This document shows, one piece after another, positions 1 through 64,000 of a stretch of 64,000 nucleotides of DNA. The notes beneath the pieces are model-generated. The model saw only the letters and a program-made list of their open reading frames with translations, was not told the origin of the DNA and ran no database searches. Positions within the stretch are counted from its first letter, which is position 1; the number at the start of each line of letters is the position of its first letter. The stretch comes from Escherichia coli (GTDB lineage Bacteria; Pseudomonadota; Gammaproteobacteria; Enterobacterales; Enterobacteriaceae): the NCBI RefSeq assembly GCF_024502345.1, contig NZ_JALDNN010000001.1, one strand, 5' to 3'. Made by a program: the position numbers and the translations under genes.

Positions 1-144
1 CAGTTGATTACCTCGCGCACGCTGGAGGTGTTCACCATGTACCTGGCGGCTTCGCTCATCTACTGGATCATGGCGACAGTATTATCGACGTTGCAGAACC
101 ATTTTGAGAATCAACTTAATCGCCAGGAGAGAGAACCAAAATGA
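1..144 (+). CDS. tcyL: C-terminal fragment of cystine ABC transporter permease (5' end outside window)
   Basis: Open frame from window edge to TGA at 142-144, overlapping the start of the downstream ATPase gene; synteny with tcyN-sdiA. Confidence 0.6.
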   Translation, partial: QLITSRTLEVFTMYLAASLIYWIMATVLSTLQNHFENQLNRQEREPK

Positions 145-893
145 GTGCCATTGAAGTTAAGAACCTGGTGAAAAAATTTCACGGTCAGACGGTGCTGCAC
201 GGTATCGACCTTGAGGTAAAGCCTGGCGAAGTGGTGGCAATTATCGGTCCGAGTGGTTCCGGCAAAACCACGTTGCTACGTAGCATAAATCTGCTGGAAC
301 AACCGGAAGCGGGAACGATCACCGTTGGCGATATCACTATTGATACTGCACGTTCATTAAGTCAGCAAAAATCGCTGATTCGCCAGTTGCGTCAGCACGT
401 CGGGTTTGTCTTCCAGAACTTTAATTTGTTTCCGCATCGTACGGTGCTGGAAAACATTATTGAAGGGCCGGTGATCGTCAAAGGCGAACCGAAAGAAGAG
501 GCCACGGCGCGCGCTCGCGAGCTGCTGGCGAAAGTTGGGCTGGCCGGTAAAGAAACCAGCTATCCACGTCGTTTGTCTGGCGGTCAACAGCAGCGTGTTG
601 CGATTGCGCGTGCGCTGGCAATGCGTCCTGAGGTGATTTTGTTTGACGAGCCAACGTCAGCGCTGGATCCAGAGCTGGTGGGCGAAGTCCTGAACACAAT
701 CCGCCAGCTGGCGCAGGAAAAGCGCACGATGGTGATTGTGACGCACGAAATGAGCTTTGCCCGGGATGTTGCGGACCGGGCGATTTTTATGGACCAGGGG
801 CGGATAGTCGAGCAGGGGGCAGCAAAAGCGTTATTTGCCGATCCCCAGCAGCCTCGCACCCGACAGTTCCTCGAGAAGTTTCTGCTGCAATAA
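141..893 (+). CDS. tcyN: Cystine/amino-acid ABC transporter ATP-binding protein
   Basis: 250 aa; Walker A GPSGSGKTT, ABC signature LSGGQQQRVAIARAL, Walker B ILFDEPTSALD; synteny. Confidence 0.9.
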   Translation: MSAIEVKNLVKKFHGQTVLHGIDLEVKPGEVVAIIGPSGSGKTTLLRSINLLEQPEAGTITVGDITIDTARSLSQQKSLIRQLRQHVGFVFQNFNLFPHRTVLENIIEGPVIVKGEPKEEATARARELLAKVGLAGKETSYPRRLSGGQQQRVAIARALAMRPEVILFDEPTSALDPELVGEVLNTIRQLAQEKRTMVIVTHEMSFARDVADRAIFMDQGRIVEQGAAKALFADPQQPRTRQFLEKFLLQ

Positions 894-904
894 TAAGAAA
901 AAAT

Positions 905-935
905 CAGCCCCGACGATTCACCTGTCGGGGCGGGA
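905..935 (+). terminator. Hairpin downstream of tcyN (weak T-tract)
   Basis: Inverted repeat ccccgac...gtcgggg directly after the stop codon. Confidence 0.35.
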
Positions 936-1088
936 CGCCATTTCAAGCGTGATAAAACTGCTTAACAAATCAGCATAACTCATTAATAACATAAGAGAAT
1001 GCGATGGCTTGCAAAAGTAATTCATTGCCTGAATAATATAAATTATATATAAATCTTATTTATGTGATAGTTTGAATTATCATTATAA

Positions 1089-1844
1089 ATGATACTCACT
1101 CTCAGGGGCGTTGCGGTTTACTATGCAGATACGGATTTTTTCAGCTGGCGTCGCACGATGCTGTTGCGTTTTCAGAGGATGGAGGCCGCAGAAGAGGTCT
1201 ACCATGAAATAGAGCTTCAGGCTCAGCAGCTGGAGTACGATTACTATTCGTTATGTGTTCGCCACCCGGTACCATTCACGCGACCTAAAGTGGCTTTCTA
1301 CACCAATTACCCTGAGTCGTGGGTTAGTTATTATCAGGCAAAAAATTTTCTCGCAATTGATCCTGTGCTGAACCCTGAAAACTTTAGTCAGGGCCATTTA
1401 ATGTGGAATGATGACTTATTCAGCGAAGCACAGCCATTATGGGAAGCCGCGCACGCACATGGTTTACGCCGCGGTGTCACTCAGTATTTAATGCTGCCAA
1501 ATCGGGCGCTGGGCTTTTTGTCCTTTTCCTGTTGCAGCACGCGCAAAATACCCATTCTTAGTGATGAACTGCAATTAAAAATGCAGTTACTGGTGCGCGA
1601 AAGTCTGATGGCTCTGATGCGCTTAAATGATGAAATAGTGATGACGCCAGAGATGAATTTCAGCAAGCGCGAAAAAGAAATTCTGAAATGGACGGCGGAA
1701 GGGAAGACATCAGCAGAGATAGCGATGATTTTGTCAATCTCTGAGAATACGGTCAATTTCCATCAGAAAAACATGCAGAAAAAAATCAATGCACCAAATA
1801 AGACCCAGGTGGCCTGTTACGCGGCCGCTACTGGCTTAATTTGA
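1089..1844 (+). CDS. sdiA: LuxR-family quorum-sensing regulator SdiA; start codon uncertain (see findings)
   Basis: Long frame with autoinducer-binding N-domain and C-terminal LuxR HTH (SISENTVNFHQKNMQKKI); the expected ATG at 1123 is out of frame with the body. Confidence 0.8.
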   Translation: MILTLRGVAVYYADTDFFSWRRTMLLRFQRMEAAEEVYHEIELQAQQLEYDYYSLCVRHPVPFTRPKVAFYTNYPESWVSYYQAKNFLAIDPVLNPENFSQGHLMWNDDLFSEAQPLWEAAHAHGLRRGVTQYLMLPNRALGFLSFSCCSTRKIPILSDELQLKMQLLVRESLMALMRLNDEIVMTPEMNFSKREKEILKWTAEGKTSAEIAMILSISENTVNFHQKNMQKKINAPNKTQVACYAAATGLI

Positions 1845-1870
1845 TCGCTTTTCTTTCTGCGTGCCAGATG

Positions 1871-1910
1871 CAAAAACCGGCTGAAAGGCACGCTCTCAGC
1901 CGGTTTTATA
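1871..1910. terminator. Bidirectional rho-independent terminator between convergent sdiA and yecF
   Basis: Hairpin aaccggctga...tcagccggtt followed by T-run. Confidence 0.6.
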
Positions 1911-2135
1911 TTACTGACGGTAGGCTTGTTTAATTTGCTTAACCGTTTTGGAAAATACTGCAGCCTGGGTTTCGTCTTCGATCAGCGCAAGCTGTTTTTC
2001 CATCTTTAACATCACGCGGCCCGCGTCAGCTTGTCCCATCGCCTGCAGCATCAGCGTCAGCATCGCTTTCAGGCAGGAGACTTCATTTGCCAGTTCTTGA
2101 TTATTCTCGGCAGTAGAAAAATCAGGCGTACTCAT
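1911..2135 (-). CDS. yecF: Small conserved protein YecF (DUF2594)
   Basis: 74-aa ORF at the conserved position between sdiA and uvrY. Confidence 0.75.
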
Positions 2136-2462
2136 TTATTTTCCTCGTCATGTTGCAATGAAAATTTGCGGTGAAAAATGTTAAGGCGGCGGAGTATACC
2201 ATAAGCTTTGCTAAAAATAGCAGTGGTTGTTTTTTGAGCGTGATATCGGCAGTGCTATAAAATACGTTAATATAATGACCAATAAATATTTTTATCATGA
2301 ATGTTTTTTGCCCGTATTGTTCGGGTTAATTAATGTTACATATTCAGCGGGCTGATTTTCATTTTTGCTGAATAAAGTCAATTTTTGTCACATTTCATCG
2401 CCGGGCTTACTGTGAAACGATCCCGGAAGCCGTTGGTGACGGGCGTGACCATAACTGTGGAC

Positions 2463-2471
2463 AATCGAATT
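2463..2471. repeat. 9-bp target-site duplication (left) of IS903-family insertion
   Basis: aatcgaatt immediately outside the left IR; identical copy at 3529-3537. Confidence 0.85.
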
Positions 2472-3528
2472 GGCTTTGTTGAATAAATCAGATTTCGGGT
2501 AAGTCTCCCCCGTAGCGGGTTGTGTTTTCAGGCAATACGCACGCTTTCAGGCATACCTGCTTTCGTCATTTTGTTCAGCGCTCGTACCAGGGCCATAGCC
2601 TCTGCAACCTGACCATCGTAGTCACGCAGTGTCAGTGAACCCCCGAACAGCTGTTTTACCCGGTACATCGCCGTTTCCGCTATCGAGCGACGGTTGTAAT
2701 CTGTTGTCCATTTCCACCGCGCATTACTCCCGGTCATTCGCTGATTAGCCACTGCACGGTTACGGTCTGCATATTCACCGGGCCAGTAACCCGCACCTTT
2801 TCGGGGAGGGATAAGCGCGCTGATTTTCTTACGCCGCAGTTCATCGTGACATAGCCGGGTATCGTAAGCGCCATCGGCGGCGGCTGACCTGATTTTCCGG
2901 TGGGTTTGCCGGATTAACCCGGGGAAGGCCTCTGAGTCCGTAACGTTGTTCAGCGACAGGTCAGCGCAGATGATTTCATGTGTTTTACTGTCAACGGCGA
3001 GATGCAGCTTACGCCAGATACGGCGGCGTTCCTGGCCATGCTTTTTGACTTTCCACTCGCCTTCACCGAAGACCTTCAGCCCGGTGGAATCAATTACCAG
3101 GTGTGCGATTTCACCCCGGGTGGGCGTTTTGAAACTGACATTAACCGACTTTGCCCGCCTGCTGACACAGCTGTAATCCGGGCAGCGTAGCGGAACGTTC
3201 ATCAGAGAAAAAATGGAATCAATAAAGCCCTGCGCAGCGCGCAGGGTCAGCCTGAATACGCGTTTAATGACCAGCACAGTCGTGATGGCAAGGTCAGAAT
3301 AGCGCTGAGGTCTGCCTCGTGAAGAAGGTGTTGCTGACTCATACCAGGCCTGAATAGCTTCATCATCCAGCCAGAAAGTTATGGAGCCACGGTTGATGAG
3401 GGCTTTATTGTAGGTGGGCCAGTTGGTGATTTTGAACTTTTGCTTTGCCACGGAACGGTCTGCGTTGTCGGGAAGATACGTGATCTGATCCTTCAACTCA
3501 GCAAAAGTTCGATTTATTCAACAAAGCC
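2472..3528 (-). mobile_element. IS903-family (IS5 family) insertion sequence, 1057 bp
   Basis: Terminal inverted repeats ggctttgttgaataaatc (2472-2489) and its reverse complement (3511-3528); single DDE transposase ORF; flanked by perfect 9-bp direct repeats. Confidence 0.9.
2528..3496 (-). CDS. IS903-family DDE transposase
   Basis: 322-aa ORF filling the IS; N-terminal ...KITNWPTYNKALINRGS... typical of the IS903 group. Confidence 0.85.
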   Translation of the reverse strand: MKDQITYLPDNADRSVAKQKFKITNWPTYNKALINRGSITFWLDDEAIQAWYESATPSSRGRPQRYSDLAITTVLVIKRVFRLTLRAAQGFIDSIFSLMNVPLRCPDYSCVSRRAKSVNVSFKTPTRGEIAHLVIDSTGLKVFGEGEWKVKKHGQERRRIWRKLHLAVDSKTHEIICADLSLNNVTDSEAFPGLIRQTHRKIRSAAADGAYDTRLCHDELRRKKISALIPPRKGAGYWPGEYADRNRAVANQRMTGSNARWKWTTDYNRRSIAETAMYRVKQLFGGSLTLRDYDGQVAEAMALVRALNKMTKAGMPESVRIA

Positions 3529-3537
3529 AATCGAATT
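3529..3537. repeat. 9-bp target-site duplication (right) of IS903-family insertion
   Basis: aatcgaatt, identical to 2463-2471. Confidence 0.85.
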
Positions 3538-3659
3538 TACAAAAACGAGAGAAAAATCGAATACCCACCATTTTTAACGTTTCAAAGTTGCAATAAAAAC
3601 CGCTAATATACGAATGACTAACTATCAGTAGCGTTATCCCTATTTCTGGAGATATTCCT

Positions 3660-4316
3660 TTGATCAACGTTCTACTTGTTGATGACCACGAACTGGTGCG
3701 CGCAGGGATACGACGCATTCTGGAAGATATAAAGGGTATAAAAGTCGTCGGTGAGGCATCGTGCGGTGAAGACGCCGTTAAGTGGTGCCGGACAAATGCC
3801 GTTGACGTGGTGCTAATGGACATGAGTATGCCGGGCATTGGCGGTCTTGAGGCGACGCGTAAAATCGCGCGTTCCACAGCTGATGTCAAAATCATCATGC
3901 TTACCGTCCATACAGAAAACCCTTTACCAGCGAAAGTCATGCAGGCCGGTGCTGCGGGCTACCTCAGCAAAGGCGCGGCTCCGCAGGAAGTCGTGAGTGC
4001 GATTCGTTCTGTCTATTCAGGGCAGCGTTACATTGCTTCTGACATCGCTCAACAAATGGCGTTAAGCCAGATCGAACCAGAAAAAACAGAAAGCCCATTT
4101 GCCAGTTTGTCTGAACGTGAATTGCAGATTATGCTGATGATCACCAAGGGCCAGAAGGTCAATGAGATCTCAGAACAGCTCAATCTCAGTCCGAAAACGG
4201 TGAACAGCTACCGCTATCGTATGTTCAGTAAACTAAACATTCATGGCGATGTTGAGCTGACTCACCTGGCAATTCGCCATGGTCTGTGTAATGCGGAGAC
4301 ATTATCAAGTCAGTGA
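3660..4316 (+). CDS. uvrY: Response regulator UvrY (BarA/UvrY two-component system), TTG start
   Basis: 218 aa; receiver domain (LLVDDH...D54 region) plus C-terminal LuxR-type HTH; stop overlaps uvrC start. Confidence 0.9.
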
Positions 4317-6145
4317 GTGATCAGTTTGACGCAAAAGCGTTTTTAAAAACCGTAACCAGCCAGCCAGGCGTTTATCGCATGTACGATGCTGGTGGTACGG
4401 TTATCTATGTCGGCAAAGCGAAAGACCTGAAAAAACGGCTTTCCAGCTATTTCCGTAGCAACCTCGCTTCGCGCAAAACCGAAGCGCTGGTCGCCCAGAT
4501 CCAGCAAATTGATGTAACGGTTACTCACACAGAAACCGAAGCGCTGTTGCTGGAACACAACTACATCAAACTCTATCAGCCGCGTTACAACGTTTTGCTA
4601 CGCGATGATAAATCATATCCTTTTATCTTCCTGAGTGGTGATACCCACCCGCGTCTGGCGATGCATCGTGGTGCGAAGCATGCCAAAGGTGAATATTTCG
4701 GCCCGTTCCCGAATGGCTATGCCGTACGTGAAACACTGGCGCTACTGCAAAAGATATTCCCCATTCGCCAGTGCGAAAATAGTGTTTATCGCAATCGCTC
4801 GCGTCCGTGTCTGCAATATCAGATAGGGCGCTGTCTGGGACCGTGCGTTGAAGGACTGGTGAGTGAAGAAGAATACGCTCAGCAGGTCGAGTATGTGCGC
4901 CTGTTTTTGTCTGGCAAAGATGATCAGGTGCTTACGCAACTCATTAGCCGTATGGAAACTGCCAGCCAGAATCTGGAGTTTGAAGAAGCTGCACGTATTC
5001 GCGACCAAATTCAGGCGGTGCGACGCGTCACCGAAAAACAATTCGTTTCCAATACCGGCGACGACCTCGACGTTATTGGTGTGGCGTTCGATGCGGGCAT
5101 GGCTTGTGTCCACGTATTGTTCATTCGTCAGGGCAAAGTGCTCGGCAGCCGCAGCTATTTCCCGAAAGTGCCTGGCGGTACGGAACTGAGCGAGGTGGTA
5201 GAAACCTTCGTAGGCCAGTTCTATTTACAAGGCAGCCAGATGCGCACCTTACCGGGTGAGATCCTGCTCGATTTTAATCTTAGCGATAAAACGCTGCTCG
5301 CCGATTCCCTTTCAGAACTGGCGGGACGCAAGATTAATGTTCAAACCAAACCTCGCGGCGATAGGGCGCGTTATCTGAAACTCGCGCGCACCAATGCGGC
5401 GACGGCCTTAACCAGCAAACTTTCGCAGCAATCTACCGTTCACCAGCGACTGACCGCGCTTGCCAGCGTGTTGAAATTGCCGGAAGTGAAGCGGATGGAG
5501 TGCTTTGACATCAGCCATACCATGGGCGAACAAACCGTCGCTTCCTGTGTGGTGTTTGATGCTAACGGCCCGCTGCGTGCGGAGTATCGGCGCTATAACA
5601 TTACAGGCATCACGCCGGGCGATGATTATGCGGCGATGAATCAGGTGCTGCGTCGGCGTTATGGTAAAGCCATTGACGACAGTAAGATCCCGGATGTGAT
5701 CCTTATCGACGGCGGCAAAGGCCAGCTTGCGCAGGCGAAAAATGTCTTCGCCGAACTGGATGTCTCATGGGATAAAAATCATCCACTGCTACTTGGCGTT
5801 GCCAAAGGAGCAGATCGTAAGGCTGGGCTGGAAACACTGTTCTTTGAGCCGGAAGGTGAGGGATTCAGTTTGCCGCCAGATTCTCCCGCGCTGCATGTTA
5901 TCCAGCATATTCGCGATGAATCACACGATCACGCGATTGGCGGGCACCGTAAAAAACGGGCGAAGGTCAAAAATACCAGCTCCCTGGAAACCATTGAAGG
6001 CGTCGGGCCAAAACGTCGGCAAATGTTGTTGAAATATATGGGCGGTTTGCAAGGTTTACGTAACGCCAGCGTCGAGGAAATTGCAAAAGTGCCGGGTATT
6101 TCGCAAGGTCTGGCAGAAAAGATCTTCTGGTCGTTGAAACATTGA
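4313..6145 (+). CDS. uvrC: Excinuclease ABC subunit C, GTG start
   Basis: 610 aa; GIY-YIG N-terminal motif (GVYRMYD...YVGKA), C-terminal HhH; overlaps uvrY stop. Confidence 0.92.
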
Positions 6146-6201
6146 TGTCTCTGTAGCAACATAGGGGTAATCTTACTGACAACAGATAGTTACCCGTCAT
6201 T

Positions 6202-6750
6202 ATGCAATTTAATATCCCTACGTTGCTTACACTGTTCCGTGTCATCCTTATCCCATTCTTTGTATTGGTCTTTTATCTGCCTGTCACCTGGTCGCCGTTT
6301 GCCGCCGCGCTCATTTTCTGCGTCGCGGCGGTGACTGACTGGTTCGATGGTTTTCTGGCACGCCGCTGGAACCAGAGTACCCGGTTTGGTGCTTTCCTTG
6401 ACCCTGTCGCAGATAAAGTTCTCGTGGCTATCGCCATGGTGCTGGTAACCGAGCATTATCACAGCTGGTGGGTGACCTTACCGGCAGCAACGATGATCGC
6501 CCGTGAAATTATTATTTCTGCGCTACGCGAATGGATGGCGGAGTTGGGTAAACGCAGTAGCGTGGCTGTCTCCTGGATTGGGAAAGTGAAAACCACTGCC
6601 CAGATGGTGGCGTTGGCATGGCTGCTGTGGCGTCCGAACATTTGGGTTGAGTACGCCGGTATTGCACTTTTCTTTGTGGCTGCGGTACTGACTCTGTGGT
6701 CAATGTTGCAATATTTGAGCGCTGCGCGTGCAGATTTGCTTGATCAGTGA
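6202..6750 (+). CDS. pgsA: CDP-diacylglycerol--glycerol-3-phosphate 3-phosphatidyltransferase
   Basis: 182-aa membrane protein with CDP-alcohol phosphatidyltransferase motif D...G...A...G...D...D ([10 protein letters not shown]). Confidence 0.9.
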
Positions 6751-6800
6751 TCGTTTCGGCGCAATTTTCAGCAAACGATCAAAAGTGGTGAAAAATATCG

Positions 6801-6828
6801 TTGACTCATCGCGCCAGGTAAGTAGAAT
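6801..6828 (+). promoter_or_regulatory. Putative sigma70 promoter of the glyW-cysT-leuZ tRNA operon
   Basis: ttgact (6801-6806), 16-nt spacer, tagaat (6823-6828), about 75 nt upstream of tRNA-Gly. Confidence 0.5.
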
Positions 6829-6901
6829 GCAACGCATCGAACGGCGGCACTGATTGCCAGACGATAATAAAATCAAGTGATTAACTGATTGCTTGATGAA
6901 T

Positions 6902-6977
<76 letters not shown>

Positions 6978-7031
6978 GTTTAAAAGACATCGGCCTCAAG
7001 CGGATGTCTGGCTGAAAGGCCTGAAGAATTT

Positions 7032-7105
7032 GGCGCGTTAACAAAGCGGTTATGTAGCGGATTGCAAATCCGTCTAGTCCGGTTCGACTCCGGAACGCGC
7101 CTCCA
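7032..7105 (+). tRNA. cysT: tRNA-Cys (anticodon GCA)
   Basis: 74 nt ending CCA; anticodon loop gattGCAaatc. Confidence 0.93.
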
Positions 7106-7117
7106 CTTTCTTCCCGA

Positions 7118-7204
7118 GCCCGGATGGTGGAATCGGTAGACACAAGGGATTTAAAATCCCTCGGCGTTCGCGCTGTGTGGGTTCAAGTCCCACTCCGGGT
7201 ACCA
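7118..7204 (+). tRNA. leuZ: tRNA-Leu (anticodon UAA), long variable arm; 3' half is the integration site of the element
   Basis: 87 nt ending CCA; anticodon loop gatttTAAaatcc; T-stem carries a compensatory U-A pair relative to the displaced copy at 34590-34645. Confidence 0.9.
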
Positions 7205-7276
7205 TGGGAAACATCAGAATAATCAAAGCAATAAGCAGTGTCGTTAAACCACCTCCGGGTGGTTTTTTTGTGCCTG
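7149..7276 (+). repeat. attL: direct repeat covering the 3' 56 nt of tRNA-Leu plus terminator
   Basis: About 128 bp, roughly 95% identical to 34590-34719. Confidence 0.85.
7246..7269 (+). terminator. Rho-independent terminator after leuZ
   Basis: Hairpin accacctccgggtggt followed by T7. Confidence 0.7.
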
Positions 7277-7445
7277 AAATTCATGTCCTGTGCATATCCT
7301 GTGCTCACGGGGTGCGATGAGCTGCAATCTCCAGCCTGGCAATGACGAATCGAACGTGTCGCCTCCAGCATAGAGAACCAGGCCGCTTTGCCTGTTTTCC
7401 GGTACGCTTCCGGGAAGGGGGGCCTGCTGAGCAAGCTGTAATGCT

Positions 7446-8186
7446 CTAGCCACCCTGAGTACAAAGTTGCTTAATTCGTGCAATCACCTCATCTCTGTAC
7501 TTCTGGTGTCCGCGCATAGCCCGTGGATGGGCAATTCTGAAACAGATTGCATTACCTGTTTTGAACTCCCATAGCTTCCCCGGAATGACTGAAGAAGTCT
7601 CATAGCCGCCCAGCTCAGTAAGCACCTGTTTTATGATGTAGTCTGTTCTCCGGGCTCCAGATGCAAAGATGATGAAATCAGGCTCAAGGTGTTTAATTTG
7701 TACCGCCAGCAGCTTCAGCGAGGCTAATATGACTTCCTGCACTTCATTTTGAGGGCGATTGAGAGGGGTCAGTCCGTCGTAATCCCACGCCAGTAGATTG
7801 GCATACACGATTGCCTGGGGAAGAATATTAAGCTCCCGGGCCAGCCTGAAATGATATTGCGTGAAGCGGCTACGTGATTTGAGGTTGGTGGTGCCATCAT
7901 TTTGTACCGGAAGATGATTCCTGTAACGATCTACAGCTTCTTCAACCACCTGCCCGATGGTGACGTCAGGTATAAGTCCCAACACCCGTGATATCGTATT
8001 CTTACCATTCAGCGTATTCCAGCCTGCGGTTTCACGTCCAACCAGCATGATTTTTATCGGTGAATGCCAGTATTCTTCAAACGGCACGGGTAAAAAGACG
8101 CCTGAGTATTTATCTTCATTCAGGTTAAATGACTGGGCGTCAACTTCCTGTAATATCCGTTTGTACGCGTCTAATAGCTTTTCCAT
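7446..8186 (-). CDS. Uracil-DNA glycosylase superfamily protein (UDG-like)
   Basis: 246 aa; KIMLVGRETAG resembles the family-4 UDG motif-A region and FRIAHPRAM resembles motif B (HPS-like). Confidence 0.5.
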   Translation of the reverse strand: MEKLLDAYKRILQEVDAQSFNLNEDKYSGVFLPVPFEEYWHSPIKIMLVGRETAGWNTLNGKNTISRVLGLIPDVTIGQVVEEAVDRYRNHLPVQNDGTTNLKSRSRFTQYHFRLARELNILPQAIVYANLLAWDYDGLTPLNRPQNEVQEVILASLKLLAVQIKHLEPDFIIFASGARRTDYIIKQVLTELGGYETSSVIPGKLWEFKTGNAICFRIAHPRAMRGHQKYRDEVIARIKQLCTQGG

Positions 8187-8266
8187 TCTTCAATCCTGCC
8201 CCGTAATAAAAACACCTTCAGATATATATTATCTCCATGATATCAATCAGATACATGAGGATAAAT

Positions 8267-9484
8267 ATGCAAAAATCCTTCCGATTCACCAATTCATCCA
8301 TCAAAGCCCTTCCGGCAAACACAGATACCCGATCTACAGAGCTTGAGGTATCAGATACCGAGGTCATAGGCCTCAAATGTCTCTCAGGTCGAACGGGTAA
8401 CAAACGTTTCCTCCTGCGCTACACATTCCACGGTACCAAAAAAAGTATCAGTATTGGCAGATTCCCTGAAATCGATGTGGGGACAGCCCGTCAGATAGCT
8501 CGCCGTCATAAGGAGGCGATTGCACTTGGAAATGACCCCAAGGCAGAGCGCGATAATTATCGTGCGATGCCAACGCTTAGTGAGTTTTTTCACCTGACCT
8601 ATGTTCCGTTCATCAAGCGCCATAAAAAGTCCTGGGATAAGGATGTTCAGCGTTTCACGCAATACATTGAACCTCGTCTGGGGAAGATACGTTACTGCGA
8701 TCTCAGGGCCAGAGAGATACAACAGGTGCTGTTTGACATGCTGGAGGGGCGTATTCACGGGCAGCAATATGCGCCGTCTACCTGTAACAGAGCCCTTGCT
8801 ATTCTGAAAACGATGGGGCGTTATGCGTTGCGACAGGATGTGCTGGAAAAGAATGAAGCCGATAAGATCCCTTTACTGAAAGAGAATAATCAGCGGACGC
8901 GCTTTTTTGATGCTGATGAGATCAGGCGCATTCTTGACGCTGCTACCCAATATCCCAACAAAGCTGCCGGGGGATTGATAGCCATGTTGTTGTTAACCGG
9001 TACACGCAAATCAGAAATGCTTAATGTCAGGCATGAACATATCGACCGGGCCAATCGTACTCTGTTCATTCCTTATACAAAAAATGGTCGCAGTCGGACG
9101 GTATATCTAAGCGATGCAGCATTATCGATTATTGATGCTATCCCACGAGTTGGCAGTAATCCGTATCTGTTCGCCATTAAGGATAATGGAAAACCGATAT
9201 CGGAACCCCGATGGGCATATGAAAAAATACTGGCACAGTGCGGTATAGACAAGAATGAAGTCTGTTTTCACACCACACGTCATTCTGTTGCCTCTTTACT
9301 GGTTTCGAGTGGTCAATTCAGCCTGTATGACGTTAAAGCACAACTGGCGCATGCCAGTATTCAAAGTACGGAGCGCTACGCGAAATTGACACCAGAGCGT
9401 ATGCGTCAGACCGGGCAGGGCGTAACTGACCTTCTTTTGAACACCGTTACTGCCGGTAACAATGATGATTTTAGCACCCCTTGA
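8267..9484 (+). CDS. Tyrosine recombinase / integrase (P4-like); alternative upstream ATGs at 8237 and 8255
   Basis: Catalytic signature TGTRKSE (R), HTTRHSVAS (HxxR), ERYAKL (Y); RBS gagga before ATG 8267; adjacent to tRNA att site. Confidence 0.85.
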   Translation: MQKSFRFTNSSIKALPANTDTRSTELEVSDTEVIGLKCLSGRTGNKRFLLRYTFHGTKKSISIGRFPEIDVGTARQIARRHKEAIALGNDPKAERDNYRAMPTLSEFFHLTYVPFIKRHKKSWDKDVQRFTQYIEPRLGKIRYCDLRAREIQQVLFDMLEGRIHGQQYAPSTCNRALAILKTMGRYALRQDVLEKNEADKIPLLKENNQRTRFFDADEIRRILDAATQYPNKAAGGLIAMLLLTGTRKSEMLNVRHEHIDRANRTLFIPYTKNGRSRTVYLSDAALSIIDAIPRVGSNPYLFAIKDNGKPISEPRWAYEKILAQCGIDKNEVCFHTTRHSVASLLVSSGQFSLYDVKAQLAHASIQSTERYAKLTPERMRQTGQGVTDLLLNTVTAGNNDDFSTP

Positions 9485-9493
9485 ACGTGGAGT

Positions 9494-9751
9494 ATGAGTA
9501 TGCCGTTAAAATGTCCTAAGTGTGGTAGCCGAAATACAGTGACAGAAACTGCCGGAAAGATAGCAGAAGTGACTCGCGATGACCGGTTCCTGACATCGAC
9601 ATCCGGTTATATTAGCCCGGAGCAATTACCAGAATTGCTTAAAGAAATCATCAGGGCGATACAACGTCTCTTTAGATTCCTTGAACAGCGTGAAAGGAAT
9701 AATGCGCCAGTGCTGATCTGCAAGGATTGTGGATATTATGAAAGAATATAG
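9494..9751 (+). CDS. Small zinc-ribbon protein (CxxC...CxxC), function unknown
   Basis: 85 aa with CPKCGS ... CKDCGY; translationally coupled to the integrase gene. Confidence 0.5.
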   Translation: MSMPLKCPKCGSRNTVTETAGKIAEVTRDDRFLTSTSGYISPEQLPELLKEIIRAIQRLFRFLEQRERNNAPVLICKDCGYYERI

Positions 9752-9796
9752 ATGACCACTGAAGGCAATTCCAGATTCTTTAGCCTGTCTATGTAA

Positions 9797-9826
9797 CCCC
9801 GATACTTAAAACGTATCGGGTTTTTT
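9797..9826 (+). terminator. Rho-independent terminator
   Basis: Hairpin cccgatac...gtatcggg followed by T6. Confidence 0.6.
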
Positions 9827-9844
9827 GTTTATGAGGATTATTCA

Positions 9845-10216
9845 ATGAAATTTGTCTCGAACTGGCAAGACCTGCCGTCGCTCCTTCTTCCGGAGTCAGT
9901 AATGAGTCTGTTGAAAACAGAGCTGGTACTCCCATTTGAAGATGAATACTCTGCAATGAGTTTCTGGGATGAAGTCGGGGTGACATTAATATATGTCGAG
10001 CCCGATGATGTACCTGAAGATATTAAAGCGCAGGTATTAAATGTGATTCATCAGTTAATTGCAAATCCAGAATTTGTAGTCCGTCTGACAGATGACTATT
10101 ACCTGATGCTTTCTGTTACGGAAGATAACGGGAACGGTATTTATCTGTTATTTCACCCCGATTGCCCTCTGAAGGGTATTGATTTATTAATTTCTATGGC
10201 CGAATCACGCTATTAA
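9845..10216 (+). CDS. Hypothetical protein (element cargo)
   Basis: 123-aa ORF with RBS-like aggatta upstream; no recognisable motif. Confidence 0.45.
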   Translation: MKFVSNWQDLPSLLLPESVMSLLKTELVLPFEDEYSAMSFWDEVGVTLIYVEPDDVPEDIKAQVLNVIHQLIANPEFVVRLTDDYYLMLSVTEDNGNGIYLLFHPDCPLKGIDLLISMAESRY

Positions 10217-10241
10217 ACACAAGCAAAACCTGGAACGCAAA

Positions 10242-10775
10242 ATGAGTAAATCAAAATTAGTTAAAAATAATGTTGAGTCAGTTTCGAAGGAGATTAAAAA
10301 TGAGGCAGAGGTTATTCATGAAAATCTCAGTGCAGATGAACAAACATTATCTGATATAAAAGACTATCAGTTGCTCATTGAAACAGGCCAGGCAGAAAAA
10401 ATCAGTCCTAAGGCAAGTGGTATTCTGACATGGCAACTGGCGATATCAGAGGTGGACAATGAACTTTATCTTCGTCTGGTGGCAAATGGCTGTGGAGGGT
10501 TGTTCTCTAAGGACTGGATCTCACTTTCTAAGATTGCAACTGTTCTGGAAACACAACCTGCTACCGGCTTCTCATCCGGAGTATTCAGGCCGCTATTCAA
10601 AGGGGCAAGCGCCAACAATGCAGGTTTTCTGGCTGCTGTTTTACGCTCCCCGGATATATGTCTGCTGGAGGCACATCCAGAGAAGTTATTTACTCATGTA
10701 TTATACCCGGACTGGAGGGAGCGGTTGAATAAACTTAATACGATCAGTAGCCAGGGAAAGATTACAGAGGATTAA
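10242..10775 (+). CDS. Hypothetical protein (element cargo)
   Basis: 177-aa ORF, AT-rich codon usage. Confidence 0.45.
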   Translation: MSKSKLVKNNVESVSKEIKNEAEVIHENLSADEQTLSDIKDYQLLIETGQAEKISPKASGILTWQLAISEVDNELYLRLVANGCGGLFSKDWISLSKIATVLETQPATGFSSGVFRPLFKGASANNAGFLAAVLRSPDICLLEAHPEKLFTHVLYPDWRERLNKLNTISSQGKITED

Positions 10776-10847
10776 TTTATTTCCTGCACTGTTATACAAC
10801 CAGAAATCACCACACACCACTATTTACTTTCTAAAGGAAAATTTATT

Positions 10848-11282
10848 ATGCAAACCCAATATGCCTTAAAACAGGCAGGATTAACTCTGCCTGTTACTAA
10901 AGAATTTCAGCAGCATATTACTACTCTTCTGGCAAATCAGGTTTTACAAAAAATAACTGAGGCAGTGGTTATTAATTTCCGCGATCCGGACTACAGTGCA
11001 GAATCCGGGGGCTTTCATCCCGTTGAAATACGGTTTATCCGTAAGAATAATGAATGGTATTTTGATTATGTCACAGATTTTAGTTATATGGGGCGTGTCT
11101 ACCCTGAGCTGGAAAAAGAAATTGATTTTTGCTGGTCGGGGAATTATGTCTTCCATTATCTGATTGGGGATATTTCACTGGCAGCAGAGAGGAATGAACT
11201 CTGGTCTCTGTGGGAGCGTAATTTTATGGAGTATCTCTCTATGGGGATTTACCGGGTAACGGTAACTGTGGAAAGTTGTTGA
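10848..11282 (+). CDS. Hypothetical protein (element cargo)
   Basis: 144-aa ORF. Confidence 0.45.
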   Translation: MQTQYALKQAGLTLPVTKEFQQHITTLLANQVLQKITEAVVINFRDPDYSAESGGFHPVEIRFIRKNNEWYFDYVTDFSYMGRVYPELEKEIDFCWSGNYVFHYLIGDISLAAERNELWSLWERNFMEYLSMGIYRVTVTVESC

Positions 11283-11583
11283 CCCGTTATGAACAGGAAG
11301 AAAGCGGGCGGCTTTGTAATCTACAGCATGTGGTGTGCATCACAGCATGGAGATGATGTCTCTTTTTCCTGGCTGTTCGCATAAACAAGTGCAGACACGG
11401 GGGATCTCAGATCCCTCGTGATTTTTGCCCCCTATGGTGCATTCTTCTGTAGCAGGGTGATAACGGTTAATCCATTACCCCAACGACAGTATTACACCGG
11501 TAATAAATGTTCATGAATACAGTTAGTTATGTGGGTTTTGAGGTGGGCTATGTCATCGTTGACGATAACTGAAGGTTTTACAG

Positions 11584-11811
11584 ATGTATAAAACTCGCGG
11601 TGAAAGGATCGCAGAAAGGCTGTGCTGGATATTACTTCAACTGTATACCGGTAATACGGTATCGGTTAATGATATATGTCAGCGTTTCGCGGTCAGTCGC
11701 CGAACCGGACAGCGTGATTTGTTGAGAGTTGAAACTGTAACGGAAACTATTTCACCTGGAAGGGTAAGGCTGGCAAATTTGATAAGGGAACGAGTTAGAC
11801 GAAATTTTTAA
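11584..11811 (+). CDS. Small HTH protein resembling the N-terminus of YafY/WYL-type regulators
   Basis: 75 aa; ...NTVSVNDICQRFAVSRRTGQRDL... HTH, parallel to the N-terminus of the 12773-13675 product. Confidence 0.4.
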   Translation: MYKTRGERIAERLCWILLQLYTGNTVSVNDICQRFAVSRRTGQRDLLRVETVTETISPGRVRLANLIRERVRRNF

Positions 11812-11892
11812 TCGAATCCATATCAATTCTATAAAATATGAAACTTAACGGGAGTAAATATACACTCCCGTTATAATGCAACCTTTTTTTAA

Positions 11893-12711
11893 CTACTCAA
11901 ATGATATTAATTTAGGTGCGACAGTGTTTTTATGACATGTTAAATTCGCAAGATCAATAATATCATGAAACAATTTTATGTCGTCGTCAGTGAGCTCTAC
12001 GTCTGGATCAGCTAAATCGGCACAGGTAACATTTAACCAGTGTGTTAATGAATCAATCCTGTTTGAAGTAATATATTCAGTGTGACCAATATCCCACTTC
12101 CAGTTGATCACCCGAGCAGGTCTGAATCTCACCTCCCGAACCCCAATTGGCGTTACTGACTCTACGAGAGGGTATATCGTGTTAAGTACTTTATCATGTT
12201 CACTGTAGATATTTAAATGCCCCATTTTTGAACCGTAAGCCATTTTCATTATGTTCTCTGTATAACTTGTTATTGGGGTGGCTCCGGCCATAGAGATTGT
12301 TAAGAGAATATTATCATTTTTAATATAGGGTAATGTATTGTTTATTAATCGAGTCCCTAAAGAATGACCCATTATGATCACATTACGCTTTTCTTTAACG
12401 TATATCTCGTTTATTACGTGTGCTAATTTTTCTCTGTTATTAACTGCTGCTTTCGTTGCATTATACCAGGCCTGACGCGCTTTAAATGGAATGGAGATTG
12501 ATGACAATAAAGGAGATGTTCTCAGGGGGAAGAGAGTATATAACCCCCACTTGTTCGCTATGTCAGAACTTAATATGGATAGTAGATTTGCCGATTCCCA
12601 TTTATAGTATCTGACATCAAGGCCACACCCTGCTTTAATTCGGTTAAACCATGATATATCATTTTCGGTCAGAAACCCTGATACAACAAGAAGAACCGGG
12701 CATTTTTTCAT
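11893..12711 (-). CDS. Alpha/beta-hydrolase-fold protein (GxSxG nucleophile elbow)
   Basis: 272 aa; IIMGHSLGTR serine-hydrolase motif. Confidence 0.5.
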   Translation of the reverse strand: MKKCPVLLVVSGFLTENDISWFNRIKAGCGLDVRYYKWESANLLSILSSDIANKWGLYTLFPLRTSPLLSSISIPFKARQAWYNATKAAVNNREKLAHVINEIYVKEKRNVIIMGHSLGTRLINNTLPYIKNDNILLTISMAGATPITSYTENIMKMAYGSKMGHLNIYSEHDKVLNTIYPLVESVTPIGVREVRFRPARVINWKWDIGHTEYITSNRIDSLTHWLNVTCADLADPDVELTDDDIKLFHDIIDLANLTCHKNTVAPKLISFE

Positions 12712-12772
12712 GGTAACTCCATTTTTTAGCTTACAAAAATAGCACTCAATGAAAATTATATTATCCGTGTCA

Positions 12773-13675
12773 TTACGGGGCGTTACTTGGCTGGGTGTAA
12801 CGTTTCAGTGCGGATTGTATATCTTCAGCAAGTTGTTGACGGATTGAGGCCGGTTGTATTACTTCGACATCCGGTATCCAGTATTTCATTAAAGGCATTA
12901 TCTGATCTGTGTGTGTTACACGTGATATCACCAGTAAATCGCCAGACCGGGAAGTATGAATTATTTCCTGTCCTGGCAATAGATGACGGTGGGTAAACCA
13001 CGGAGCAACATGTGCGGAAACTGAAATAAGAACTTCGATAAGGTCTTCGCTATACCAGATACCATCTGTCTTTTCTATTTTTTCATTAATTTCGGGGATT
13101 ATCCTGAAAGAGATATTACTCATGCAAACGTCTTTGACAGATGAGATAACAAAGCTTTTTAATGTACTGTCATGGGCGGCAGCGAGATACCACAATCCGT
13201 TGTCATTAACCAGCCTGTATGGCTCAACAGCCCGAAACTCTTTATCTTTGTAATTAAAATTTACTTTCTTCTGTGACAGGATGGCATCGGATAATACATT
13301 CAGAATTGACATGAATGATCCGCAGTTTTCGTATGGACGTTGTTTTATCAGAAACGGGTTGTTTTTCGTGTTACCTAACAAAATACTCAGTAGTCTGTCA
13401 TCCCAGCGAGGGAACAGCCCTTCAATACCCAGGATGCGCGTGAAATGACGTAAATCAGCATTGCTGCGTTGACCGAGAACACCGTCAGACAGGCGATAGC
13501 GACCATTTTGTCGAATCAGATTAAGATAGGACAGGCGCTGAGTAAGATCACGACGGATAGTTTTTTCGCAAACGTTAAATTCCTCAGATAACTCCCGGAC
13601 GGCTAGTGACTCACCATTGTTCAGGCGAGTTAATATCAATCCGAGTCGATATCCAAGTTTATCGTGCTTACCCAT
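12773..13675 (-). CDS. HTH + WYL-domain-type transcriptional regulator (YafY-like)
   Basis: 300 aa; N-terminal DeoR-like HTH ([21 protein letters not shown]), central region consistent with a WYL domain. Confidence 0.5.
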
Positions 13676-13724
13676 TCGTTTATCCGGTTAATGCCAGCGA
13701 AGAGGATATTTTCAGCAAAGTAAC

Positions 13725-13835
13725 GGACAGGATGAGTCCACTTTTACTGTGACGGAGAAAAAAATTAACTCATTAATTATCAATATATTAAAACATTGCT
13801 GGAATCATCGAATAACATGTGGACTCATCCTGTCC
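13725..13835. promoter_or_regulatory. Perfect 17-bp inverted repeat pair (candidate operator) upstream of the WYL/HTH regulator gene
   Basis: ggacaggatgagtccac (13725-13741) and gtggactcatcctgtcc (13819-13835), 77-bp AT-rich spacer. Confidence 0.5.
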
Positions 13836-14054
13836 ATGTGTATTTTTACGTTCAGGGTGATAATTATTATCCTGACCTGTACATGACATGTTTTTGCTGC
13901 ATATTTGACCATGCACTTTTGCCATCAAGTCGGAGAGGCAGGGGGGAACGTAAGATCCGAAGGTTAGAGAGGTTATCAGCAATTACAATGATGATTAATA
14001 TTTTCATAATATCGGAGAACATCATATTAGTTGAAATAACATAAAGGTGGTTCT

Positions 14055-14381
14055 ATGTATTTACATATCAGAAAGTATCAACTCGTAAATGCGAGATGGC
14101 GTGATGTCATTGATCTGACAGATTATGAAGAAACAATCAGGCAGGTTGTCGGTACATTATTTGGAAATGATTTTATTGAGGTCAGCGTTGAAACAAATTG
14201 TTTTACTCTGACAGTAAACAGTACAAGCAGTAAAATACCACACGGCATACTGGTGAATATGGGGAAAAGGCTGGCGGCTAATCTCCAGAGTATCACCTGT
14301 CATGCCATGCGGATCTATCATGTAAATGGCCATCCTGACGCGCGGCAGTTATTTCACTGTTTTGATGCCGATTGCCTGTGA
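14055..14381 (+). CDS. Hypothetical protein (element cargo)
   Basis: 108-aa ORF with RBS aaaggtgg upstream. Confidence 0.4.
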   Translation: MYLHIRKYQLVNARWRDVIDLTDYEETIRQVVGTLFGNDFIEVSVETNCFTLTVNSTSSKIPHGILVNMGKRLAANLQSITCHAMRIYHVNGHPDARQLFHCFDADCL

Positions 14382-14385
14382 TTAA

Positions 14386-14415
14386 GCCCCCAACTTCTGT
14401 TAAAGGAGTTGGGGG
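14386..14415. terminator. Bidirectional hairpin between convergent genes
   Basis: cccccaact...agttggggg perfect stem. Confidence 0.5.
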
Positions 14416-14429
14416 AGATTTAACGGTTA

Positions 14430-17030
14430 TCAGACTGGAAGACAGAATGTCGGATATTTACGGGCTATGATATCCATCAGTGACTTCATTCGCGGTGTTA
14501 CAGAACTAAATTTCATTTGGGGTATTTTTGCTCTTACCGCATTTTTTACATCAGTCACCGTTACTGAATAGCCTTCTGACGTCAGCCATTCAGCAACCTC
14601 TTTACAGGAATAACTTTTTTTATCTTTCAGCATCAGCCCCCATTGGCACTGAGTCAGCGCCCGGAGAAATAGTCTGACTAAAATATCATCACTACGTTTG
14701 CTTCCGACTTTTAGTTTCATATCAGAAAACACCGTCCGGCAATAGAGAAAATCACACCAGTCATCCCAGTCAGCCAGGGTCTTCAGTGTATGCGTTTGCC
14801 GCCAGTCGTCGAAAAGGGAGCGCTGCTGCAGAGCCTCTTCCATATTATCCCATGGGCGGGAAAACATCAGTAAATGCCCTTCATTCATGGCGGGCTGTAC
14901 GGGCTGGCGTTTGAAATCGAATTCCAGATTAAGACGGATATCCTGTTCCCGGGATACCAGATCGCTTTCCGACAGCCACATCTCACGCGTTGATATCAAC
15001 GTACTTCGGGATAAAGTCTGACCGGGTAAACGATTAAGGTAAAGATCTACCATATAGTCGTTATAGTCACTGCGTGGAATATCGGCAGGAGGTTTGACGC
15101 CAGCCCTGGCATGAACAACAGGTTTTCCCTGAATAGCTCTATAGGTTAACTGCCCCCGGGTTTTCATGGCGATAAGCTGGCTGACTTCATGCTTACATGT
15201 CAACATTGATGAACCCGGATCAACAATATCGCACAGCGACTGGAAGCGGGAAGACAGTGGACCGCTCATGTTTATCTTGTTAAGTGGGCAATTTGTCAAA
15301 AAGCCATCGGTTGTGACGCTGACAACCGATGAATCAGAAGGCAAAGCATTCATGAGTTCCCCGGCAACGGCGCGGATAAATCCCGTTACATGCGCAGCAA
15401 AGAATGGCTGAGTAACCGATGATGGTGGGAGGGATCTGTTTAATCCACGGGCAGTATCAAAGGCGGTTTTGGCGCGAAGGCCCTGAGCAAGTTTGCCATA
15501 AAGCGAGTTGCCAATTTCTTTCCAGAATTTCTCCTCCAGAGAACCTTTAATATGGCGATTACGGTTCTCACGGACCTGTTGAACAAAGGGAAGAAACACC
15601 GATGTTGATTCGCTGTTATGTGGGGAGGTGTCACAGATCCAGGGGACGATGATCCCATTATGGATCGTCATCTCTGCCCCGAGCGACAGAGCAAGTTCGA
15701 TTTCAGGTGCCGTTGCCCATGATTCGCCACTTAATGGAAAGAATAACCCATATTGATCGGTCCGAACCGGCAGGCTGGGATAGGGAACTGATTCCGGGAA
15801 CCGAAATGTGACAAGCGCAAATCCCATTACATGCCCACAGTAATCGTCCGGATTTTTACTGAGGCGGATGTTCCCGTAATCGGGTGTGAGGATATCTAAT
15901 AGCCCGGTGGTATACGCTCCAGCCAGATCGTAGTCATACCAGTGATCAGACGGTGTAACCCCCATCATAAAACACTCATTGCGTCCGCCGTGGTAACAGT
16001 TGATCGGGAACGTTTCAAACAACTCTCTTGAAGGAACACTGGCGGGGTTTTTAATCGTCCGGAATGCCTGTTTCTCCGTGAGCCAGAGTTCACGGGTTTT
16101 AATGTGTGTCCCAAGGCAGACTTCAGGAGACATATTGTTTTCTTTAAGTGTTTTGGTGAACCGTGAAACTGCCATCGCCCCGATGGTGGCGGGGACACGA
16201 TCAATCATCAGCTCCCGGGCGCAAAAATTGCGAACCTGTAAAGCATAACGAACCGCAATCTCGGCATCCCGCAGAGCATAGGCTTCAAACCCTGCTCTGT
16301 CGCCCAGAAGATATTCACGCATATTGGTTATGGAATAAGGTGCAGGAATGGTGAGTTTGGGAAGACCCAGTAATTCACCACATTCAGCCAGACCCATACC
16401 CCCGGGAGTGATAAGCAGTGTATCGATGAAAGCTACGTTACTGCAACGCGGAGGGGAAGTTCGTTTGTCAAACATTATCTGTTCAGTCTTTACGCGACGT
16501 TCCTGCTGTTCATCAAAATCGATACCGTAACGATTTTTGAAGCTGCTGACAGTACCGCGTATTCCTTTCAGAAGAATTTTGTAGTCTGACCAGAAATTGG
16601 CAAAGGAGGCGATATCCGCACGAATGAAATGCGCATATATATTAATAATACCGGGCCATTTTGTAATCACACCCGTTTCAAGAAGCGGTGTAATCGTTTG
16701 ACAGAGAAATTCCTTAAAAGACAGCCGGGATTTTTTCTGTGAGTCAGGTGGATAGATAATGTTCGATATACCTGTATTATCGGGTAAGATAACATAACTC
16801 TGATATGACAGAATATCATTCTGTCGTGTTTCAGGGTTGAAAACATATTCGGTATCAAAACCGATATGGAGTGTCAGGTCACTTGAAATAACAGATACTT
16901 TTTTTGATGCAGGTGGTATCACAGGATAATCATCAAGCGTTTTAGGTCTTTTACGATTGAGCGCTGGCTCTGAAGTCACGGACTGATACCCCGAGGCGGC
17001 AGCGAGGATGTCCTGCAAATTATTGCTCAT
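14430..17030 (-). CDS. Family-B DNA polymerase with 3'-5' exonuclease domain (piPolB-like); alternative start at 17093
   Basis: Exo I FDTE, Exo III YALRD, motif A DYDLAGAYTT, motif B KEIGNSLYGK, motif C VTTDGF, downstream KTRG, all in canonical order; RBS ggag before ATG 17030. Confidence 0.85.
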   Translation of the reverse strand: MSNNLQDILAAASGYQSVTSEPALNRKRPKTLDDYPVIPPASKKVSVISSDLTLHIGFDTEYVFNPETRQNDILSYQSYVILPDNTGISNIIYPPDSQKKSRLSFKEFLCQTITPLLETGVITKWPGIINIYAHFIRADIASFANFWSDYKILLKGIRGTVSSFKNRYGIDFDEQQERRVKTEQIMFDKRTSPPRCSNVAFIDTLLITPGGMGLAECGELLGLPKLTIPAPYSITNMREYLLGDRAGFEAYALRDAEIAVRYALQVRNFCARELMIDRVPATIGAMAVSRFTKTLKENNMSPEVCLGTHIKTRELWLTEKQAFRTIKNPASVPSRELFETFPINCYHGGRNECFMMGVTPSDHWYDYDLAGAYTTGLLDILTPDYGNIRLSKNPDDYCGHVMGFALVTFRFPESVPYPSLPVRTDQYGLFFPLSGESWATAPEIELALSLGAEMTIHNGIIVPWICDTSPHNSESTSVFLPFVQQVRENRNRHIKGSLEEKFWKEIGNSLYGKLAQGLRAKTAFDTARGLNRSLPPSSVTQPFFAAHVTGFIRAVAGELMNALPSDSSVVSVTTDGFLTNCPLNKINMSGPLSSRFQSLCDIVDPGSSMLTCKHEVSQLIAMKTRGQLTYRAIQGKPVVHARAGVKPPADIPRSDYNDYMVDLYLNRLPGQTLSRSTLISTREMWLSESDLVSREQDIRLNLEFDFKRQPVQPAMNEGHLLMFSRPWDNMEEALQQRSLFDDWRQTHTLKTLADWDDWCDFLYCRTVFSDMKLKVGSKRSDDILVRLFLRALTQCQWGLMLKDKKSYSCKEVAEWLTSEGYSVTVTDVKNAVRAKIPQMKFSSVTPRMKSLMDIIARKYPTFCLPV

Positions 17031-17076
17031 AGTTAACTCCGAAAAAATGCCGGGAGCTGTGTCCCGGCATAAAGAA

Positions 17077-17715
17077 TCAGGATTTAATAACATTTACTAC
17101 AGATTTGAAAATATCGGTTTTGTGTGATTCATCATCTACATGGATAAAGGAAACGAGTTTCCTGCCTGCTTTAATCAGGATACCGCGTTGCGTCTTTTCC
17201 ACAGACGGGGTAACGTGTGCAGATAACAGACAATGTTCATGTAAATGAAGAAACTTTTTTGAGGCGTAGCCGCCATGTAATCGGGCTTGAATGTCAAGAT
17301 ACATATCATCAAGAGAACCGGGTTCTCCTGATTCACTCAATACCGGATAACCCTTCTTATCAAAGAGGTTAAGGATAGATTTACTATCATGTTCGAACAG
17401 GGTAACACCGTAAATGTATTTCATTCGAAAGGTGAGGGAATCGGTGGTGTAGACCTCCTCCTGACGATTGAAATTTTTGAGACGCCTGGCTAATTCATTA
17501 AAAACAGCACGAGCAGTAGCCGTGTCCTGCAGGGTGTAGGTATAAAGTACGAAGCCATCTGTGCCGATGAGCTTTACTAAGTTGTCCATAATCGTGATAG
17601 CGAGAACTAATGCAAAGGACAGATATTTTTCATCGTTGTCTACAGCTGTGTTTGCTGCTTCAGGAAGAATGTTCAGTGCATTATTAGCATTATTTGCTGT
17701 GTTCTTAGTAACCAT
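17077..17715 (-). CDS. Hypothetical protein between the excisionase and PolB genes
   Basis: 212-aa ORF overlapping the xis stop by 11 nt; no recognisable motif. Confidence 0.5.
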   Translation of the reverse strand: MVTKNTANNANNALNILPEAANTAVDNDEKYLSFALVLAITIMDNLVKLIGTDGFVLYTYTLQDTATARAVFNELARRLKNFNRQEEVYTTDSLTFRMKYIYGVTLFEHDSKSILNLFDKKGYPVLSESGEPGSLDDMYLDIQARLHGGYASKKFLHLHEHCLLSAHVTPSVEKTQRGILIKAGRKLVSFIHVDDESHKTDIFKSVVNVIKS

Positions 17716-17905
17716 TTATATCACCTTTAAGTTTGTTTTGACGATGTGCATTTTCCCACTCAACAATATCATCAAGAGAGAATCGTATAGCCCGCCCAAT
17801 TCTGATGAAGGGCGGGAGTTTTCCTGGGTTGCGCGATATATCTGACGCAACCGTGGATGCGGAAAGATTAAATCTTTCTGCAAACTGCTTAATGGTTAAA
17901 TACAT
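17705..17905 (-). CDS. AlpA/Xis-family excisionase-like DNA-binding protein
   Basis: 66 aa; LTIKQFAERFNLSASTV ... winged-helix pattern typical of AlpA/Xis. Confidence 0.65.
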   Translation of the reverse strand: MYLTIKQFAERFNLSASTVASDISRNPGKLPPFIRIGRAIRFSLDDIVEWENAHRQNKLKGDINGY

Positions 17906-18055
17906 AAACCTCCGGTTTTAGAGAAGAAGAAACCACGCGGATTTAATATCAATCCACATTCTTTGATGACTTAATGCAGGGCCCTGCAGAAGCATGCAAT
18001 GACAATACCGTCCTTAAACGAGTGTTGCATCAATCACGAATCACAGATCATAGGT

Positions 18056-19186
18056 TCATTTTTTCGTGTCATAACTTTCTATGACCTGAGAAACCACTGC
18101 GTGCGATGTCGCTGCATTGTGAAAAGCGTAGCGACGGGTCGCCGTGAGTGAATGGTGATTTAGCAGATGGGAAGCGATTGCAATATCCCCGGTCGCCTGT
18201 AGTACCCGGGTGGCAAAGGTACGGCGCAGGTCATGCATCCGCAGGTTATCAATGTTGGCATCCCGACAAATACGGGCAAAGGTTGCACGCGGATATGCCA
18301 GAGGGCGGGCATTGTCGGTTAGTTGTGGAAAAATGTAAGTTTTGCTGAGCATCAGGTCTTGCTGGCACTGGACAACTGCAATGGCTGGAGGTGCAAGTGG
18401 GCAGGTGAAAGGGTGTCCGGACTTTGTATCAGGCAGTATGAGTTGATGCATATCCGGGTGCCAGTACTCCCATTTCAGGGTACATACCTCACCAATACGC
18501 ATCCCCGTATAAAGAGCAAGCAATATAGAATCAGCTGCCGGTGTTTGCAGCGCTGTTGCCGCGTCAATAAAGCGCGGGATTTCTGTCGCTGATAGTGTGC
18601 GATAGCGAATGTTATTTTCTTTCAGATAGCGGACATGTGACATCGGGGAATGTGTGATCCATCCAGCACGTACTGCCAGAGAGCATATTTTGGACAATAT
18701 TGCGAGGATACGGTTTACTGTTGACGGACGTAATTTTTCCCGTAAGCCAGCAGCATATTGTTCTAGTTCCCCTGCCGTGATGTCGCGAAGTTGCCGCTTG
18801 CCCCAGAACGGGCGAACGTAGAGGTTGAGTTTTGACAACTCTGACTGAGGACTCTTTTTATACAACTGCAAATCCGGTAGCCACAGGTCATTGATGGCCT
18901 GTTCCACAGTGAATCGACGGGACTGAACCGCAAGACGATTTTTATCAGCAAGCAGTTTCATCACATGCTGACGGGCATCCTCAACGCAGAGCTGAGGGAA
19001 CTGACCCAGGGTTTCATATATACGCTGATTGTTTATAGTGGCACGAAAGGCCAGCGTGATCCGATTGGGATACACCAGAGCACGCAGGTTTTGGCAGTGA
19101 ATATCACGGTATTCCTGACAACCCGTGAGGGGATGTGGAAGTTGGTGAAGTGATTTGTTGCTGAAACGCAGATCCAGAATAGGCAT
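18056..19186 (-). CDS. Second tyrosine recombinase (XerC/D-like integrase)
   Basis: 376 aa; RIGEV (R), HDLRRTFAT (HxxR), TRRYAFH (Y). Confidence 0.8.
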   Translation of the reverse strand: MPILDLRFSNKSLHQLPHPLTGCQEYRDIHCQNLRALVYPNRITLAFRATINNQRIYETLGQFPQLCVEDARQHVMKLLADKNRLAVQSRRFTVEQAINDLWLPDLQLYKKSPQSELSKLNLYVRPFWGKRQLRDITAGELEQYAAGLREKLRPSTVNRILAILSKICSLAVRAGWITHSPMSHVRYLKENNIRYRTLSATEIPRFIDAATALQTPAADSILLALYTGMRIGEVCTLKWEYWHPDMHQLILPDTKSGHPFTCPLAPPAIAVVQCQQDLMLSKTYIFPQLTDNARPLAYPRATFARICRDANIDNLRMHDLRRTFATRVLQATGDIAIASHLLNHHSLTATRRYAFHNAATSHAVVSQVIESYDTKK

Positions 19187-19329
19187 CGTATTTCTCCTGT
19201 AAATGACACTGGAAAAATACGATGTGAGGTTATAGTCTGCCAGTTACAGCTTTCACAGTTCATCAGGTGAAAAAACGCAGATTCGGATATAATGGCAACA
19301 CAATTCCATGTCGCCATTATATTAAGAAA

Positions 19330-20460
19330 CTACAGTTTCATGATCTTGTTCGCTATTTTTTCGAAGTAAACCTCATTCTTAAGAAGAGTGATATTGTTTG
19401 TTTGAACACCCAGACCACTGGAGGTTGACTGGAAGTTGAGTGAACCACTTATCACTGTGGACTTTCCTGATAAAAATGAAATCAACTCCTTGGAAGATGG
19501 TGCCCACTCAGGGTTTAAGAGTAATGCAATATAGATATATGTCTTACGAAGCAATTGTTCTATATCTTTTTTATGCCCTGTAGTGTTTTGCTTACCTTTA
19601 ATGCAAATAGATTTGATTATGAACTCATCAGGGCTGGTTAAAGGCGTTTTAAACTCACTCAGTGATCCATCGTTATGAATGACTTCATAAGGCAGCATAG
19701 ATAAAATGATCAATGCAATCATTTTAGGATGATAAAGGTAGTTATCACGAATGATTTTTCCTGCCTTCATTGTATTGAGCGTTGTTTGAATAAATACAAA
19801 AAGATATTCAGAGCAAAAGTAACAAAACACAAGCCAGGATAGGTCAATGGATGGAATGTTAATATCCTTAGGTAGTTTGTTTAGCCAGTATTCAGACTTC
19901 AAAAAGGTCCTGATTTCAACAGTATATTCATGCATTTTTGCGCTGAAATCAAGCATTGCTACTTGACCTGATTGTTCCGTAACTGTGTGGTCTATAAATG
20001 TTAGTGTATTGCACATTTTATCCAGCGTGTTTTGAAAACAAGAAAGGAGTTCGGCATTATTATTACCATTAACCGCAGATGAAAGTTCAGTTTTAATAAA
20101 TGCATCCAGTAGCATACAGATTTCTTTCGGAATGACATTTTTACGGGATTGCTGTGAATAGAAATGTACTGCCAGTAAATTAAAGGCAGTGCACTCCTTT
20201 TTTAACCATTGTTCGAGCACTGGGACGTGCTGAAAAAAATTGATATGCTTAGCAGTAGATGCTGATGGAGATAGTACATGAAGAATATCTACAGCAGGCT
20301 TCATTTGCAATATTTGATCGGATTCGGTAGTCGTCATTAGTTCCAGTAATTGCTGTTCAGAAAATAGTTTAGACAGGTGATCAATGTCTTTTTGGTATTG
20401 ATTAAGTTTTGTTAAATTCCCCGGTATACGGGTTACATTGTTTTTCATTTTCTCGAACAT
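19330..20460 (-). CDS. Hypothetical protein, AT-rich, no recognisable domain
   Basis: 376-aa ORF in a low-GC block; Lys/Asn/Ile-rich. Confidence 0.5.
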   Translation of the reverse strand: MFEKMKNNVTRIPGNLTKLNQYQKDIDHLSKLFSEQQLLELMTTTESDQILQMKPAVDILHVLSPSASTAKHINFFQHVPVLEQWLKKECTAFNLLAVHFYSQQSRKNVIPKEICMLLDAFIKTELSSAVNGNNNAELLSCFQNTLDKMCNTLTFIDHTVTEQSGQVAMLDFSAKMHEYTVEIRTFLKSEYWLNKLPKDINIPSIDLSWLVFCYFCSEYLFVFIQTTLNTMKAGKIIRDNYLYHPKMIALIILSMLPYEVIHNDGSLSEFKTPLTSPDEFIIKSICIKGKQNTTGHKKDIEQLLRKTYIYIALLLNPEWAPSSKELISFLSGKSTVISGSLNFQSTSSGLGVQTNNITLLKNEVYFEKIANKIMKL

Positions 20461-20966
20461 AATTTTATCCTCGTTTGAATTATTACACTGATTTAAAAAG
20501 TAGCATGTCGTGTTAGCGAGGTAATCCTAAAACGTGAATGGCAGCAGGGGCAAGCTTGAATCTGCGTAAGGATATGGCTTGAATTTAATGGTGTAATCAG
20601 TGAGTTAGAGGCTTATAGCCATTTAAATACAATAAGTTATGATAATATATGGCGGGTGTAAATCGGTTAGTTTTTATGGTTAAAATATGAGCATTGTGAG
20701 ATTTGAGATATGATGGTTTTTAAATTACATACAAGTTACCCCTGATGATCAGTATTAATACCAGAATGATACATGCGAGCAGCACCCAATCCTGTACTAT
20801 TTATGATGGCTATACAAGGCTGAAACTTTGAGTCGTATGTTGCCAGGAGGATTAATGTCCACAAGGCCCAGATAGAATGATTTCTCAGATATTAAAGTTG
20901 AAACTTATTAACTATGTGAGAGGCTGATATTTATTCAGTCTCTCATTTGTTTTTATCGTTTTAAAG

Positions 20967-22202
20967 TTAAAAGGAAATAAATAATGCCTTCCGCCGATGA
21001 ATCAGTGTACTGATTTCTCGAAAATCAGCCTCAATACTACCAACATCACCAAAGACTTCACCACTAATCTCTCTTCGATTTTTCATGAAATTGGTGCTTA
21101 ATAAGCTTTCTTTTTTTAGTGTCACTAATTTTGGTTTTATATCGTTATAGAAATGCTTACGGCTTACCCTGATGCTATGAATCGAGTAGTAAACTGTTTT
21201 ATACATCAAAAATATAAGTAACTGGCCGAGAAGATATTCTTTTTCAATGTATTTATATTGAGAGGATTTTTCGCGTTTCGCCAGGTAGAAAACATGAGGT
21301 GCGATGATGGTGGGGATGAAATCCAGTGCTGGAGAGGTTTTGGTTTTTTCTGTTTCTCTTCCGGATTGAAGATGTTGAAGTACAGAGTATACAATGCTTA
21401 AAATTATGGCGTTACTTATATTATTAATTGCAGTTGGGTAAATATGCAGATTGCTTATCAATTCTGAAAGGCAAAGTAAAACACCAGTGATGTTGGGTTT
21501 TCTGCCGGAGATTGTGGTGCTGTTGAAAATGTGACGATTCTTACGACTTATATTGACAAGTTTATGAGTGCAGAACTCTATATGTTCGACGATTTTATCT
21601 TGACTATTTTTAATGTATTTTGAAATGTTAGTGATCCGGCCATTCAACGTTAGTTCATCAAGCAATATATCATTTTTAATATTGCGAATTTCATCGCAAT
21701 GTTCACATTGAGAAACTATCTCATGTAATACATAACTCGACGTATTGCGGGGTGACGCTGATATGTAATCTAAAATAGAAGGCTCGATTTTGATTTTTTG
21801 TTTGTATTTTTTAATGCACTGTTTGATTGTTTTTTGTAGAGTATTTGAGATGTGTTTTTTATATTCTTTTAGAAAATCTTGCTCTAAAAAGAGTGAGGAG
21901 AAGATCAACTGCTGGCGAGATAATTTAATCTCAGGCTTGATCAATTTAATCCGAAAAACTCTTCCCTCCAACTCATAGCTGAACATGGAAGATAAGTCAT
22001 AGTGGGGTGATAAATGTTCGAGTAACGACATTCGTGTATTCATTAGCCGCTTGAATTTATGGTCAGCATACATAAGTGTTTTTTTTATTTGCTCATCATA
22101 AAGTGGGCCGATAGCGCAGTTGGCAATACTCATTCTATCCGGAGACCTCCAGTCAGCAGGGGAATCACATTGACGGTCATCATTACTATCAAAGGGCATC
22201 AA
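20967..22202 (-). CDS. Hypothetical protein, AT-rich, no recognisable domain
   Basis: 411-aa ORF in a low-GC block; no Walker or nuclease motifs seen. Confidence 0.5.
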   Translation of the reverse strand: MMPFDSNDDRQCDSPADWRSPDRMSIANCAIGPLYDEQIKKTLMYADHKFKRLMNTRMSLLEHLSPHYDLSSMFSYELEGRVFRIKLIKPEIKLSRQQLIFSSLFLEQDFLKEYKKHISNTLQKTIKQCIKKYKQKIKIEPSILDYISASPRNTSSYVLHEIVSQCEHCDEIRNIKNDILLDELTLNGRITNISKYIKNSQDKIVEHIEFCTHKLVNISRKNRHIFNSTTISGRKPNITGVLLCLSELISNLHIYPTAINNISNAIILSIVYSVLQHLQSGRETEKTKTSPALDFIPTIIAPHVFYLAKREKSSQYKYIEKEYLLGQLLIFLMYKTVYYSIHSIRVSRKHFYNDIKPKLVTLKKESLLSTNFMKNRREISGEVFGDVGSIEADFREISTLIHRRKALFISF

Positions 22203-22505
22203 CGTTGCCGATTATGGATCATGTCAGCTCCACACACCAGAACGGGTGATATATGGATCATCATTACCCCAACGGCAGTTTTACACCATGGCTAATATGG
22301 ATGCTATCTTACTAAGATAATTGGTTTTTAGCGAGTGACGAGCCCGGTTGTGTCAGTCTGTCTCATGTCGATATTACGGGGATGATGCAAACCTGAATGC
22401 TGCGATATTGGCGTGTCAGGGGAGGCATCTTACGGTATCATTTACCGCAATTTTTAAGATGCAAAGCCCTGCATCGCTAGCTTTTTCTTCAGACCAGGAT
22501 GATTC

Positions 22506-24029
22506 ATGAACGACAAAATCAGTCAGGACACGATCAACAAAGCCCTGTGGGCCGCGTGTGATACGTTCCGTGGCACCATCAGTGCTGATACCTATAAAGA
22601 CTTTATCCTTACCATGCTATTCCTTAAGTACATTTCGGATGTCTGGCAGGATCACTACGACGAATATAAAGTGCAATATGGTGATGAGCCGGAACTGATT
22701 GAAGCGATGATGGCGAACGAGCGCTTCGTGTTGCCGAAAAGCGCCAGTTTCTATGCGTTGTACGAGCGACGTCATGAGCCGGGCAACGGTGAGCGTATCG
22801 ATCAGGCGCTGCATGCGATTGAAGAAGCCAACGGCACCAAACTGAAAGATGCCGGGAAAAGTGTCTTCCAGGATATTTCGTTTAACACTGACCGTCTGGG
22901 CGAAGAAAAACAGAAGAACACCATCCTGCGTCAGTTGCTGGAAGACTTTGCCGGTGAAGATCTTAACCTGAAGCCAAGCCGTGTCGGTACGCTGGACGTT
23001 ATCGGTAATGCTTACGAATATCTGATCAAAAACTTTGCTGCCAGCGGTGGGCAGAAAGCCGGGGAATTCTATACCCCACCGGAAGTTTCGGATCTCATCG
23101 CTGAACTGCTTGATCCTCAACCCGGTGATACAATCTGCGACCCGGCCTGTGGTTCCGGTTCGTTGCTAATGAAGTGCGGGCGTAAAATTGTCTCAGGACA
23201 TGATAGCCGCAACTATGCGTTGTTCGGTCAGGAAGCGATTGGCTCCACGTGGTCGCTGGCGAAAATGAACATGTTCCTGCACGGCGAAGATAACCACAAA
23301 ATCGAGTGGGGCGATACCATTCGTAACCCGAAGTTGTTGGATAAAAACGGCGACCTGATGCTGTTTGATATCGTGACCGCAAACCCACCGTTCAGCCTGG
23401 ATAAGTGGGGCCATGACGAGGCCGAGAATGATAAGTTTGGGCGTTTCCGTCGCGGTGTACCGCCGAAGACTAAAGGGGATTACGCCTTTATCTCGCATAT
23501 GATCGAAACCCTGAAACCGGGAACGGGTCGTATGGGCGTAGTGGTGCCGCACGGTGTGCTGTTCCGTGGCTCCAGCGAAGGCAAAATTCGTCAGAAGCTG
23601 ATTGATGAAAACCTACTCGATGCGGTGATTGGCCTGCCTGAAAAACTGTTCTACGGTACGGGTATTCCTGCTGCAATTCTGATTTTTAAAAAGCAGAAAG
23701 TGGATGACAAGGTGCTGTTTATCGACGCCAGCCGTGAATTTAAGGCAGGTAAAAACCAGAACCAGCTCAGCGCAGAAAACATCGAGAAAATCGTCAAGAC
23801 CTACCGTGATGGCGATAGCGTCGAGAAATATGCCTACCTTGCCAGCCTGAAGGAGATTCAGGACAACGATTACAACCTCAATATTCCGCGCTATGTCGAT
23901 ACCTTTGAAGAAGAAGAAGATATCGATTTACTTGCCGTTCGTGCTGAGCGGGAGGAATTGAAAGCGGAACTGGCGAAATTGGAAACGCAGATGGCGGGTT
24001 ATCTGGAGGAGCTGGGTTATGGTGCCTAA
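22506..24029 (+). CDS. hsdM: Type I restriction-modification N6-adenine DNA methyltransferase subunit
   Basis: 507 aa; SAM-binding DPACGSGSLL and catalytic NPPF (VTANPPFSL). Confidence 0.9.
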   Translation: MNDKISQDTINKALWAACDTFRGTISADTYKDFILTMLFLKYISDVWQDHYDEYKVQYGDEPELIEAMMANERFVLPKSASFYALYERRHEPGNGERIDQALHAIEEANGTKLKDAGKSVFQDISFNTDRLGEEKQKNTILRQLLEDFAGEDLNLKPSRVGTLDVIGNAYEYLIKNFAASGGQKAGEFYTPPEVSDLIAELLDPQPGDTICDPACGSGSLLMKCGRKIVSGHDSRNYALFGQEAIGSTWSLAKMNMFLHGEDNHKIEWGDTIRNPKLLDKNGDLMLFDIVTANPPFSLDKWGHDEAENDKFGRFRRGVPPKTKGDYAFISHMIETLKPGTGRMGVVVPHGVLFRGSSEGKIRQKLIDENLLDAVIGLPEKLFYGTGIPAAILIFKKQKVDDKVLFIDASREFKAGKNQNQLSAENIEKIVKTYRDGDSVEKYAYLASLKEIQDNDYNLNIPRYVDTFEEEEDIDLLAVRAEREELKAELAKLETQMAGYLEELGYGA

Positions 24030-25266
24030 GGGGTGGAAACGAGTACCGATTAAGGATGTGTGCGAGTCTATAATCGATTGCGTAAATAAAACAGCTCCAG
24101 TTGTTGATTATGAAACTCCCTTTAAGATGATTCGTACCACGAATGTACGTAATGGAAGGGTTAATACTGAAGACGTCAGATATGTGACTGAAGACACTTA
24201 CCTGCAATGGGTTCGACGCGGAAAACCGCAAGTAGGTGATATCATCTTTACACGTGAAGCACCTGTAGGAGAAGCAGGTGTCCTGCAAGATGCTGAAGGT
24301 ATTTTCCTCGGGCAAAGAACGATGATGTATCGAGCTGATACCTGCCTTTCAGATAACTATTTCTTGTTCTACTCGTTATCAAGTCCCTTCTGCCAGAAAC
24401 AAATTGAAGATTTTAGCAATGGCGGTACTGTAGCTCATATGAGAGTTCCAGATTGCGGTGAGATATTGATCAATCTACCGCCTTTCCTCGAACAAAAGAA
24501 AATCGCCCAAATCCTGTCAACCTGGGATAAGGCGATTTCGGTGACGGAAAAGCTTCTCACCAACAGCCAGCAGCAGAAAAAAGCCCTGATGCAGCAATTG
24601 CTTACTGGGAAGAAACGCTTGCTGGATGAGAATGGGACAAGGTTTTCTGAAACTTGGAAATTATATGCCTTATCGAAATTATTTCAGAGAGTTACGACTA
24701 AAAACAATGGAAAAAGCAACAATGTTGTAACCATTTCTGGACAACATGGTTTGATTAAACAGGAAGACTTTTTCAAGAAAACAGTCGCATCAGATACCCT
24801 TGATGGTTATTTCTTATTAAAAAAAGGGCAGTTTGCTTACAATAAAAGTTACTCTAATGGTTATCCGATGGGTGCAATAAAAAGATTAAATCGATATCCA
24901 GAGGGAGTAGTAACAACTCTGTATATATGTTTTGAACTTACTACACCCAAAAAATCATGTGGTGACTATTGGGAGCATTATTTTGAGTCAGGGCTTTTGA
25001 ATAACAGTTTGTCTCAAATTGCTCATGAAGGTGGACGGGCTCATGGCTTGCTAAATGTAAAACCTTCGGACTTCTTTTCATTAAAAGTTGCGGTTCCTGG
25101 CTTTGAAGAGCAACAAAAAATCGCATTAGTTCTGTCCGCTGCCGACACCGAAATCTCCACACTGGAGAAAAAACTCGCCTGCCTGAAAGACGAGAAGAAA
25201 GCCTTGATGCAGCAACTGCTGACCGGGAAACGTCGGGTGAAAGTGGATGAGGCGGTTGCCGTATGA
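24019..25266 (+). CDS. hsdS: Type I restriction-modification specificity subunit
   Basis: 415 aa; two target-recognition halves each followed by the conserved repeat KKALMQQLLTGK(K/R)R; overlaps hsdM stop. Confidence 0.88.
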   Translation: MVPKGWKRVPIKDVCESIIDCVNKTAPVVDYETPFKMIRTTNVRNGRVNTEDVRYVTEDTYLQWVRRGKPQVGDIIFTREAPVGEAGVLQDAEGIFLGQRTMMYRADTCLSDNYFLFYSLSSPFCQKQIEDFSNGGTVAHMRVPDCGEILINLPPFLEQKKIAQILSTWDKAISVTEKLLTNSQQQKKALMQQLLTGKKRLLDENGTRFSETWKLYALSKLFQRVTTKNNGKSNNVVTISGQHGLIKQEDFFKKTVASDTLDGYFLLKKGQFAYNKSYSNGYPMGAIKRLNRYPEGVVTTLYICFELTTPKKSCGDYWEHYFESGLLNNSLSQIAHEGGRAHGLLNVKPSDFFSLKVAVPGFEEQQKIALVLSAADTEISTLEKKLACLKDEKKALMQQLLTGKRRVKVDEAVAV

Positions 25267-25946
25267 AACTGACGAAAAGCGGTCCACTGACTGACCGGGA
25301 AATCGACTGGCTGGAAGAAATATTAATGAAGTATGGAATGGATGATTCTGTACTCTGTTTCTCTGAGCTGGATGGATTGCTGACGGCGATTTTATCAGGT
25401 CCAAATATGGTTTCACCCAATATCTGGCTGAGTGCTATTTGGGGAGGAGGCGATTATCATCCGAAATGGTCATCTGAGAGAGAGATGGAGCGTTTTGTCA
25501 GTCTGTGTTTTCAGCATATGAACGATATCGCTGGTTGCCTTTATGACGCCCCTGAACTGTTTGAGCCGATTTTCAATGAGCGTGAGGTAAAGGGGGAAAA
25601 ATATACCATTGTGGAAGAGTGGTGTTTTGGTTATATGAAAGGAAAGTCACTGGATGACTGGTCTGGTCTTCCCGGTGAGTTACGGCCTTCTCTGGAAGTG
25701 ATCGCTCTTCATGGCGTGGAGAAGAATTTTCCTGTACTTGAGAAAATGACCGGAGAGCAGTTTGAGAAAAGTATTTCCCTTATTCAGCCTGCTGCACTGG
25801 CACTTTATCAGTACTGGTTGTCAGTGAGAATGTCAGAGGCATCATCCCGGCCTGTTCCAGTGAAGGGGGCAGAAAACATGCCCGGGCGAAATGACCCGTG
25901 TCCGTGTGGCAGCGGTAAAAAATTTAAGAAGTGCTGTCTGCATTGA
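25263..25946 (+). CDS. YecA-like (UPF0149) protein with C-terminal SEC-C metal-binding motif, embedded between hsdS and hsdR
   Basis: 227 aa; C-terminus [20 protein letters not shown]; alignable along its length with chromosomal YecA at 34841-35506. Confidence 0.75.
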   Translation: MKLTKSGPLTDREIDWLEEILMKYGMDDSVLCFSELDGLLTAILSGPNMVSPNIWLSAIWGGGDYHPKWSSEREMERFVSLCFQHMNDIAGCLYDAPELFEPIFNEREVKGEKYTIVEEWCFGYMKGKSLDDWSGLPGELRPSLEVIALHGVEKNFPVLEKMTGEQFEKSISLIQPAALALYQYWLSVRMSEASSRPVPVKGAENMPGRNDPCPCGSGKKFKKCCLH

Positions 25947-25995
25947 TGAATCTTCATGTGACCAGTAGCGAGTAGCGCCAGAAAGAAAAGGATTA

Positions 25996-28900
25996 ATGAT
26001 GAACCAGACGTACACGCCAAAATTCCAGGAAGAATACAGCGCCAAAATTCCGGCACTGACGTTACTGACCAGCCTCGGCTGGACGTTTTTATCTCCGAAA
26101 CAGATTATGGATTACCGGGGCTATAAACAGGATGAGGTGGTGCTGCGTCCGGTTCTGCGTGAAGAGCTGTCGAAGCGTTCCTTTATGGCGGGTGGCAAAA
26201 CCTGCCAGTTATCGGAAAAAGCACTGGATAACCTGATATCACAGGTCTGTTCTCCGGCGCTGAATGAAGGGCTGCTCAAAGCCAATGAACGGATGTATAA
26301 CCATCTGCTCTACGGTATCGCCGTCACGGAGTTTGTCGATGGCAAGAAGGTCAACCCCACCATTGCGCTGATCGACTGGGAACATCCGGAAAATAACCAG
26401 TTCCACTTTACTGAAGAATTTACGGTATTGCGGTCAGGTGGTGTTGAAACCCGGAGGCCAGATATTGTCTGCTTTGTTAATGGTATCCCGCTGGCTGTTA
26501 TTGAAGCGAAAAGCCCGGCTGGTCATGGCAAGAAAGGGCCAACCATTGACGAGGGGATATCCCAGAGTATCCGCAACCAGTTCAACGATGAAATCCCGCA
26601 GCTGTTTGTCTACAGCCAGTTATTACTTTCGATTAACGGTCATGACGGGCGCTACGGTACATGCCATACGCCAATGAAATTCTGGGCGGCATGGCGCGAA
26701 GAAGATATTACCGATGCGCAGATGTATGCTCTGCGCAACCATCCTTTATCGACTGAACAAATTCATGCGTTGTTTGATCATCGTCCATCAGCCGATCTCA
26801 ACTGGTACCAACAGTTAATCGCCGCCGGTGAACTGGCTGTCAGTGGACAGGACAAACTGCTCATCAGCCTGCTTTCGCCGGAACGTCTGCTGGAGATGAC
26901 CCGCTTCTTCACTCTGTTTGATAAAAAGACCGGGAAAATTGTCGCCCGCTATCAGCAGGTGTTCGGTATTAAAAGACTGCTGGAGCGCATCAGTACCCGC
27001 AGACCCGATGGGGGCAGGGAAGGTGGTGTTATCTGGCATACCACCGGCTCTGGCAAATCGTACACCATGGTGTTCCTCAGCAAGGCGCTGATTCTTCATG
27101 ACAGCCTGAAGCGGTGTCGTATCGTGGTGGTGACGGACCGTATCGATCTTGAAGAACAGCTCAGCAGTACCTTTGCATCCGGCGGCGAGTTGGCCGGGAA
27201 AAAAGACAAAGCCAATGCAATGGCGACATCCGGGCAGATGCTGGCGAAACAGATTGGCTCCGGTAAAGAACGCATCATTTTCACCCTAATCCAGAAATTT
27301 AATTCAGCGACAAAACTTCCTGAATGCGTCAATACCAGCCCCGATATCATCGTTCTGGTTGATGAAGGACACCGTAGCCAGGGTGGTGAGAACCATGTGC
27401 GAATGAAACTGGCACTGCCGAACGCCGCCTTTGTGGCATTTACTGGTACGCCATTGCTAAAAGAAGATAAGACCACCAATAAATTCGGACCGATTGTCCA
27501 CGCTTATACCATGCAGCGAGCGGTAGAAGATAAAGCCGTTACACCTTTGCTGTATGAAGAACGTATTCCCGACCTTGAGGTTAACGATCGGGCAATAGAT
27601 GCCTGGTTTGATCGTATTACCGATGGGTTAAGCGAAGCGCAAAAAGCCGACCTGAAGCGTAAATATGCCCGTAAAGGTGAGGTTTATAGTGCAGATGATC
27701 GCATCCGTCTGATCGCACTCGATATCGCCACGCACTTCTCGAAGAATATTGATGAGGGACTGAAAGGCCAGCTTGCCTGCGACAGCAAGATTTCCGCCAT
27801 CAAATATAAAAAGTATCTTGATGAAGCCGGGTTGTTTGAGTCAGCTGTAGTTATCAGCCCGCCGGATACCCGGGAAGGGAATACCGAAGTGGATGAAAGC
27901 AAACTGCCGGAAGTGACGAAATGGTGGAAGGATAATGTCGGCACGCAGGATGAGTCTGTGTATACCCGTAATGTCATCAGTCGTTTCGATACCGATGAGA
28001 AGCTCAAATTGCTGATAGTCGTTGATAAACTGCTCACCGGGTTTGATGAGCCGAAGAATACCGTGCTGTATATCGACAAGCCGCTTAAGTCCCACAACCT
28101 TATCCAGGCGATTGCGCGGGTGAACCGACTGCATCCACTAAAAAAGTTCGGTCTGCTGATTGATTATCGCGGTATTCTGGCTGAGCTGGACACGACTATC
28201 GGCAAATATCAGGACCTCGCCTCCCGAACTCAGGGCGGATACGATATCAAAGATATTGACGGGCTGTACAGCGCCATGAGCTCTGAATACAAGCGCCTGC
28301 CGCATCTGTATAACCAGCTGTGGGCCATATTTGCCGGTGTTAAAAACAAAAATGATACTGAGCAGTTACGTGCGGTACTGGTGCCTAAAATGGAAGAACG
28401 TGACGGAGAGATGGTCGATATCCATCAGAAAACCCGTGATGATTTCTTCGAGGCGTTAACGGCCTTTGCCGGATGCCTGAAAGTGGCACTGCAGTCCGCT
28501 ACCTTCTTCACCGACAAGAGCTTTACGGAACAAGACCGAAATCTCTATAAAGAAACCGTAAAACAGATGTCCAGCCTGCGCCAGTGGGCGATGCAGGTAA
28601 GTGGAGAGCAGGTCAATTATGACGACTACGCTGAGCAGGTGAAAAAACTGCTGGATAAGCATGTCACCGGCGTTGAAGTTCGTGAACCGGATGGCGTGTA
28701 TGAAGTCGGTAAAATGGGCAAGAGCGAAAAGCCCGAAGAGTGGGACAACAATAAAACCCGCAATGAAACCGACATCATTAAAACCCGTGTGACAAAGATG
28801 ATTGAGCAGGAATTGCGTGATGACCCGTATGCTCAGGAGGCATTTTCAAAACTCCTGCGTATGGCTATCGAAGAGGCTGAAAAACTGTTTGACCATCCGC

Positions 28901-29283
28901 TGAAACAGTACCTTTTGTTCCGTGAATTTGAAGAACAGGTTGAAGCCCGTAAGCTCAGCGATATCCCGGATGCACTGGCGGTAAACAAGCATGCTCAGGC
29001 GTATTACGGTGTATTTAAAAAAGAGCTACCTGAGGTTTTTGCGGTAAACGACGTTCAGGTGCAGGATAAGTGGACGAAGCTGGCTTTTGAAGTGGACAAC
29101 ATTATCGTCAAAGCGGTGGCAGAAAACTCCCTGAACCCCCAGGACATTGAGAAAGTCGTTAAGACAAGTCTGCTACCACTGCTGTTTACGGCCTGCCGGG
29201 AAATTGGTGCCGGAATGAATCAGGTTAACCGTATTGTTGAAACCATCATCCAGATACTGCGCGTTGGTTTGATGAAATCATGA
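25996..29283 (+). CDS. hsdR: Type I restriction enzyme R subunit (nuclease/helicase)
   Basis: 1095 aa; helicase motif I TTGSGKS, motif II DEGHRSQ, N-terminal nuclease region. Confidence 0.9.
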   Translation: MMNQTYTPKFQEEYSAKIPALTLLTSLGWTFLSPKQIMDYRGYKQDEVVLRPVLREELSKRSFMAGGKTCQLSEKALDNLISQVCSPALNEGLLKANERMYNHLLYGIAVTEFVDGKKVNPTIALIDWEHPENNQFHFTEEFTVLRSGGVETRRPDIVCFVNGIPLAVIEAKSPAGHGKKGPTIDEGISQSIRNQFNDEIPQLFVYSQLLLSINGHDGRYGTCHTPMKFWAAWREEDITDAQMYALRNHPLSTEQIHALFDHRPSADLNWYQQLIAAGELAVSGQDKLLISLLSPERLLEMTRFFTLFDKKTGKIVARYQQVFGIKRLLERISTRRPDGGREGGVIWHTTGSGKSYTMVFLSKALILHDSLKRCRIVVVTDRIDLEEQLSSTFASGGELAGKKDKANAMATSGQMLAKQIGSGKERIIFTLIQKFNSATKLPECVNTSPDIIVLVDEGHRSQGGENHVRMKLALPNAAFVAFTGTPLLKEDKTTNKFGPIVHAYTMQRAVEDKAVTPLLYEERIPDLEVNDRAIDAWFDRITDGLSEAQKADLKRKYARKGEVYSADDRIRLIALDIATHFSKNIDEGLKGQLACDSKISAIKYKKYLDEAGLFESAVVISPPDTREGNTEVDESKLPEVTKWWKDNVGTQDESVYTRNVISRFDTDEKLKLLIVVDKLLTGFDEPKNTVLYIDKPLKSHNLIQAIARVNRLHPLKKFGLLIDYRGILAELDTTIGKYQDLASRTQGGYDIKDIDGLYSAMSSEYKRLPHLYNQLWAIFAGVKNKNDTEQLRAVLVPKMEERDGEMVDIHQKTRDDFFEALTAFAGCLKVALQSATFFTDKSFTEQDRNLYKETVKQMSSLRQWAMQVSGEQVNYDDYAEQVKKLLDKHVTGVEVREPDGVYEVGKMGKSEKPEEWDNNKTRNETDIIKTRVTKMIEQELRDDPYAQEAFSKLLRMAIEEAEKLFDHPLKQYLLFREFEEQVEARKLSDIPDALAVNKHAQAYYGVFKKELPEVFAVNDVQVQDKWTKLAFEVDNIIVKAVAENSLNPQDIEKVVKTSLLPLLFTACREIGAGMNQVNRIVETIIQILRVGLMKS

Positions 29284-30035
29284 GTGAAAAAGAATCGCCA
29301 TCAATGAAAGCGTTACGCATTGTCTATGGTGATGAGGTCATCGTCGTACAGTGTGTTCCGCGTCAGGTCGTAAAGGGCAGGGTGCTCATTAAGGTTTATC
29401 CGGACTGCCGGGTTGTGGCCTCTGTACCGCCTGAAACACCGGAGCACGAGGTATTGTCTGCGCTGAAAAAACGTGGGCGCTGGATATACCAGCAACTGCG
29501 TGATTTCAGGGAGCAACAGATACACATTGTTCCGCGTCAGTATGTCAGCGGAGAAAGCCATTATTATCTCGGTAAGCAATATCAGTTGAAAGTGACAGAA
29601 GACGCTACTGTGCCGCAACGAGTGAAAATGTTGCGTGGACGTCTGGAAGTGACTGTCAGACACAAATCGGCAGAAAAGATTAAAGCCTTGCTGGCTGAAT
29701 GGTATCGGGAACGTGCCAGAGATGTTTTTCAGCGCAGGCTTGATTTACTGATTCCGCAGACCCTTTGGGTCAGTGAGCGTCCTCCGATACGTCTGCGGGC
29801 GATGCAAACGCAATGGGGCAACTGTTCAGCAAAAGGCTGTCTGACCCTGAATCCATGGCTGGTTAAGGCATCTTCAGAATGTATCGATTATGTTTTGCTA
29901 CATGAGTTATGCCATGTGGCTGAGCACAACCACAGCGAGGAGTTTTACCGTCTGATGGGACAGGTTATGCCGGGCTGGGAAAAGGTTAAGAAGCGACTGG
30001 ATGGTATGGCTGGGATGTTGTTGGCAGATATGTAA
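29280..30035 (+). CDS. DUF45/YgjP-like predicted zinc metallohydrolase (M48/WLM-like)
   Basis: 251 aa; HELCHVAEHNHSEEF metal-binding signature; start overlaps hsdR stop. Confidence 0.7.
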   Translation: MSEKESPSMKALRIVYGDEVIVVQCVPRQVVKGRVLIKVYPDCRVVASVPPETPEHEVLSALKKRGRWIYQQLRDFREQQIHIVPRQYVSGESHYYLGKQYQLKVTEDATVPQRVKMLRGRLEVTVRHKSAEKIKALLAEWYRERARDVFQRRLDLLIPQTLWVSERPPIRLRAMQTQWGNCSAKGCLTLNPWLVKASSECIDYVLLHELCHVAEHNHSEEFYRLMGQVMPGWEKVKKRLDGMAGMLLADM

Positions 30036-30093
30036 CTTATCAATATGAGTTCTTAAGAGTTTGGTCAGTCTCGTTAATGCAGGGAGTATAATA

Positions 30094-31932
30094 ATGAGTA
30101 AGTTAGATAATAAAATTGAAGCACGCCATCGTAATTTGTTTGATGTTCTAAATGCGCAAAAATATACCGTTGATTACTTTCAGCGCGAGTATAGCTGGGG
30201 TGAGAAACATATTGAAGAGTTGGTTACAGACTTAACATCTGCGTTTCTCAATGAATACACAGTCGGTGATTCTCGGGAGCAGGGTGAAAACTACAATAAT
30301 TATTACTTAGGACCATTTGTTGTGAGTAGTAAAGATGGAAAGCGGAGTATTATTGATGGTCAGCAACGACTGACTTCATTAACTTTATTTCTAATTTACC
30401 TCCATAATCTTCAGAAAGAACTTAAATATGAAGAGAAAATAGAATCAATGATTTTCTCCGAGCTACGTGGCAGCAAATCATTCAATATAGTAGTTGAAGA
30501 CAGAATTCCTTGCATGGAAGCATTGTTTAATTTTGGTAGCTATAGTTTAGTTGATGGGGATGATGAGTCAACCCATAACATGGTGGAGAGATATCAGAAT
30601 ATCACAGATGCTTTTCCTGATGAGTTAAAAGGTCAGGCTTTTCCTTTTTTTATCGACTGGCTTAAGTATAACGTTATTATGGTTGAGATAGTCGCCTATT
30701 CAGATGAAAACGCATATACCATCTTTGAGACTATGAATGACCGAGGATTGAATCTTACTCCGTCCGAAATGCTTAAAGGTTTTTTACTTTCACGTTTTCA
30801 TCAGGGAGATAAACGCCAAAAGGCAAATGAACTCTGGAAAAAAGCGATGATGGATTTAAAAAGCTATGACAAAGATGAAGACCAACGTTTTTTCCAGTCA
30901 TGGTTGCGTGCTCAATATGCTGATACAATACGCCCGGGTAAAGCTGGTTCAAAAAATGAAGACTTTGAAAAAATAGGTACGCGTTTTCATAGCTGGGTTA
31001 GAGATAATCTTCAGGCGGTGGGATTGGACCCAGATAATGGTGAGACATTCGAACGATTTATACAAAAAAACTTTTTGTTTTATTTGAATGCCTATACACA
31101 AATACTGAATGCTGAGAGAGTATTAACGCACCAACTGGAATATGTATTTTATATCCACCATTGGGGTATTGCACCTACTTTAAGTTTTCCTTTGATGTTG
31201 GCTCCATTAAATGTAGGTGACAGTCCTGAGGCTGTGATAGCCAAAATAAACCTAGTGGCTCGCTATATTGAAACGTTTGTTGTTCGTCGTTCTGTTAATT
31301 TCCGAAAATTCTCTGCCAGTTCTATTCGTTACACAATGTACAGTCTTGTTAAAGAGATTCGTGGTAAAAGTTTTGAAGAATTAAAAGATTTATTATCTAA
31401 GAAGTTATCCGAAATGCCAGATACTTTTGCAGGAATGGAAGAGTTTCGTCTCCATGGTCAAAACTATCGTTTTGTGAAGTTTTTGCTTTCTCGTATAACT
31501 GCGTGGGTTGAGCAACAAGCCGGAATGAGTACAACCTTCATTACATATTATCAGCCAGAACACGGTAAGCCATTTGAAGTCGAGCATATTTGGGCCGATA
31601 AATATGAACGTTACTCTGATGAGTTTGAACAAGAGCACGAATTTAACAATTACAGAAATCGCTTAGGTGATTTGGTTTTATTACCTAGAGGCTCAAACCA
31701 GTCATATGGTGATTTGTGTTACGATCAAAAGCAACCTCATTACATCAAAGAGAATCTCCTGGCTAAATCGTTATGCCCATTGGCATATATGAATAACCCT
31801 AATTTCAATCAGTTGAGAAATGTATTCGGATTGCCTTTCAAACCACATGATTCATTTAAAAAACAAGATGTCGATGAACGACAGTCTTTGTATAAAATAA
31901 TTTGTGAGAATATTTGGGGCCATAATTTATAG
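30094..31932 (+). CDS. DUF262 + DUF1524 protein (GmrSD-family-like, predicted type IV restriction endonuclease)
   Basis: N-terminal IIDGQQRLTSL (DUF262 DGQQR motif), C-terminal FEVEHIWA His-Me finger-like (DUF1524); RBS ggag before ATG 30094. Confidence 0.7.
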   Translation: MSKLDNKIEARHRNLFDVLNAQKYTVDYFQREYSWGEKHIEELVTDLTSAFLNEYTVGDSREQGENYNNYYLGPFVVSSKDGKRSIIDGQQRLTSLTLFLIYLHNLQKELKYEEKIESMIFSELRGSKSFNIVVEDRIPCMEALFNFGSYSLVDGDDESTHNMVERYQNITDAFPDELKGQAFPFFIDWLKYNVIMVEIVAYSDENAYTIFETMNDRGLNLTPSEMLKGFLLSRFHQGDKRQKANELWKKAMMDLKSYDKDEDQRFFQSWLRAQYADTIRPGKAGSKNEDFEKIGTRFHSWVRDNLQAVGLDPDNGETFERFIQKNFLFYLNAYTQILNAERVLTHQLEYVFYIHHWGIAPTLSFPLMLAPLNVGDSPEAVIAKINLVARYIETFVVRRSVNFRKFSASSIRYTMYSLVKEIRGKSFEELKDLLSKKLSEMPDTFAGMEEFRLHGQNYRFVKFLLSRITAWVEQQAGMSTTFITYYQPEHGKPFEVEHIWADKYERYSDEFEQEHEFNNYRNRLGDLVLLPRGSNQSYGDLCYDQKQPHYIKENLLAKSLCPLAYMNNPNFNQLRNVFGLPFKPHDSFKKQDVDERQSLYKIICENIWGHNL

Positions 31933-31990
31933 CAAAGTTGGGGTGTTAATTAATGTGTAATGGCATCATGATTTTTAAAAGGAGGTTGAA

Positions 31991-33118
31991 TTGCGTTCTG
32001 AAACGTTTTTTGTCAAATTTATTGAACAACTGAAAGGTATTTCGGTTGAGGATGATGTTGAATTCAATTTTTTTGAATTGGGTGGTTCCGGATATCTCGA
32101 AAATCCAACTACGGATTTGATGGCTTTGTTTATGGGAGCCCAGAAAATGGTGCCGCCATGGTTGCTCAAAGCATTGCTATGTTGCCTAGATGATTCCCTC
32201 GATGTTGATGAAATTGATTTCACTTCTCTGGAGCTAATGAGAGAGGCCCGAACAGAAGATGGGAAATATATTGATATTCTTATCAGACATGATGAATTCA
32301 TTATAGGTATTGAGCATAAAGTTCTGGCTGATACATATAATCCTTTTCCCAGCTATGTAAGTCTCATTGATAGTTACGGCGGCAACAATCAAAAACTATT
32401 TCGCTGTATATTAAAGCCTGACGGTAACAGCGCTAAAGGCGTAGACGGTTGGCAACTGATCAATTATTCACTGCTGCTGGAAACCGCCATTCGACGTCTG
32501 GGGTTAGAGATGATGAATCAAGAGTTCAGCAAGTGGACTTTTTTTTATCAGGAGTTTTTAAGTCATCTTAAAAAATTGAGTGAGGTTAGTATGGATAAGG
32601 TATCTGATAAAAATGTGGAGTTTGTCACTGAAAATTTCACAGCTTTGATAAAATCGGTTCAATTGCTGGAAATGTACCAAAATGCTATCACCGAGGAAGC
32701 TAAATCGGTTGTCTCAGAGGTATTGCCTGATATTCATATTGCAACAGGTATTAATAACTGGAAGGGTTACTATAAAGCAATTCATCTGATGCCGGGATGC
32801 TGGGGGCAAGGTAAAACAGGAATTACGTTAGTTTATCGCCCTTCAGAGGATGGTCGAGATGAAGCTGAGTTCTATGTATATGGATGGATACATTCAGATG
32901 ATTACCCTGAAGTTAATGCACTAAAAGAAGAAATAAGAGTTGCTTTAAGTGCTGGAGATTTCATTCCAACAGCTAGCCCTGAGGACTATGAAGTATCAAT
33001 TACTGGGAAGGGGAAAGTGCTTGAACTGAGTTTTTGGGGGAATACGAGAAGCAAAAAAGATGCACTGGTTCTTCTTAAGGATATGACTAAGTGGATGGAC
33101 TCAAAAATAAGAACATAA
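31991..33118 (+). CDS. Hypothetical protein with candidate PD-(D/E)xK nuclease motif; TTG start uncertain
   Basis: 375 aa; DILIRHDEFIIGIEHK fits D...ExK; RBS aaaggagg upstream. Confidence 0.4.
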   Translation: MRSETFFVKFIEQLKGISVEDDVEFNFFELGGSGYLENPTTDLMALFMGAQKMVPPWLLKALLCCLDDSLDVDEIDFTSLELMREARTEDGKYIDILIRHDEFIIGIEHKVLADTYNPFPSYVSLIDSYGGNNQKLFRCILKPDGNSAKGVDGWQLINYSLLLETAIRRLGLEMMNQEFSKWTFFYQEFLSHLKKLSEVSMDKVSDKNVEFVTENFTALIKSVQLLEMYQNAITEEAKSVVSEVLPDIHIATGINNWKGYYKAIHLMPGCWGQGKTGITLVYRPSEDGRDEAEFYVYGWIHSDDYPEVNALKEEIRVALSAGDFIPTASPEDYEVSITGKGKVLELSFWGNTRSKKDALVLLKDMTKWMDSKIRT

Positions 33119-33222
33119 AGTAATATGACTGAGTGATGACGATCTTTTTTAAATTGTGGATTATTAGGCTGGTAATTGAAGCGCCGAATAGACAGATATT
33201 AGAATAAAAGGAGAATATTCAA

Positions 33223-34404
33223 ATGATTTATCAGTGTGATACTTGCAGTAGAACGACTTTTGAGGTTAATTGTCCCTGGTGTAGTGGAGTTTCGCCTGTA
33301 AAAACGTCTGCATGGGGTTCAGCATCATCGACCTCACAAGCAATAGATATACAACGTATGACACCATTGAATCCATCGTTTTATCCAGAGTTTCAGTATC
33401 GTTCAAAGGGTGTTCTAAAAGATCTATTTGGGAAAAAGAAAGAGCAAACTCAGCTTAATCAATTGCTTGAAAATGTTCTCGAAAAATACTCCAGTTTAAA
33501 AGATCCATATTTTACTAACTTCATTTACACTTCCAGATTCTCACATAATAATAAATCGGAAGCAGATTACTCAACAGATAATGGTACATACTCCGAATTA
33601 CAACTTTTCCGTGAGGTGTTGGTCAGAAAAGGGTTCAATGAGCTTGAAGAGTTACCTGAGCTATTAGATAAATTACTCCTTACCACGTCATTTAACGCTC
33701 TTTATTATGGTTTCGCTAAGGAAGTTAAACGGCATATTAAATCTACACTTACTGAATCCTTGAAGTCATGGATTGAGGAAGCGGGTACCACTTTTAGGGC
33801 AGATCTTTCATTGTTTCTATTCTATATATGGAGCAATAAAATAGAGTTCTCATCAGTAGAGTTCAATGAAAAAGCGGAGGCTACGCCTGGTGTTCCTTTA
33901 GTTTCATTTGATGAAGTTAAAAAATACTTAGCTGTGTGCGAACATATTTATTTTGATATTCTGGTTGATAGATTAGCTACACGGCTCGAACATTTTAACC
34001 CTAACAAATTCGTCACCATGTATTTAGTTGATGCAATGGACGGTTTCCAGTTTGAAGATTTCCTTGTGGAAGTATTCCAGACTATGGGCTATGACGTCAA
34101 AGAAACCAAGAGAACGCAAGATCAGGGGGCAGATCTCTTCGTCACTCGATTTGGTAAGGATATGGTTATTCAGGCGAAAAATTATTCTGGTTCTGTAGGT
34201 AACTCGGCGGTGCAGCAGGTGATCTCTGCTAAAACATTCTATGGTTGTGATGAGGCGATGGTTGTGACTAATTCCTACTTCACTCGCTCTGCGAAAGAGT
34301 TAGCTGAATCAGCCTTGGTACGTCTGATCGACAGGGATGAACTGCAAAAGTATCTGGATGATTACAATCAGAAGATAATTGAAGATTTCCAGTCAAACTC
34401 GTAA
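33223..34404 (+). CDS. Protein with N-terminal zinc ribbon and C-terminal Mrr-type restriction endonuclease catalytic domain
   Basis: 393 aa; CDTCS...CPWCS; C-terminal FEDFLVEVFQTMGY...GADLFV...IQAKNY...VQQVISA matches the Mrr_cat pattern. Confidence 0.6.
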   Translation: MIYQCDTCSRTTFEVNCPWCSGVSPVKTSAWGSASSTSQAIDIQRMTPLNPSFYPEFQYRSKGVLKDLFGKKKEQTQLNQLLENVLEKYSSLKDPYFTNFIYTSRFSHNNKSEADYSTDNGTYSELQLFREVLVRKGFNELEELPELLDKLLLTTSFNALYYGFAKEVKRHIKSTLTESLKSWIEEAGTTFRADLSLFLFYIWSNKIEFSSVEFNEKAEATPGVPLVSFDEVKKYLAVCEHIYFDILVDRLATRLEHFNPNKFVTMYLVDAMDGFQFEDFLVEVFQTMGYDVKETKRTQDQGADLFVTRFGKDMVIQAKNYSGSVGNSAVQQVISAKTFYGCDEAMVVTNSYFTRSAKELAESALVRLIDRDELQKYLDDYNQKIIEDFQSNS

Positions 34405-34589
34405 CTTTGCAGTCATATAGATATAGCAAAGGACAGGTAGGCCTCCGTGAGAGGGGGACTTACCTGTGCAGATTCTGTGCTCAAAGTTATCCAAGTCTAT
34501 CTATTTACTGCCAATTACAGTAAAATGAGTAAACAATTACAGCAAAGTTTCGCAATGCACTGCTATGTAACTCATTGATCCTGCGTAGA

Positions 34590-34719
34590 ATTTAAAATCC
34601 CTCGGCGTTCGCGCTGTGCGGGTTCAAGTCCCGCTCCGGGTACCATGGGAAAGATAAGAATAAAATCAAAGCAATAAGCAGTGTCGTGAAACCACCTTCG
34701 GGTGGTTTTTTTGTGCCTG
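34590..34719 (+). repeat. attR: displaced 3' half of tRNA-Leu plus terminator (direct repeat of 7149-7276)
   Basis: Contains tRNA 3' 56 nt ending CCA at 34645, with no 5' half upstream; terminator hairpin at 34691-34712. Confidence 0.85.
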
Positions 34720-34840
34720 CAACTTGTCGTTACACCCTCCTTAATTTTTAATCACCGGCAAAGCCACTCAAAAAGTATCTCTGATACGGACCGGCATGTA
34801 AGATAGGTGCTGGCGAGTTGAGATCCACAAGGAAAAACGT

Positions 34841-35506
34841 ATGAAAACGGGACCGTTAAACGAAAGTGAGTTGGAATGGCTGGACGATATTCTGACCAAA
34901 TACAACACTGACCACGCCATCCTTGATGTGGCGGAGCTGGACGGTTTATTGACGGCGGTGTTGAGTTCTCCGCAAGAGATTGAACCGGAACAGTGGCTGG
35001 TTGCCGTGTGGGGTGGGGCTGACTATGTGCCGCGCTGGGCGTCAGAGAAAGAGATGACGCGCTTTATGAACCTGGCTTTTCAACATATGGCCGATACCGC
35101 AGAGCGTCTGAACGAATTCCCGGAGCAGTTTGAGCCGTTATTCGGCTTGCGAGAAGTTGATGGCAGCGAGCTGACGATTGTTGAGGAGTGGTGCTTTGGC
35201 TATATGCGGGGCGTGGCACTTTCTGACTGGTCAACATTGCCCGATTCGTTAAAACCAGCGCTGGAGGCGATTGCGCTGCACGGTACTGAGGAAAACTTCG
35301 AGCGGGTAGAAAAGATGTCGCCAGAAGCGTTTGAAGAGAGCGTAGATGCCATTCGACTGGCGGCGCTTGATCTACATGCGTACTGGATGGCGCATCCGCA
35401 GGAAAAAGCTGTTCAGCAACCGATCAAAGCAGAAGAGAAACCGGGGCGTAACGATCCTTGCCCGTGCGGTAGTGGTAAGAAATTTAAGCAGTGCTGCCTG
35501 CATTAA
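34841..35506 (+). CDS. yecA: UPF0149 family SEC-C motif protein YecA
   Basis: 221 aa; C-terminal [20 protein letters not shown]; conserved position next to leuZ/tyrP. Confidence 0.88.
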
Positions 35507-35567
35507 GAGGCCAAATTGGGTGTCAGCGTTAATTCTGGCACCCAATAAGGAATTTGAGGCTATCTGA

Positions 35568-36779
35568 TCACCCCACTTCTGGTAACAACCCTGCCGCAAT
35601 CAAAAATTGCACGCCAATCACAGCAATACCACAGAGAAACACCACCACCAGCGCCGGACGACCACCTTTGACCCGGTAACCCGCCTGAGGATTGTGCTTT
35701 CTGCTTTGCCAGGTCAACAGCGAAGGGATAATCAATGCCAGTACCGCCAGCGCCACACCGGCGTAACCCAGCGCCATCACAAATCCTCGTGGATAAAACA
35801 GTGCAAACGCCAACGGCGGCAGAAAGGTAATTGCACCAGTTTGCAACCGTCCACCAACGGTATTTGAACGCTGAAATAAATCAGCCAGATAATCAAATAA
35901 GCCTAACGCAACGCCGAGAAATGACGTGGCGAGGGCTAAATCAGCAAATAAATGCACTGCCAGCTCAACATGCGGAGAGGCCACCATTTCGCGTAACGCC
36001 TGTAACAGCCCGTTTAATCCAGCATGATTAGCCAGCAATCCCATAAAGGTTGTTGAATCAATGCTGCCAAGCGTTGCCACCTGCCAGAAAATATATGCCA
36101 CCAGGGGGATCGCACTACCGGTTATAAACACCCAGCGTAGCTTACGAACGTTGCCATCCATATAGCTGACAATACTCGGCACGCTACCGTGAAAACCAAA
36201 TGAGGTAAAAATCACCGGGATTGCTGACAGAGCCAGCCCCTGTTGCAACGGCAGGGTTAAAAGATTCACTTTGTGAATATGCGGTAGCAGCAATACCAGC
36301 ATCACCACCAGAAAAATAATTTTGGCGCTGAACAGAAAACGGTTAAATAAATCGACCAGCGATGTTCCAACACAAACCACGCCACCGGCAACAAAAGTGA
36401 ACAACAGCACGCCAGCGGTTGCCGACATTGAAATACCTGTCCAGTCGCTGATGCTGGAGGCCAACAATTCACCGGCACCGCTGATGTATGCCGCAGTCAG
36501 AGCATACATTAAGAACATCATACTGAAGCCCGTCAGCCACTGACCGTAGCGTCCCAGATAGCGTTTTGCCAGCGTGCCAAGACCGGTATCTGCCGGAACA
36601 TGCTGGTACACCTCCAGCAGTAATAGCGCCGTGTAGCACATCAACGCCCAAAGCCCAATCAACAAGATTAACGTGACGCTAAAACCAACACCTGCCGCAG
36701 CCAGCGGCATTGCCAGCATGCCTGCGCCAATTGTGGTTCCCGCCACGATAAAAACACTTCCCAGAGTTCTGTTTTTCAC
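35568..36779 (-). CDS. tyrP: Tyrosine-specific transport protein
   Basis: 403-aa multi-pass membrane protein of the HAAAP aromatic amino acid permease family; synteny. Confidence 0.88.
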
Positions 36780-36969
36780 GCTTTCTTCTGTCCTGACGAT
36801 CTTTATGAGTGATATCTGCGGCGCAGGTTAAGGCATAACGGCTGCTTCGTCAAACCGACGTTACATATGGTGTAAATATAAATGTACAATAAAAAGCATT
36901 CAGTTCTGCTCTGGCGCAAAGTCTTCATAAGCGGCAATCGCTACGCTAGGCTTTTTTTGAGGAGGAACG

Positions 36970-37209
36970 ATGGACTCTATTCACGGTCATGAAGTGTTAA
37001 ATATGATGATTGAATCAGGTGAGCAATATACGCATGCCAGTCTGGAAGCTGCGATTAAAGCGCGTTTTGGTGAACAGGCACGTTTTCACACCTGCTCGGC
37101 AGAAGGGATGACAGCGGGAGAGCTGGTGGCGTTTCTGGCAGCAAAAGGCAAATTTATTCCTTCTGAAGACGGTTTTTCGACCGATCAGAGTAAGATTTGC
37201 CGTCACTGA
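36970..37209 (+). CDS. yecH: Small conserved protein YecH
   Basis: 79-aa ORF at the conserved position between tyrP and ftnA. Confidence 0.75.
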   Translation: MDSIHGHEVLNMMIESGEQYTHASLEAAIKARFGEQARFHTCSAEGMTAGELVAFLAAKGKFIPSEDGFSTDQSKICRH

Positions 37210-37246
37210 TTTGAAACGGCGGCAGAAAACCTGCCGCCGGAGAGCA

Positions 37247-37744
37247 TTAGTTTTGTGTGTCGAGGGTAGAGAGTTCTTTGTCGATAAAATACAGACCTTC
37301 GCCGCTTTTGCCTGCCAGGCTTAATTTATCAATAATCGATTTGAACAGTTTCTCTTCTTCATGCTGCTCAGAAACATACCATTGCAGGAAATTAAATGTT
37401 GGGTAGTCCTGATTGGTCATTGCAGCATGAGCCAGTTCGTTAATTTTCTGGGTGATTAATTGTTCGTGTTTATAGGTTTCCTGGAATAATTCATCAAGTG
37501 AGGAATATTCAGCAAACGGAGATTCAACGGTATTAATACGCGGTAAATTGCCGGTATCAGTCAGGTAATCAAACAGACGCTGCATATGCGTCATCTCTTC
37601 CTGGGCGTGACGGCGCAGGAACGCGGCAGCACCTTCGAAGGTATGATAGCTGCACCAGGCGCTCATTTGCTGATAAAGCAGTGAAGAGTACAGTTCCAGG
37701 TTCATCTGCTCATTAAGTTTTTCAATCATTTCTGGTTTCAGCAT
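37247..37744 (-). CDS. ftnA: Ferritin (iron storage)
   Basis: 165 aa from [13 protein letters not shown]...; ferritin-like di-iron ligands (E...ExxH). Confidence 0.9.
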
Positions 37745-37914
37745 GATAGTGCTCCACAAAGGTTATATTTGTTGCTGTGGCGTCACTATAATTTGTTATT
37801 TTATTATTTGCAAAAGGTAAAATATAAACTTCAATTATTAAAAATACGAATGGGAATAAAACGCATTACCGCTATTTCTTTAATCAGCGAAGATCCCCTC
37901 GCTGATTAAAATAT

Positions 37915-38238
37915 TTAGAGAAAGACAGGGAAGGCGGAATGATGGCACTGATATGACAAAGTGAATTCCGTATTCAAACATAAGGAACCCGCAAAAAGGC
38001 TACAGTTGCCTACTGGCTGACCAAAGGGGATCGCGTGGGTATAGCCTTCCTGCTGGCATGCGCGATCGGCGATCCCGCGACTGACATAACGATCGGTATG
38101 GGCATGCTGCAAAAAAGCCTGGTTATAAACCAACCGTACAATACCTGTTGCCGCGTCAACTTCGCTCACATGGGCCTGGCGAGTAACCGTACACCCCGCC
38201 AGCGTTATTAATGAAAGAGTCAGAATCAGAAGTCTCAT
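37915..38238 (-). CDS. yecR: Lipoprotein YecR
   Basis: 107 aa with signal peptide and lipobox LAGC; adjacent to ftnA. Confidence 0.75.
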   Translation of the reverse strand: MRLLILTLSLITLAGCTVTRQAHVSEVDAATGIVRLVYNQAFLQHAHTDRYVSRGIADRACQQEGYTHAIPFGQPVGNCSLFAGSLCLNTEFTLSYQCHHSAFPVFL

Positions 38239-38500
38239 GGTCCAGCCAGAAGAGTAAGAGAAAGCACTATTTTACGCGTTACAGCGCTGCGACAATGACC
38301 GGAAAAGACGCCTGGCAGGCGCTATTTCTTGCCATCTGTAGGTGTCAGAAATAGGGGGGCTGTTTTTTGATTATCATTTTTATAACATTAAAGGGGTGTT
38401 TATGTGATTTGTATCACATAAAGATTGATTTTTGTGATGGTTGTCATATTATAAGCGCAAAGACAATAACACCTGTATAACAAATGGTCGGAGTGCCGCG

Positions 38501-38587
38501 ATGAAACTGCGCAAAATCCTGAAAAGTATGTTCAATAACTATTGCAAGACGTTCAAAGACGTACCGCCAGGCAATATGTTCCGATAA
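38501..38587 (+). CDS. azuC: Small protein AzuC (28 aa)
   Basis: Encodes MKLRKILKSMFNNYCKTFKDVPPGNMFR; followed by a terminator. Confidence 0.85.
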   Translation: MKLRKILKSMFNNYCKTFKDVPPGNMFR

Positions 38588-38588
38588 C

Positions 38589-38614
38589 AAAAAACCTGCT
38601 CCGGCAGGTTTTTT
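38589..38614 (+). terminator. Rho-independent terminator after azuC
   Basis: Hairpin cctgctccggcagg followed by T7. Confidence 0.75.
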
Positions 38615-38701
38615 TGTGTCCTGATGACGGTGGATGTGACTATCGCTGAAGATGTGAAGCCGCTACTATAACGGCTTTCAAAATGCTATCAGGAGTTTAC
38701 G

Positions 38702-38953
38702 ATGTCCCAGCCGCTGAATGCCGATCAGGAACTGGTTTCTGATGTGGTTGCTTGCCAGTTGGTTATCAAACAAATTCTGGATGTTCTCGATGTAATCGCG
38801 CCCGTTGAAGTTCGCGAAAAAATGTCCAGCCAGCTGAAGAATATCGACTTTACTAACCATCCCGCCGCCGCAGACCCGGTCACCATGCGGGCAATCCAAA
38901 AAGCCATCGCGCTGATTGAACTCAAGTTTACCCCACAAGGCGGATCCCATTAA
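38702..38953 (+). CDS. yecJ: Small conserved protein YecJ
   Basis: 83-aa ORF at the conserved position next to ftnB. Confidence 0.75.
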
Positions 38954-39031
38954 AAAACCGCTGCTTCAAAAAGATGAGGCAGCGGTTTCTCAAAAACTTC
39001 ATCGGCGCAATGCATTAGCGCCGATGTATGA

Positions 39032-39535
39032 TCAATGCAGCTGATGCGACACGACATTCAGAACATGTTGGTCGGTCTGCACTGGGCACATACCAGCAAG
39101 TTTCGCACTGCGCACTTCATCAAGAATGATTTGCAGCAACAGACCATCATGCTGCTGTTCTTTTTCCAGATCGCGCAGGAAATTGACGGTTGAATCATCA
39201 TTCAGTTCTTTCGCTTCATCGGCTAACTGTGCCAACGTACTAGAACGTTGCTCGTATTCTTCCATCGTTTTTTGGAACAGTTCTTCCAGAGAGTTCAGTT
39301 TTTCACCGGGAACATCAATGGCTTTAACGATGGGGGTAGCGCCGACACTCTTCATAAAGTTAAACATGCGCATCATTTGGGTCACATTACTCTGTGCCTG
39401 GGCGCGAAGGAAAGTGGCGGTGCCGTTCAGACTCTGTTCAGAACACCAGTTACTCAGGTGAAGGTAGAGATTGGATGCGTAAAACTCGCGGTTAATTTGA
39501 GAGTTGAGTTTGAGAAGCATTCCAGCGGTTGCCAT
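39032..39535 (-). CDS. ftnB: Ferritin-like protein FtnB
   Basis: 167 aa ferritin-fold protein; synteny. Confidence 0.85.
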
Positions 39536-40331
39536 ACCTAATATCCTTATATCCAGAAGTGGAGAGGTGCAAGATAAATCAAAACACCATAATTACTGTT
39601 TGCAGAATAATTCCTTTCTGCCGGTCCGAAATGTGATCGTGGAGTCAATTCTGACGATGATCTGAAATAAGAATAACGTCTGAACGGGTATAAGAAAATG
39701 CTTAAATCATCAAGTTTATATATTTTTACATTTCATTGATGAAATCAATGTAACTGCAATGAATTTTAATGATAGTGCTTTTTGTATCTTGTTGATATTA
39801 ATCAATTAATTTGAATTCATGATGAAGTGATGATTTTATAAAACGTTTTTTCATTTTTGCGAGATGGCTCTCATTATACGTGTTCTGTTAATTAATGAGC
39901 ACAGTGATAATTAATGACGAAATGAATGACGTGCATTTTCCACATCTTTGAGTTGCGGTTATTACACCATTTCAAAAACTCAACGCCAGGTAATGCGGCC
40001 TATTGACTGGTTAAAAAGAAGACATCCCGCATGGGTACCAAAGACAACAAGGATTTCCAGGCTAATCTTATGGATTAATCTGCTGTGCATTCGACAATTT
40101 GTCTGACAAATTGGCTTTCCCTTATGTCTTTTCCCGCTAAATTTATGCACGTTCTCACTGTAATTCTGCGATGTGATATTGCTCTCCTATGGAGAATTAA
40201 TTTCTCGCTAAAACTATGTCAACACGGTCACTTATCTTTTAGTTAAAAGGTAATGCTTTGTTTTCCGATTAATTTAACGAATGTCATTCGTTTTTGCCCT
40301 ACACAAAACGACACTAAAGCTGGAGAGAACC

Positions 40332-41321
40332 ATGCACAAATTTACTAAAGCCCTGGCAGCCATTGGTCTGGCAGCTGTTATGTCACAATCCGCTATGGCG
40401 GAGAACCTGAAGCTCGGTTTTCTGGTGAAGCAACCGGAAGAGCCGTGGTTCCAGACCGAATGGAAGTTTGCCGATAAAGCCGGGAAGGATTTAGGGTTTG
40501 AGGTTATTAAGATTGCCGTGCCGGATGGCGAAAAAACATTGAACGCGATCGACAGCCTGGCTGCCAGTGGCGCAAAAGGTTTCGTTATTTGTACTCCGGA
40601 CCCCAAACTCGGCTCTGCCATCGTCGCGAAAGCGCGTGGCTACGATATGAAAGTCATTGCCGTGGATGACCAGTTTGTTAACGCCAAAGGTAAGCCAATG
40701 GATACCGTTCCTCTGGTGATGATGGCGGCGACTAAAATTGGCGAACGTCAGGGCCAGGAACTGTATAAAGAGATGCAGAAACGTGGCTGGGATGTCAAAG
40801 AAAGCGCGGTGATGGCGATTACCGCCAACGAACTGGATACCGCCCGCCGCCGTACAACGGGTTCTATGGACGCACTGAAAGCTGCAGGATTCCCGGAAAA
40901 ACAAATTTATCAGGTACCTACCAAATCTAACGACATCCCGGGGGCATTTGACGCTGCCAACTCAATGCTGGTTCAACATCCGGAAGTTAAACATTGGCTG
41001 ATCGTCGGTATGAACGACAGCACCGTGCTGGGTGGCGTACGCGCGACGGAAGGTCAGGGCTTTAAAGCTGCCGATATCATCGGCATTGGCATTAACGGTG
41101 TGGATGCGGTGAGCGAACTGTCTAAAGCACAGGCAACCGGCTTCTACGGTTCCCTGCTGCCAAGCCCGGACGTACATGGCTATAAATCCAGCGAAATGCT
41201 TTACAACTGGGTAGCAAAAGACGTTGAACCGCCAAAATTTACCGAAGTTACCGACGTGGTGCTGATCACTCGTGACAACTTTAAAGAAGAACTGGAGAAA
41301 AAAGGTTTAGGCGGTAAGTAA
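40332..41321 (+). CDS. araF: L-arabinose ABC transporter periplasmic binding protein
   Basis: 329 aa from MHKFTKALAAIGLAAVMSQSAMA (signal peptide); araFGH operon. Confidence 0.9.
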   Translation: MHKFTKALAAIGLAAVMSQSAMAENLKLGFLVKQPEEPWFQTEWKFADKAGKDLGFEVIKIAVPDGEKTLNAIDSLAASGAKGFVICTPDPKLGSAIVAKARGYDMKVIAVDDQFVNAKGKPMDTVPLVMMAATKIGERQGQELYKEMQKRGWDVKESAVMAITANELDTARRRTTGSMDALKAAGFPEKQIYQVPTKSNDIPGAFDAANSMLVQHPEVKHWLIVGMNDSTVLGGVRATEGQGFKAADIIGIGINGVDAVSELSKAQATGFYGSLLPSPDVHGYKSSEMLYNWVAKDVEPPKFTEVTDVVLITRDNFKEELEKKGLGGK

Positions 41322-41390
41322 TTTGCCGGAAAAATTCCCCTCTGCATGATGCAGAGGGGGTGTGAACGACCAGTGATTCACGGAGACGTT

Positions 41391-42905
41391 ATGCAACAGT
41401 CTACCCCGTATCTCTCATTTCGCGGCATCGGTAAAACGTTTCCCGGCGTTAAGGCGCTGACGGATATTAGTTTTGACTGCTATGCCGGTCAGGTTCATGC
41501 GTTGATGGGTGAAAATGGCGCAGGAAAATCAACTCTCTTAAAAATCCTCAGCGGCAACTATGCGCCAACCACGGGTTCTGTAGTGATTAATGGGCAGGAA
41601 ATGTCCTTTTCCGACACGACCGCAGCACTTAACGCGGGTGTGGCGATTATTTACCAGGAACTGCATCTCGTGCCGGAAATGACCGTCGCGGAAAACATCT
41701 ATCTCGGCCAGCTGCCGCATAAAGGCGGCATTGTGAATCGCTCATTGCTGAATTATGAGGCGGGTTTACAACTTAAACATCTTGGTATGGATATTGACCC
41801 GGACACGCCGCTGAAATATCTCTCCATTGGTCAGTGGCAGATGGTTGAAATTGCCAAAGCCCTGGCGCGTAATGCCAAAATTATCGCCTTTGATGAGCCA
41901 ACCAGCTCCCTTTCTGCCCGTGAAATCGACAATCTTTTTCGCGTTATTCGTGAACTGCGAAAAGAGGGGCGGGTGATCTTATACGTTTCTCACCGTATGG
42001 AAGAAATATTTGCCCTCAGCGATGCCATCACCGTCTTTAAAGATGGGCGTTATGTCAAAACCTTTACCGATATGCAGCAGGTTGACCACGACGCGCTGGT
42101 GCAGGCGATGGTCGGGCGCGACATTGGCGATATCTACGGCTGGCAACCGCGTAGTTATGGCGAGGAGCGCCTGCGTCTTGATGCTGTGAAAGCACCAGGC
42201 GTGCGTACGCCAATAAATCTGGCGGTTCGCAGTGGTGAAATTGTTGGGCTGTTTGGTCTGGTAGGGGCGGGGCGTAGCGAATTAATGAAAGGCTTGTTTG
42301 GCGGGACGCAAATCACCGCCGGTCAGGTTTATATCGACCAACAGCCGATCGATATTCGTAAACCGAGCCACGCCATTGCCGCAGGCATGATGCTCTGCCC
42401 GGAAGATCGCAAAGCGGAAGGCATTATTCCCGTGCACTCCGTTCGCGACAATATCAACATCAGTGCCAGACGTAAACATGTGCTCGGCGGTTGTGTAATC
42501 AACAACGGTTGGGAAGAAAACAATGCCGATCACCACATTCGTTCGCTCAACATCAAAACGCCGGGCGCGGAGCAACTGATCATGAATCTCTCAGGCGTAA
42601 ATCAGCAAAAAGCCATTCTGGGCCGCTGGTTATCGGAAGAGATGAAGGTCATTTTGCTGGATGAACCTACGCGCGGCATTGATGTTGGCGCTAAGCACGA
42701 AATATATAACGTAATTTATGCGCTGGCGGCGCAGGGTGTGGCGGTGCTGTTTGCCTCCAGCGACTTACCTGAAGTCCTCGGCGTTGCCGACCGGATTGTG
42801 GTGATGCGGGAAGGTGAAATCGCCGGTGAATTGTTACACGAGCAGGCAGATGAGCGTCAGGCATTGAGCCTTGCGATGCCTAAAGTCAGCCAGGCTGTTG
42901 CCTGA
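41391..42905 (+). CDS. araG: L-arabinose ABC transporter ATP-binding protein (duplicated ABC domains)
   Basis: 504 aa from [13 protein letters not shown]; two Walker A motifs ([18 protein letters not shown]). Confidence 0.9.
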
Positions 42906-42919
42906 GTAAGGAGAGTATG

Positions 42920-46272
<3,353 letters not shown>

Positions 46273-46278
46273 GAGCGG

Positions 46279-46707
46279 TTAATCTCCCGTAAGTGGAACT
46301 AACAGCACATCGACCTCACTTGAGGCAATAACTCTTTTCGCCGAGCAGGATGCTCGCGAAAAGAAACTGTGATTGTGATTACCGCAAATCACCAAATCGA
46401 AATGATGCTTGTGACATACTTCCAGAATATGTTCGCTTAACTCACCGTAGGCAATAAACGTCTTGTCAACGGGATACCCCGCATCCTGAATTAACTTATC
46501 AAGAAAGCTTTGCGTTTCTTCCTGCATCACGCTGCGTAAATCTTCAAGCATCGGCGCAGCTAATTGATTGTACATTTCCGGGTCGGAAGCGAGAGTAATT
46601 AAACTGATGTGTCCCTTTACTGGCCTGGCGATAGATACCGCTTTTGCCAGCAGTTGCTGACTTTCCGGTGTAACCGCAACAGCGACAAGAATATTGCTAT
46701 AGCTCAT
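46279..46707 (-). CDS. uspC: Universal stress protein C
   Basis: 142-aa UspA-fold ORF at the conserved position upstream of flhDC. Confidence 0.85.
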   Translation of the reverse strand: MSYSNILVAVAVTPESQQLLAKAVSIARPVKGHISLITLASDPEMYNQLAAPMLEDLRSVMQEETQSFLDKLIQDAGYPVDKTFIAYGELSEHILEVCHKHHFDLVICGNHNHSFFSRASCSAKRVIASSEVDVLLVPLTGD

Positions 46708-47486
46708 AACCTGTTCCTTATTCTGTGAACTTCAGGTGACATTAAAGCTTTACTCCTAATGGAGAAACGACGCAATCCCAACTCGGTCAAACAGGTAAAT
46801 ATTAGTCTGATTATTAGTAAAGACAATTAATCAATCACTCCCGGTGATCATATAATTTCAAATGTAATTATAAGAAAATAGTGTACTGATTCTCCGCATT
46901 AAACAAGTGGTTAATATATGTAAAACATTTCATCAACATTAAGTTGATTGTTGCCTTTCTTTGTATTTAATTAGTTTGTTGTGCGGTAAGTGTCTGTTTA
47001 AAAATAGCTTATCTGGTATTGCATGAAAGTGATTATTTATAGCAGATGATTATTTACGGTGAGTTATTTTGACTGTGCGCAACATCCCATTTCGATTATT
47101 CCTGTTTCATTTTTGCTTGCTAGCGTAGCGAAAAACTTTTTAACAGATTGAAATACACCCAAAACAAAAGTATGACTTATACATTTATGTTAAGTAACTG
47201 AGTGTTTTGTGTGATCTGCATCACACATTATTGAAAATCGCAGCCCCCCTCCGTTGTATGTGCGTGTAGTGACGAGTACAGTTGCGTCGATTTAGGAAAA
47301 ATCTTAGATAAGTGTAAAGGCCCATTTCTATTTGTAAGGACATATTAAACCAAAAAGGTGGTTCTGCTTATTGCAGCTTATCGCAACTATTCTAATGCTA
47401 ATTATTTTTTACCGGGGCTTCCCGGCGACATTACGGGGTGCGGTGAAACCGCATAAAAATAAAGTTGGTTATTCTGGGTGGGAATA
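46708..47486 (+). promoter_or_regulatory. flhDC promoter and long 5' UTR regulatory region
   Basis: About 780-bp AT-rich intergenic region upstream of flhD; known hub of transcriptional and sRNA control in E. coli; no IS insertion here. Confidence 0.6.
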
Positions 47487-47837
47487 ATGCATACCTCCGA
47501 GTTGCTGAAACACATTTATGACATCAACTTGTCATATTTACTACTTGCACAGCGTTTGATTGTTCAGGACAAAGCGTCCGCTATGTTTCGTCTCGGCATA
47601 AATGAAGAAATGGCGACAACGTTAGCGGCACTGACTCTTCCGCAAATGGTTAAGCTGGCAGAAACCAATCAACTGGTTTGTCACTTCCGTTTTGACAGCC
47701 ACCAGACGATTACTCAGTTGACGCAAGATTCCCGCGTTGACGATCTCCAGCAAATTCATACCGGCATCATGCTCTCAACACGCTTGCTGAATGATGTTAA
47801 TCAGCCTGAAGAAGCGCTGCGCAAGAAAAGGGCCTGA
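47487..47837 (+). CDS. flhD: Flagellar master regulator subunit FlhD
   Basis: 116 aa from [20 protein letters not shown]; in-frame ATG also at 47478. Confidence 0.9.
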
Positions 47838-47839
47838 TC

Positions 47840-48418
47840 ATGAGTGAAAAAAGCATTGTTCAGGAAGCGCGGGATATTCAGCTGGCAATGGAATTGATCA
47901 CCCTGGGCGCTCGTTTGCAGATGCTGGAAAGCGAAACACAGTTAAGTCGCGGACGCCTGATAAAACTTTATAAAGAACTGCGCGGAAGCCCACCGCCGAA
48001 AGGCATGCTGCCATTCTCAACCGACTGGTTTATGACCTGGGAACAAAACGTTCATGCTTCGATGTTCTGTAATGCATGGCAGTTTTTACTGAAAACCGGT
48101 TTGTGTAATGGCGTCGATGCGGTGATCAAAGCCTACCGTTTATACCTTGAACAGTGCCCACAAGCAGAAGAAGGACCACTGCTGGCATTAACCCGTGCCT
48201 GGACATTGGTGCGGTTTGTTGAAAGTGGATTACTGCAACTTTCCAGCTGCAACTGCTGCGGCGGCAATTTTATTACCCACGCTCACCAGCCTGTTGGCAG
48301 CTTTGCCTGCAGCTTATGTCAACCGCCATCCCGGGCAGTAAAAAGACGTAAACTTTCCCAGAATCCTGCCGATATTATCCCACAACTGCTGGATGAACAG
48401 AGAGTACAGGCTGTTTAA
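47840..48418 (+). CDS. flhC: Flagellar master regulator subunit FlhC
   Basis: 192 aa; zinc-binding Cys cluster CNCCGG...CSLCQ. Confidence 0.92.
48349..48375 (+). promoter_or_regulatory. Sigma28 (FliA) class III promoter for motAB-cheAW, inside the 3' end of flhC
   Basis: taaacttt-N11-gccgatat matches the consensus TAAAGTTT-N11-GCCGATAA. Confidence 0.6.
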
Positions 48419-48440
48419 CTGATACGGTGAGGCGCAACAT

Positions 48441-48477
48441 TCCAGCAGCGGTAACGACGTACCGCTGCTTTTTTTTG
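48441..48477 (+). terminator. Hairpin plus T-run after flhC
   Basis: cagcagcggta...taccgctgc followed by T8. Confidence 0.55.
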
Positions 48478-48544
48478 CCCCAATCGCGCGTTAACGCCTG
48501 ACGACTGAACATCCTGTCATGGTCAACAGTGGAAGGATGATGTC

Positions 48545-49428
48545 GTGCTTATCTTATTAGGTTACCTGGTTGTTCTCGGTACAGTTTTCGGCGGTTATTT
48601 GATGACCGGTGGAAGCCTTGGAGCACTCTATCAACCCGCTGAACTGGTGATTATTGCCGGTGCAGGGATTGGGTCGTTTATCGTCGGCAATAATGGCAAA
48701 GCGATTAAAGGCACGCTGAAGGCGCTGCCGTTGCTGTTTCGTCGCTCCAAATACACCAAAGCAATGTATATGGATCTGCTGGCTCTGCTTTATCGGTTGA
48801 TGGCGAAATCGCGGCAGATGGGGATGTTTTCGCTGGAACGTGATATTGAAAATCCCCGTGAGAGCGAGATCTTCGCCAGCTACCCACGCATCCTCGCGGA
48901 TAGCGTCATGCTTGATTTTATCGTCGATTATCTGCGTCTGATTATCAGCGGTCATATGAACACCTTCGAAATCGAAGCCCTGATGGATGAAGAGATTGAG
49001 ACGCACGAAAGCGAGGCAGAAGTCCCGGCGAACAGTCTGGCGCTGGTCGGGGACTCACTTCCGGCGTTTGGTATTGTCGCGGCTGTAATGGGGGTCGTTC
49101 ACGCGTTAGGTTCAGCCGATCGTCCTGCCGCCGAGCTGGGTGCGCTTATCGCACATGCGATGGTGGGGACTTTCCTCGGCATTTTATTGGCTTACGGATT
49201 TATTTCCCCATTAGCGAGTGTTTTACGTCAGAAAAGCGCCGAAACCAGCAAAATGATGCAGTGCGTCAAAGTCACTCTGCTTTCTAATCTGAACGGTTAC
49301 GCACCGCCTATCGCCGTTGAGTTTGGTCGCAAAACGCTCTATTCCAGCGAACGTCCGTCGTTTATTGAACTGGAAGAGCATGTGCGTGCGGTGAAAAATC
49401 CGCAACAACAGACGACAACCGAGGAAGC

Positions 49429-49432
<4 letters not shown>
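48545..49432 (+). CDS. motA: Flagellar motor stator protein MotA, GTG start
   Basis: 295 aa, four TM segments; overlaps motB start. Confidence 0.92.
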
Positions 49433-52324
<2,892 letters not shown>

Positions 52325-52344
52325 ATGAGTAAAAAGGTAACAAT

Positions 52345-52848
52345 ATGACCGGTATGACGAATGTAACAAAGCTGGCCAGCGAGCCGTCAGGCCAGGAATT
52401 TCTGGTATTTACCCTTGGTGATGAAGAGTACGGTATTGATATTCTGAAAGTGCAGGAGATCCGTGGCTACGATCAGGTAACACGGATTGCAAACACGCCA
52501 GCGTTTATCAAAGGCGTCACGAATCTGCGCGGCGTTATTGTGCCGATTGTTGACTTACGAATTAAGTTCAGCCAGGTGGATGTGGACTATAACGACAACA
52601 CGGTAGTTATCGTCCTGAATCTCGGACAACGGGTGGTTGGCATCGTGGTTGACGGCGTCTCAGACGTGCTTTCATTGACGGCGGAGCAAATTCGTCCGGC
52701 ACCAGAATTTGCCGTGACGCTTTCAACAGAATATCTCACTGGACTGGGCGCACTGGGCGACCGGATGTTGATTCTGGTGAACATCGAAAAACTGCTGAAC
52801 AGCGAAGAGATGGCGCTGTTAGATAGCGCGGCGTCAGAAGTGGCGTAA
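52345..52848 (+). CDS. cheW: Chemotaxis coupling protein CheW
   Basis: 167 aa, CheW-like domain. Confidence 0.92.
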
Positions 52849-52874
52849 TTCTCCCGATTTCCTCAATTGAAATG

Positions 52875-52904
52875 AACCCGATGATCTGCGCATCGGGTTT
52901 TTTA
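52875..52904 (+). terminator. Rho-independent terminator after cheW
   Basis: Hairpin cccgatg...catcggg followed by T6. Confidence 0.7.
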
Positions 52905-52934
52905 TTTCAATTTCGCGGCGGGTGGCATCAGCAA

Positions 52935-52961
52935 TAAAGTTTCCCCCCTCCTTGCCGATAA
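52935..52961 (+). promoter_or_regulatory. Sigma28 (FliA) class III promoter of the tar-tap-cheRBYZ operon
   Basis: Exact consensus taaagttt-N11-gccgataa about 30 nt upstream of tar. Confidence 0.75.
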
Positions 52962-52992
52962 CGAGATCAACTTGTTTTCAGGAAGGTGCCTT

Positions 52993-54654
52993 ATGATTAA
53001 CCGTATCCGCGTAGTCACGCTGTTGGTAATGGTGCTGGGGGTATTCGCACTGTTACAGCTTATTTCCGGCAGTCTGTTTTTTTCTTCCCTTCACCATAGC
53101 CAGAAGAGCTTTGTGGTTTCCAATCAATTACGGGAACAGCAGGGCGAGCTGACGTCAACCTGGGATTTAATGCTGCAAACGCGCATTAACCTGAGTCGTT
53201 CAGCGGTACGGATGATGATGGATTCCTCCAATCAACAAAGTAACGCCAAAGTTGAATTGCTCGATAGCGCCAGGAAAACATTGGCGCAGGCAGCGACGCA
53301 TTATAAAAAATTCAAAAGCATGGCACCGTTACCTGAAATGGTCGCTACCAGTCGTAATATTGATGAAAAATATAAAAACTATTACACAGCGTTAACTGAA
53401 CTGATTGATTATCTAGATTATGGCAATACTGGAGCTTATTTCGCTCAGCCAACCCAGGGAATGCAAAATGCAATGGGCGAAGCGTTTGCTCAGTACGCCC
53501 TCAGCAGTGAAAAACTGTATCGCGATATCGTCACTGGCAACGCAGATGATTACCGATTTGCCCAGTGGCAACTGGCGGTTATCGCGCTGGTGGTGGTATT
53601 GATTCTGCTGGTGGCGTGGTACGGCATTCGCCGTATGTTGCTTACTCCGCTGGCAAAAATTATTGCTCACATTCGCGAAATCGCCGGTGGTAACCTGGCG
53701 AATACCCTGACCATTGACGGGCGCAGTGAAATGGGCGACCTGGCGCAGAGCGTTTCACATATGCAACGCTCTTTGACTGACACCGTCACTCATGTCCGCG
53801 AAGGTTCAGATGCCATCTATGCCGGTACCCGTGAAATTGCGGCGGGCAACACCGATCTTTCCTCCCGTACTGAACAGCAGGCATCCGCGCTGGAAGAAAC
53901 TGCCTCCAGCATGGAGCAGCTCACCGCGACAGTGAAGCAAAACGCCGATAACGCCCGCCAGGCCTCGCAACTGGCGCAAAGTGCCTCCGACACCGCCCAG
54001 CACGGCGGCAAAGTGGTGGATGGCGTAGTGAAAACGATGCATGAGATCGCCGATAGTTCGAAGAAAATTGCCGACATTATCAGCGTTATCGACGGTATTG
54101 CCTTCCAGACTAATATCCTCGCGCTGAATGCCGCGGTTGAAGCCGCGCGTGCGGGTGAACAGGGCCGTGGTTTTGCCGTGGTGGCGGGTGAAGTGCGTAA
54201 TCTTGCCAGTCGCAGCGCCCAGGCGGCAAAAGAGATCAAAGCCCTCATTGAAGACTCCGTCGCACGCGTTGATACCGGTTCGGTGCTGGTCGAAAGCGCC
54301 GGGGAAACAATGAACAATATCGTCAATGCTGTCACTCGCGTGACTGACATTATGGGCGAGATTGCATCGGCATCGGATGAACAGAGCCGTGGCATCGATC
54401 AAGTCGCATTGGCGGTTTCGGAAATGGATCGCGTCACGCAACAGAACGCATCGCTGGTGCAGGAATCAGCTGCCGCCGCCGCTGCGCTGGAAGAACAGGC
54501 GAGTCGTTTAACGCAAGCGGTTTCCGCGTTCCGTCTGGCAGCCAGCCCACTCACCAATAAACCGCAAACACCATCCCGTCCTGCCAGTGAGCAACCACCG
54601 GCACAGCCACGACTGCGAATTGCTGAACAAGATCCAAACTGGGAAACATTTTGA
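52993..54654 (+). CDS. tar: Methyl-accepting chemotaxis protein II (aspartate/maltose)
   Basis: 553 aa; HAMP plus MCP signalling domain, C-terminal NWETF pentapeptide. Confidence 0.9.
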
Positions 54655-54699
54655 CGAGTATTTACTAACGCGGTCATTGCCGCCTGATGGGGAGCGTTG

Positions 54700-56301
54700 A
54701 TGTTTAATCGTATTCGAATTTCGACCACGCTGTTTTTAATTTTGATTCTCTGCGGGATCTTGCAGATTGGCAGTAACGGCATGTCTTTTTGGGCATTTCG
54801 CGACGATTTGCAACGACTGAATCAGGTCGAGCAGAGCAATCAGCAACGTGCGGCATTAGCGCAAACTCGGGCGGTAATGTTACAGGCCAGTACCGCGCTG
54901 AACAAAGCGGGCACTCTGACGGCACTTAGCTATCCGGCGGATGACATTAAAACGTTGATGACGACGGCGCGCGCCAGTCTGACGCAATCCACCACGCTGT
55001 TTAAAAGTTTTATGGCGATGACTGCGGGCAACGAGCACGTCAGGGCATTGCAAAAAGAGACGGAGAAAAGTTTTGCCCGCTGGCACAACGATCTCGAACA
55101 TCAGGCGACCTGGCTTGAAAGTAATCAACTTTCGGATTTCCTCACAGCGCCGGTGCAGGGATCACAGAATGCGTTTGACGTTAACTTTGAGGCCTGGCAG
55201 GTGGAGATCAACCATGTGCTGGAAGCCGCCAGTGCGCAAAGCCAGCGTAACTATCAGATTTCGGCGCTGGTGTTTATCAGCATGATTATTGTTGCGGCGA
55301 TCTACATCAGCAGTGCGCTGTGGTGGACGCGCAAGATGATTGTTCAACCACTGGCCATTATCGGTAGCCATTTTGACAGCATTGCTGCGGGTAATCTGGC
55401 GCGTCCGATTGCGGTATATGGTCGCAACGAGATCACCGCCATTTTTGCCAGCCTGAAGACCATGCAGCAGGCTTTGCGTGGGACGGTGAGTGATGTGCGT
55501 AAGGGAAGCCAGGAGATGCACATTGGTATCGCGGAGATTGTCGCAGGCAATAACGATCTCTCAAGTCGTACCGAACAGCAGGCGGCATCGCTGGCACAAA
55601 CGGCCGCCAGTATGGAGCAATTAACCGCCACGGTAGGGCAAAACGCCGATAACGCACGACAGGCGTCGGAACTGGCAAAAAATGCCGCGACAACGGCGCA
55701 GGCGGGCGGTGTTCAGGTCAGTACCATGACTCACACCATGCAGGAGATCGCCACCAGCTCGCAAAAAATTGGCGACATTATCAGCGTTATCGACGGAATT
55801 GCTTTCCAGACCAATATTCTGGCCCTGAATGCGGCAGTGGAAGCGGCTCGCGCCGGAGAGCAGGGGCGTGGTTTTGCGGTAGTGGCAGGTGAAGTGCGCA
55901 ATCTTGCCAGCCGTAGCGCGCAGGCAGCAAAAGAGATCAAAGGGCTGATCGAAGAGTCAGTCAATCGTGTCCAGCAGGGTTCGAAACTGGTGAATAACGC
56001 CGCCGCGACCATGACCGATATTGTCAGTTCGGTGACCCGCGTGAACGACATTATGGGAGAAATTGCTTCGGCGTCGGAAGAACAACGGCGGGGGATTGAG
56101 CAGGTTGCACAGGCTGTCAGCCAGATGGATCAGGTGACTCAGCAGAACGCCTCGCTGGTAGAAGAAGCGGCGGTGGCAACGGAACAACTGGCGAATCAGG
56201 CCGACCATCTTTCGTCGCGTGTGGCGGTATTTACCCTTGAAGAACATGAAGTAGCACGACATGAGTCGGCGCAGTTACAAATTGCGCCAGTGGTATCCTG
56301 A
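54700..56301 (+). CDS. tap: Methyl-accepting chemotaxis protein IV (dipeptide/pyrimidine)
   Basis: 533 aa; tar paralog with a near-identical signalling domain but no NWETF. Confidence 0.9.
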   Translation: MFNRIRISTTLFLILILCGILQIGSNGMSFWAFRDDLQRLNQVEQSNQQRAALAQTRAVMLQASTALNKAGTLTALSYPADDIKTLMTTARASLTQSTTLFKSFMAMTAGNEHVRALQKETEKSFARWHNDLEHQATWLESNQLSDFLTAPVQGSQNAFDVNFEAWQVEINHVLEAASAQSQRNYQISALVFISMIIVAAIYISSALWWTRKMIVQPLAIIGSHFDSIAAGNLARPIAVYGRNEITAIFASLKTMQQALRGTVSDVRKGSQEMHIGIAEIVAGNNDLSSRTEQQAASLAQTAASMEQLTATVGQNADNARQASELAKNAATTAQAGGVQVSTMTHTMQEIATSSQKIGDIISVIDGIAFQTNILALNAAVEAARAGEQGRGFAVVAGEVRNLASRSAQAAKEIKGLIEESVNRVQQGSKLVNNAAATMTDIVSSVTRVNDIMGEIASASEEQRRGIEQVAQAVSQMDQVTQQNASLVEEAAVATEQLANQADHLSSRVAVFTLEEHEVARHESAQLQIAPVVS

Positions 56302-56319
56302 AGTGATTGAGAAGGCGCT

Positions 56320-57180
56320 ATGACTTCATCTCTGCCCTGTGGGCAAACGTCTTTATTGTTACAGATGACCGAGCGCCTGGCGCTTTCCGACGCGCATTTT
56401 CGGCGGATAAGTCAATTGATCTATCAACGAGCCGGGATCGTTCTGGCTGACCATAAACGCGACATGGTTTACAACCGACTGGTTCGTCGTTTGCGTTCGC
56501 TGGGAATGACGGATTTCGGTCATTATCTGAACTTGCTGGAATCTAATCAGCACAGCGGTGAGTGGCAGGCGTTTATCAATTCGCTGACCACGAATCTGAC
56601 GGCATTTTTCCGTGAGGCACATCATTTCCCTCTTCTCGCGGATCACGCACGTCGCCGTTCTGGCGAGTATCGCGTATGGAGCGCGGCGGCTTCGACCGGC
56701 GAAGAGCCGTACAGCATTGCGATGACGCTGGCTGACACATTGGGCACCGCGCCCGGACGCTGGAAAGTGTTTGCCAGTGATATCGACACCGAAGTGCTGG
56801 AAAAAGCCAGAAGCGGTATCTATCGCCATGAAGAGTTGAAAAACCTGACGCCGCAGCAACTGCAACGGTATTTCATGCGAGGGACGGGACCGCATGAAGG
56901 GCTGGTACGCGTGCGTCAGGAGCTGGCGAACTATGTTGATTTTGCCCCGCTGAATTTACTGGCGAAACAGTACACCGTGCCGGGGCCGTTTGATGCGATC
57001 TTCTGTCGTAACGTCATGATCTACTTCGATCAAAATACCCAGCAGGAGATTTTGCGCCGCTTTGTTCCGCTCCTTAAACCCGACGGATTGCTGTTTGCGG
57101 GTCACTCTGAAAACTTTAGCCACCTTGAGCGCCGCTTCACGCTGCGTGGTCAGACGGTGTATGCGCTAAGTAAGGATTAA
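56320..57180 (+). CDS. cheR: Chemotaxis methyltransferase CheR
   Basis: 286 aa SAM-dependent methyltransferase. Confidence 0.92.
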
Positions 57181-57182
57181 CG

Positions 57183-58636
<1,454 letters not shown>

Positions 58637-58646
58637 GGATGCGACT

Positions 58647-59291
58647 ATGATGCAACCATCAATCAAACCTGCTGACGAGCATTCAGCTGGCGATATCATT
58701 GCGCGCATCGGCAGCCTGACGCGTATGCTGCGCGACAGTTTGCGGGAACTGGGGCTGGATCAGGCCATTGCCGAAGCGGCGGAAGCCATCCCCGATGCGC
58801 GCGATCGTTTGTACTATGTTGTGCAGATGACCGCCCAGGCTGCGGAGCGGGCGCTGAACAGTGTTGAGGCGTCACAACCGCATCAGGATCAAATGGAGAA
58901 ATCAGCAAAAGCGTTAACCCAACGTTGGGATGACTGGTTTGCCGATCCGATTGACCTTGCCGACGCCCGTGAACTGGTAACAGATACACGACAATTTCTG
59001 GCAGATGTACCCGCACATACCAGCTTTACTAACGCGCAACTGCTGGAAATCATGATGGCGCAGGATTTTCAGGATCTCACCGGGCAGGTCATTAAGCGGA
59101 TGATGGATGTCATTCAGGAGATCGAACGTCAGTTGCTGATGGTGCTGTTGGAAAACATCCCGGAACAGGAGTCGCGTCCAAAGCGTGAAAATCAGAGTTT
59201 GCTTAATGGACCTCAGGTCGATACCAGCAAAGCCGGTGTGGTAGCCAGTCAGGATCAGGTGGACGATTTGTTGGATAGTCTTGGATTTTGA
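58647..59291 (+). CDS. cheZ: CheY-P phosphatase CheZ
   Basis: 214 aa from [10 protein letters not shown]; catalytic Q in [10 protein letters not shown]. Confidence 0.9.
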
Positions 59292-59299
59292 TTTGTATT

Positions 59300-59365
59300 G
59301 CCTGATGTGGCGTGACCACGTCATATCAGGCGGTCTGATAAGGTGATGACGCCGCATCCGACAAA
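59300..59365. repeat. REP-like palindromic element between cheZ and flhB
   Basis: Imperfect palindromes; 59331-59362 reverse-complements to gatgcggcgtcatcaccttatc, resembling the REP consensus. Confidence 0.5.

Positions 59366-64000: not shown

Follow-up and report, generated by a model that had tools for sequence, protein, structure and literature searches.

The window analyzed here, a 64,000-nt stretch of an Escherichia coli contig (NZ_JALDNN010000001.1, assembly GCF_024502345.1), contains a 27 kb island (7205-34722) that lies between two direct repeats, 131 nt long and matching the 3' half of tRNA-Leu, and is flanked by E. coli chromosome, with uvrC-pgsA-tRNA Gly/Cys/Leu on one side and yecA-tyrP-yecH-ftnA on the other. 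It is a pipolin that has leuZ (tRNA-Leu) as its integration site. Two genes of the YecA family were found in the window, and their arrangement agrees with what the first-pass annotation had described: the element inserted beside the host yecA; one copy lies in the element's type I restriction-modification (R-M) operon; and the other is chromosomal, immediately outside the right att. The first copy is between hsdS and hsdR, and the second has its first base 118 nt past the right repeat. The features of the locus are:

7118-7204, + strand: tRNA-Leu(UAA) (leuZ), the integration target
7149-7279, + strand: left att direct repeat, comprising the 3' half of tRNA-Leu and the terminator
8237-9484, + strand: tyrosine recombinase beside attL (site-specific integrase)
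14430-17093, - strand: piPolB, primer-independent family-B DNA polymerase and pipolin hallmark (by homolog annotation and motifs)
18056-19186, - strand: second tyrosine recombinase/integrase
22506-24029, + strand: hsdM, type I R-M methylase subunit (N6_Mtase/HsdM_N)
24019-25266, + strand: hsdS, specificity subunit (Methylase_S), whose conserved 3' end runs into the start of the yecA-like gene
25263-25946, + strand: R-M-linked YecA paralog, 227 aa, with a UPF0149 domain and a SecA-type metal-binding tail (PADLOC PDC-S12)
25996-29283, + strand: hsdR, restriction/translocase subunit, 1095 aa (HSDR_N/SWI2_SNF2/T1R_D3)
29280-30035, + strand: YgjP-like / M48 metallopeptidase, overlapping the hsdR stop
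30061-31932, + strand: GmrSD-family (DUF262/DUF1524) type IV restriction-like protein (PADLOC HEC-06-like)
31991-33118, + strand: PD-(D/E)XK_4 nuclease family protein (PADLOC PDC-S26)
33223-34404, + strand: Mrr-type restriction endonuclease domain protein
34590-34722, + strand: right att direct repeat, sharing 95% identity with its left counterpart; end of the island, 118 nt before yecA
34841-35506, + strand: chromosomal yecA, 221 aa, the syntenic ortholog, with convergent tyrP next
35568-36779, - strand: tyrP, chromosomal neighbor of yecA

The piPolB open reading frame has 99% identity to a protein whose annotation is DNA-directed DNA polymerase, and it shows the motifs FDTE, NSLYGK and TTDG. 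This 887-aa polymerase and four other island ORFs had no match in Pfam, NCBIfam, PADLOC or PDB sequence searches, and the identity of the polymerase rests on the annotation of a homolog. The pipolin core (integrases, DUF2787 and a WYL-type HTH regulator, the WYL protein by annotation) is annotated in a 99.9%-identical E. coli locus (L001). The site itself is in keeping with previous work, which placed E. coli pipolins at the tRNA-Leu between pgsA and yecA and listed Type 1 RM and PDC-S12 among their frequent cargo (PMC11551731); all seven of the E. coli chromosomal loci that we sampled sit at the leuZ/yecA site.

HsdM, HsdS and HsdR carry their diagnostic Pfam domains in one operon, as expected of a type I R-M system. 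With type IC as the one named family among the references compared, HsdR matched chains of EcoR124I only, and distantly (E 3e-33 over ~220 residues). The start of the yecA-like gene overlaps the hsdS stop as ATGA, and this overlap is kept in 9/9 loci, including one with a different R-M family in Morganella. The gene order is hsdM-hsdS-yecA-like-[optional inserted gene]-hsdR-ygjP; wherever the operon is intact in the clade, the yecA-like gene lies between hsdS and hsdR.

Two YecA-family proteins in one window

The two proteins had been noted as paralogs that can be aligned end to end, C-terminal motif included, yet have clearly diverged. Pairwise comparison, the check proposed at the time, bears this out at both levels: BLASTP aligned the element copy with chromosomal YecA over their full length at 57% identity (127/223) with 74% positives (E 2e-99), the C-terminal motif [15 protein letters not shown](K/Q)CCLH being common to them, and nucleotide identity is 59.6%. 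Third-position identity is 38.5% and NG86 dS is undefined, meaning that synonymous sites are saturated, and no nucleotide similarity between the two copies was found beyond the ORF. They also differ in GC3 (46% for the element copy versus 59% for chromosomal yecA). When synteny was taken as the test of orthology, the chromosomal copy lies in the expected (pgsA-tRNA-Leu-)yecA-tyrP order; the element copy, between hsdS and hsdR, does not.

Domain searches assign both proteins to the same family over their whole length. UPF0149 (PF03695; cut-off 25) scores 105.4 bits at 25263-25943 and 126.7 bits at 34841-35503, and SEC-C (PF02810) is above its curated cut-off in both copies, with 40.6 bits given for the metal-binding tail. 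On the full-length YecA equivalog model NF007704 (NCBIfam; cut-off 149), the element copy reaches 356.7 bits and the chromosomal one 437.9 bits. Across 86 sequences, C213, C215, S217, C224 and C225 are invariant, corresponding to the metal ligands and a conserved Ser; the element copy retains all family-invariant residues and a complete SecA-type metal-binding tail, with PDB matches of its motif to the MBD chains of SecA and YchJ. An AF2 model of this protein has a pLDDT of 94, and a fold search with it matched only the UPF0149 structures 4GYT and 1IZM, at ~14-17% sequence identity. Neither Pfam (UPF0149 and SEC-C only) nor the fold search (no enzyme-like match) revealed an effector or enzymatic domain.

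The element copy also matches the PADLOC PDC-S12 HMM over residues 5-227 (E 3.9e-99, 328.9 bits). Because the housekeeping chromosomal YecA scores higher on this model (E 1.2e-110, 366.6 bits), the match says nothing about a function in defence. Hundreds of genomes carry the gene under the annotation YecA family protein; it is also listed in PADLOC and has been described as pipolin cargo.

Distribution and divergence of the R-M-linked clade

We identified the R-M-linked yecA-like gene in 419 of 5,426 E. coli genomes and on ~350 plasmids, mostly of Klebsiella, with further clade members in Citrobacter, Buttiauxella, Franconibacter, Morganella and Providencia; the hosts seen are Enterobacterales only. 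Its carriers are pipolins, other islands and conjugative plasmids across the order, and the same operon is found at unrelated sites. In species-representative genomes, each of the 8 clade members follows hsdM-hsdS, and all matches of 59% identity or less in Enterobacteriaceae are the syntenic yecA-tyrP copy. The association with R-M is not complete in either direction. About 24% of the E. coli operons of the same hsdR family (552 versus 419 genomes) have no yecA-like gene, locus L010 being an example, and intact solo copies occur in Providencia, beside a decayed hsdS, and at locus L014, which has no working R-M partner and occupies the same hotspot in another lineage. The L014 protein (P0017), which is basal in the clade, 74% identical and placed outside an R-M setting, was considered as a representative of the donor lineage and rejected, since the true chromosomal yecA ortholog lies 1.9 kb downstream on the same contig and P0017 is in the variable segment of the hotspot. 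Separately, a distant relative was seen directly behind a Tn3-family transposase on Xanthomonas and Pseudomonas plasmids.

Identity within the R-M clade is 74-100%, versus at most 60% to chromosomal YecA; every chromosomal YecA sampled lies at about the same distance from the element copy (54-60% aa identity). All trees were built by neighbor joining, from a sample that covers some of the Enterobacterales families; the first was distorted by chimeric sequences and was rebuilt without them. All bootstrap replicates (100%) recover the R-M-linked clade as monophyletic, and only 0-9% place it as sister to Escherichia/Salmonella yecA. In 85-95% of replicates it falls with the chromosomal YecA of Enterobacterales, apart from that of other Gammaproteobacteria; within that group, the chromosomal clade excludes it in 54-69% of replicates and contains it in 28-36%. 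In the phylogeny that had been suggested as a way to tell a host-derived copy from a separate mobile clade, the element copy is in a separate mobile clade whose nearest relatives are the chromosomal YecA proteins of Enterobacterales. We infer that the split from the enterobacterial chromosomal lineage dates to about the time when the order radiated into families. The divergence shows no rate burst, since the two clades are equally distant from outgroups (42.8% versus 43.2%). The R-M-linked gene is under purifying selection, with a dN/dS of 0.05-0.17 that is 2-4x that of hsdM/hsdR; its dS tracks that of hsdM and not that of hsdR, and its alleles are mosaic.

Three metagenome contigs, from ERZ8156899, ERZ27318547 and ERZ28616372, appeared to carry reciprocal hybrids between a Citrobacter chromosomal yecA and the element copy, two with the form upstream-chrN::elC-hsdR (L008 and L009) and one with hsdS-elN::chrC-tyrP (L013). 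Taken at face value, these would mean that the two copies recombine actively and that the element copy serves as a homology anchor for R-M cassette swaps at the yecA locus, which we judge very unlikely. In each hybrid the breakpoint coincides with the longest exact k-mer that the two parents have in common (24 nt, or 21-23 nt). The usual minimum k for such metagenome assemblers is 21, and the junction k-mers are at or just above it. The hybrid contigs are also short singletons, one at 2.2x coverage, and neither junction type occurs in any of 5,426 complete E. coli genomes; the E. coli copies share no more than 12-14 identical bases. For these reasons the hybrids (P0005, P0018 and P0019) were rejected as recombinants and are most likely assembly chimeras. 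A chromosomal-type patch in ETEC1718, hinted at by a long megablast piece, was likewise dismissed because windowed identity shows none, and no such patch was found in R-M-linked alleles of complete genomes.

Origin of the adjoining copies

The first-pass annotation had left two explanations for the adjacency, coincidence or capture of host flanking DNA by imprecise excision followed by divergence. Coincidence holds in the sense that the pipolin att site adjoins yecA: with the target leuZ naturally neighboring yecA in Enterobacteriaceae and the attachment site directly upstream of it, any pipolin cargo ends up near yecA. Capture of the host flank finds no support for this element and site, as the gene lies ~9 kb inside the island, is coupled to hsdS, belongs to a separate clade, and has saturated synonymous sites and no flank similarity. 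We consider it probable that the two genes are ancient paralogs brought together by the geography of a mobile element and not by capture here; this, with the more tentative holdase role proposed below, is the best explanation overall.

A recent event, in which imprecise excision left the island with a copy of the E. coli yecA next to it and this copy went on to diverge fast inside the element, would account for two related genes in the same orientation 9 kb apart, next to an att site that adjoins yecA, and the family relationship is real. However, we regard it as most improbable: besides the internal position, the fusion to hsdS, the saturation and the lack of flank similarity, there is no acceleration relative to outgroups, at most 9% of bootstrap replicates place the R-M clade beside Escherichia/Salmonella, and the same clade and gene order recur in other genera, on plasmids and at other sites. 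Another reading moves the event back in time, to an early enterobacterial leuZ element that took yecA by imprecise excision, the gene being later fused into an R-M module, so that the present adjacency echoes the origin. The bootstrap grouping with Enterobacterales chromosomal YecA, the restriction of the clade to Enterobacterales hosts, the widespread occurrence of leuZ-yecA adjacency and partial-tRNA att scars in Enterobacteriaceae, and the solo element-type copy in the same hotspot of another lineage all agree with it. Nevertheless, such an ancient capture seems to us quite unlikely, given that no sequence trace of a captured flank survives and that the yecA-like gene is never at the edge of an element. 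Moreover, yecA loci of Erwiniaceae have no tRNA-Leu, pgsA or tyrP within 6 kb, which means that the adjacency may postdate the split; pipolins have been argued to be late arrivals in Enterobacterales (PMC11551731); and the donor could be any enterobacterial chromosome or plasmid, by other routes. We take the origin question as settled to the extent that there was no local capture and that the R-M-linked gene is a deeply diverged paralog with a mobility of its own and with translational coupling to hsdS. The value of the arrangement as a discovery is small, as it is common and already catalogued.

Possible function and comparison with known systems

E. coli YecA (AscA), the chromosomal paralog, has been described in a preprint as a holdase that binds ribosomes and SecB (bioRxiv 10.1101/2020.07.21.215244). 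With the invariant residues and the metal-binding tail retained, the R-M-linked YecA probably keeps this biochemistry, as a non-enzymatic holdase docking on ribosomes and SecB through its tail. Because its gene is translationally coupled to hsdS, we propose that it would act on R-M subunits as they are made, and it may modulate how, or at what time, restriction-competent complexes assemble after the module has entered a new cell. A ribosome- and SecB-docking holdase serving the restriction module is possible, and we advance it with low confidence. If this is correct, type I restriction enzymes would have an accessory of the chaperone type, which no R-M system has had among its components so far and through which one could study how mobile R-M systems become established in a new host without killing it. 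We found nothing relevant in the literature on YecA together with type I restriction.

Both the R-M operons that lack the gene and the solo copies that lack a working R-M partner speak in favor of an autonomous module and against a subunit on which the R-M system depends. They are consistent with the YecA-like protein being a stand-alone anti-phage or anti-plasmid module nested in the R-M operon, like PrrC or TgvAB, as are the match to the candidate model PDC-S12, the elevated dN/dS relative to hsdM/hsdR and the mosaic alleles. YgfB, another UPF0149 protein, binds an antiterminator of phage type (PMC9998450). Such a module might, for example, trap nascent phage proteins at the ribosome, by analogy with the blocking of AlpA by YgfB. 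We think autonomous defence somewhat unlikely, however: the protein has no effector or enzymatic domain and its fold matches only UPF0149 proteins, housekeeping YecA outscores it on the PDC-S12 model, all 145 PDCs are untested candidates (bioRxiv 10.1101/2024.01.29.577857), and the conserved coupling to hsdS suggests co-function. The holdase reading can also be drawn more broadly, with the whole R-M-linked clade, which is coupled to hsdS/hsdR in Enterobacterales and has the distant relative behind the Tn3-family transposase, as an element-borne ribosome-docking holdase that would be a true accessory of large DNA enzymes and no bystander, timing their activity after transfer, and that perhaps arose by an ancient leuZ-flank capture; in this full form it is unlikely.

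The element copy can be compared with several known systems. PDCs were defined by 'guilt by embedding' in BREX, DISARM or type I R-M (Payne et al., bioRxiv 10.1101/2024.01.29.577857), and the element copy is likewise embedded in a type I R-M operon and matches the PDC-S12 model end to end. TgvAB and BrxU-type GmrSD, modification-dependent nucleases with shown anti-phage activity, are likewise encoded by additional genes within type I R-M or BREX (PMC11411939), a further instance of nesting in such a cluster on a genomic island. GmrSD-family genes follow the R-M operon in our window as well. Unlike TgvAB and BrxU-type GmrSD, the YecA-like protein is not a nuclease. PrrC of the EcoprrI type Ic R-M system is similarly a single extra gene between hsdS and hsdR. 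PrrC carries an ATPase and an anticodon nuclease effector, a guard feature that is absent from the YecA-like protein with its UPF0149 and SEC-C domains only. PrrC is regarded as the archetype of type I-embedded genes (bioRxiv 10.1101/2024.01.29.577857). YgfB of Pseudomonas aeruginosa shares the UPF0149 helical fold (1IZM-type) and works through protein binding alone, by which it blocks the antiterminator AlpA (PMC9998450), an example of what the domain is capable of, but it is chromosomal and without the SEC-C tail that the element copy has. The closest likeness is to E. coli YecA (AscA) itself, with the same full-length two-domain architecture at 57% identity and with the invariant residues and metal ligands retained; the element copy differs in belonging to a separate, horizontally transferred clade that sits behind hsdS and not between leuZ and tyrP.

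Two YecA paralogs flanking a pipolin attachment site

The window contains two full-length genes of the YecA family:

25263-25946, + strand, yecA-like (island copy), 227 aa
34841-35506, + strand, chromosomal yecA, 221 aa

The first-pass annotation described these as diverged paralogs that can be aligned throughout, C-terminal tail included, and this description is accurate: from end to end, the proteins show 57% identity and 74% positives (E 2e-99), with 59.6% nucleotide identity, and they have the SecA-type tail [15 protein letters not shown](K/Q)CCLH in common. Each scores above the thresholds of Pfam UPF0149 and SEC-C and of the NCBIfam YecA equivalog. PDC-S12, a PADLOC phage defence candidate model, matches the island protein with E 3.9e-99, and chromosomal YecA is a better match still. 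The PADLOC ‘E2’ and ‘E1-E2’ models gave weak matches in both SEC-C tails; SecA-type metal-binding tails thus recur in other defence-associated proteins.

The 27-kb island sits between tRNA-Leu(UAA) (leuZ) and yecA, with E. coli chromosome on its left (uvrC-pgsA-tRNA Gly/Cys/Leu) and right (yecA-tyrP-yecH-ftnA), and its edges are ∼131-nt direct repeats, 95% identical. It is a pipolin (a piPolB-encoding integrative element), a type of element that in E. coli inserts at the tRNA-Leu flanked by pgsA and yecA (PMC11551731). Two tyrosine recombinases are present, together with an 887-aa ORF that contains the PolB-type motifs FDTE, NSLYGK and TTDG and shares 99% identity with an annotated DNA-directed DNA polymerase, and DUF2787 and HTH-regulator genes that are annotated in a 99.9%-identical genome. 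The cargo runs hsdM-hsdS-yecA-like-hsdR-ygjP, followed by GmrSD, PD-(D/E)XK and Mrr-type genes; Type 1 RM and PDC-S12 are among the frequent, exchangeable defence cargo of pipolins (PMC11551731). As previously noted, one paralog lies within the R-M operon of the element and the other just outside attR; the latter starts 118 nt past the right repeat.

Repeats and conserved ORFs of the island
7149-7279, left direct repeat, tRNA-Leu 3′ half and terminator
34590-34722, right direct repeat, copy of the left repeat
17077-17715, − strand, ORF conserved across the E. coli pipolin loci compared
19330-20460, − strand, ORF conserved across the same loci
20967-22202, − strand, ORF conserved across the same loci

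The three ORFs had zero matches in Pfam and PADLOC, and also in NCBIfam for those that were run against it. The last three cargo genes (30061-34404; GmrSD/HEC-06-like, PDDEXK_4/PDC-S26 and Mrr-type) have a GC content of 37-39%, much below the 42-50% of the R-M operon, which suggests a separately acquired module; this block varies between otherwise similar islands.

Among 5,426 complete E. coli genomes, 419 have the yecA-like gene and 552 its hsdR family. All seven E. coli chromosomal loci that we opened are pipolins or remnants at the leuZ-yecA site, and Citrobacter amalonaticus (locus L054) has the same layout. That the element inserted beside the host yecA while carrying its own diverged copy is borne out. 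The adjacency is nothing special: it follows from the attachment site and is found wherever a leuZ-specific element carries this cargo. The earlier suggestion of coincidence holds in the sense that such an element brings any of its cargo close to yecA.

Origin of the island copy

The first-pass annotation also proposed that host flanking DNA had been captured by imprecise excision and had then diverged. For this element, the proposal is not supported, and the evidence argues against derivation from the neighbouring yecA. Identity at third codon positions is 38.5%, NG86 dS is saturated and thus undefined, and no similarity between the two copies was found outside the ORF; GC3 is 46% in the island copy versus 59% in chromosomal yecA. 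Database matches fall into a tight group at 74-100% identity and every chromosomal Enterobacterales YecA at 54-60%, with all Enterobacteriaceae matches at or below 59% being the syntenic yecA-tyrP gene. In bootstrapped neighbour-joining trees, built after removing three chimeric sequences, the R-M-linked group was monophyletic in 100% of replicates and sister to Escherichia/Salmonella yecA in only 0-9%. It fell outside the chromosomal clade in 54-69% and nested somewhere within it in 28-36%. A separate mobile clade is therefore upheld, but not one unrelated to enterobacterial YecA, with which it grouped against other gammaproteobacterial YecA in 85-95% of replicates. Given that these chromosomal proteins are the closest relatives of the clade, it may descend from a yecA captured long ago from an enterobacterial genome, perhaps at a leuZ flank, although nothing specific supports this. 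The two groups lie equally far from the outgroups (42.8% versus 43.2%), so a recent capture followed by faster evolution is not indicated.

Genomic context also divides the two groups cleanly. In species-representative genomes, all eight members of the clade (Franconibacter, a Klebsiella michiganensis plasmid, Intestinirhabdus, Enterobacter, two Buttiauxella, Morganella and Citrobacter freundii) lie directly behind hsdM-hsdS, and at unrelated sites the same operon is found with members at 75-79% identity. Copies of at least 80% identity adjoin hsdS on about 350 plasmids, most of them from Klebsiella and most conjugative. Branching within the clade disregards taxonomy, as expected for horizontal transfer. 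In Morganella morganii (L023 3289-6684), a yecA-like gene of 77% identity follows hsdS, and the HsdM is only 42% identical, indicating another type I family and an association that extends beyond a single R-M lineage.

Among metagenome proteins, three (P0005, P0018 and P0019) are hybrids that join Citrobacter chromosomal yecA with the element copy, and both reciprocal types occur. The hybrid genes lie on metagenome contigs:

L008 164-838
L009 340-1014
L013 355-1029

We set these aside as probable assembly chimeras rather than inter-paralog recombinants because their junctions fall on the longest exact k-mers shared by the parents (24 nt and 21-23 nt), each contig is a short singleton, and no such junctions occur in complete E. 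coli genomes. Real Citrobacter recombinants are the less likely alternative.

Distant members of the family also occur on 113 Xanthomonas and 24 Pseudomonas plasmids. Gene context was read in two, a Pseudomonas and a Xanthomonas plasmid, where the array is resolvase/RHH-PIN toxin-antitoxin/TnpA/YecA, a second, independent mobile-element recruitment of the family:

L098 4974-5687, distant YecA-family gene (25-29% identity), directly 3′ of a Tn3-family transposase
L099 5001-5699, the same arrangement and identity range

Operon structure and separability

The hsdS stop overlaps the yecA-like start as ATGA in all nine loci examined, while the 3′ side shows three different junction types. Many operons have a 594-620-aa protein between yecA-like and hsdR (L012 12786-14648 and L007 3801-5585, 90% identical to each other; also L017-L022), which has a weak cold-shock domain at its N-terminus and a C-terminal tail rich in Cys; with zero PADLOC matches, it is an uncatalogued embedded gene. 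Across operons, dS of yecA-like tracks hsdM and not hsdR/ygjP, which suggests that a recombination breakpoint lies 3′ of yecA-like, and its alleles are mosaics of one another. Purifying selection acts on the gene, with looser constraint than on hsdM/hsdR (dN/dS 0.05-0.17 versus 0.02-0.07).

Since yecA-like is missing from about 24% of the E. coli operons with this hsdR family and intact solo copies exist, the gene is separable from R-M. One solo copy, next to a degraded hsdS, is found in Providencia, and another in an enterobacterium related to ‘Citrobacter sp. JGM124’, 1.9 kb upstream of the host's own yecA (L014 4090-4629); the JGM124 chromosomal ortholog (L097 8290-8868, 192 aa) is without the SEC-C tail.

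L010 7924-12471, E. coli JX21CE35, same pipolin-type island and R-M operon, hsdS followed directly by hsdR
L014 1527-2210, solo element-type yecA at the same hotspot

JX21CE35 also differs in the 3′ end of hsdS and in the leader of hsdR; the absence is therefore no simple deletion.

Possible role in the restriction operon

Both the yecA-like gene and its position within R-M operons have been catalogued before. The predicted structure of island YecA is confident (pLDDT 94, pTM 0.85) and resembles only the two solved UPF0149 proteins, 4GYT and 1IZM, with no resemblance to an enzyme fold in the fold search. None of the family-invariant residues or metal ligands has been lost, nor has the conserved serine, and fixed differences between the R-M-linked and chromosomal clades number only six positions. 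E. coli YecA (AscA) is reported to bind SecB and the ribosome through its metal-binding domain (MBD), to bind clients promiscuously and to have holdase activity (preprint, bioRxiv 10.1101/2020.07.21.215244); the MBD binds iron. YgfB, another UPF0149 family member, acts by sequestering the antiterminator AlpA (PMC9998450). We therefore infer that island YecA is a non-enzymatic, chaperone-like binder that may dock on the ribosome and SecB. As the gene is coupled to hsdS, we tentatively propose that the protein would help to assemble the restriction complex or to set its timing. An autonomous anti-phage protein, as implied by the PDC label (all 145 PDCs being candidates; bioRxiv 10.1101/2024.01.29.577857), is a slightly less likely alternative.

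Follow-up and report, generated by a model that had tools for sequence, protein, structure and literature searches.

Internal direct repeats and reassortment of target-recognition domains in a pipolin-borne hsdS gene of Escherichia coli

Introduction

Type I restriction-modification (R-M) systems can change specificity within the gene for the specificity (S) subunit, hsdS. In the type IC systems EcoR124I/EcoR124II and EcoDXXI, the change comes about when 12-bp tandem repeats in the central conserved region (CR) undergo unequal crossing-over, and phase-variable hsdS shufflons are known in Streptococcus pneumoniae (SpnD39III) and Mycoplasma pulmonis. StySQ and StySJ derive from the type IA parents StySB and StySP. 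The two conserved helices of solved S subunits form an antiparallel coiled coil, which sets how far apart the two DNA-recognition domains lie. The crossing-over that gave StySQ and StySJ lies in a 130-nt near-identical stretch encoding the first dimerization helix (Loenen et al. 2014, PMC3874165). In Helicobacter pylori, where domain movement (DoMo) has been described, group 2 S genes have x and y repeat pairs that flank both target-recognition domains (TRDs), and TRDs that are common to both positions; variable central repeats of 12 bp also occur, as do one-TRD and three-TRD alleles (Furuta et al. 2011, PMC3077401).

Here we describe an hsdS gene within a 64-kb stretch of Escherichia coli DNA, hereafter the window, which carries two internal direct repeats. 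It is very probable that each of these repeats is the 3' end of one of the two 43-codon CRs of an ordinary two-TRD HsdS, and that specificity changes by inter-allelic cassette replacement.

Results

The hsdS gene, its operon and the island that carries it

The window gene is a canonical two-TRD type I HsdS by homology, fold and its hsdM and hsdR neighbours (Table 1). The system has the gene order hsdM-hsdS-yecA-like-hsdR, with an 11-nt overlap between the hsdM 3' end and the hsdS start. Methylase_S (Pfam PF01420) mapped to HsdS residues 3-179 (5.4e-19), TRD2 being missed by Pfam, and the PADLOC Specificity_I profile spans residues 1-409 (1e-113). The AlphaFold model (pLDDT 84 overall) contains long helices at residues 156-195 and 362-402 (pLDDT ~90), and full-length HsdS matched the folds of the Methanocaldococcus jannaschii S subunit (1YF2; TM 0.71), the EcoKI S model (2Y7C; TM 0.70), PacII S and EcoR124I S. 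Both CRs are 43 aa long in 118 of the 118 splittable proteins from a set of 120 database HsdS proteins picked by full-length score, and in 19 listed DNA alleles. The conserved linker LLDENG forms the start of TRD2, the GC content of which is 0.32-0.39 versus roughly 0.45-0.55 for the operon, and VKVDEAVA forms the HsdS tail. Two minus-strand ORFs (24941-25420 and 25126-25416) overlap the repeats and were taken as chance ORFs within the well-supported hsdS.

The system belongs to the defence genes that an E. coli pipolin carries as cargo; the core and cargo of this pipolin were matched against a published description (PMC11551731). An att-like direct repeat bounds the island (7175-7204 and 34616-34645), and a region 98.6% identical to it is annotated in RefSeq with a type-B DNA polymerase, with DUF2787 and with two integrases. 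On the basis of that annotation and the described pipolin gene content, 14430-17093 is a putative piPolB, for which no Pfam or NCBIfam match was found.

Table 1 Features of the hsdS locus and its surroundings in the window.
Feature	Position	Strand	Evidence or remarks
Pipolin-type island, ~27.4 kb, at tRNA-Leu(TAA), carries the R-M system	7175-34645	.	att-like direct repeat, integrases, RefSeq annotation
hsdM, type I methyltransferase subunit, 507 aa	22506-24029	+	ORF; Pfam N6_Mtase 8e-107, HsdM_N 1.3e-21; PADLOC MTase_I 5e-133
PD4-like tract: last ~150 nt of hsdM, TRD1 and most of CR1	23870-24572	+	Informative sites
hsdS, two-TRD specificity subunit, 415 aa, TRD1-CR1-TRD2-CR2-tail	24019-25266	+	ORF, Pfam, PADLOC, AlphaFold
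TRD1, variable cassette, aa 1-157	24019-24489	+	Rare among E. coli genomes; several TRD2 partners
CR1, central conserved region, aa 158-200, 43 aa, first long helix, inter-allelic crossover zone	24490-24618	+	CR length, DNA identity, model helix, crossovers
Crossover interval, PD4-like left / H10407-like right of the window allele	24573-24605	+	Inside CR1 and repeat copy 1
Repeat copy 1, 3' end of CR1, encodes KKALMQQLLTGK	24575-24611	+	Repeat search, degenerate 35-mer scan
TRD2, variable cassette, aa 201-363, AT-rich	24619-25107	+	E. coli genome comparison; 27 TRD1 partner types
CR2, C-terminal conserved region, aa 364-406, 43 aa, second long helix	25108-25236	+	CR length, DNA identity, model helix
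Repeat copy 2, 3' end of CR2, encodes KKALMQQLLTGK	25193-25229	+	Repeat search, degenerate 35-mer scan
yecA-like gene, UPF0149 + SEC-C, PADLOC PDC-S12	25263-25946	+	Start overlaps hsdS stop (ATGA)
hsdR, 1095 aa	25996-29283	+	Pfam HSDR_N, SWI2_SNF2, T1R_D3-like; PADLOC REase_I score 1375
YgjP-like metallopeptidase gene	29280-30035	+	Pfam YgjP-like 6.7e-58; overlaps hsdR stop

The two repeats exceed chance and follow from a common peptide

An initial annotation had described two segments, at about 24571-24620 and 25193-25235, that encode the same conserved spacer after each TRD and are about 80% identical in DNA. This description is borne out: the coordinates are correct to a few bases, the copies are the 3' ends of CR1 and CR2, and KKALMQQLLTGK ends both. 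The repeats are direct, in frame and 37 nt long, with 86% identity (32/37) and a start-to-start distance of 618 nt (206 codons). Identity is 76% over the 42 nt encoding the 14-aa peptide, which reads KKALMQQLLTGKKR in copy 1 (aa 187-200, nt 24577-24618) and KKALMQQLLTGKRR in copy 2 (aa 393-406, nt 25195-25236), 72% over the 50-nt span first annotated and 60% over the full 129-nt conserved region, so that 80% is a fair figure (72-86% for spans of 37-50 nt). The longest exact run common to the two copies is 11 nt (24587-24597), and a weaker in-register pair (24490-24518 and 25108-25136) is 72% identical.

The repeat pair exceeds chance. None of 200 codon-shuffled hsdS genes reached 32/37 (maximum 25), and a degenerate 35-mer found exactly these two hsdS sites in 64 kb versus 0 in 100 shuffles. 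The nucleotide identity of the copies is fully accounted for by the common peptide: over the 12 shared codons, 30/36 nt are identical versus 29.0±1.8 expected (P = 0.39 for 30 or more) for two independent encodings of one peptide drawn from operon codon usage, and 6 of the 11 codons able to vary differ between the copies. The M. jannaschii S subunit has the motif EEQK.IA...KK.LM..LLTGK twice, and the likeness of the copies reflects a pseudo-dimeric HsdS, in which two helices have the same terminal motif.

TRDs are reassorted among alleles

The initial annotation proposed a comparison of hsdS alleles for recombinant TRD combinations, and many were found. A survey of 165 related hsdS alleles distinguished 33 types of TRD1 and 18 of TRD2, which occur in 62 combinations, and the TRD1-TRD2 graph contains 15 independent four-gamete-type cycles. 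The locus family is present in 533 of 5,426 complete E. coli genomes (about 10%), only 5 of the 5,426 carrying the window TRD1 (at least 99.8% identity) and 27 the window TRD2 (99.4-100% identity); the two genome sets are disjoint. Partners of the window TRD1 type belong to 6 different TRD2 types and those of the window TRD2 type to 27 TRD1 types, and, in both directions, TRDs at 99.3-100% identity were found next to partners that are unrelated. The cycles and the disjoint genome sets are the opposite of a family in which all alleles are collinear and show no domain exchange, the pattern named beforehand as counting against recombination. Related hsdS alleles thus do swap TRDs, each as an independent cassette.

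Between alleles, DNA identity averages 91.7% for CR1-CR1 and 85.9% for CR2-CR2. The inter-allelic CR is favoured as the substrate because the median longest exact run in CR1 between alleles is 38 nt versus 11 nt between the window's own copies; reported values of the minimal efficient processing segment (MEPS) are 25-90 bp (PMC9650840). The allele comparison indicates that the substrate is each CR paired with the same CR of another allele, CR1 with CR1.

Crossovers are spread across and beyond the conserved regions

The informative sites of the window allele consist of 37 consecutive PD4-type sites (23870-24572) followed by 82 consecutive H10407-type sites (24606-26356). A crossover is placed between the last PD4-not-H10407 site (24572) and the first H10407-not-PD4 site (24606), because the informative sites flip from one type to the other there, in a comparison of three sequences (window, PD4 and H10407) that cannot separate the parental from the recombinant allele. 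The window allele has 2 mismatches to L001 over 23906-24605, and 100% identity over the last 149 nt of hsdM is confined to alleles that share the TRD1. In other allele pairs the switch lies anywhere between CR1 position 23 and a point past position 128, or within CR2 or yecA. The yecA-side segment (25237-25600) has two haplotypes that assort independently of TRD2, the 5' third of the yecA-like gene belonging to the right-hand recombination zone, and independent assortment also holds among the haplotypes of four segments, namely the 3' end of hsdM, CR1, CR2 and the 5' end of yecA. Crossovers thus occur throughout CR1, within the final ~150 nt of hsdM, and in CR2 and the 5' end of yecA, with no focus on the 37-nt repeat.

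These data bear on the proposal that the repeats are purely structural and that the TRDs became diverse by diverging or through replacement of the whole gene, without any recombination within hsdS. The match between the copies' nucleotide identity and the expectation from a common peptide agrees with it, as does a motif conservation that reaches archaea. Against it stand near-identical TRDs beside unrelated partners, the 15 cycles among 165 alleles, informative sites that split perfectly and switch within CR1, and the independent assortment of the four flanking and conserved segments. The proposal is very improbable and is refuted as a complete account; its structural half is kept in inter-allelic cassette replacement.

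Exchange between the two copies and site-specific inversion

Were the internal repeats to recombine with each other, within the gene or by unequal inter-allelic exchange, a TRD would be deleted, duplicated or moved between positions 1 and 2, as in DoMo. The copies are direct, in frame and flank TRD2, domain movement in the group 2 S genes of H. pylori runs through repeats of 37 bp and 49 bp (PMC3077401), dimers of half-size S subunits can be active (PMC3874165, PMC3077401), and some other alleles of the family have exact runs of 19-22 nt between internal copies, close to the lower MEPS bound. However, the longest run in the window is just the 11 nt noted above, and only a 'y'-type repeat is present, with no 'x' repeat upstream of each TRD: the hsdM 3' end precedes TRD1, and CR1 precedes TRD2. 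Among the 165 alleles, 0 of 51 TRD types occur at both positions (best cross-position identity 34%), and all 165 have exactly two conserved regions, by which count no one-TRD or three-TRD derivatives were found; for the three-TRD joint, this count in the 165 alleles was the sole check. CR1 and CR2 retain distinct signatures in the 19 alleles examined, and CR1-CR2 identity is 58.2% within versus 58.0% between alleles, with no sign of concerted evolution. A pattern scan of metagenomes, of modest power, found 0 deletion junctions versus 36 normal junctions. A BLAST search of E. coli genomes with a chimeric deletion joint speaks neither for nor against a deletion, since its top matches were two-piece with normal spans in 30/30 cases, the pieces being joined from normal alleles. 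We regard copy-to-copy recombination as very unlikely. The initial annotation had taken the repeats as substrates for specificity-changing recombination, and this holds only in part: one crossover does fall inside copy 1 (24573-24605), but the internal pair is not the substrate (CR1-CR2 identity 58%, 11-nt run) and crossovers spread beyond the 37-nt repeat.

At low frequency, and likeliest in alleles with runs of 19-22 nt, copy-to-copy recombination could yield a half-size single-TRD S subunit that would dimerise and recognize a palindromic target. We give this scenario very little credence; if true, such events would give the pipolin-borne system an additional, unobserved route to new specificities.

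The repeats might instead serve a site-specific recombinase, which would make hsdS a phase-variable shufflon with a nearby tyrosine recombinase as the invertase. Such a recombinase gene is encoded ~3 kb upstream on the minus strand (18056-19186), but it is part of the conserved pipolin core. Only two repeat copies occur in the 64 kb, both direct and both within hsdS; inverted repeats within hsdS are short and imperfect; and hsdS alleles are stable, at 99-100% identity between strains and species. A tblastn search of the 64-kb window found no other hsdS fragments or silent TRD cassettes, and on this absence we reject site-specific inversion as extremely improbable.

A scheme for inter-allelic cassette replacement

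In the favoured scheme of inter-allelic cassette replacement, each CR forms a ~40-residue helix, closed by KKALMQQLLTGK(K/R)R, which leads into the next segment. HsdS being internally duplicated and pseudo-dimeric, the same structural constraint acts twice and makes the copies alike without DNA exchange. After horizontal transfer, RecA-type homologous recombination would align the resident locus with another allele over three segments conserved between alleles: the 3' end of hsdM; CR1 with the LLDENG linker; and CR2 with the tail and the 5' end of yecA. TRD1 or TRD2 would then be swapped out as a unit. The window allele bears the mark of one such event, the crossover in 24573-24605. The data show the gene's anatomy and fold, the reassortment among alleles, where the breakpoints lie and that the copies do not exchange with each other; we infer that TRD exchange depends on RecA, that the helices of the window HsdS pack as a coiled coil and contact HsdM, and that each new TRD combination has a hybrid recognition sequence.

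Discussion

A freely reassorting library of at least 33 TRD1 and at least 18 TRD2 types means that strains with the same island may differ in methylome and in their barrier to incoming DNA. For this hsdS family, recognition-sequence prediction should type TRDs separately rather than whole hsdS alleles, and the mapped breakpoints show the segments that travel with each TRD. Nothing here alters the accepted view of how type I specificity evolves, and the importance of the case is modest: the window hsdS is an ordinary example of the TRD reassortment already known for type I systems, which is textbook biology.

Type I families were compared for IA and IC, through PDB sequences. The window HsdS resembles type IC subunits in its TRD1-CR1-TRD2-CR2 layout with no N-terminal conserved region (PMC3874165), and EcoR124II M is a moderate match for the window HsdM (237 bits), whereas the window HsdR matches EcoR124 R over just ~220 residues (118 bits). 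Sequence search gave no match between EcoR124 S and the window HsdS, and no tandem repeats were found in the window CR1. Type IC membership was rejected on this moderate HsdM similarity, short HsdR match, missing S match and lack of tandem repeats, and spacer-length variation of the EcoR124 type on the lack of tandem repeats and the constant CR length. Type IA membership was likewise rejected, HsdM scoring 99 bits and HsdS 43 bits against EcoKI.

The best sequence and fold match was the M. jannaschii S subunit (E 4.9e-23), in which LPPLEEQK.IA...KK.LM..LLTGK follows each TRD, as in the window HsdS. It differs in being archaeal, with ~20% overall identity, and is silent on allele exchange. With H. 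pylori DoMo, the window hsdS shares a 37-nt direct repeat after each TRD and combinatorial TRDs at one locus, but the traits of group 2 were not seen in the window hsdS family, which behaves like group 1, where there is reassortment only (PMC3077401).

StySQ and StySJ differ from the window system in three ways. They belong to another type I family, as the low HsdM score against EcoKI M indicates; the window system is carried on a pipolin, with a yecA-like gene between hsdS and hsdR, versus a chromosomal hsd locus; and the events were made in the laboratory there and are deduced from natural alleles here. They share with it the variable-conserved-variable-conserved layout, a crossover stretch of ~130 nt for the first helix (129 nt in the case of CR1) and TRDs that behave like cassettes.

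TRD exchange among hsdS alleles

The locus family containing this hsdS, the type I specificity-subunit gene, is present in 533 of 5,426 complete Escherichia coli genomes. The two target-recognition domains of the window's gene occur there separately, TRD1 at 99.8% identity in 5 genomes and TRD2 at 99.4-100% identity in 27, and the two lists have no genome in common. Elsewhere, the exact TRD1+TRD2 combination recurs in E. coli, Citrobacter freundii and Enterobacter cloacae, in 7 protein clusters that match at 99-100% identity. Clustering at 90% identity of the TRDs from 165 alleles (116 database proteins, that is, the best 120 matches minus partial sequences; 19 loci from E. coli; and 30 from metagenomes) separated 33 types of TRD1 and 18 of TRD2, which pair in 62 combinations. 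The resulting TRD1-TRD2 graph contains 15 independent cycles, each a set of TRD types present in all reciprocal pairings, and TRD exchange is required because such cycles cannot arise otherwise. The 42 alleles not picked for likeness to the window's TRDs form 29 combinations of 18 x 15 types. Collinearity without exchange clearly does not describe these alleles, and the domain exchange envisaged in the initial annotation is borne out.

Some alleles have decayed. TRD1 carries frameshifts or stops in two metagenome contigs (L021 and L037), hsdM is annotated as a pseudogene in two E. coli loci, and in E. coli AH21 (locus L019) hsdM and most of hsdS are lost beside an IS5-family element.

Crossovers map to whole conserved segments

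Two E. coli strains that each share one TRD with the window locate a joint within hsdS. Against PD4 (same TRD1), there are 2 mismatches in 23906-24605 and mismatches start at 24606; against ETEC H10407 (same TRD2), mismatches continue up to 24572 and are followed by only 2 in 2,428 nt (24573-27000). At sites where these strains differ, the window equals PD4 at 37 consecutive sites (23870-24572) and H10407 at 82 consecutive sites (24606-26356), which therefore places the crossover within repeat copy 1, in the interval 24573-24605. The part of hsdM upstream of ~23870 represents a third lineage, ~92% identical to every sampled locus.

Other allele pairs sharing one TRD switch at positions 23, 65, 77, 83 and 95 of CR1, the conserved region after TRD1, and also beyond its position 128 (a conserved LLDENG linker) and within CR2, the counterpart after TRD2. 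TRD1 is accompanied by the final 149 nt of hsdM, and the hsdS tail with the yecA 5' end (25237-25600) occurs as one haplotype close to 100% and another close to 84% identical to the window; the two assort independently of TRD2. These scattered switch points and flanks therefore identify the recombination zones as whole conserved segments, each paired with its counterpart in another allele; the 37-nt repeat falls within one of these zones without being a special hotspot. Between alleles, the longest exact run in CR1 has a median of 38 nt, inside the 25-90 bp range reported for the minimal efficient processing segment (PMC9650840), whereas the longest exact run between the window's own two repeat copies, 11 nt, lies outside it.

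The repeats are ends of spacer helices

A repeat search of the window recovered the 37-nt hsdS direct repeat with 32 matches, its copies starting 618 nt (exactly 206 codons) apart, together with a weaker in-register pair (Table). None of 200 codon-shuffled hsdS versions reached 32/37 (maximum, 25), and a degenerate 35-mer matched the two repeat sites alone in the 64-kb window and nothing in 100 shuffles, so the repeat noted after each TRD is real. In-register identity is 86% over the 37-nt span, 76% over the 42 nt encoding the peptide, 72% over the 50-nt span of the initial annotation and 60% over the whole 129-nt conserved region.

This DNA similarity is no more than the peptide requires. The 12 shared codons are identical at 30 of 36 nt, the expectation for two independent encodings under operon codon usage being 29.0±1.8 nt (P(>=30)=0.39), and 6 of 11 variable codons in the repeat peptide differ between copies. 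Among 19 alleles, mean DNA identity between alleles is 91.7% for CR1 with CR1 and 85.9% for CR2 with CR2, and CR1 with CR2 averages 58.2% in the same allele and 58.0% in different alleles. Each region retains its own signature in these 19 alleles and, because no concerted evolution of CR1 and CR2 was found across them, there is no sign of sequence exchange between the two copies.

Split at the repeated motif, all 118 relatives from databases and all 19 E. coli alleles showed the layout TRD1, 43-aa CR1, TRD2, 43-aa CR2 and short tail, with the repeat forming the final third of CR1 and of CR2. An AlphaFold2 model of HsdS (mean pLDDT 84, pTM 0.72) places CR1 in a long helix at residues 156-195 and CR2 in another at 362-402, and superposes in full on solved S subunits (1YF2, TM 0.71), on an EcoKI S model (TM 0.70) and on the S subunits of PacII and EcoR124I. 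In the S subunit of Methanocaldococcus jannaschii, the same motif follows both TRDs (…EEQKQIAKIL…KKGLMHKLLT and …KKKIMELLLTGKVRV), and reviews describe the two S-subunit helices as a zipper-like pair fixing the TRD-TRD distance (PMC3874165, PMC12707154). Layout, helix model, archaeal motif and literature therefore identify the repeats as the ends of two spacer helices of a pseudo-dimeric protein.

Operon genes and family placement

The Methylase_S and PADLOC matches (a type I specificity profile spans product residues 1-409, 1e-113) and the hsdM and hsdR neighbours together identify the repeat-bearing ORF as hsdS of a type I restriction-modification operon, into which the yecA-like and YgjP-like metallopeptidase genes are translationally coupled. 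HsdM scores 323 bits with PacII M, 237 bits with EcoR124II M and 99 bits with EcoKI M, and HsdR matches EcoR124 R over only ~220 residues; judged by sequence comparison, the system is neither type IA nor type IC.

The yecA-like gene sits between hsdS and hsdR, matches the PADLOC candidate defence family PDC-S12 (3.9e-99) and is missing from one E. coli locus (L018). Its position equals that of prrC in the EcoprrI operon. Just beyond the island lies another copy, 57% identical to the first and apparently the chromosomal yecA beside tyrP. At four further E. coli loci (L013-L016; QL57EC, 0H24, RM11626-C1 and HH194M), a ~1.86-kb gene annotated 'cold shock domain-containing protein', not hsdR, follows yecA and overlaps its 3' end, and the 3' part of yecA shares only ~81% identity with the window; this gene either replaces hsdR or belongs to a different downstream module.

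In several PADLOC Specificity_I profiles, PDLC03178 and PDLC03175 among them, first-TRD positions are matched by residues ~209-401 of the window's HsdS (TRD2) and second-TRD positions by residues ~2-202 (TRD1); because of these cross-alignments, TRDs related at deep distance do occupy either position, though not inside this allele family. The GC content of TRD2 (24619-25107) is 0.32-0.39, versus 0.39-0.48 in TRD1 and ~0.45-0.55 elsewhere in the operon, which suggests that the AT-rich TRD2 cassette derived from a lower-GC donor.

Table. Features of the hsdS operon, its island and neighbouring sequence
Feature	Position	Strand	Annotation
IS903B-family (IS5-like) transposase	~2528-3496	-	
Island	7175-34645		~27.4 kb
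att-like direct repeat	7175-7204 / 34616-34645		30 nt, 2 mismatches
Tyrosine recombinase	8237-9484		Island left half
887-aa ORF	14430-17093	-	RefSeq: type-B DNA polymerase in 98.6% identical region
Tyrosine recombinase	18056-19186	-	Island left half
Two AT-rich ORFs	19330-22202	-	376 and 411 aa; directly upstream of hsdM
hsdM	22506-24029	+	N6_Mtase, HsdM_N; upstream of hsdS
hsdS	24019-25266	+	415-codon ORF; contains repeats; Pfam Methylase_S, residues 3-179
Weaker repeat pair	24490-24518 / 25108-25136		In register
Repeat copy 1	24575-24611		Peptide KKALMQQLLTGKKR (aa 187-200)
Repeat copy 2	25193-25229		Peptide KKALMQQLLTGKRR (aa 393-406)
yecA-like gene	25263-25946	+	UPF0149 + SEC-C; ATG overlaps hsdS stop codon
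hsdR	25996-29283	+	HSDR_N, SWI2/SNF2, T1R_D3; downstream of hsdS
YgjP-like metallopeptidase gene	29280-30035	+	Overlaps hsdR stop
GmrSD-like nuclease-type defence gene	30061-31932	+	PADLOC HEC-06/Orf5; 3' of type I operon
PDDEXK_4 nuclease-type defence gene	31991-33118	+	
Mrr_cat nuclease-type defence gene	33223-34404	+	
Second yecA-like copy	34841-35506	+	

A pipolin-like island carries the operon

The operon lies on an island bounded by the att-like repeat, and its insertion site is tRNA-Leu(TAA) in the glyW-cysT-leuZ cluster; core genes of E. coli (uvrC, uvrY, sdiA) make up the window flanks. The 887-aa ORF had no match in Pfam or NCBIfam, and the 98.6% identical RefSeq region also has an annotated DUF2787 protein. 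The two recombinases, together with the type-B DNA polymerase and DUF2787 protein annotated in that region, correspond to the core genes described for pipolins (PMC11551731), and by its gene content the element looks like a pipolin. Enterobacterales pipolins are reported to carry 'Type 1 RM, PDC-S12' and HEC-06 frequently, as recently exchanged defence cargo (PMC11551731), and the island's right half holds exactly Type 1 RM, PDC-S12 and HEC-06, plus PD-(D/E)XK and Mrr-type nucleases.

The 376-aa and 411-aa ORFs had no match in Pfam, PADLOC or NCBIfam; other strains of E. coli retain them beside the operon, annotated 'hypothetical protein'. Left of the tRNA cluster, the IS903B-family transposase sits among tcyN, sdiA, uvrY and uvrC, all named from the annotation of matching E. 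coli records.

Comparison with other routes of hsdS change

Recombination of the two repeat copies with each other, by deletion, duplication or the 'domain movement' of TRDs known from Helicobacter pylori S genes (PMC3077401), predicts that some TRDs are common to both positions and that one-TRD or three-TRD alleles exist; neither was found. Among the 165 alleles, no TRD type occurs at both positions (best cross-position identity, 34%), all alleles have two conserved regions with no one- or three-TRD allele found, and in the metagenome collection the DNA pattern of a deletion joint had 0 matches versus 36 for the normal joint. TRDs are exchanged allele-to-allele via the conserved regions; the two repeats are not the exchange partners. 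The initial annotation had taken the repeats as the usual substrates for recombination that changes type I specificity; domain shuffling does occur, with one joint inside a repeat, but that annotation was imprecise about the mechanism, as the two copies show no sign of exchanging sequence. Both the repeat feature and the process of TRD reassortment are already known textbook biology, and the repeat finding is for that reason of low interest.

Two other known systems are excluded: a site-specific inversion system, as the window is without another hsdS fragment or a further repeat copy, and EcoR124-type spacer-length variation, as tandem repeats are absent and CR length is constant. The H. pylori movement genes have two repeat pairs flanking each TRD, whereas the hsdS described here has one pair.

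Follow-up and report, generated by a model that had tools for sequence, protein, structure and literature searches.

The segment at 30094–34404 of the window, a 64,000-nucleotide stretch of an Escherichia coli contig (NZ_JALDNN010000001.1), holds three nuclease genes that are best read as independent single-gene cassettes in the distal defence cargo of a pipolin, and not as a multi-gene system (probability about 0.75). ORF calling placed three genes on the + strand, gene 1 (30094–31932), gene 2 (31991–33118) and gene 3 (33223–34404), which encode 612, 375 and 393 aa. The same genes with the same boundaries are present in the RefSeq annotation of an E. coli genome that is 99.9% identical, where they are named DUF262 protein, PD-(D/E)XK nuclease family protein and restriction endonuclease. 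An earlier note had described three consecutive nuclease genes, and domain searches agreed, with scores far beyond chance (GmrSD_N 4e-33, GmrSD_C 1e-7, PDDEXK_4 4e-13, Mrr_cat 1e-29). Every motif quoted in that note, DGQQR, EVEHIW, the gene 2 candidate motif and CxxC, was found. Its proposal of a candidate defence cluster after a restriction-modification (R-M) operon is borne out, and all three proteins have nuclease domains with conserved catalytic residues. The cluster is ordinary defence-island cargo.

The island at about 7149–34723 is a pipolin, which the earlier note missed; it occupies a tRNA-Leu site between pgsA and yecA. Its defining gene, piPolB (14430–17093, − strand), encodes a primer-independent family B DNA polymerase with a PHROG DNA polymerase match (4e-6). 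Comparison with PMC5695915 located SVTTDG at residues 592–597 (SxTTDG, the PolC variant) and KH-x8-KTRG, as KHEVSQLIAMKTRG, at 634–647; counted from the RefSeq start, K613/H614 and D59/E61 are the residues mutated in that study. The element is bounded by direct repeats that are about 94% identical. attL (7149–7279, + strand) consists of the 3′ part of the tRNA-Leu(UAA) gene (7118–7204) and its terminator, and attR (34590–34723, + strand) repeats the tRNA-Leu 3′ end and terminator. attR lies about 190 bp past gene 3, so the genes do stand at the right end of the element, as had been claimed. Integrase matches at 8237–9484 and 18056–19186 mark two tyrosine recombinases, and the core genes include ones for WYL and DUF2787 proteins. 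In Redrejo-Rodriguez 2017 and Mateo-Caceres and Redrejo-Rodriguez 2024, pipolins share the tRNA-Leu insertion site between pgsA and yecA, the piPolB motifs, two tyrosine recombinases, WYL and DUF2787.

Genes 1–3 terminate the cargo module of this pipolin, downstream of a type I R-M operon in the same module (22506–30035, + strand; ORFs, RefSeq names and PADLOC). The operon comprises hsdM (22506–24029), hsdS (24019–25266), an embedded YecA-like PDC-S12 gene (25263–25946; PADLOC PDC-S12 3.9e-99), hsdR (25996–29283) and an M48/SprT-like metallopeptidase gene (29280–30035) that overlaps the hsdR stop, all on the + strand. PMC11551731 describes pipolins as a conserved core plus exchangeable distal cargo, which in Enterobacterales includes type I R-M, PDC-S12, PDC-S26 and HEC-06; all four are in the distal cargo here. 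The pipolin context explains the nuclease cluster, and the finding fits a known framework: defence genes carried by a pipolin, rather than a multi-gene system of a new kind. The consulted part of Mateo-Caceres and Redrejo-Rodriguez 2024 contains no mention of an Mrr-type gene, and the 'DMS_other' class is excluded there.

A separate Shine-Dalgarno sequence precedes each of the three genes. Inside the pipolin they may be co-transcribed and may interact functionally, because they are co-directional and separated by short gaps of 58 (M48 to gene 1), 58 (gene 1 to gene 2) and 104 bp (gene 2 to gene 3), no convincing terminators were detected, and promoter-like matches occur at chance level only. 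It is improbable, however, that genes 1–3 are accessory back-up modules co-transcribed with the type I R-M operon rather than autonomous cassettes. They are oriented like that operon and begin 58 bp after its M48 gene with no terminator detected, many genera have R-M, M48 and gene 1 in an unbroken row, and GmrSD-like genes are often embedded in type I R-M systems in the same orientation (Payne et al., bioRxiv 10.1101/2024.01.29.577857). Against this, GC content falls abruptly where M48 gives way to gene 1 (about 0.49 to 0.37), a recurrent recombination breakpoint (30033/30034) lies exactly there, and diverged homologues of genes 2 and 3 are found away from any R-M. The AT-richness and shared direction recorded in the earlier note are evident: all three genes are on the + strand, and GC content is 0.36–0.39 over 30–34 kb versus 0.49–0.51 in the adjoining R-M genes.

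Gene 1 had been likened to type IV restriction enzymes, and its GmrSD-like DUF262+DUF1524 architecture supports the resemblance. The N-terminus is DUF262/GmrSD_N (residues 17–231, Pfam 4.4e-33) with the NTP-hydrolysis motif DGQQR at 88–92, and the C-terminus is DUF1524/GmrSD_C (485–558, Pfam 1.4e-7) with a His-Me/HNH motif formed by EVEHIW at 495–500 (E497-H498) and NQSYG at 535–539 (N535). Three PADLOC HMMs for HEC-06 match gene 1 in 2–3 stretches each, as scored by E-value without PADLOC coverage cut-offs (PDLC04157 1.4e-39, PDLC04154 2.5e-39, PDLC04155 1.7e-37). By these matches gene 1 is a predicted member of the experimentally validated HEC-06 family, a kinship drawn from HMM profiles, not from a tested HEC-06 protein. 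Shared features are the DUF262+DUF1524 architecture, DGQQR and an acidic-His nuclease motif, which is EVEHIW in gene 1 and EHICP in HEC-06; gene 1 is 612 aa long versus about 560 for the HEC-06 HMMs. Like reported GmrSD-like genes, it adjoins type I R-M. Listed relatives of HEC-06 are GmrSD, BrxU, SspE and DndI. Similarity of gene 1 to solved relatives is low, and the nearest by sequence is DndI (9jfl, 1.8e-9), over the N-terminal half only.

Defence by HEC-06 has been validated and is abolished by mutating DGQQR and the HNH motif (Payne et al.). T4 was blocked by a HEC-06 homologue, and unmodified T4-GT7 was not. The DUF262 domain of gene 1, with its DGQQR motif, would bind and hydrolyse NTP and the DUF1524 His-Me finger would cut phage DNA with modified bases. 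Such action on modified DNA would complement the type I R-M system, which attacks unmodified DNA.

Gene 2 starts at TTG and encodes a PD-(D/E)xK nuclease. A nuclease-fold search of 31991–33118, set in advance as a test of the earlier proposal, returned PDDEXK_4 (residues 25–190, 4e-13). The acidic/lysine signature is present on a restriction-endonuclease-like fold, with invariant catalytic residues E37, D95, E108 and K110; the candidate motif, DILIRHDEFIIGIEHK, is residues 95–110. The nuclease domain is followed by a helical linker and then, at the C-terminus, by an alpha/beta domain (about 245–375). The protein matches PDLC04981, the PADLOC profile of the candidate family PDC-S26, at 2e-50 over most of its length (residues 8–300 on profile positions 8–295 of 358), and belongs to this catalogued candidate family. 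Gene 2 resembles PDC-S26 in this profile match, in behaving as a single gene and in being found in defence islands. No full-length homologue was found in phage records, and no experimental phenotype for PDC-S26 in the literature searched. PMC11551731 ranks PDC-S26 among the commonest defence annotations of Enterobacterales pipolins, yet the family is a candidate only. The alpha/beta domain would serve as a substrate or trigger recognition module, joined by helices to the endonuclease.

The earlier note had recognised no named system in genes 2 and 3; gene 2 does have a name, PDC-S26, and gene 3 is indeed unnamed. Submitted to PADLOC, as that note had advised, gene 1 matched HEC-06 and gene 2 matched PDC-S26, and gene 3 was matched in its Mrr domain only. 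The note had offered two alternatives for genes 2 and 3, a two-gene system or stand-alone nucleases, and the latter is the better one. That 31991–34404 encodes one defence system whose two nucleases depend on each other, perhaps as sensor and effector, is very unlikely. The two genes are adjacent, co-directional, 104 bp apart and alike in GC content. Among 5,426 complete E. coli genomes, gene 1 is present in 158, gene 2 in 211 and gene 3 in 219, with all three contiguous in 150; the near-equal counts of genes 2 and 3, which are nearly always together within E. coli, speak against independence. Diverged homologues, however, occur apart. Gene 2 homologues of 33–49% identity had no Mrr or GmrSD neighbour at four of four loci inspected (Pectobacterium, Xenorhabdus, Dickeya and Burkholderia), and at these loci gene 2 behaves as the single gene that PADLOC models for PDC-S26.

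The survey of gene 3 took in 52 loci, drawn from different species, at which a homologue of near-full length is present. Only nine loci are in this pipolin cargo, all with at least 94% identity, and in the eight of these with upstream sequence, gene 1 or gene 2 stands beside gene 3 in every case. At the rest, about 43 diverged loci, neither gene 1 nor gene 2 is beside the homologue, no PDDEXK_4 gene lies within 8 kb and no conserved partner ORF common to the loci was found. Solo homologues were seen in Klebsiella, Pseudomonas, Paraburkholderia and Dickeya. Co-occurrence and adjacency of genes 2 and 3 were thus not conserved across diverged homologues.

Natural variants also separate the genes within pipolins, where the arrangements 1-2-3, 1-3 and x-2-3 occur with clean breakpoints. 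The gene 1 cassette is 30034–31966 (blastn breakpoints 30033/30034 and 31966/31967; annotation of locus L019), and in E. coli 64EVA and Citrobacter amalonaticus about 610 bp of unrelated sequence takes its place. The gene 2 cassette is 31967–33222 (breakpoints 31966/31967 and 33222/33223) and is missing in E. coli 0H24, Atlantibacter sp. RC6 and Enterobacter sp. Cy-643. In these three an intact gene 3 directly follows gene 1, and homology restarts precisely at the gene 3 ATG. The precise cassette breakpoints are a new observation of this analysis. They provide ready-made cloning units (30034–31966 and 31967–33222), and the variants illustrate shuffling of pipolin cargo between genera.

The same distribution bears on whether the nucleases serve the pipolin itself, in excision, replication, competition with other mobile elements or addiction, instead of anti-phage defence. 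Such a role is highly improbable. Genes 1–3 are carried by a self-replicating element beside attR, and genes 2 and 3 have no known phenotype. They lie, however, in variable cargo outside the conserved core, one or another is missing from many pipolins, other islands and plasmids also carry homologues, and anti-phage nuclease action is proven for the family of gene 1. The analysis demonstrates the identity of the domains and of the pipolin, the conservation of the catalytic residues, the independent distribution of the genes and the modularity of their cassettes. What we infer is the defence function of genes 2 and 3, their substrates and any dependence on modification, and the question is narrowed to two single genes that are easily tested.

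Gene 3 encodes an N-terminal zinc ribbon with cysteines C5, C8, C17 and C20 (CDTC at 5–8, CPWC at 17–20), a disordered linker (23–41), a family-specific helical domain (about 45–260) and a C-terminal Mrr_cat domain (270–377, 1e-29) with an intact active site (E278, D304, Q317 and K319). The N-terminal module is confined to the gene 3 family (47 representatives in 1.84 billion), matches nothing known and is the sole unexplained part of the cluster. PADLOC matches to ZorD, PDC-S02 and mREase_IV are restricted to the Mrr domain, so the PDC-S02 and mREase_IV models describe the nuclease domain of gene 3 only. Assignment to PDC-S02 was rejected since the best match (PDLC04819, 2.7e-16) spans only profile positions 185–313 of 334, the Mrr domain. 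No experimental phenotype for the family was found in the literature searched, and no full-length homologue in phage records. The family is about 60% identical across proteobacterial classes, yet has no name or known specificity.

Classically, a stand-alone Mrr_cat protein of such a size is a type IV enzyme. Gene 3 differs from E. coli Mrr and from further type IV enzymes whose catalytic domains are Mrr-like or related, MspJI and AspBHI: a winged-helix-type DNA-binding N-terminus as in E. coli Mrr, or an SRA N-terminus, was not detected, and the protein carries the Cys4 zinc ribbon and family-only helical domain instead. Type IV restriction is an analogy for gene 3 because no recognisable DNA-binding fold was found in its N-terminal domain. 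The Mrr-type endonuclease (E278, D304, Q317-x-K319) would be targeted or regulated by the zinc ribbon and helical module. We give somewhat less than an even chance to gene 3 being a stand-alone restriction-type enzyme that acts on foreign, probably modified, DNA.

The main alternative to a restriction-type enzyme is an abortive-infection sensor-effector, an infection-activated suicide nuclease, which is unlikely though worth weighing. The zinc ribbon and helical domain would restrain the Mrr nuclease until a phage protein or nucleic-acid cue appears, and the released nuclease would degrade host and phage DNA indiscriminately. The modules that usually mark such sensors (NTPase, repeat or oligomerisation) are missing, and conservation of the N-terminal domain is unusually high (about 60% identity between Gamma- and Betaproteobacteria), unlike that of fast-evolving phage-protein sensors; the type IV precedent for proteins of this size also weighs against it. 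More doubtful still is a reading in which gene 3 represents an unnamed defence family with a new sensor module and PDC-S26 truly is a defence nuclease, one whose C-terminal recognition domain is novel. Here the zinc-ribbon/helical module would control the Mrr nuclease by sensing a phage protein, a DNA structure, a new modification or some other cue distinct from the methylated bases that classical Mrr sees. The family would be a widespread single-protein one, ranging over Enterobacterales, Pseudomonas, Burkholderiales and scattered other phyla.

The neighbourhood of gene 3 also fits a defence context: in other strains it is followed by MZA or by a dCTP deaminase of anti-phage type. Reading of ORF translations indicated that Pseudomonas gene 3 homologues adjoin a Gabija-like OLD-ATPase/helicase pair and a putative DUF4238 ORF.

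The interval 30000–34850 is 99.9% identical to E. coli strain CT02, and the window is E. coli chromosome. ORF calling identified three genes: gene 1 (30094–31932, 612 aa), gene 2 (31991–33118, 375 aa, TTG start), and gene 3 (33223–34404, 393 aa), each preceded by a good Shine-Dalgarno sequence. The RefSeq annotation of CT02 contains the same three genes at matching coordinates. Their GC content is 0.36–0.39, versus 0.49–0.51 for the type I R-M genes immediately upstream. A promoter and terminator scan of the three genes gave matches at chance level, and an NCBIfam search with the three proteins found no match for any. The earlier note had reported three consecutive, AT-rich nuclease genes, and the ORFs, base composition, and RefSeq annotation agree with it; all the motifs it quoted were found in the translations, each at a definite position.

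The nuclease genes are the last three of a 27.5-kb island flanked by ~130-bp direct repeats, attL (7149–7279, within and after tRNA-Leu(UAA)) and attR (34590–34723). The island encodes two tyrosine recombinases as well as a WYL regulator and a DUF2787 protein. Its polymerase, of 887 aa, contains the piPolB signatures SVTTDG and KH-x8-KTRG; numbered from its RefSeq start, K613/H614 and D59/E61 are exactly the residues studied in E. coli piPolB (PMC5695915). The piPolB assignment rests on the published signature motifs, the Pfam match being weak (E = 0.015). Based on these motifs and residues, the island is a pipolin, and its location, between pgsA and yecA, is the one published for pipolins. 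Mateo-Caceres and Redrejo-Rodriguez (NAR 2024, PMC11551731) describe enterobacterial pipolins as bimodular, the core close to the integration site being conserved and the distal defense cargo exchangeable, and include type I R-M, PDC-S12, PDC-S26, and HEC-06 in the cargo listing. This context explains the nuclease cluster, and the cluster itself has already been catalogued among pipolin cargo. Reading the genes as a defense cluster was correct, and their content is that of ordinary defense-island genes. The intact tRNA-Leu at attL (7118–7204) and the partial copy at attR (34590–34645) have two differences, which pair in the T-stem (GTGGG...CCCAC versus GCGGG...CCCGC). This compensatory change implies that the current tRNA-Leu of the cell has a pipolin-supplied 3′ half.

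Near-full-length gene 3 homologs were counted in a neighborhood scan of one genome per species. There were 52 loci, nine of which are at least 94% identical and belong to this pipolin cargo. Eight of these nine have upstream sequence, and in all eight gene 1 or gene 2 adjoins gene 3, and the R-M and M48 metallopeptidase genes are also present. Locus L020, also among the nine, was considered as a case of gene 3 alone, but this reading was rejected as a truncation artifact because its contig begins inside gene 2. No partner ORF was common to the ~43 diverged loci; the best ORF cluster (5 of ~43) is a lineage-specific Pseudomonas neighbor. In Klebsiella, Pseudomonas, Paraburkholderia, and Dickeya, gene 3 homologs are solo and typically occupy the final position in a variable island. 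Diverged gene 2 homologs stand alone in Pectobacterium, Xenorhabdus, Dickeya, and Burkholderia, with integrases, a SIR2 protein, or NERD and SMODS proteins encoded next to them. Within pipolins, three arrangements were found (1-2-3, 1-3, and x-2-3). The breakpoints fall exactly at 30033/30034, 31966/31967, and 33222/33223, delimiting gene 1 and gene 2 cassettes, and the last coincides exactly with the gene 3 ATG. They are identical in E. coli, Citrobacter, and Atlantibacter, and Enterobacter Cy-643 also has the 1-3 arrangement by tblastn. At the three junctions, neither a repeat nor a recombination site was found. Of 5,426 complete E. coli genomes, 158 carry gene 1, 211 gene 2, and 219 gene 3; in 150 the three genes are contiguous. 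The earlier suggestion that genes 2 and 3 may act as a two-gene system is not supported, given the solo homologs of each, the lack of a common partner ORF, and the 1-3 variants. Together with the x-2-3 variants and the genome counts, these observations are consistent with a shuffled defense island in which the three genes are autonomous cassettes.

Gene 1 has GmrSD_N (4e-33) and GmrSD_C (1e-7) Pfam domains, and in PADLOC it matches three HEC-06 models best (~1e-39), with "Orf5" and SspE models ranking next. The domains and HEC-06 matches support the GmrSD-like identity first proposed, and gene 1 is a member of an experimentally validated family. HEC-06 is a single-protein GmrSD-like defense whose activity is abolished by mutation of the DGQQR and acidic-His nuclease motifs (Payne et al., bioRxiv 10.1101/2024.01.29.577857). 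A distant HEC-06 homolog blocks T4 but not unmodified T4-GT7. The only solved gene 1 relative detected by PDB sequence search is the phosphorothioate-sensing DUF262 protein DndI (9jfl). By analogy with its family, gene 1 would be an NTP-dependent His-Me nuclease targeting modified DNA. It may complement the type I R-M next to it; GmrSD-like genes are reported to be frequently paired with such systems (Payne et al.).

The remaining interest is modest and specific, and concerns genes 2 and 3 as single-gene questions. Both had been described as matching no named system. For gene 2 this was incorrect, although its family is only a named computational candidate (PDC-S26). For gene 3 it stands, and the N-terminal module of gene 3 is the only uncharacterized part of the cluster. 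Literature searches found nothing on PDDEXK_4 (PF14281), catalogue mentions but no validation of PDC-S26 and PDC-S12, and no validation of gene 2 or gene 3 family activity. A PDB sequence search found nothing for gene 2 and a single insignificant match for gene 3 (RNA helicase, E = 0.51). Phage records held no full-length copies of either gene. Gene 2 is a putative PD-(D/E)xK endonuclease whose C-terminal domain may select the substrate or trigger.

Gene 3 is a predicted Mrr-type endonuclease whose unique N-terminal module probably directs or gates it. It may directly restrict foreign, probably modified, DNA, at a probability of roughly 0.45. Activation by infection as a suicide nuclease is ranked next and considered rather unlikely; it is entertained because abortive-infection systems, too, commonly use Mrr_cat as an effector. 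In Klebsiella (loci L009–L012), a gene 3 homolog with 79% identity is fixed downstream of folD, but the DNA on its left side differs between loci and may comprise a small island, prophage-like genes, or nothing at all. In Pseudomonas hygromyciniae (locus L013), the homolog comes after uvrC-pgsA and an integrase fragment, in a chromosomal neighborhood shared with E. coli.

A forward YecA-like gene (25263–25946; PADLOC PDC-S12, 3.9e-99) lies between hsdS and hsdR. It is 57% identical to chromosomal yecA (34841–35506, forward), just beyond attR, so that the R-M operon contains a paralog of this neighboring housekeeping gene, at the place where other type I systems have PrrC-like back-up effectors. 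A forward M48/SprT-like zinc metallopeptidase gene (29280–30035) overlaps the hsdR stop by 4 bp (ATGA) and has no PADLOC match. It accompanies hsdR in all genera examined (Citrobacter, Klebsiella, Buttiauxella, Atlantibacter, and Enterobacter). Two long, very AT-rich reverse ORFs (19330–20460, 376 aa; 20967–22202, 411 aa; GC 0.34–0.38) separate the second integrase from the R-M operon. They have no PADLOC or PHROG match and only insignificant Pfam matches (for the 411-aa ORF, AbiJ_NTD4 at E = 0.03), and may represent additional uncharacterized pipolin cargo. Proteins of the R-M and nuclease cargo are 94–100% identical in Citrobacter, Klebsiella, Buttiauxella, Atlantibacter, Enterobacter, and Intestinirhabdus (loci L020–L028), which indicates very recent movement of this pipolin cargo between genera. 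In other strains, an MZA system or an anti-phage dCTP deaminase is inserted between gene 3 and attR. Variant cargo loci are L018 (ETEC H10407, 11849–19128), L019 (64EVA, 11937–13706), and L017 (0H24, 1089–2951). One pipolin variant has a gene for a 620-aa cold-shock-domain protein between the YecA-like gene and hsdR.
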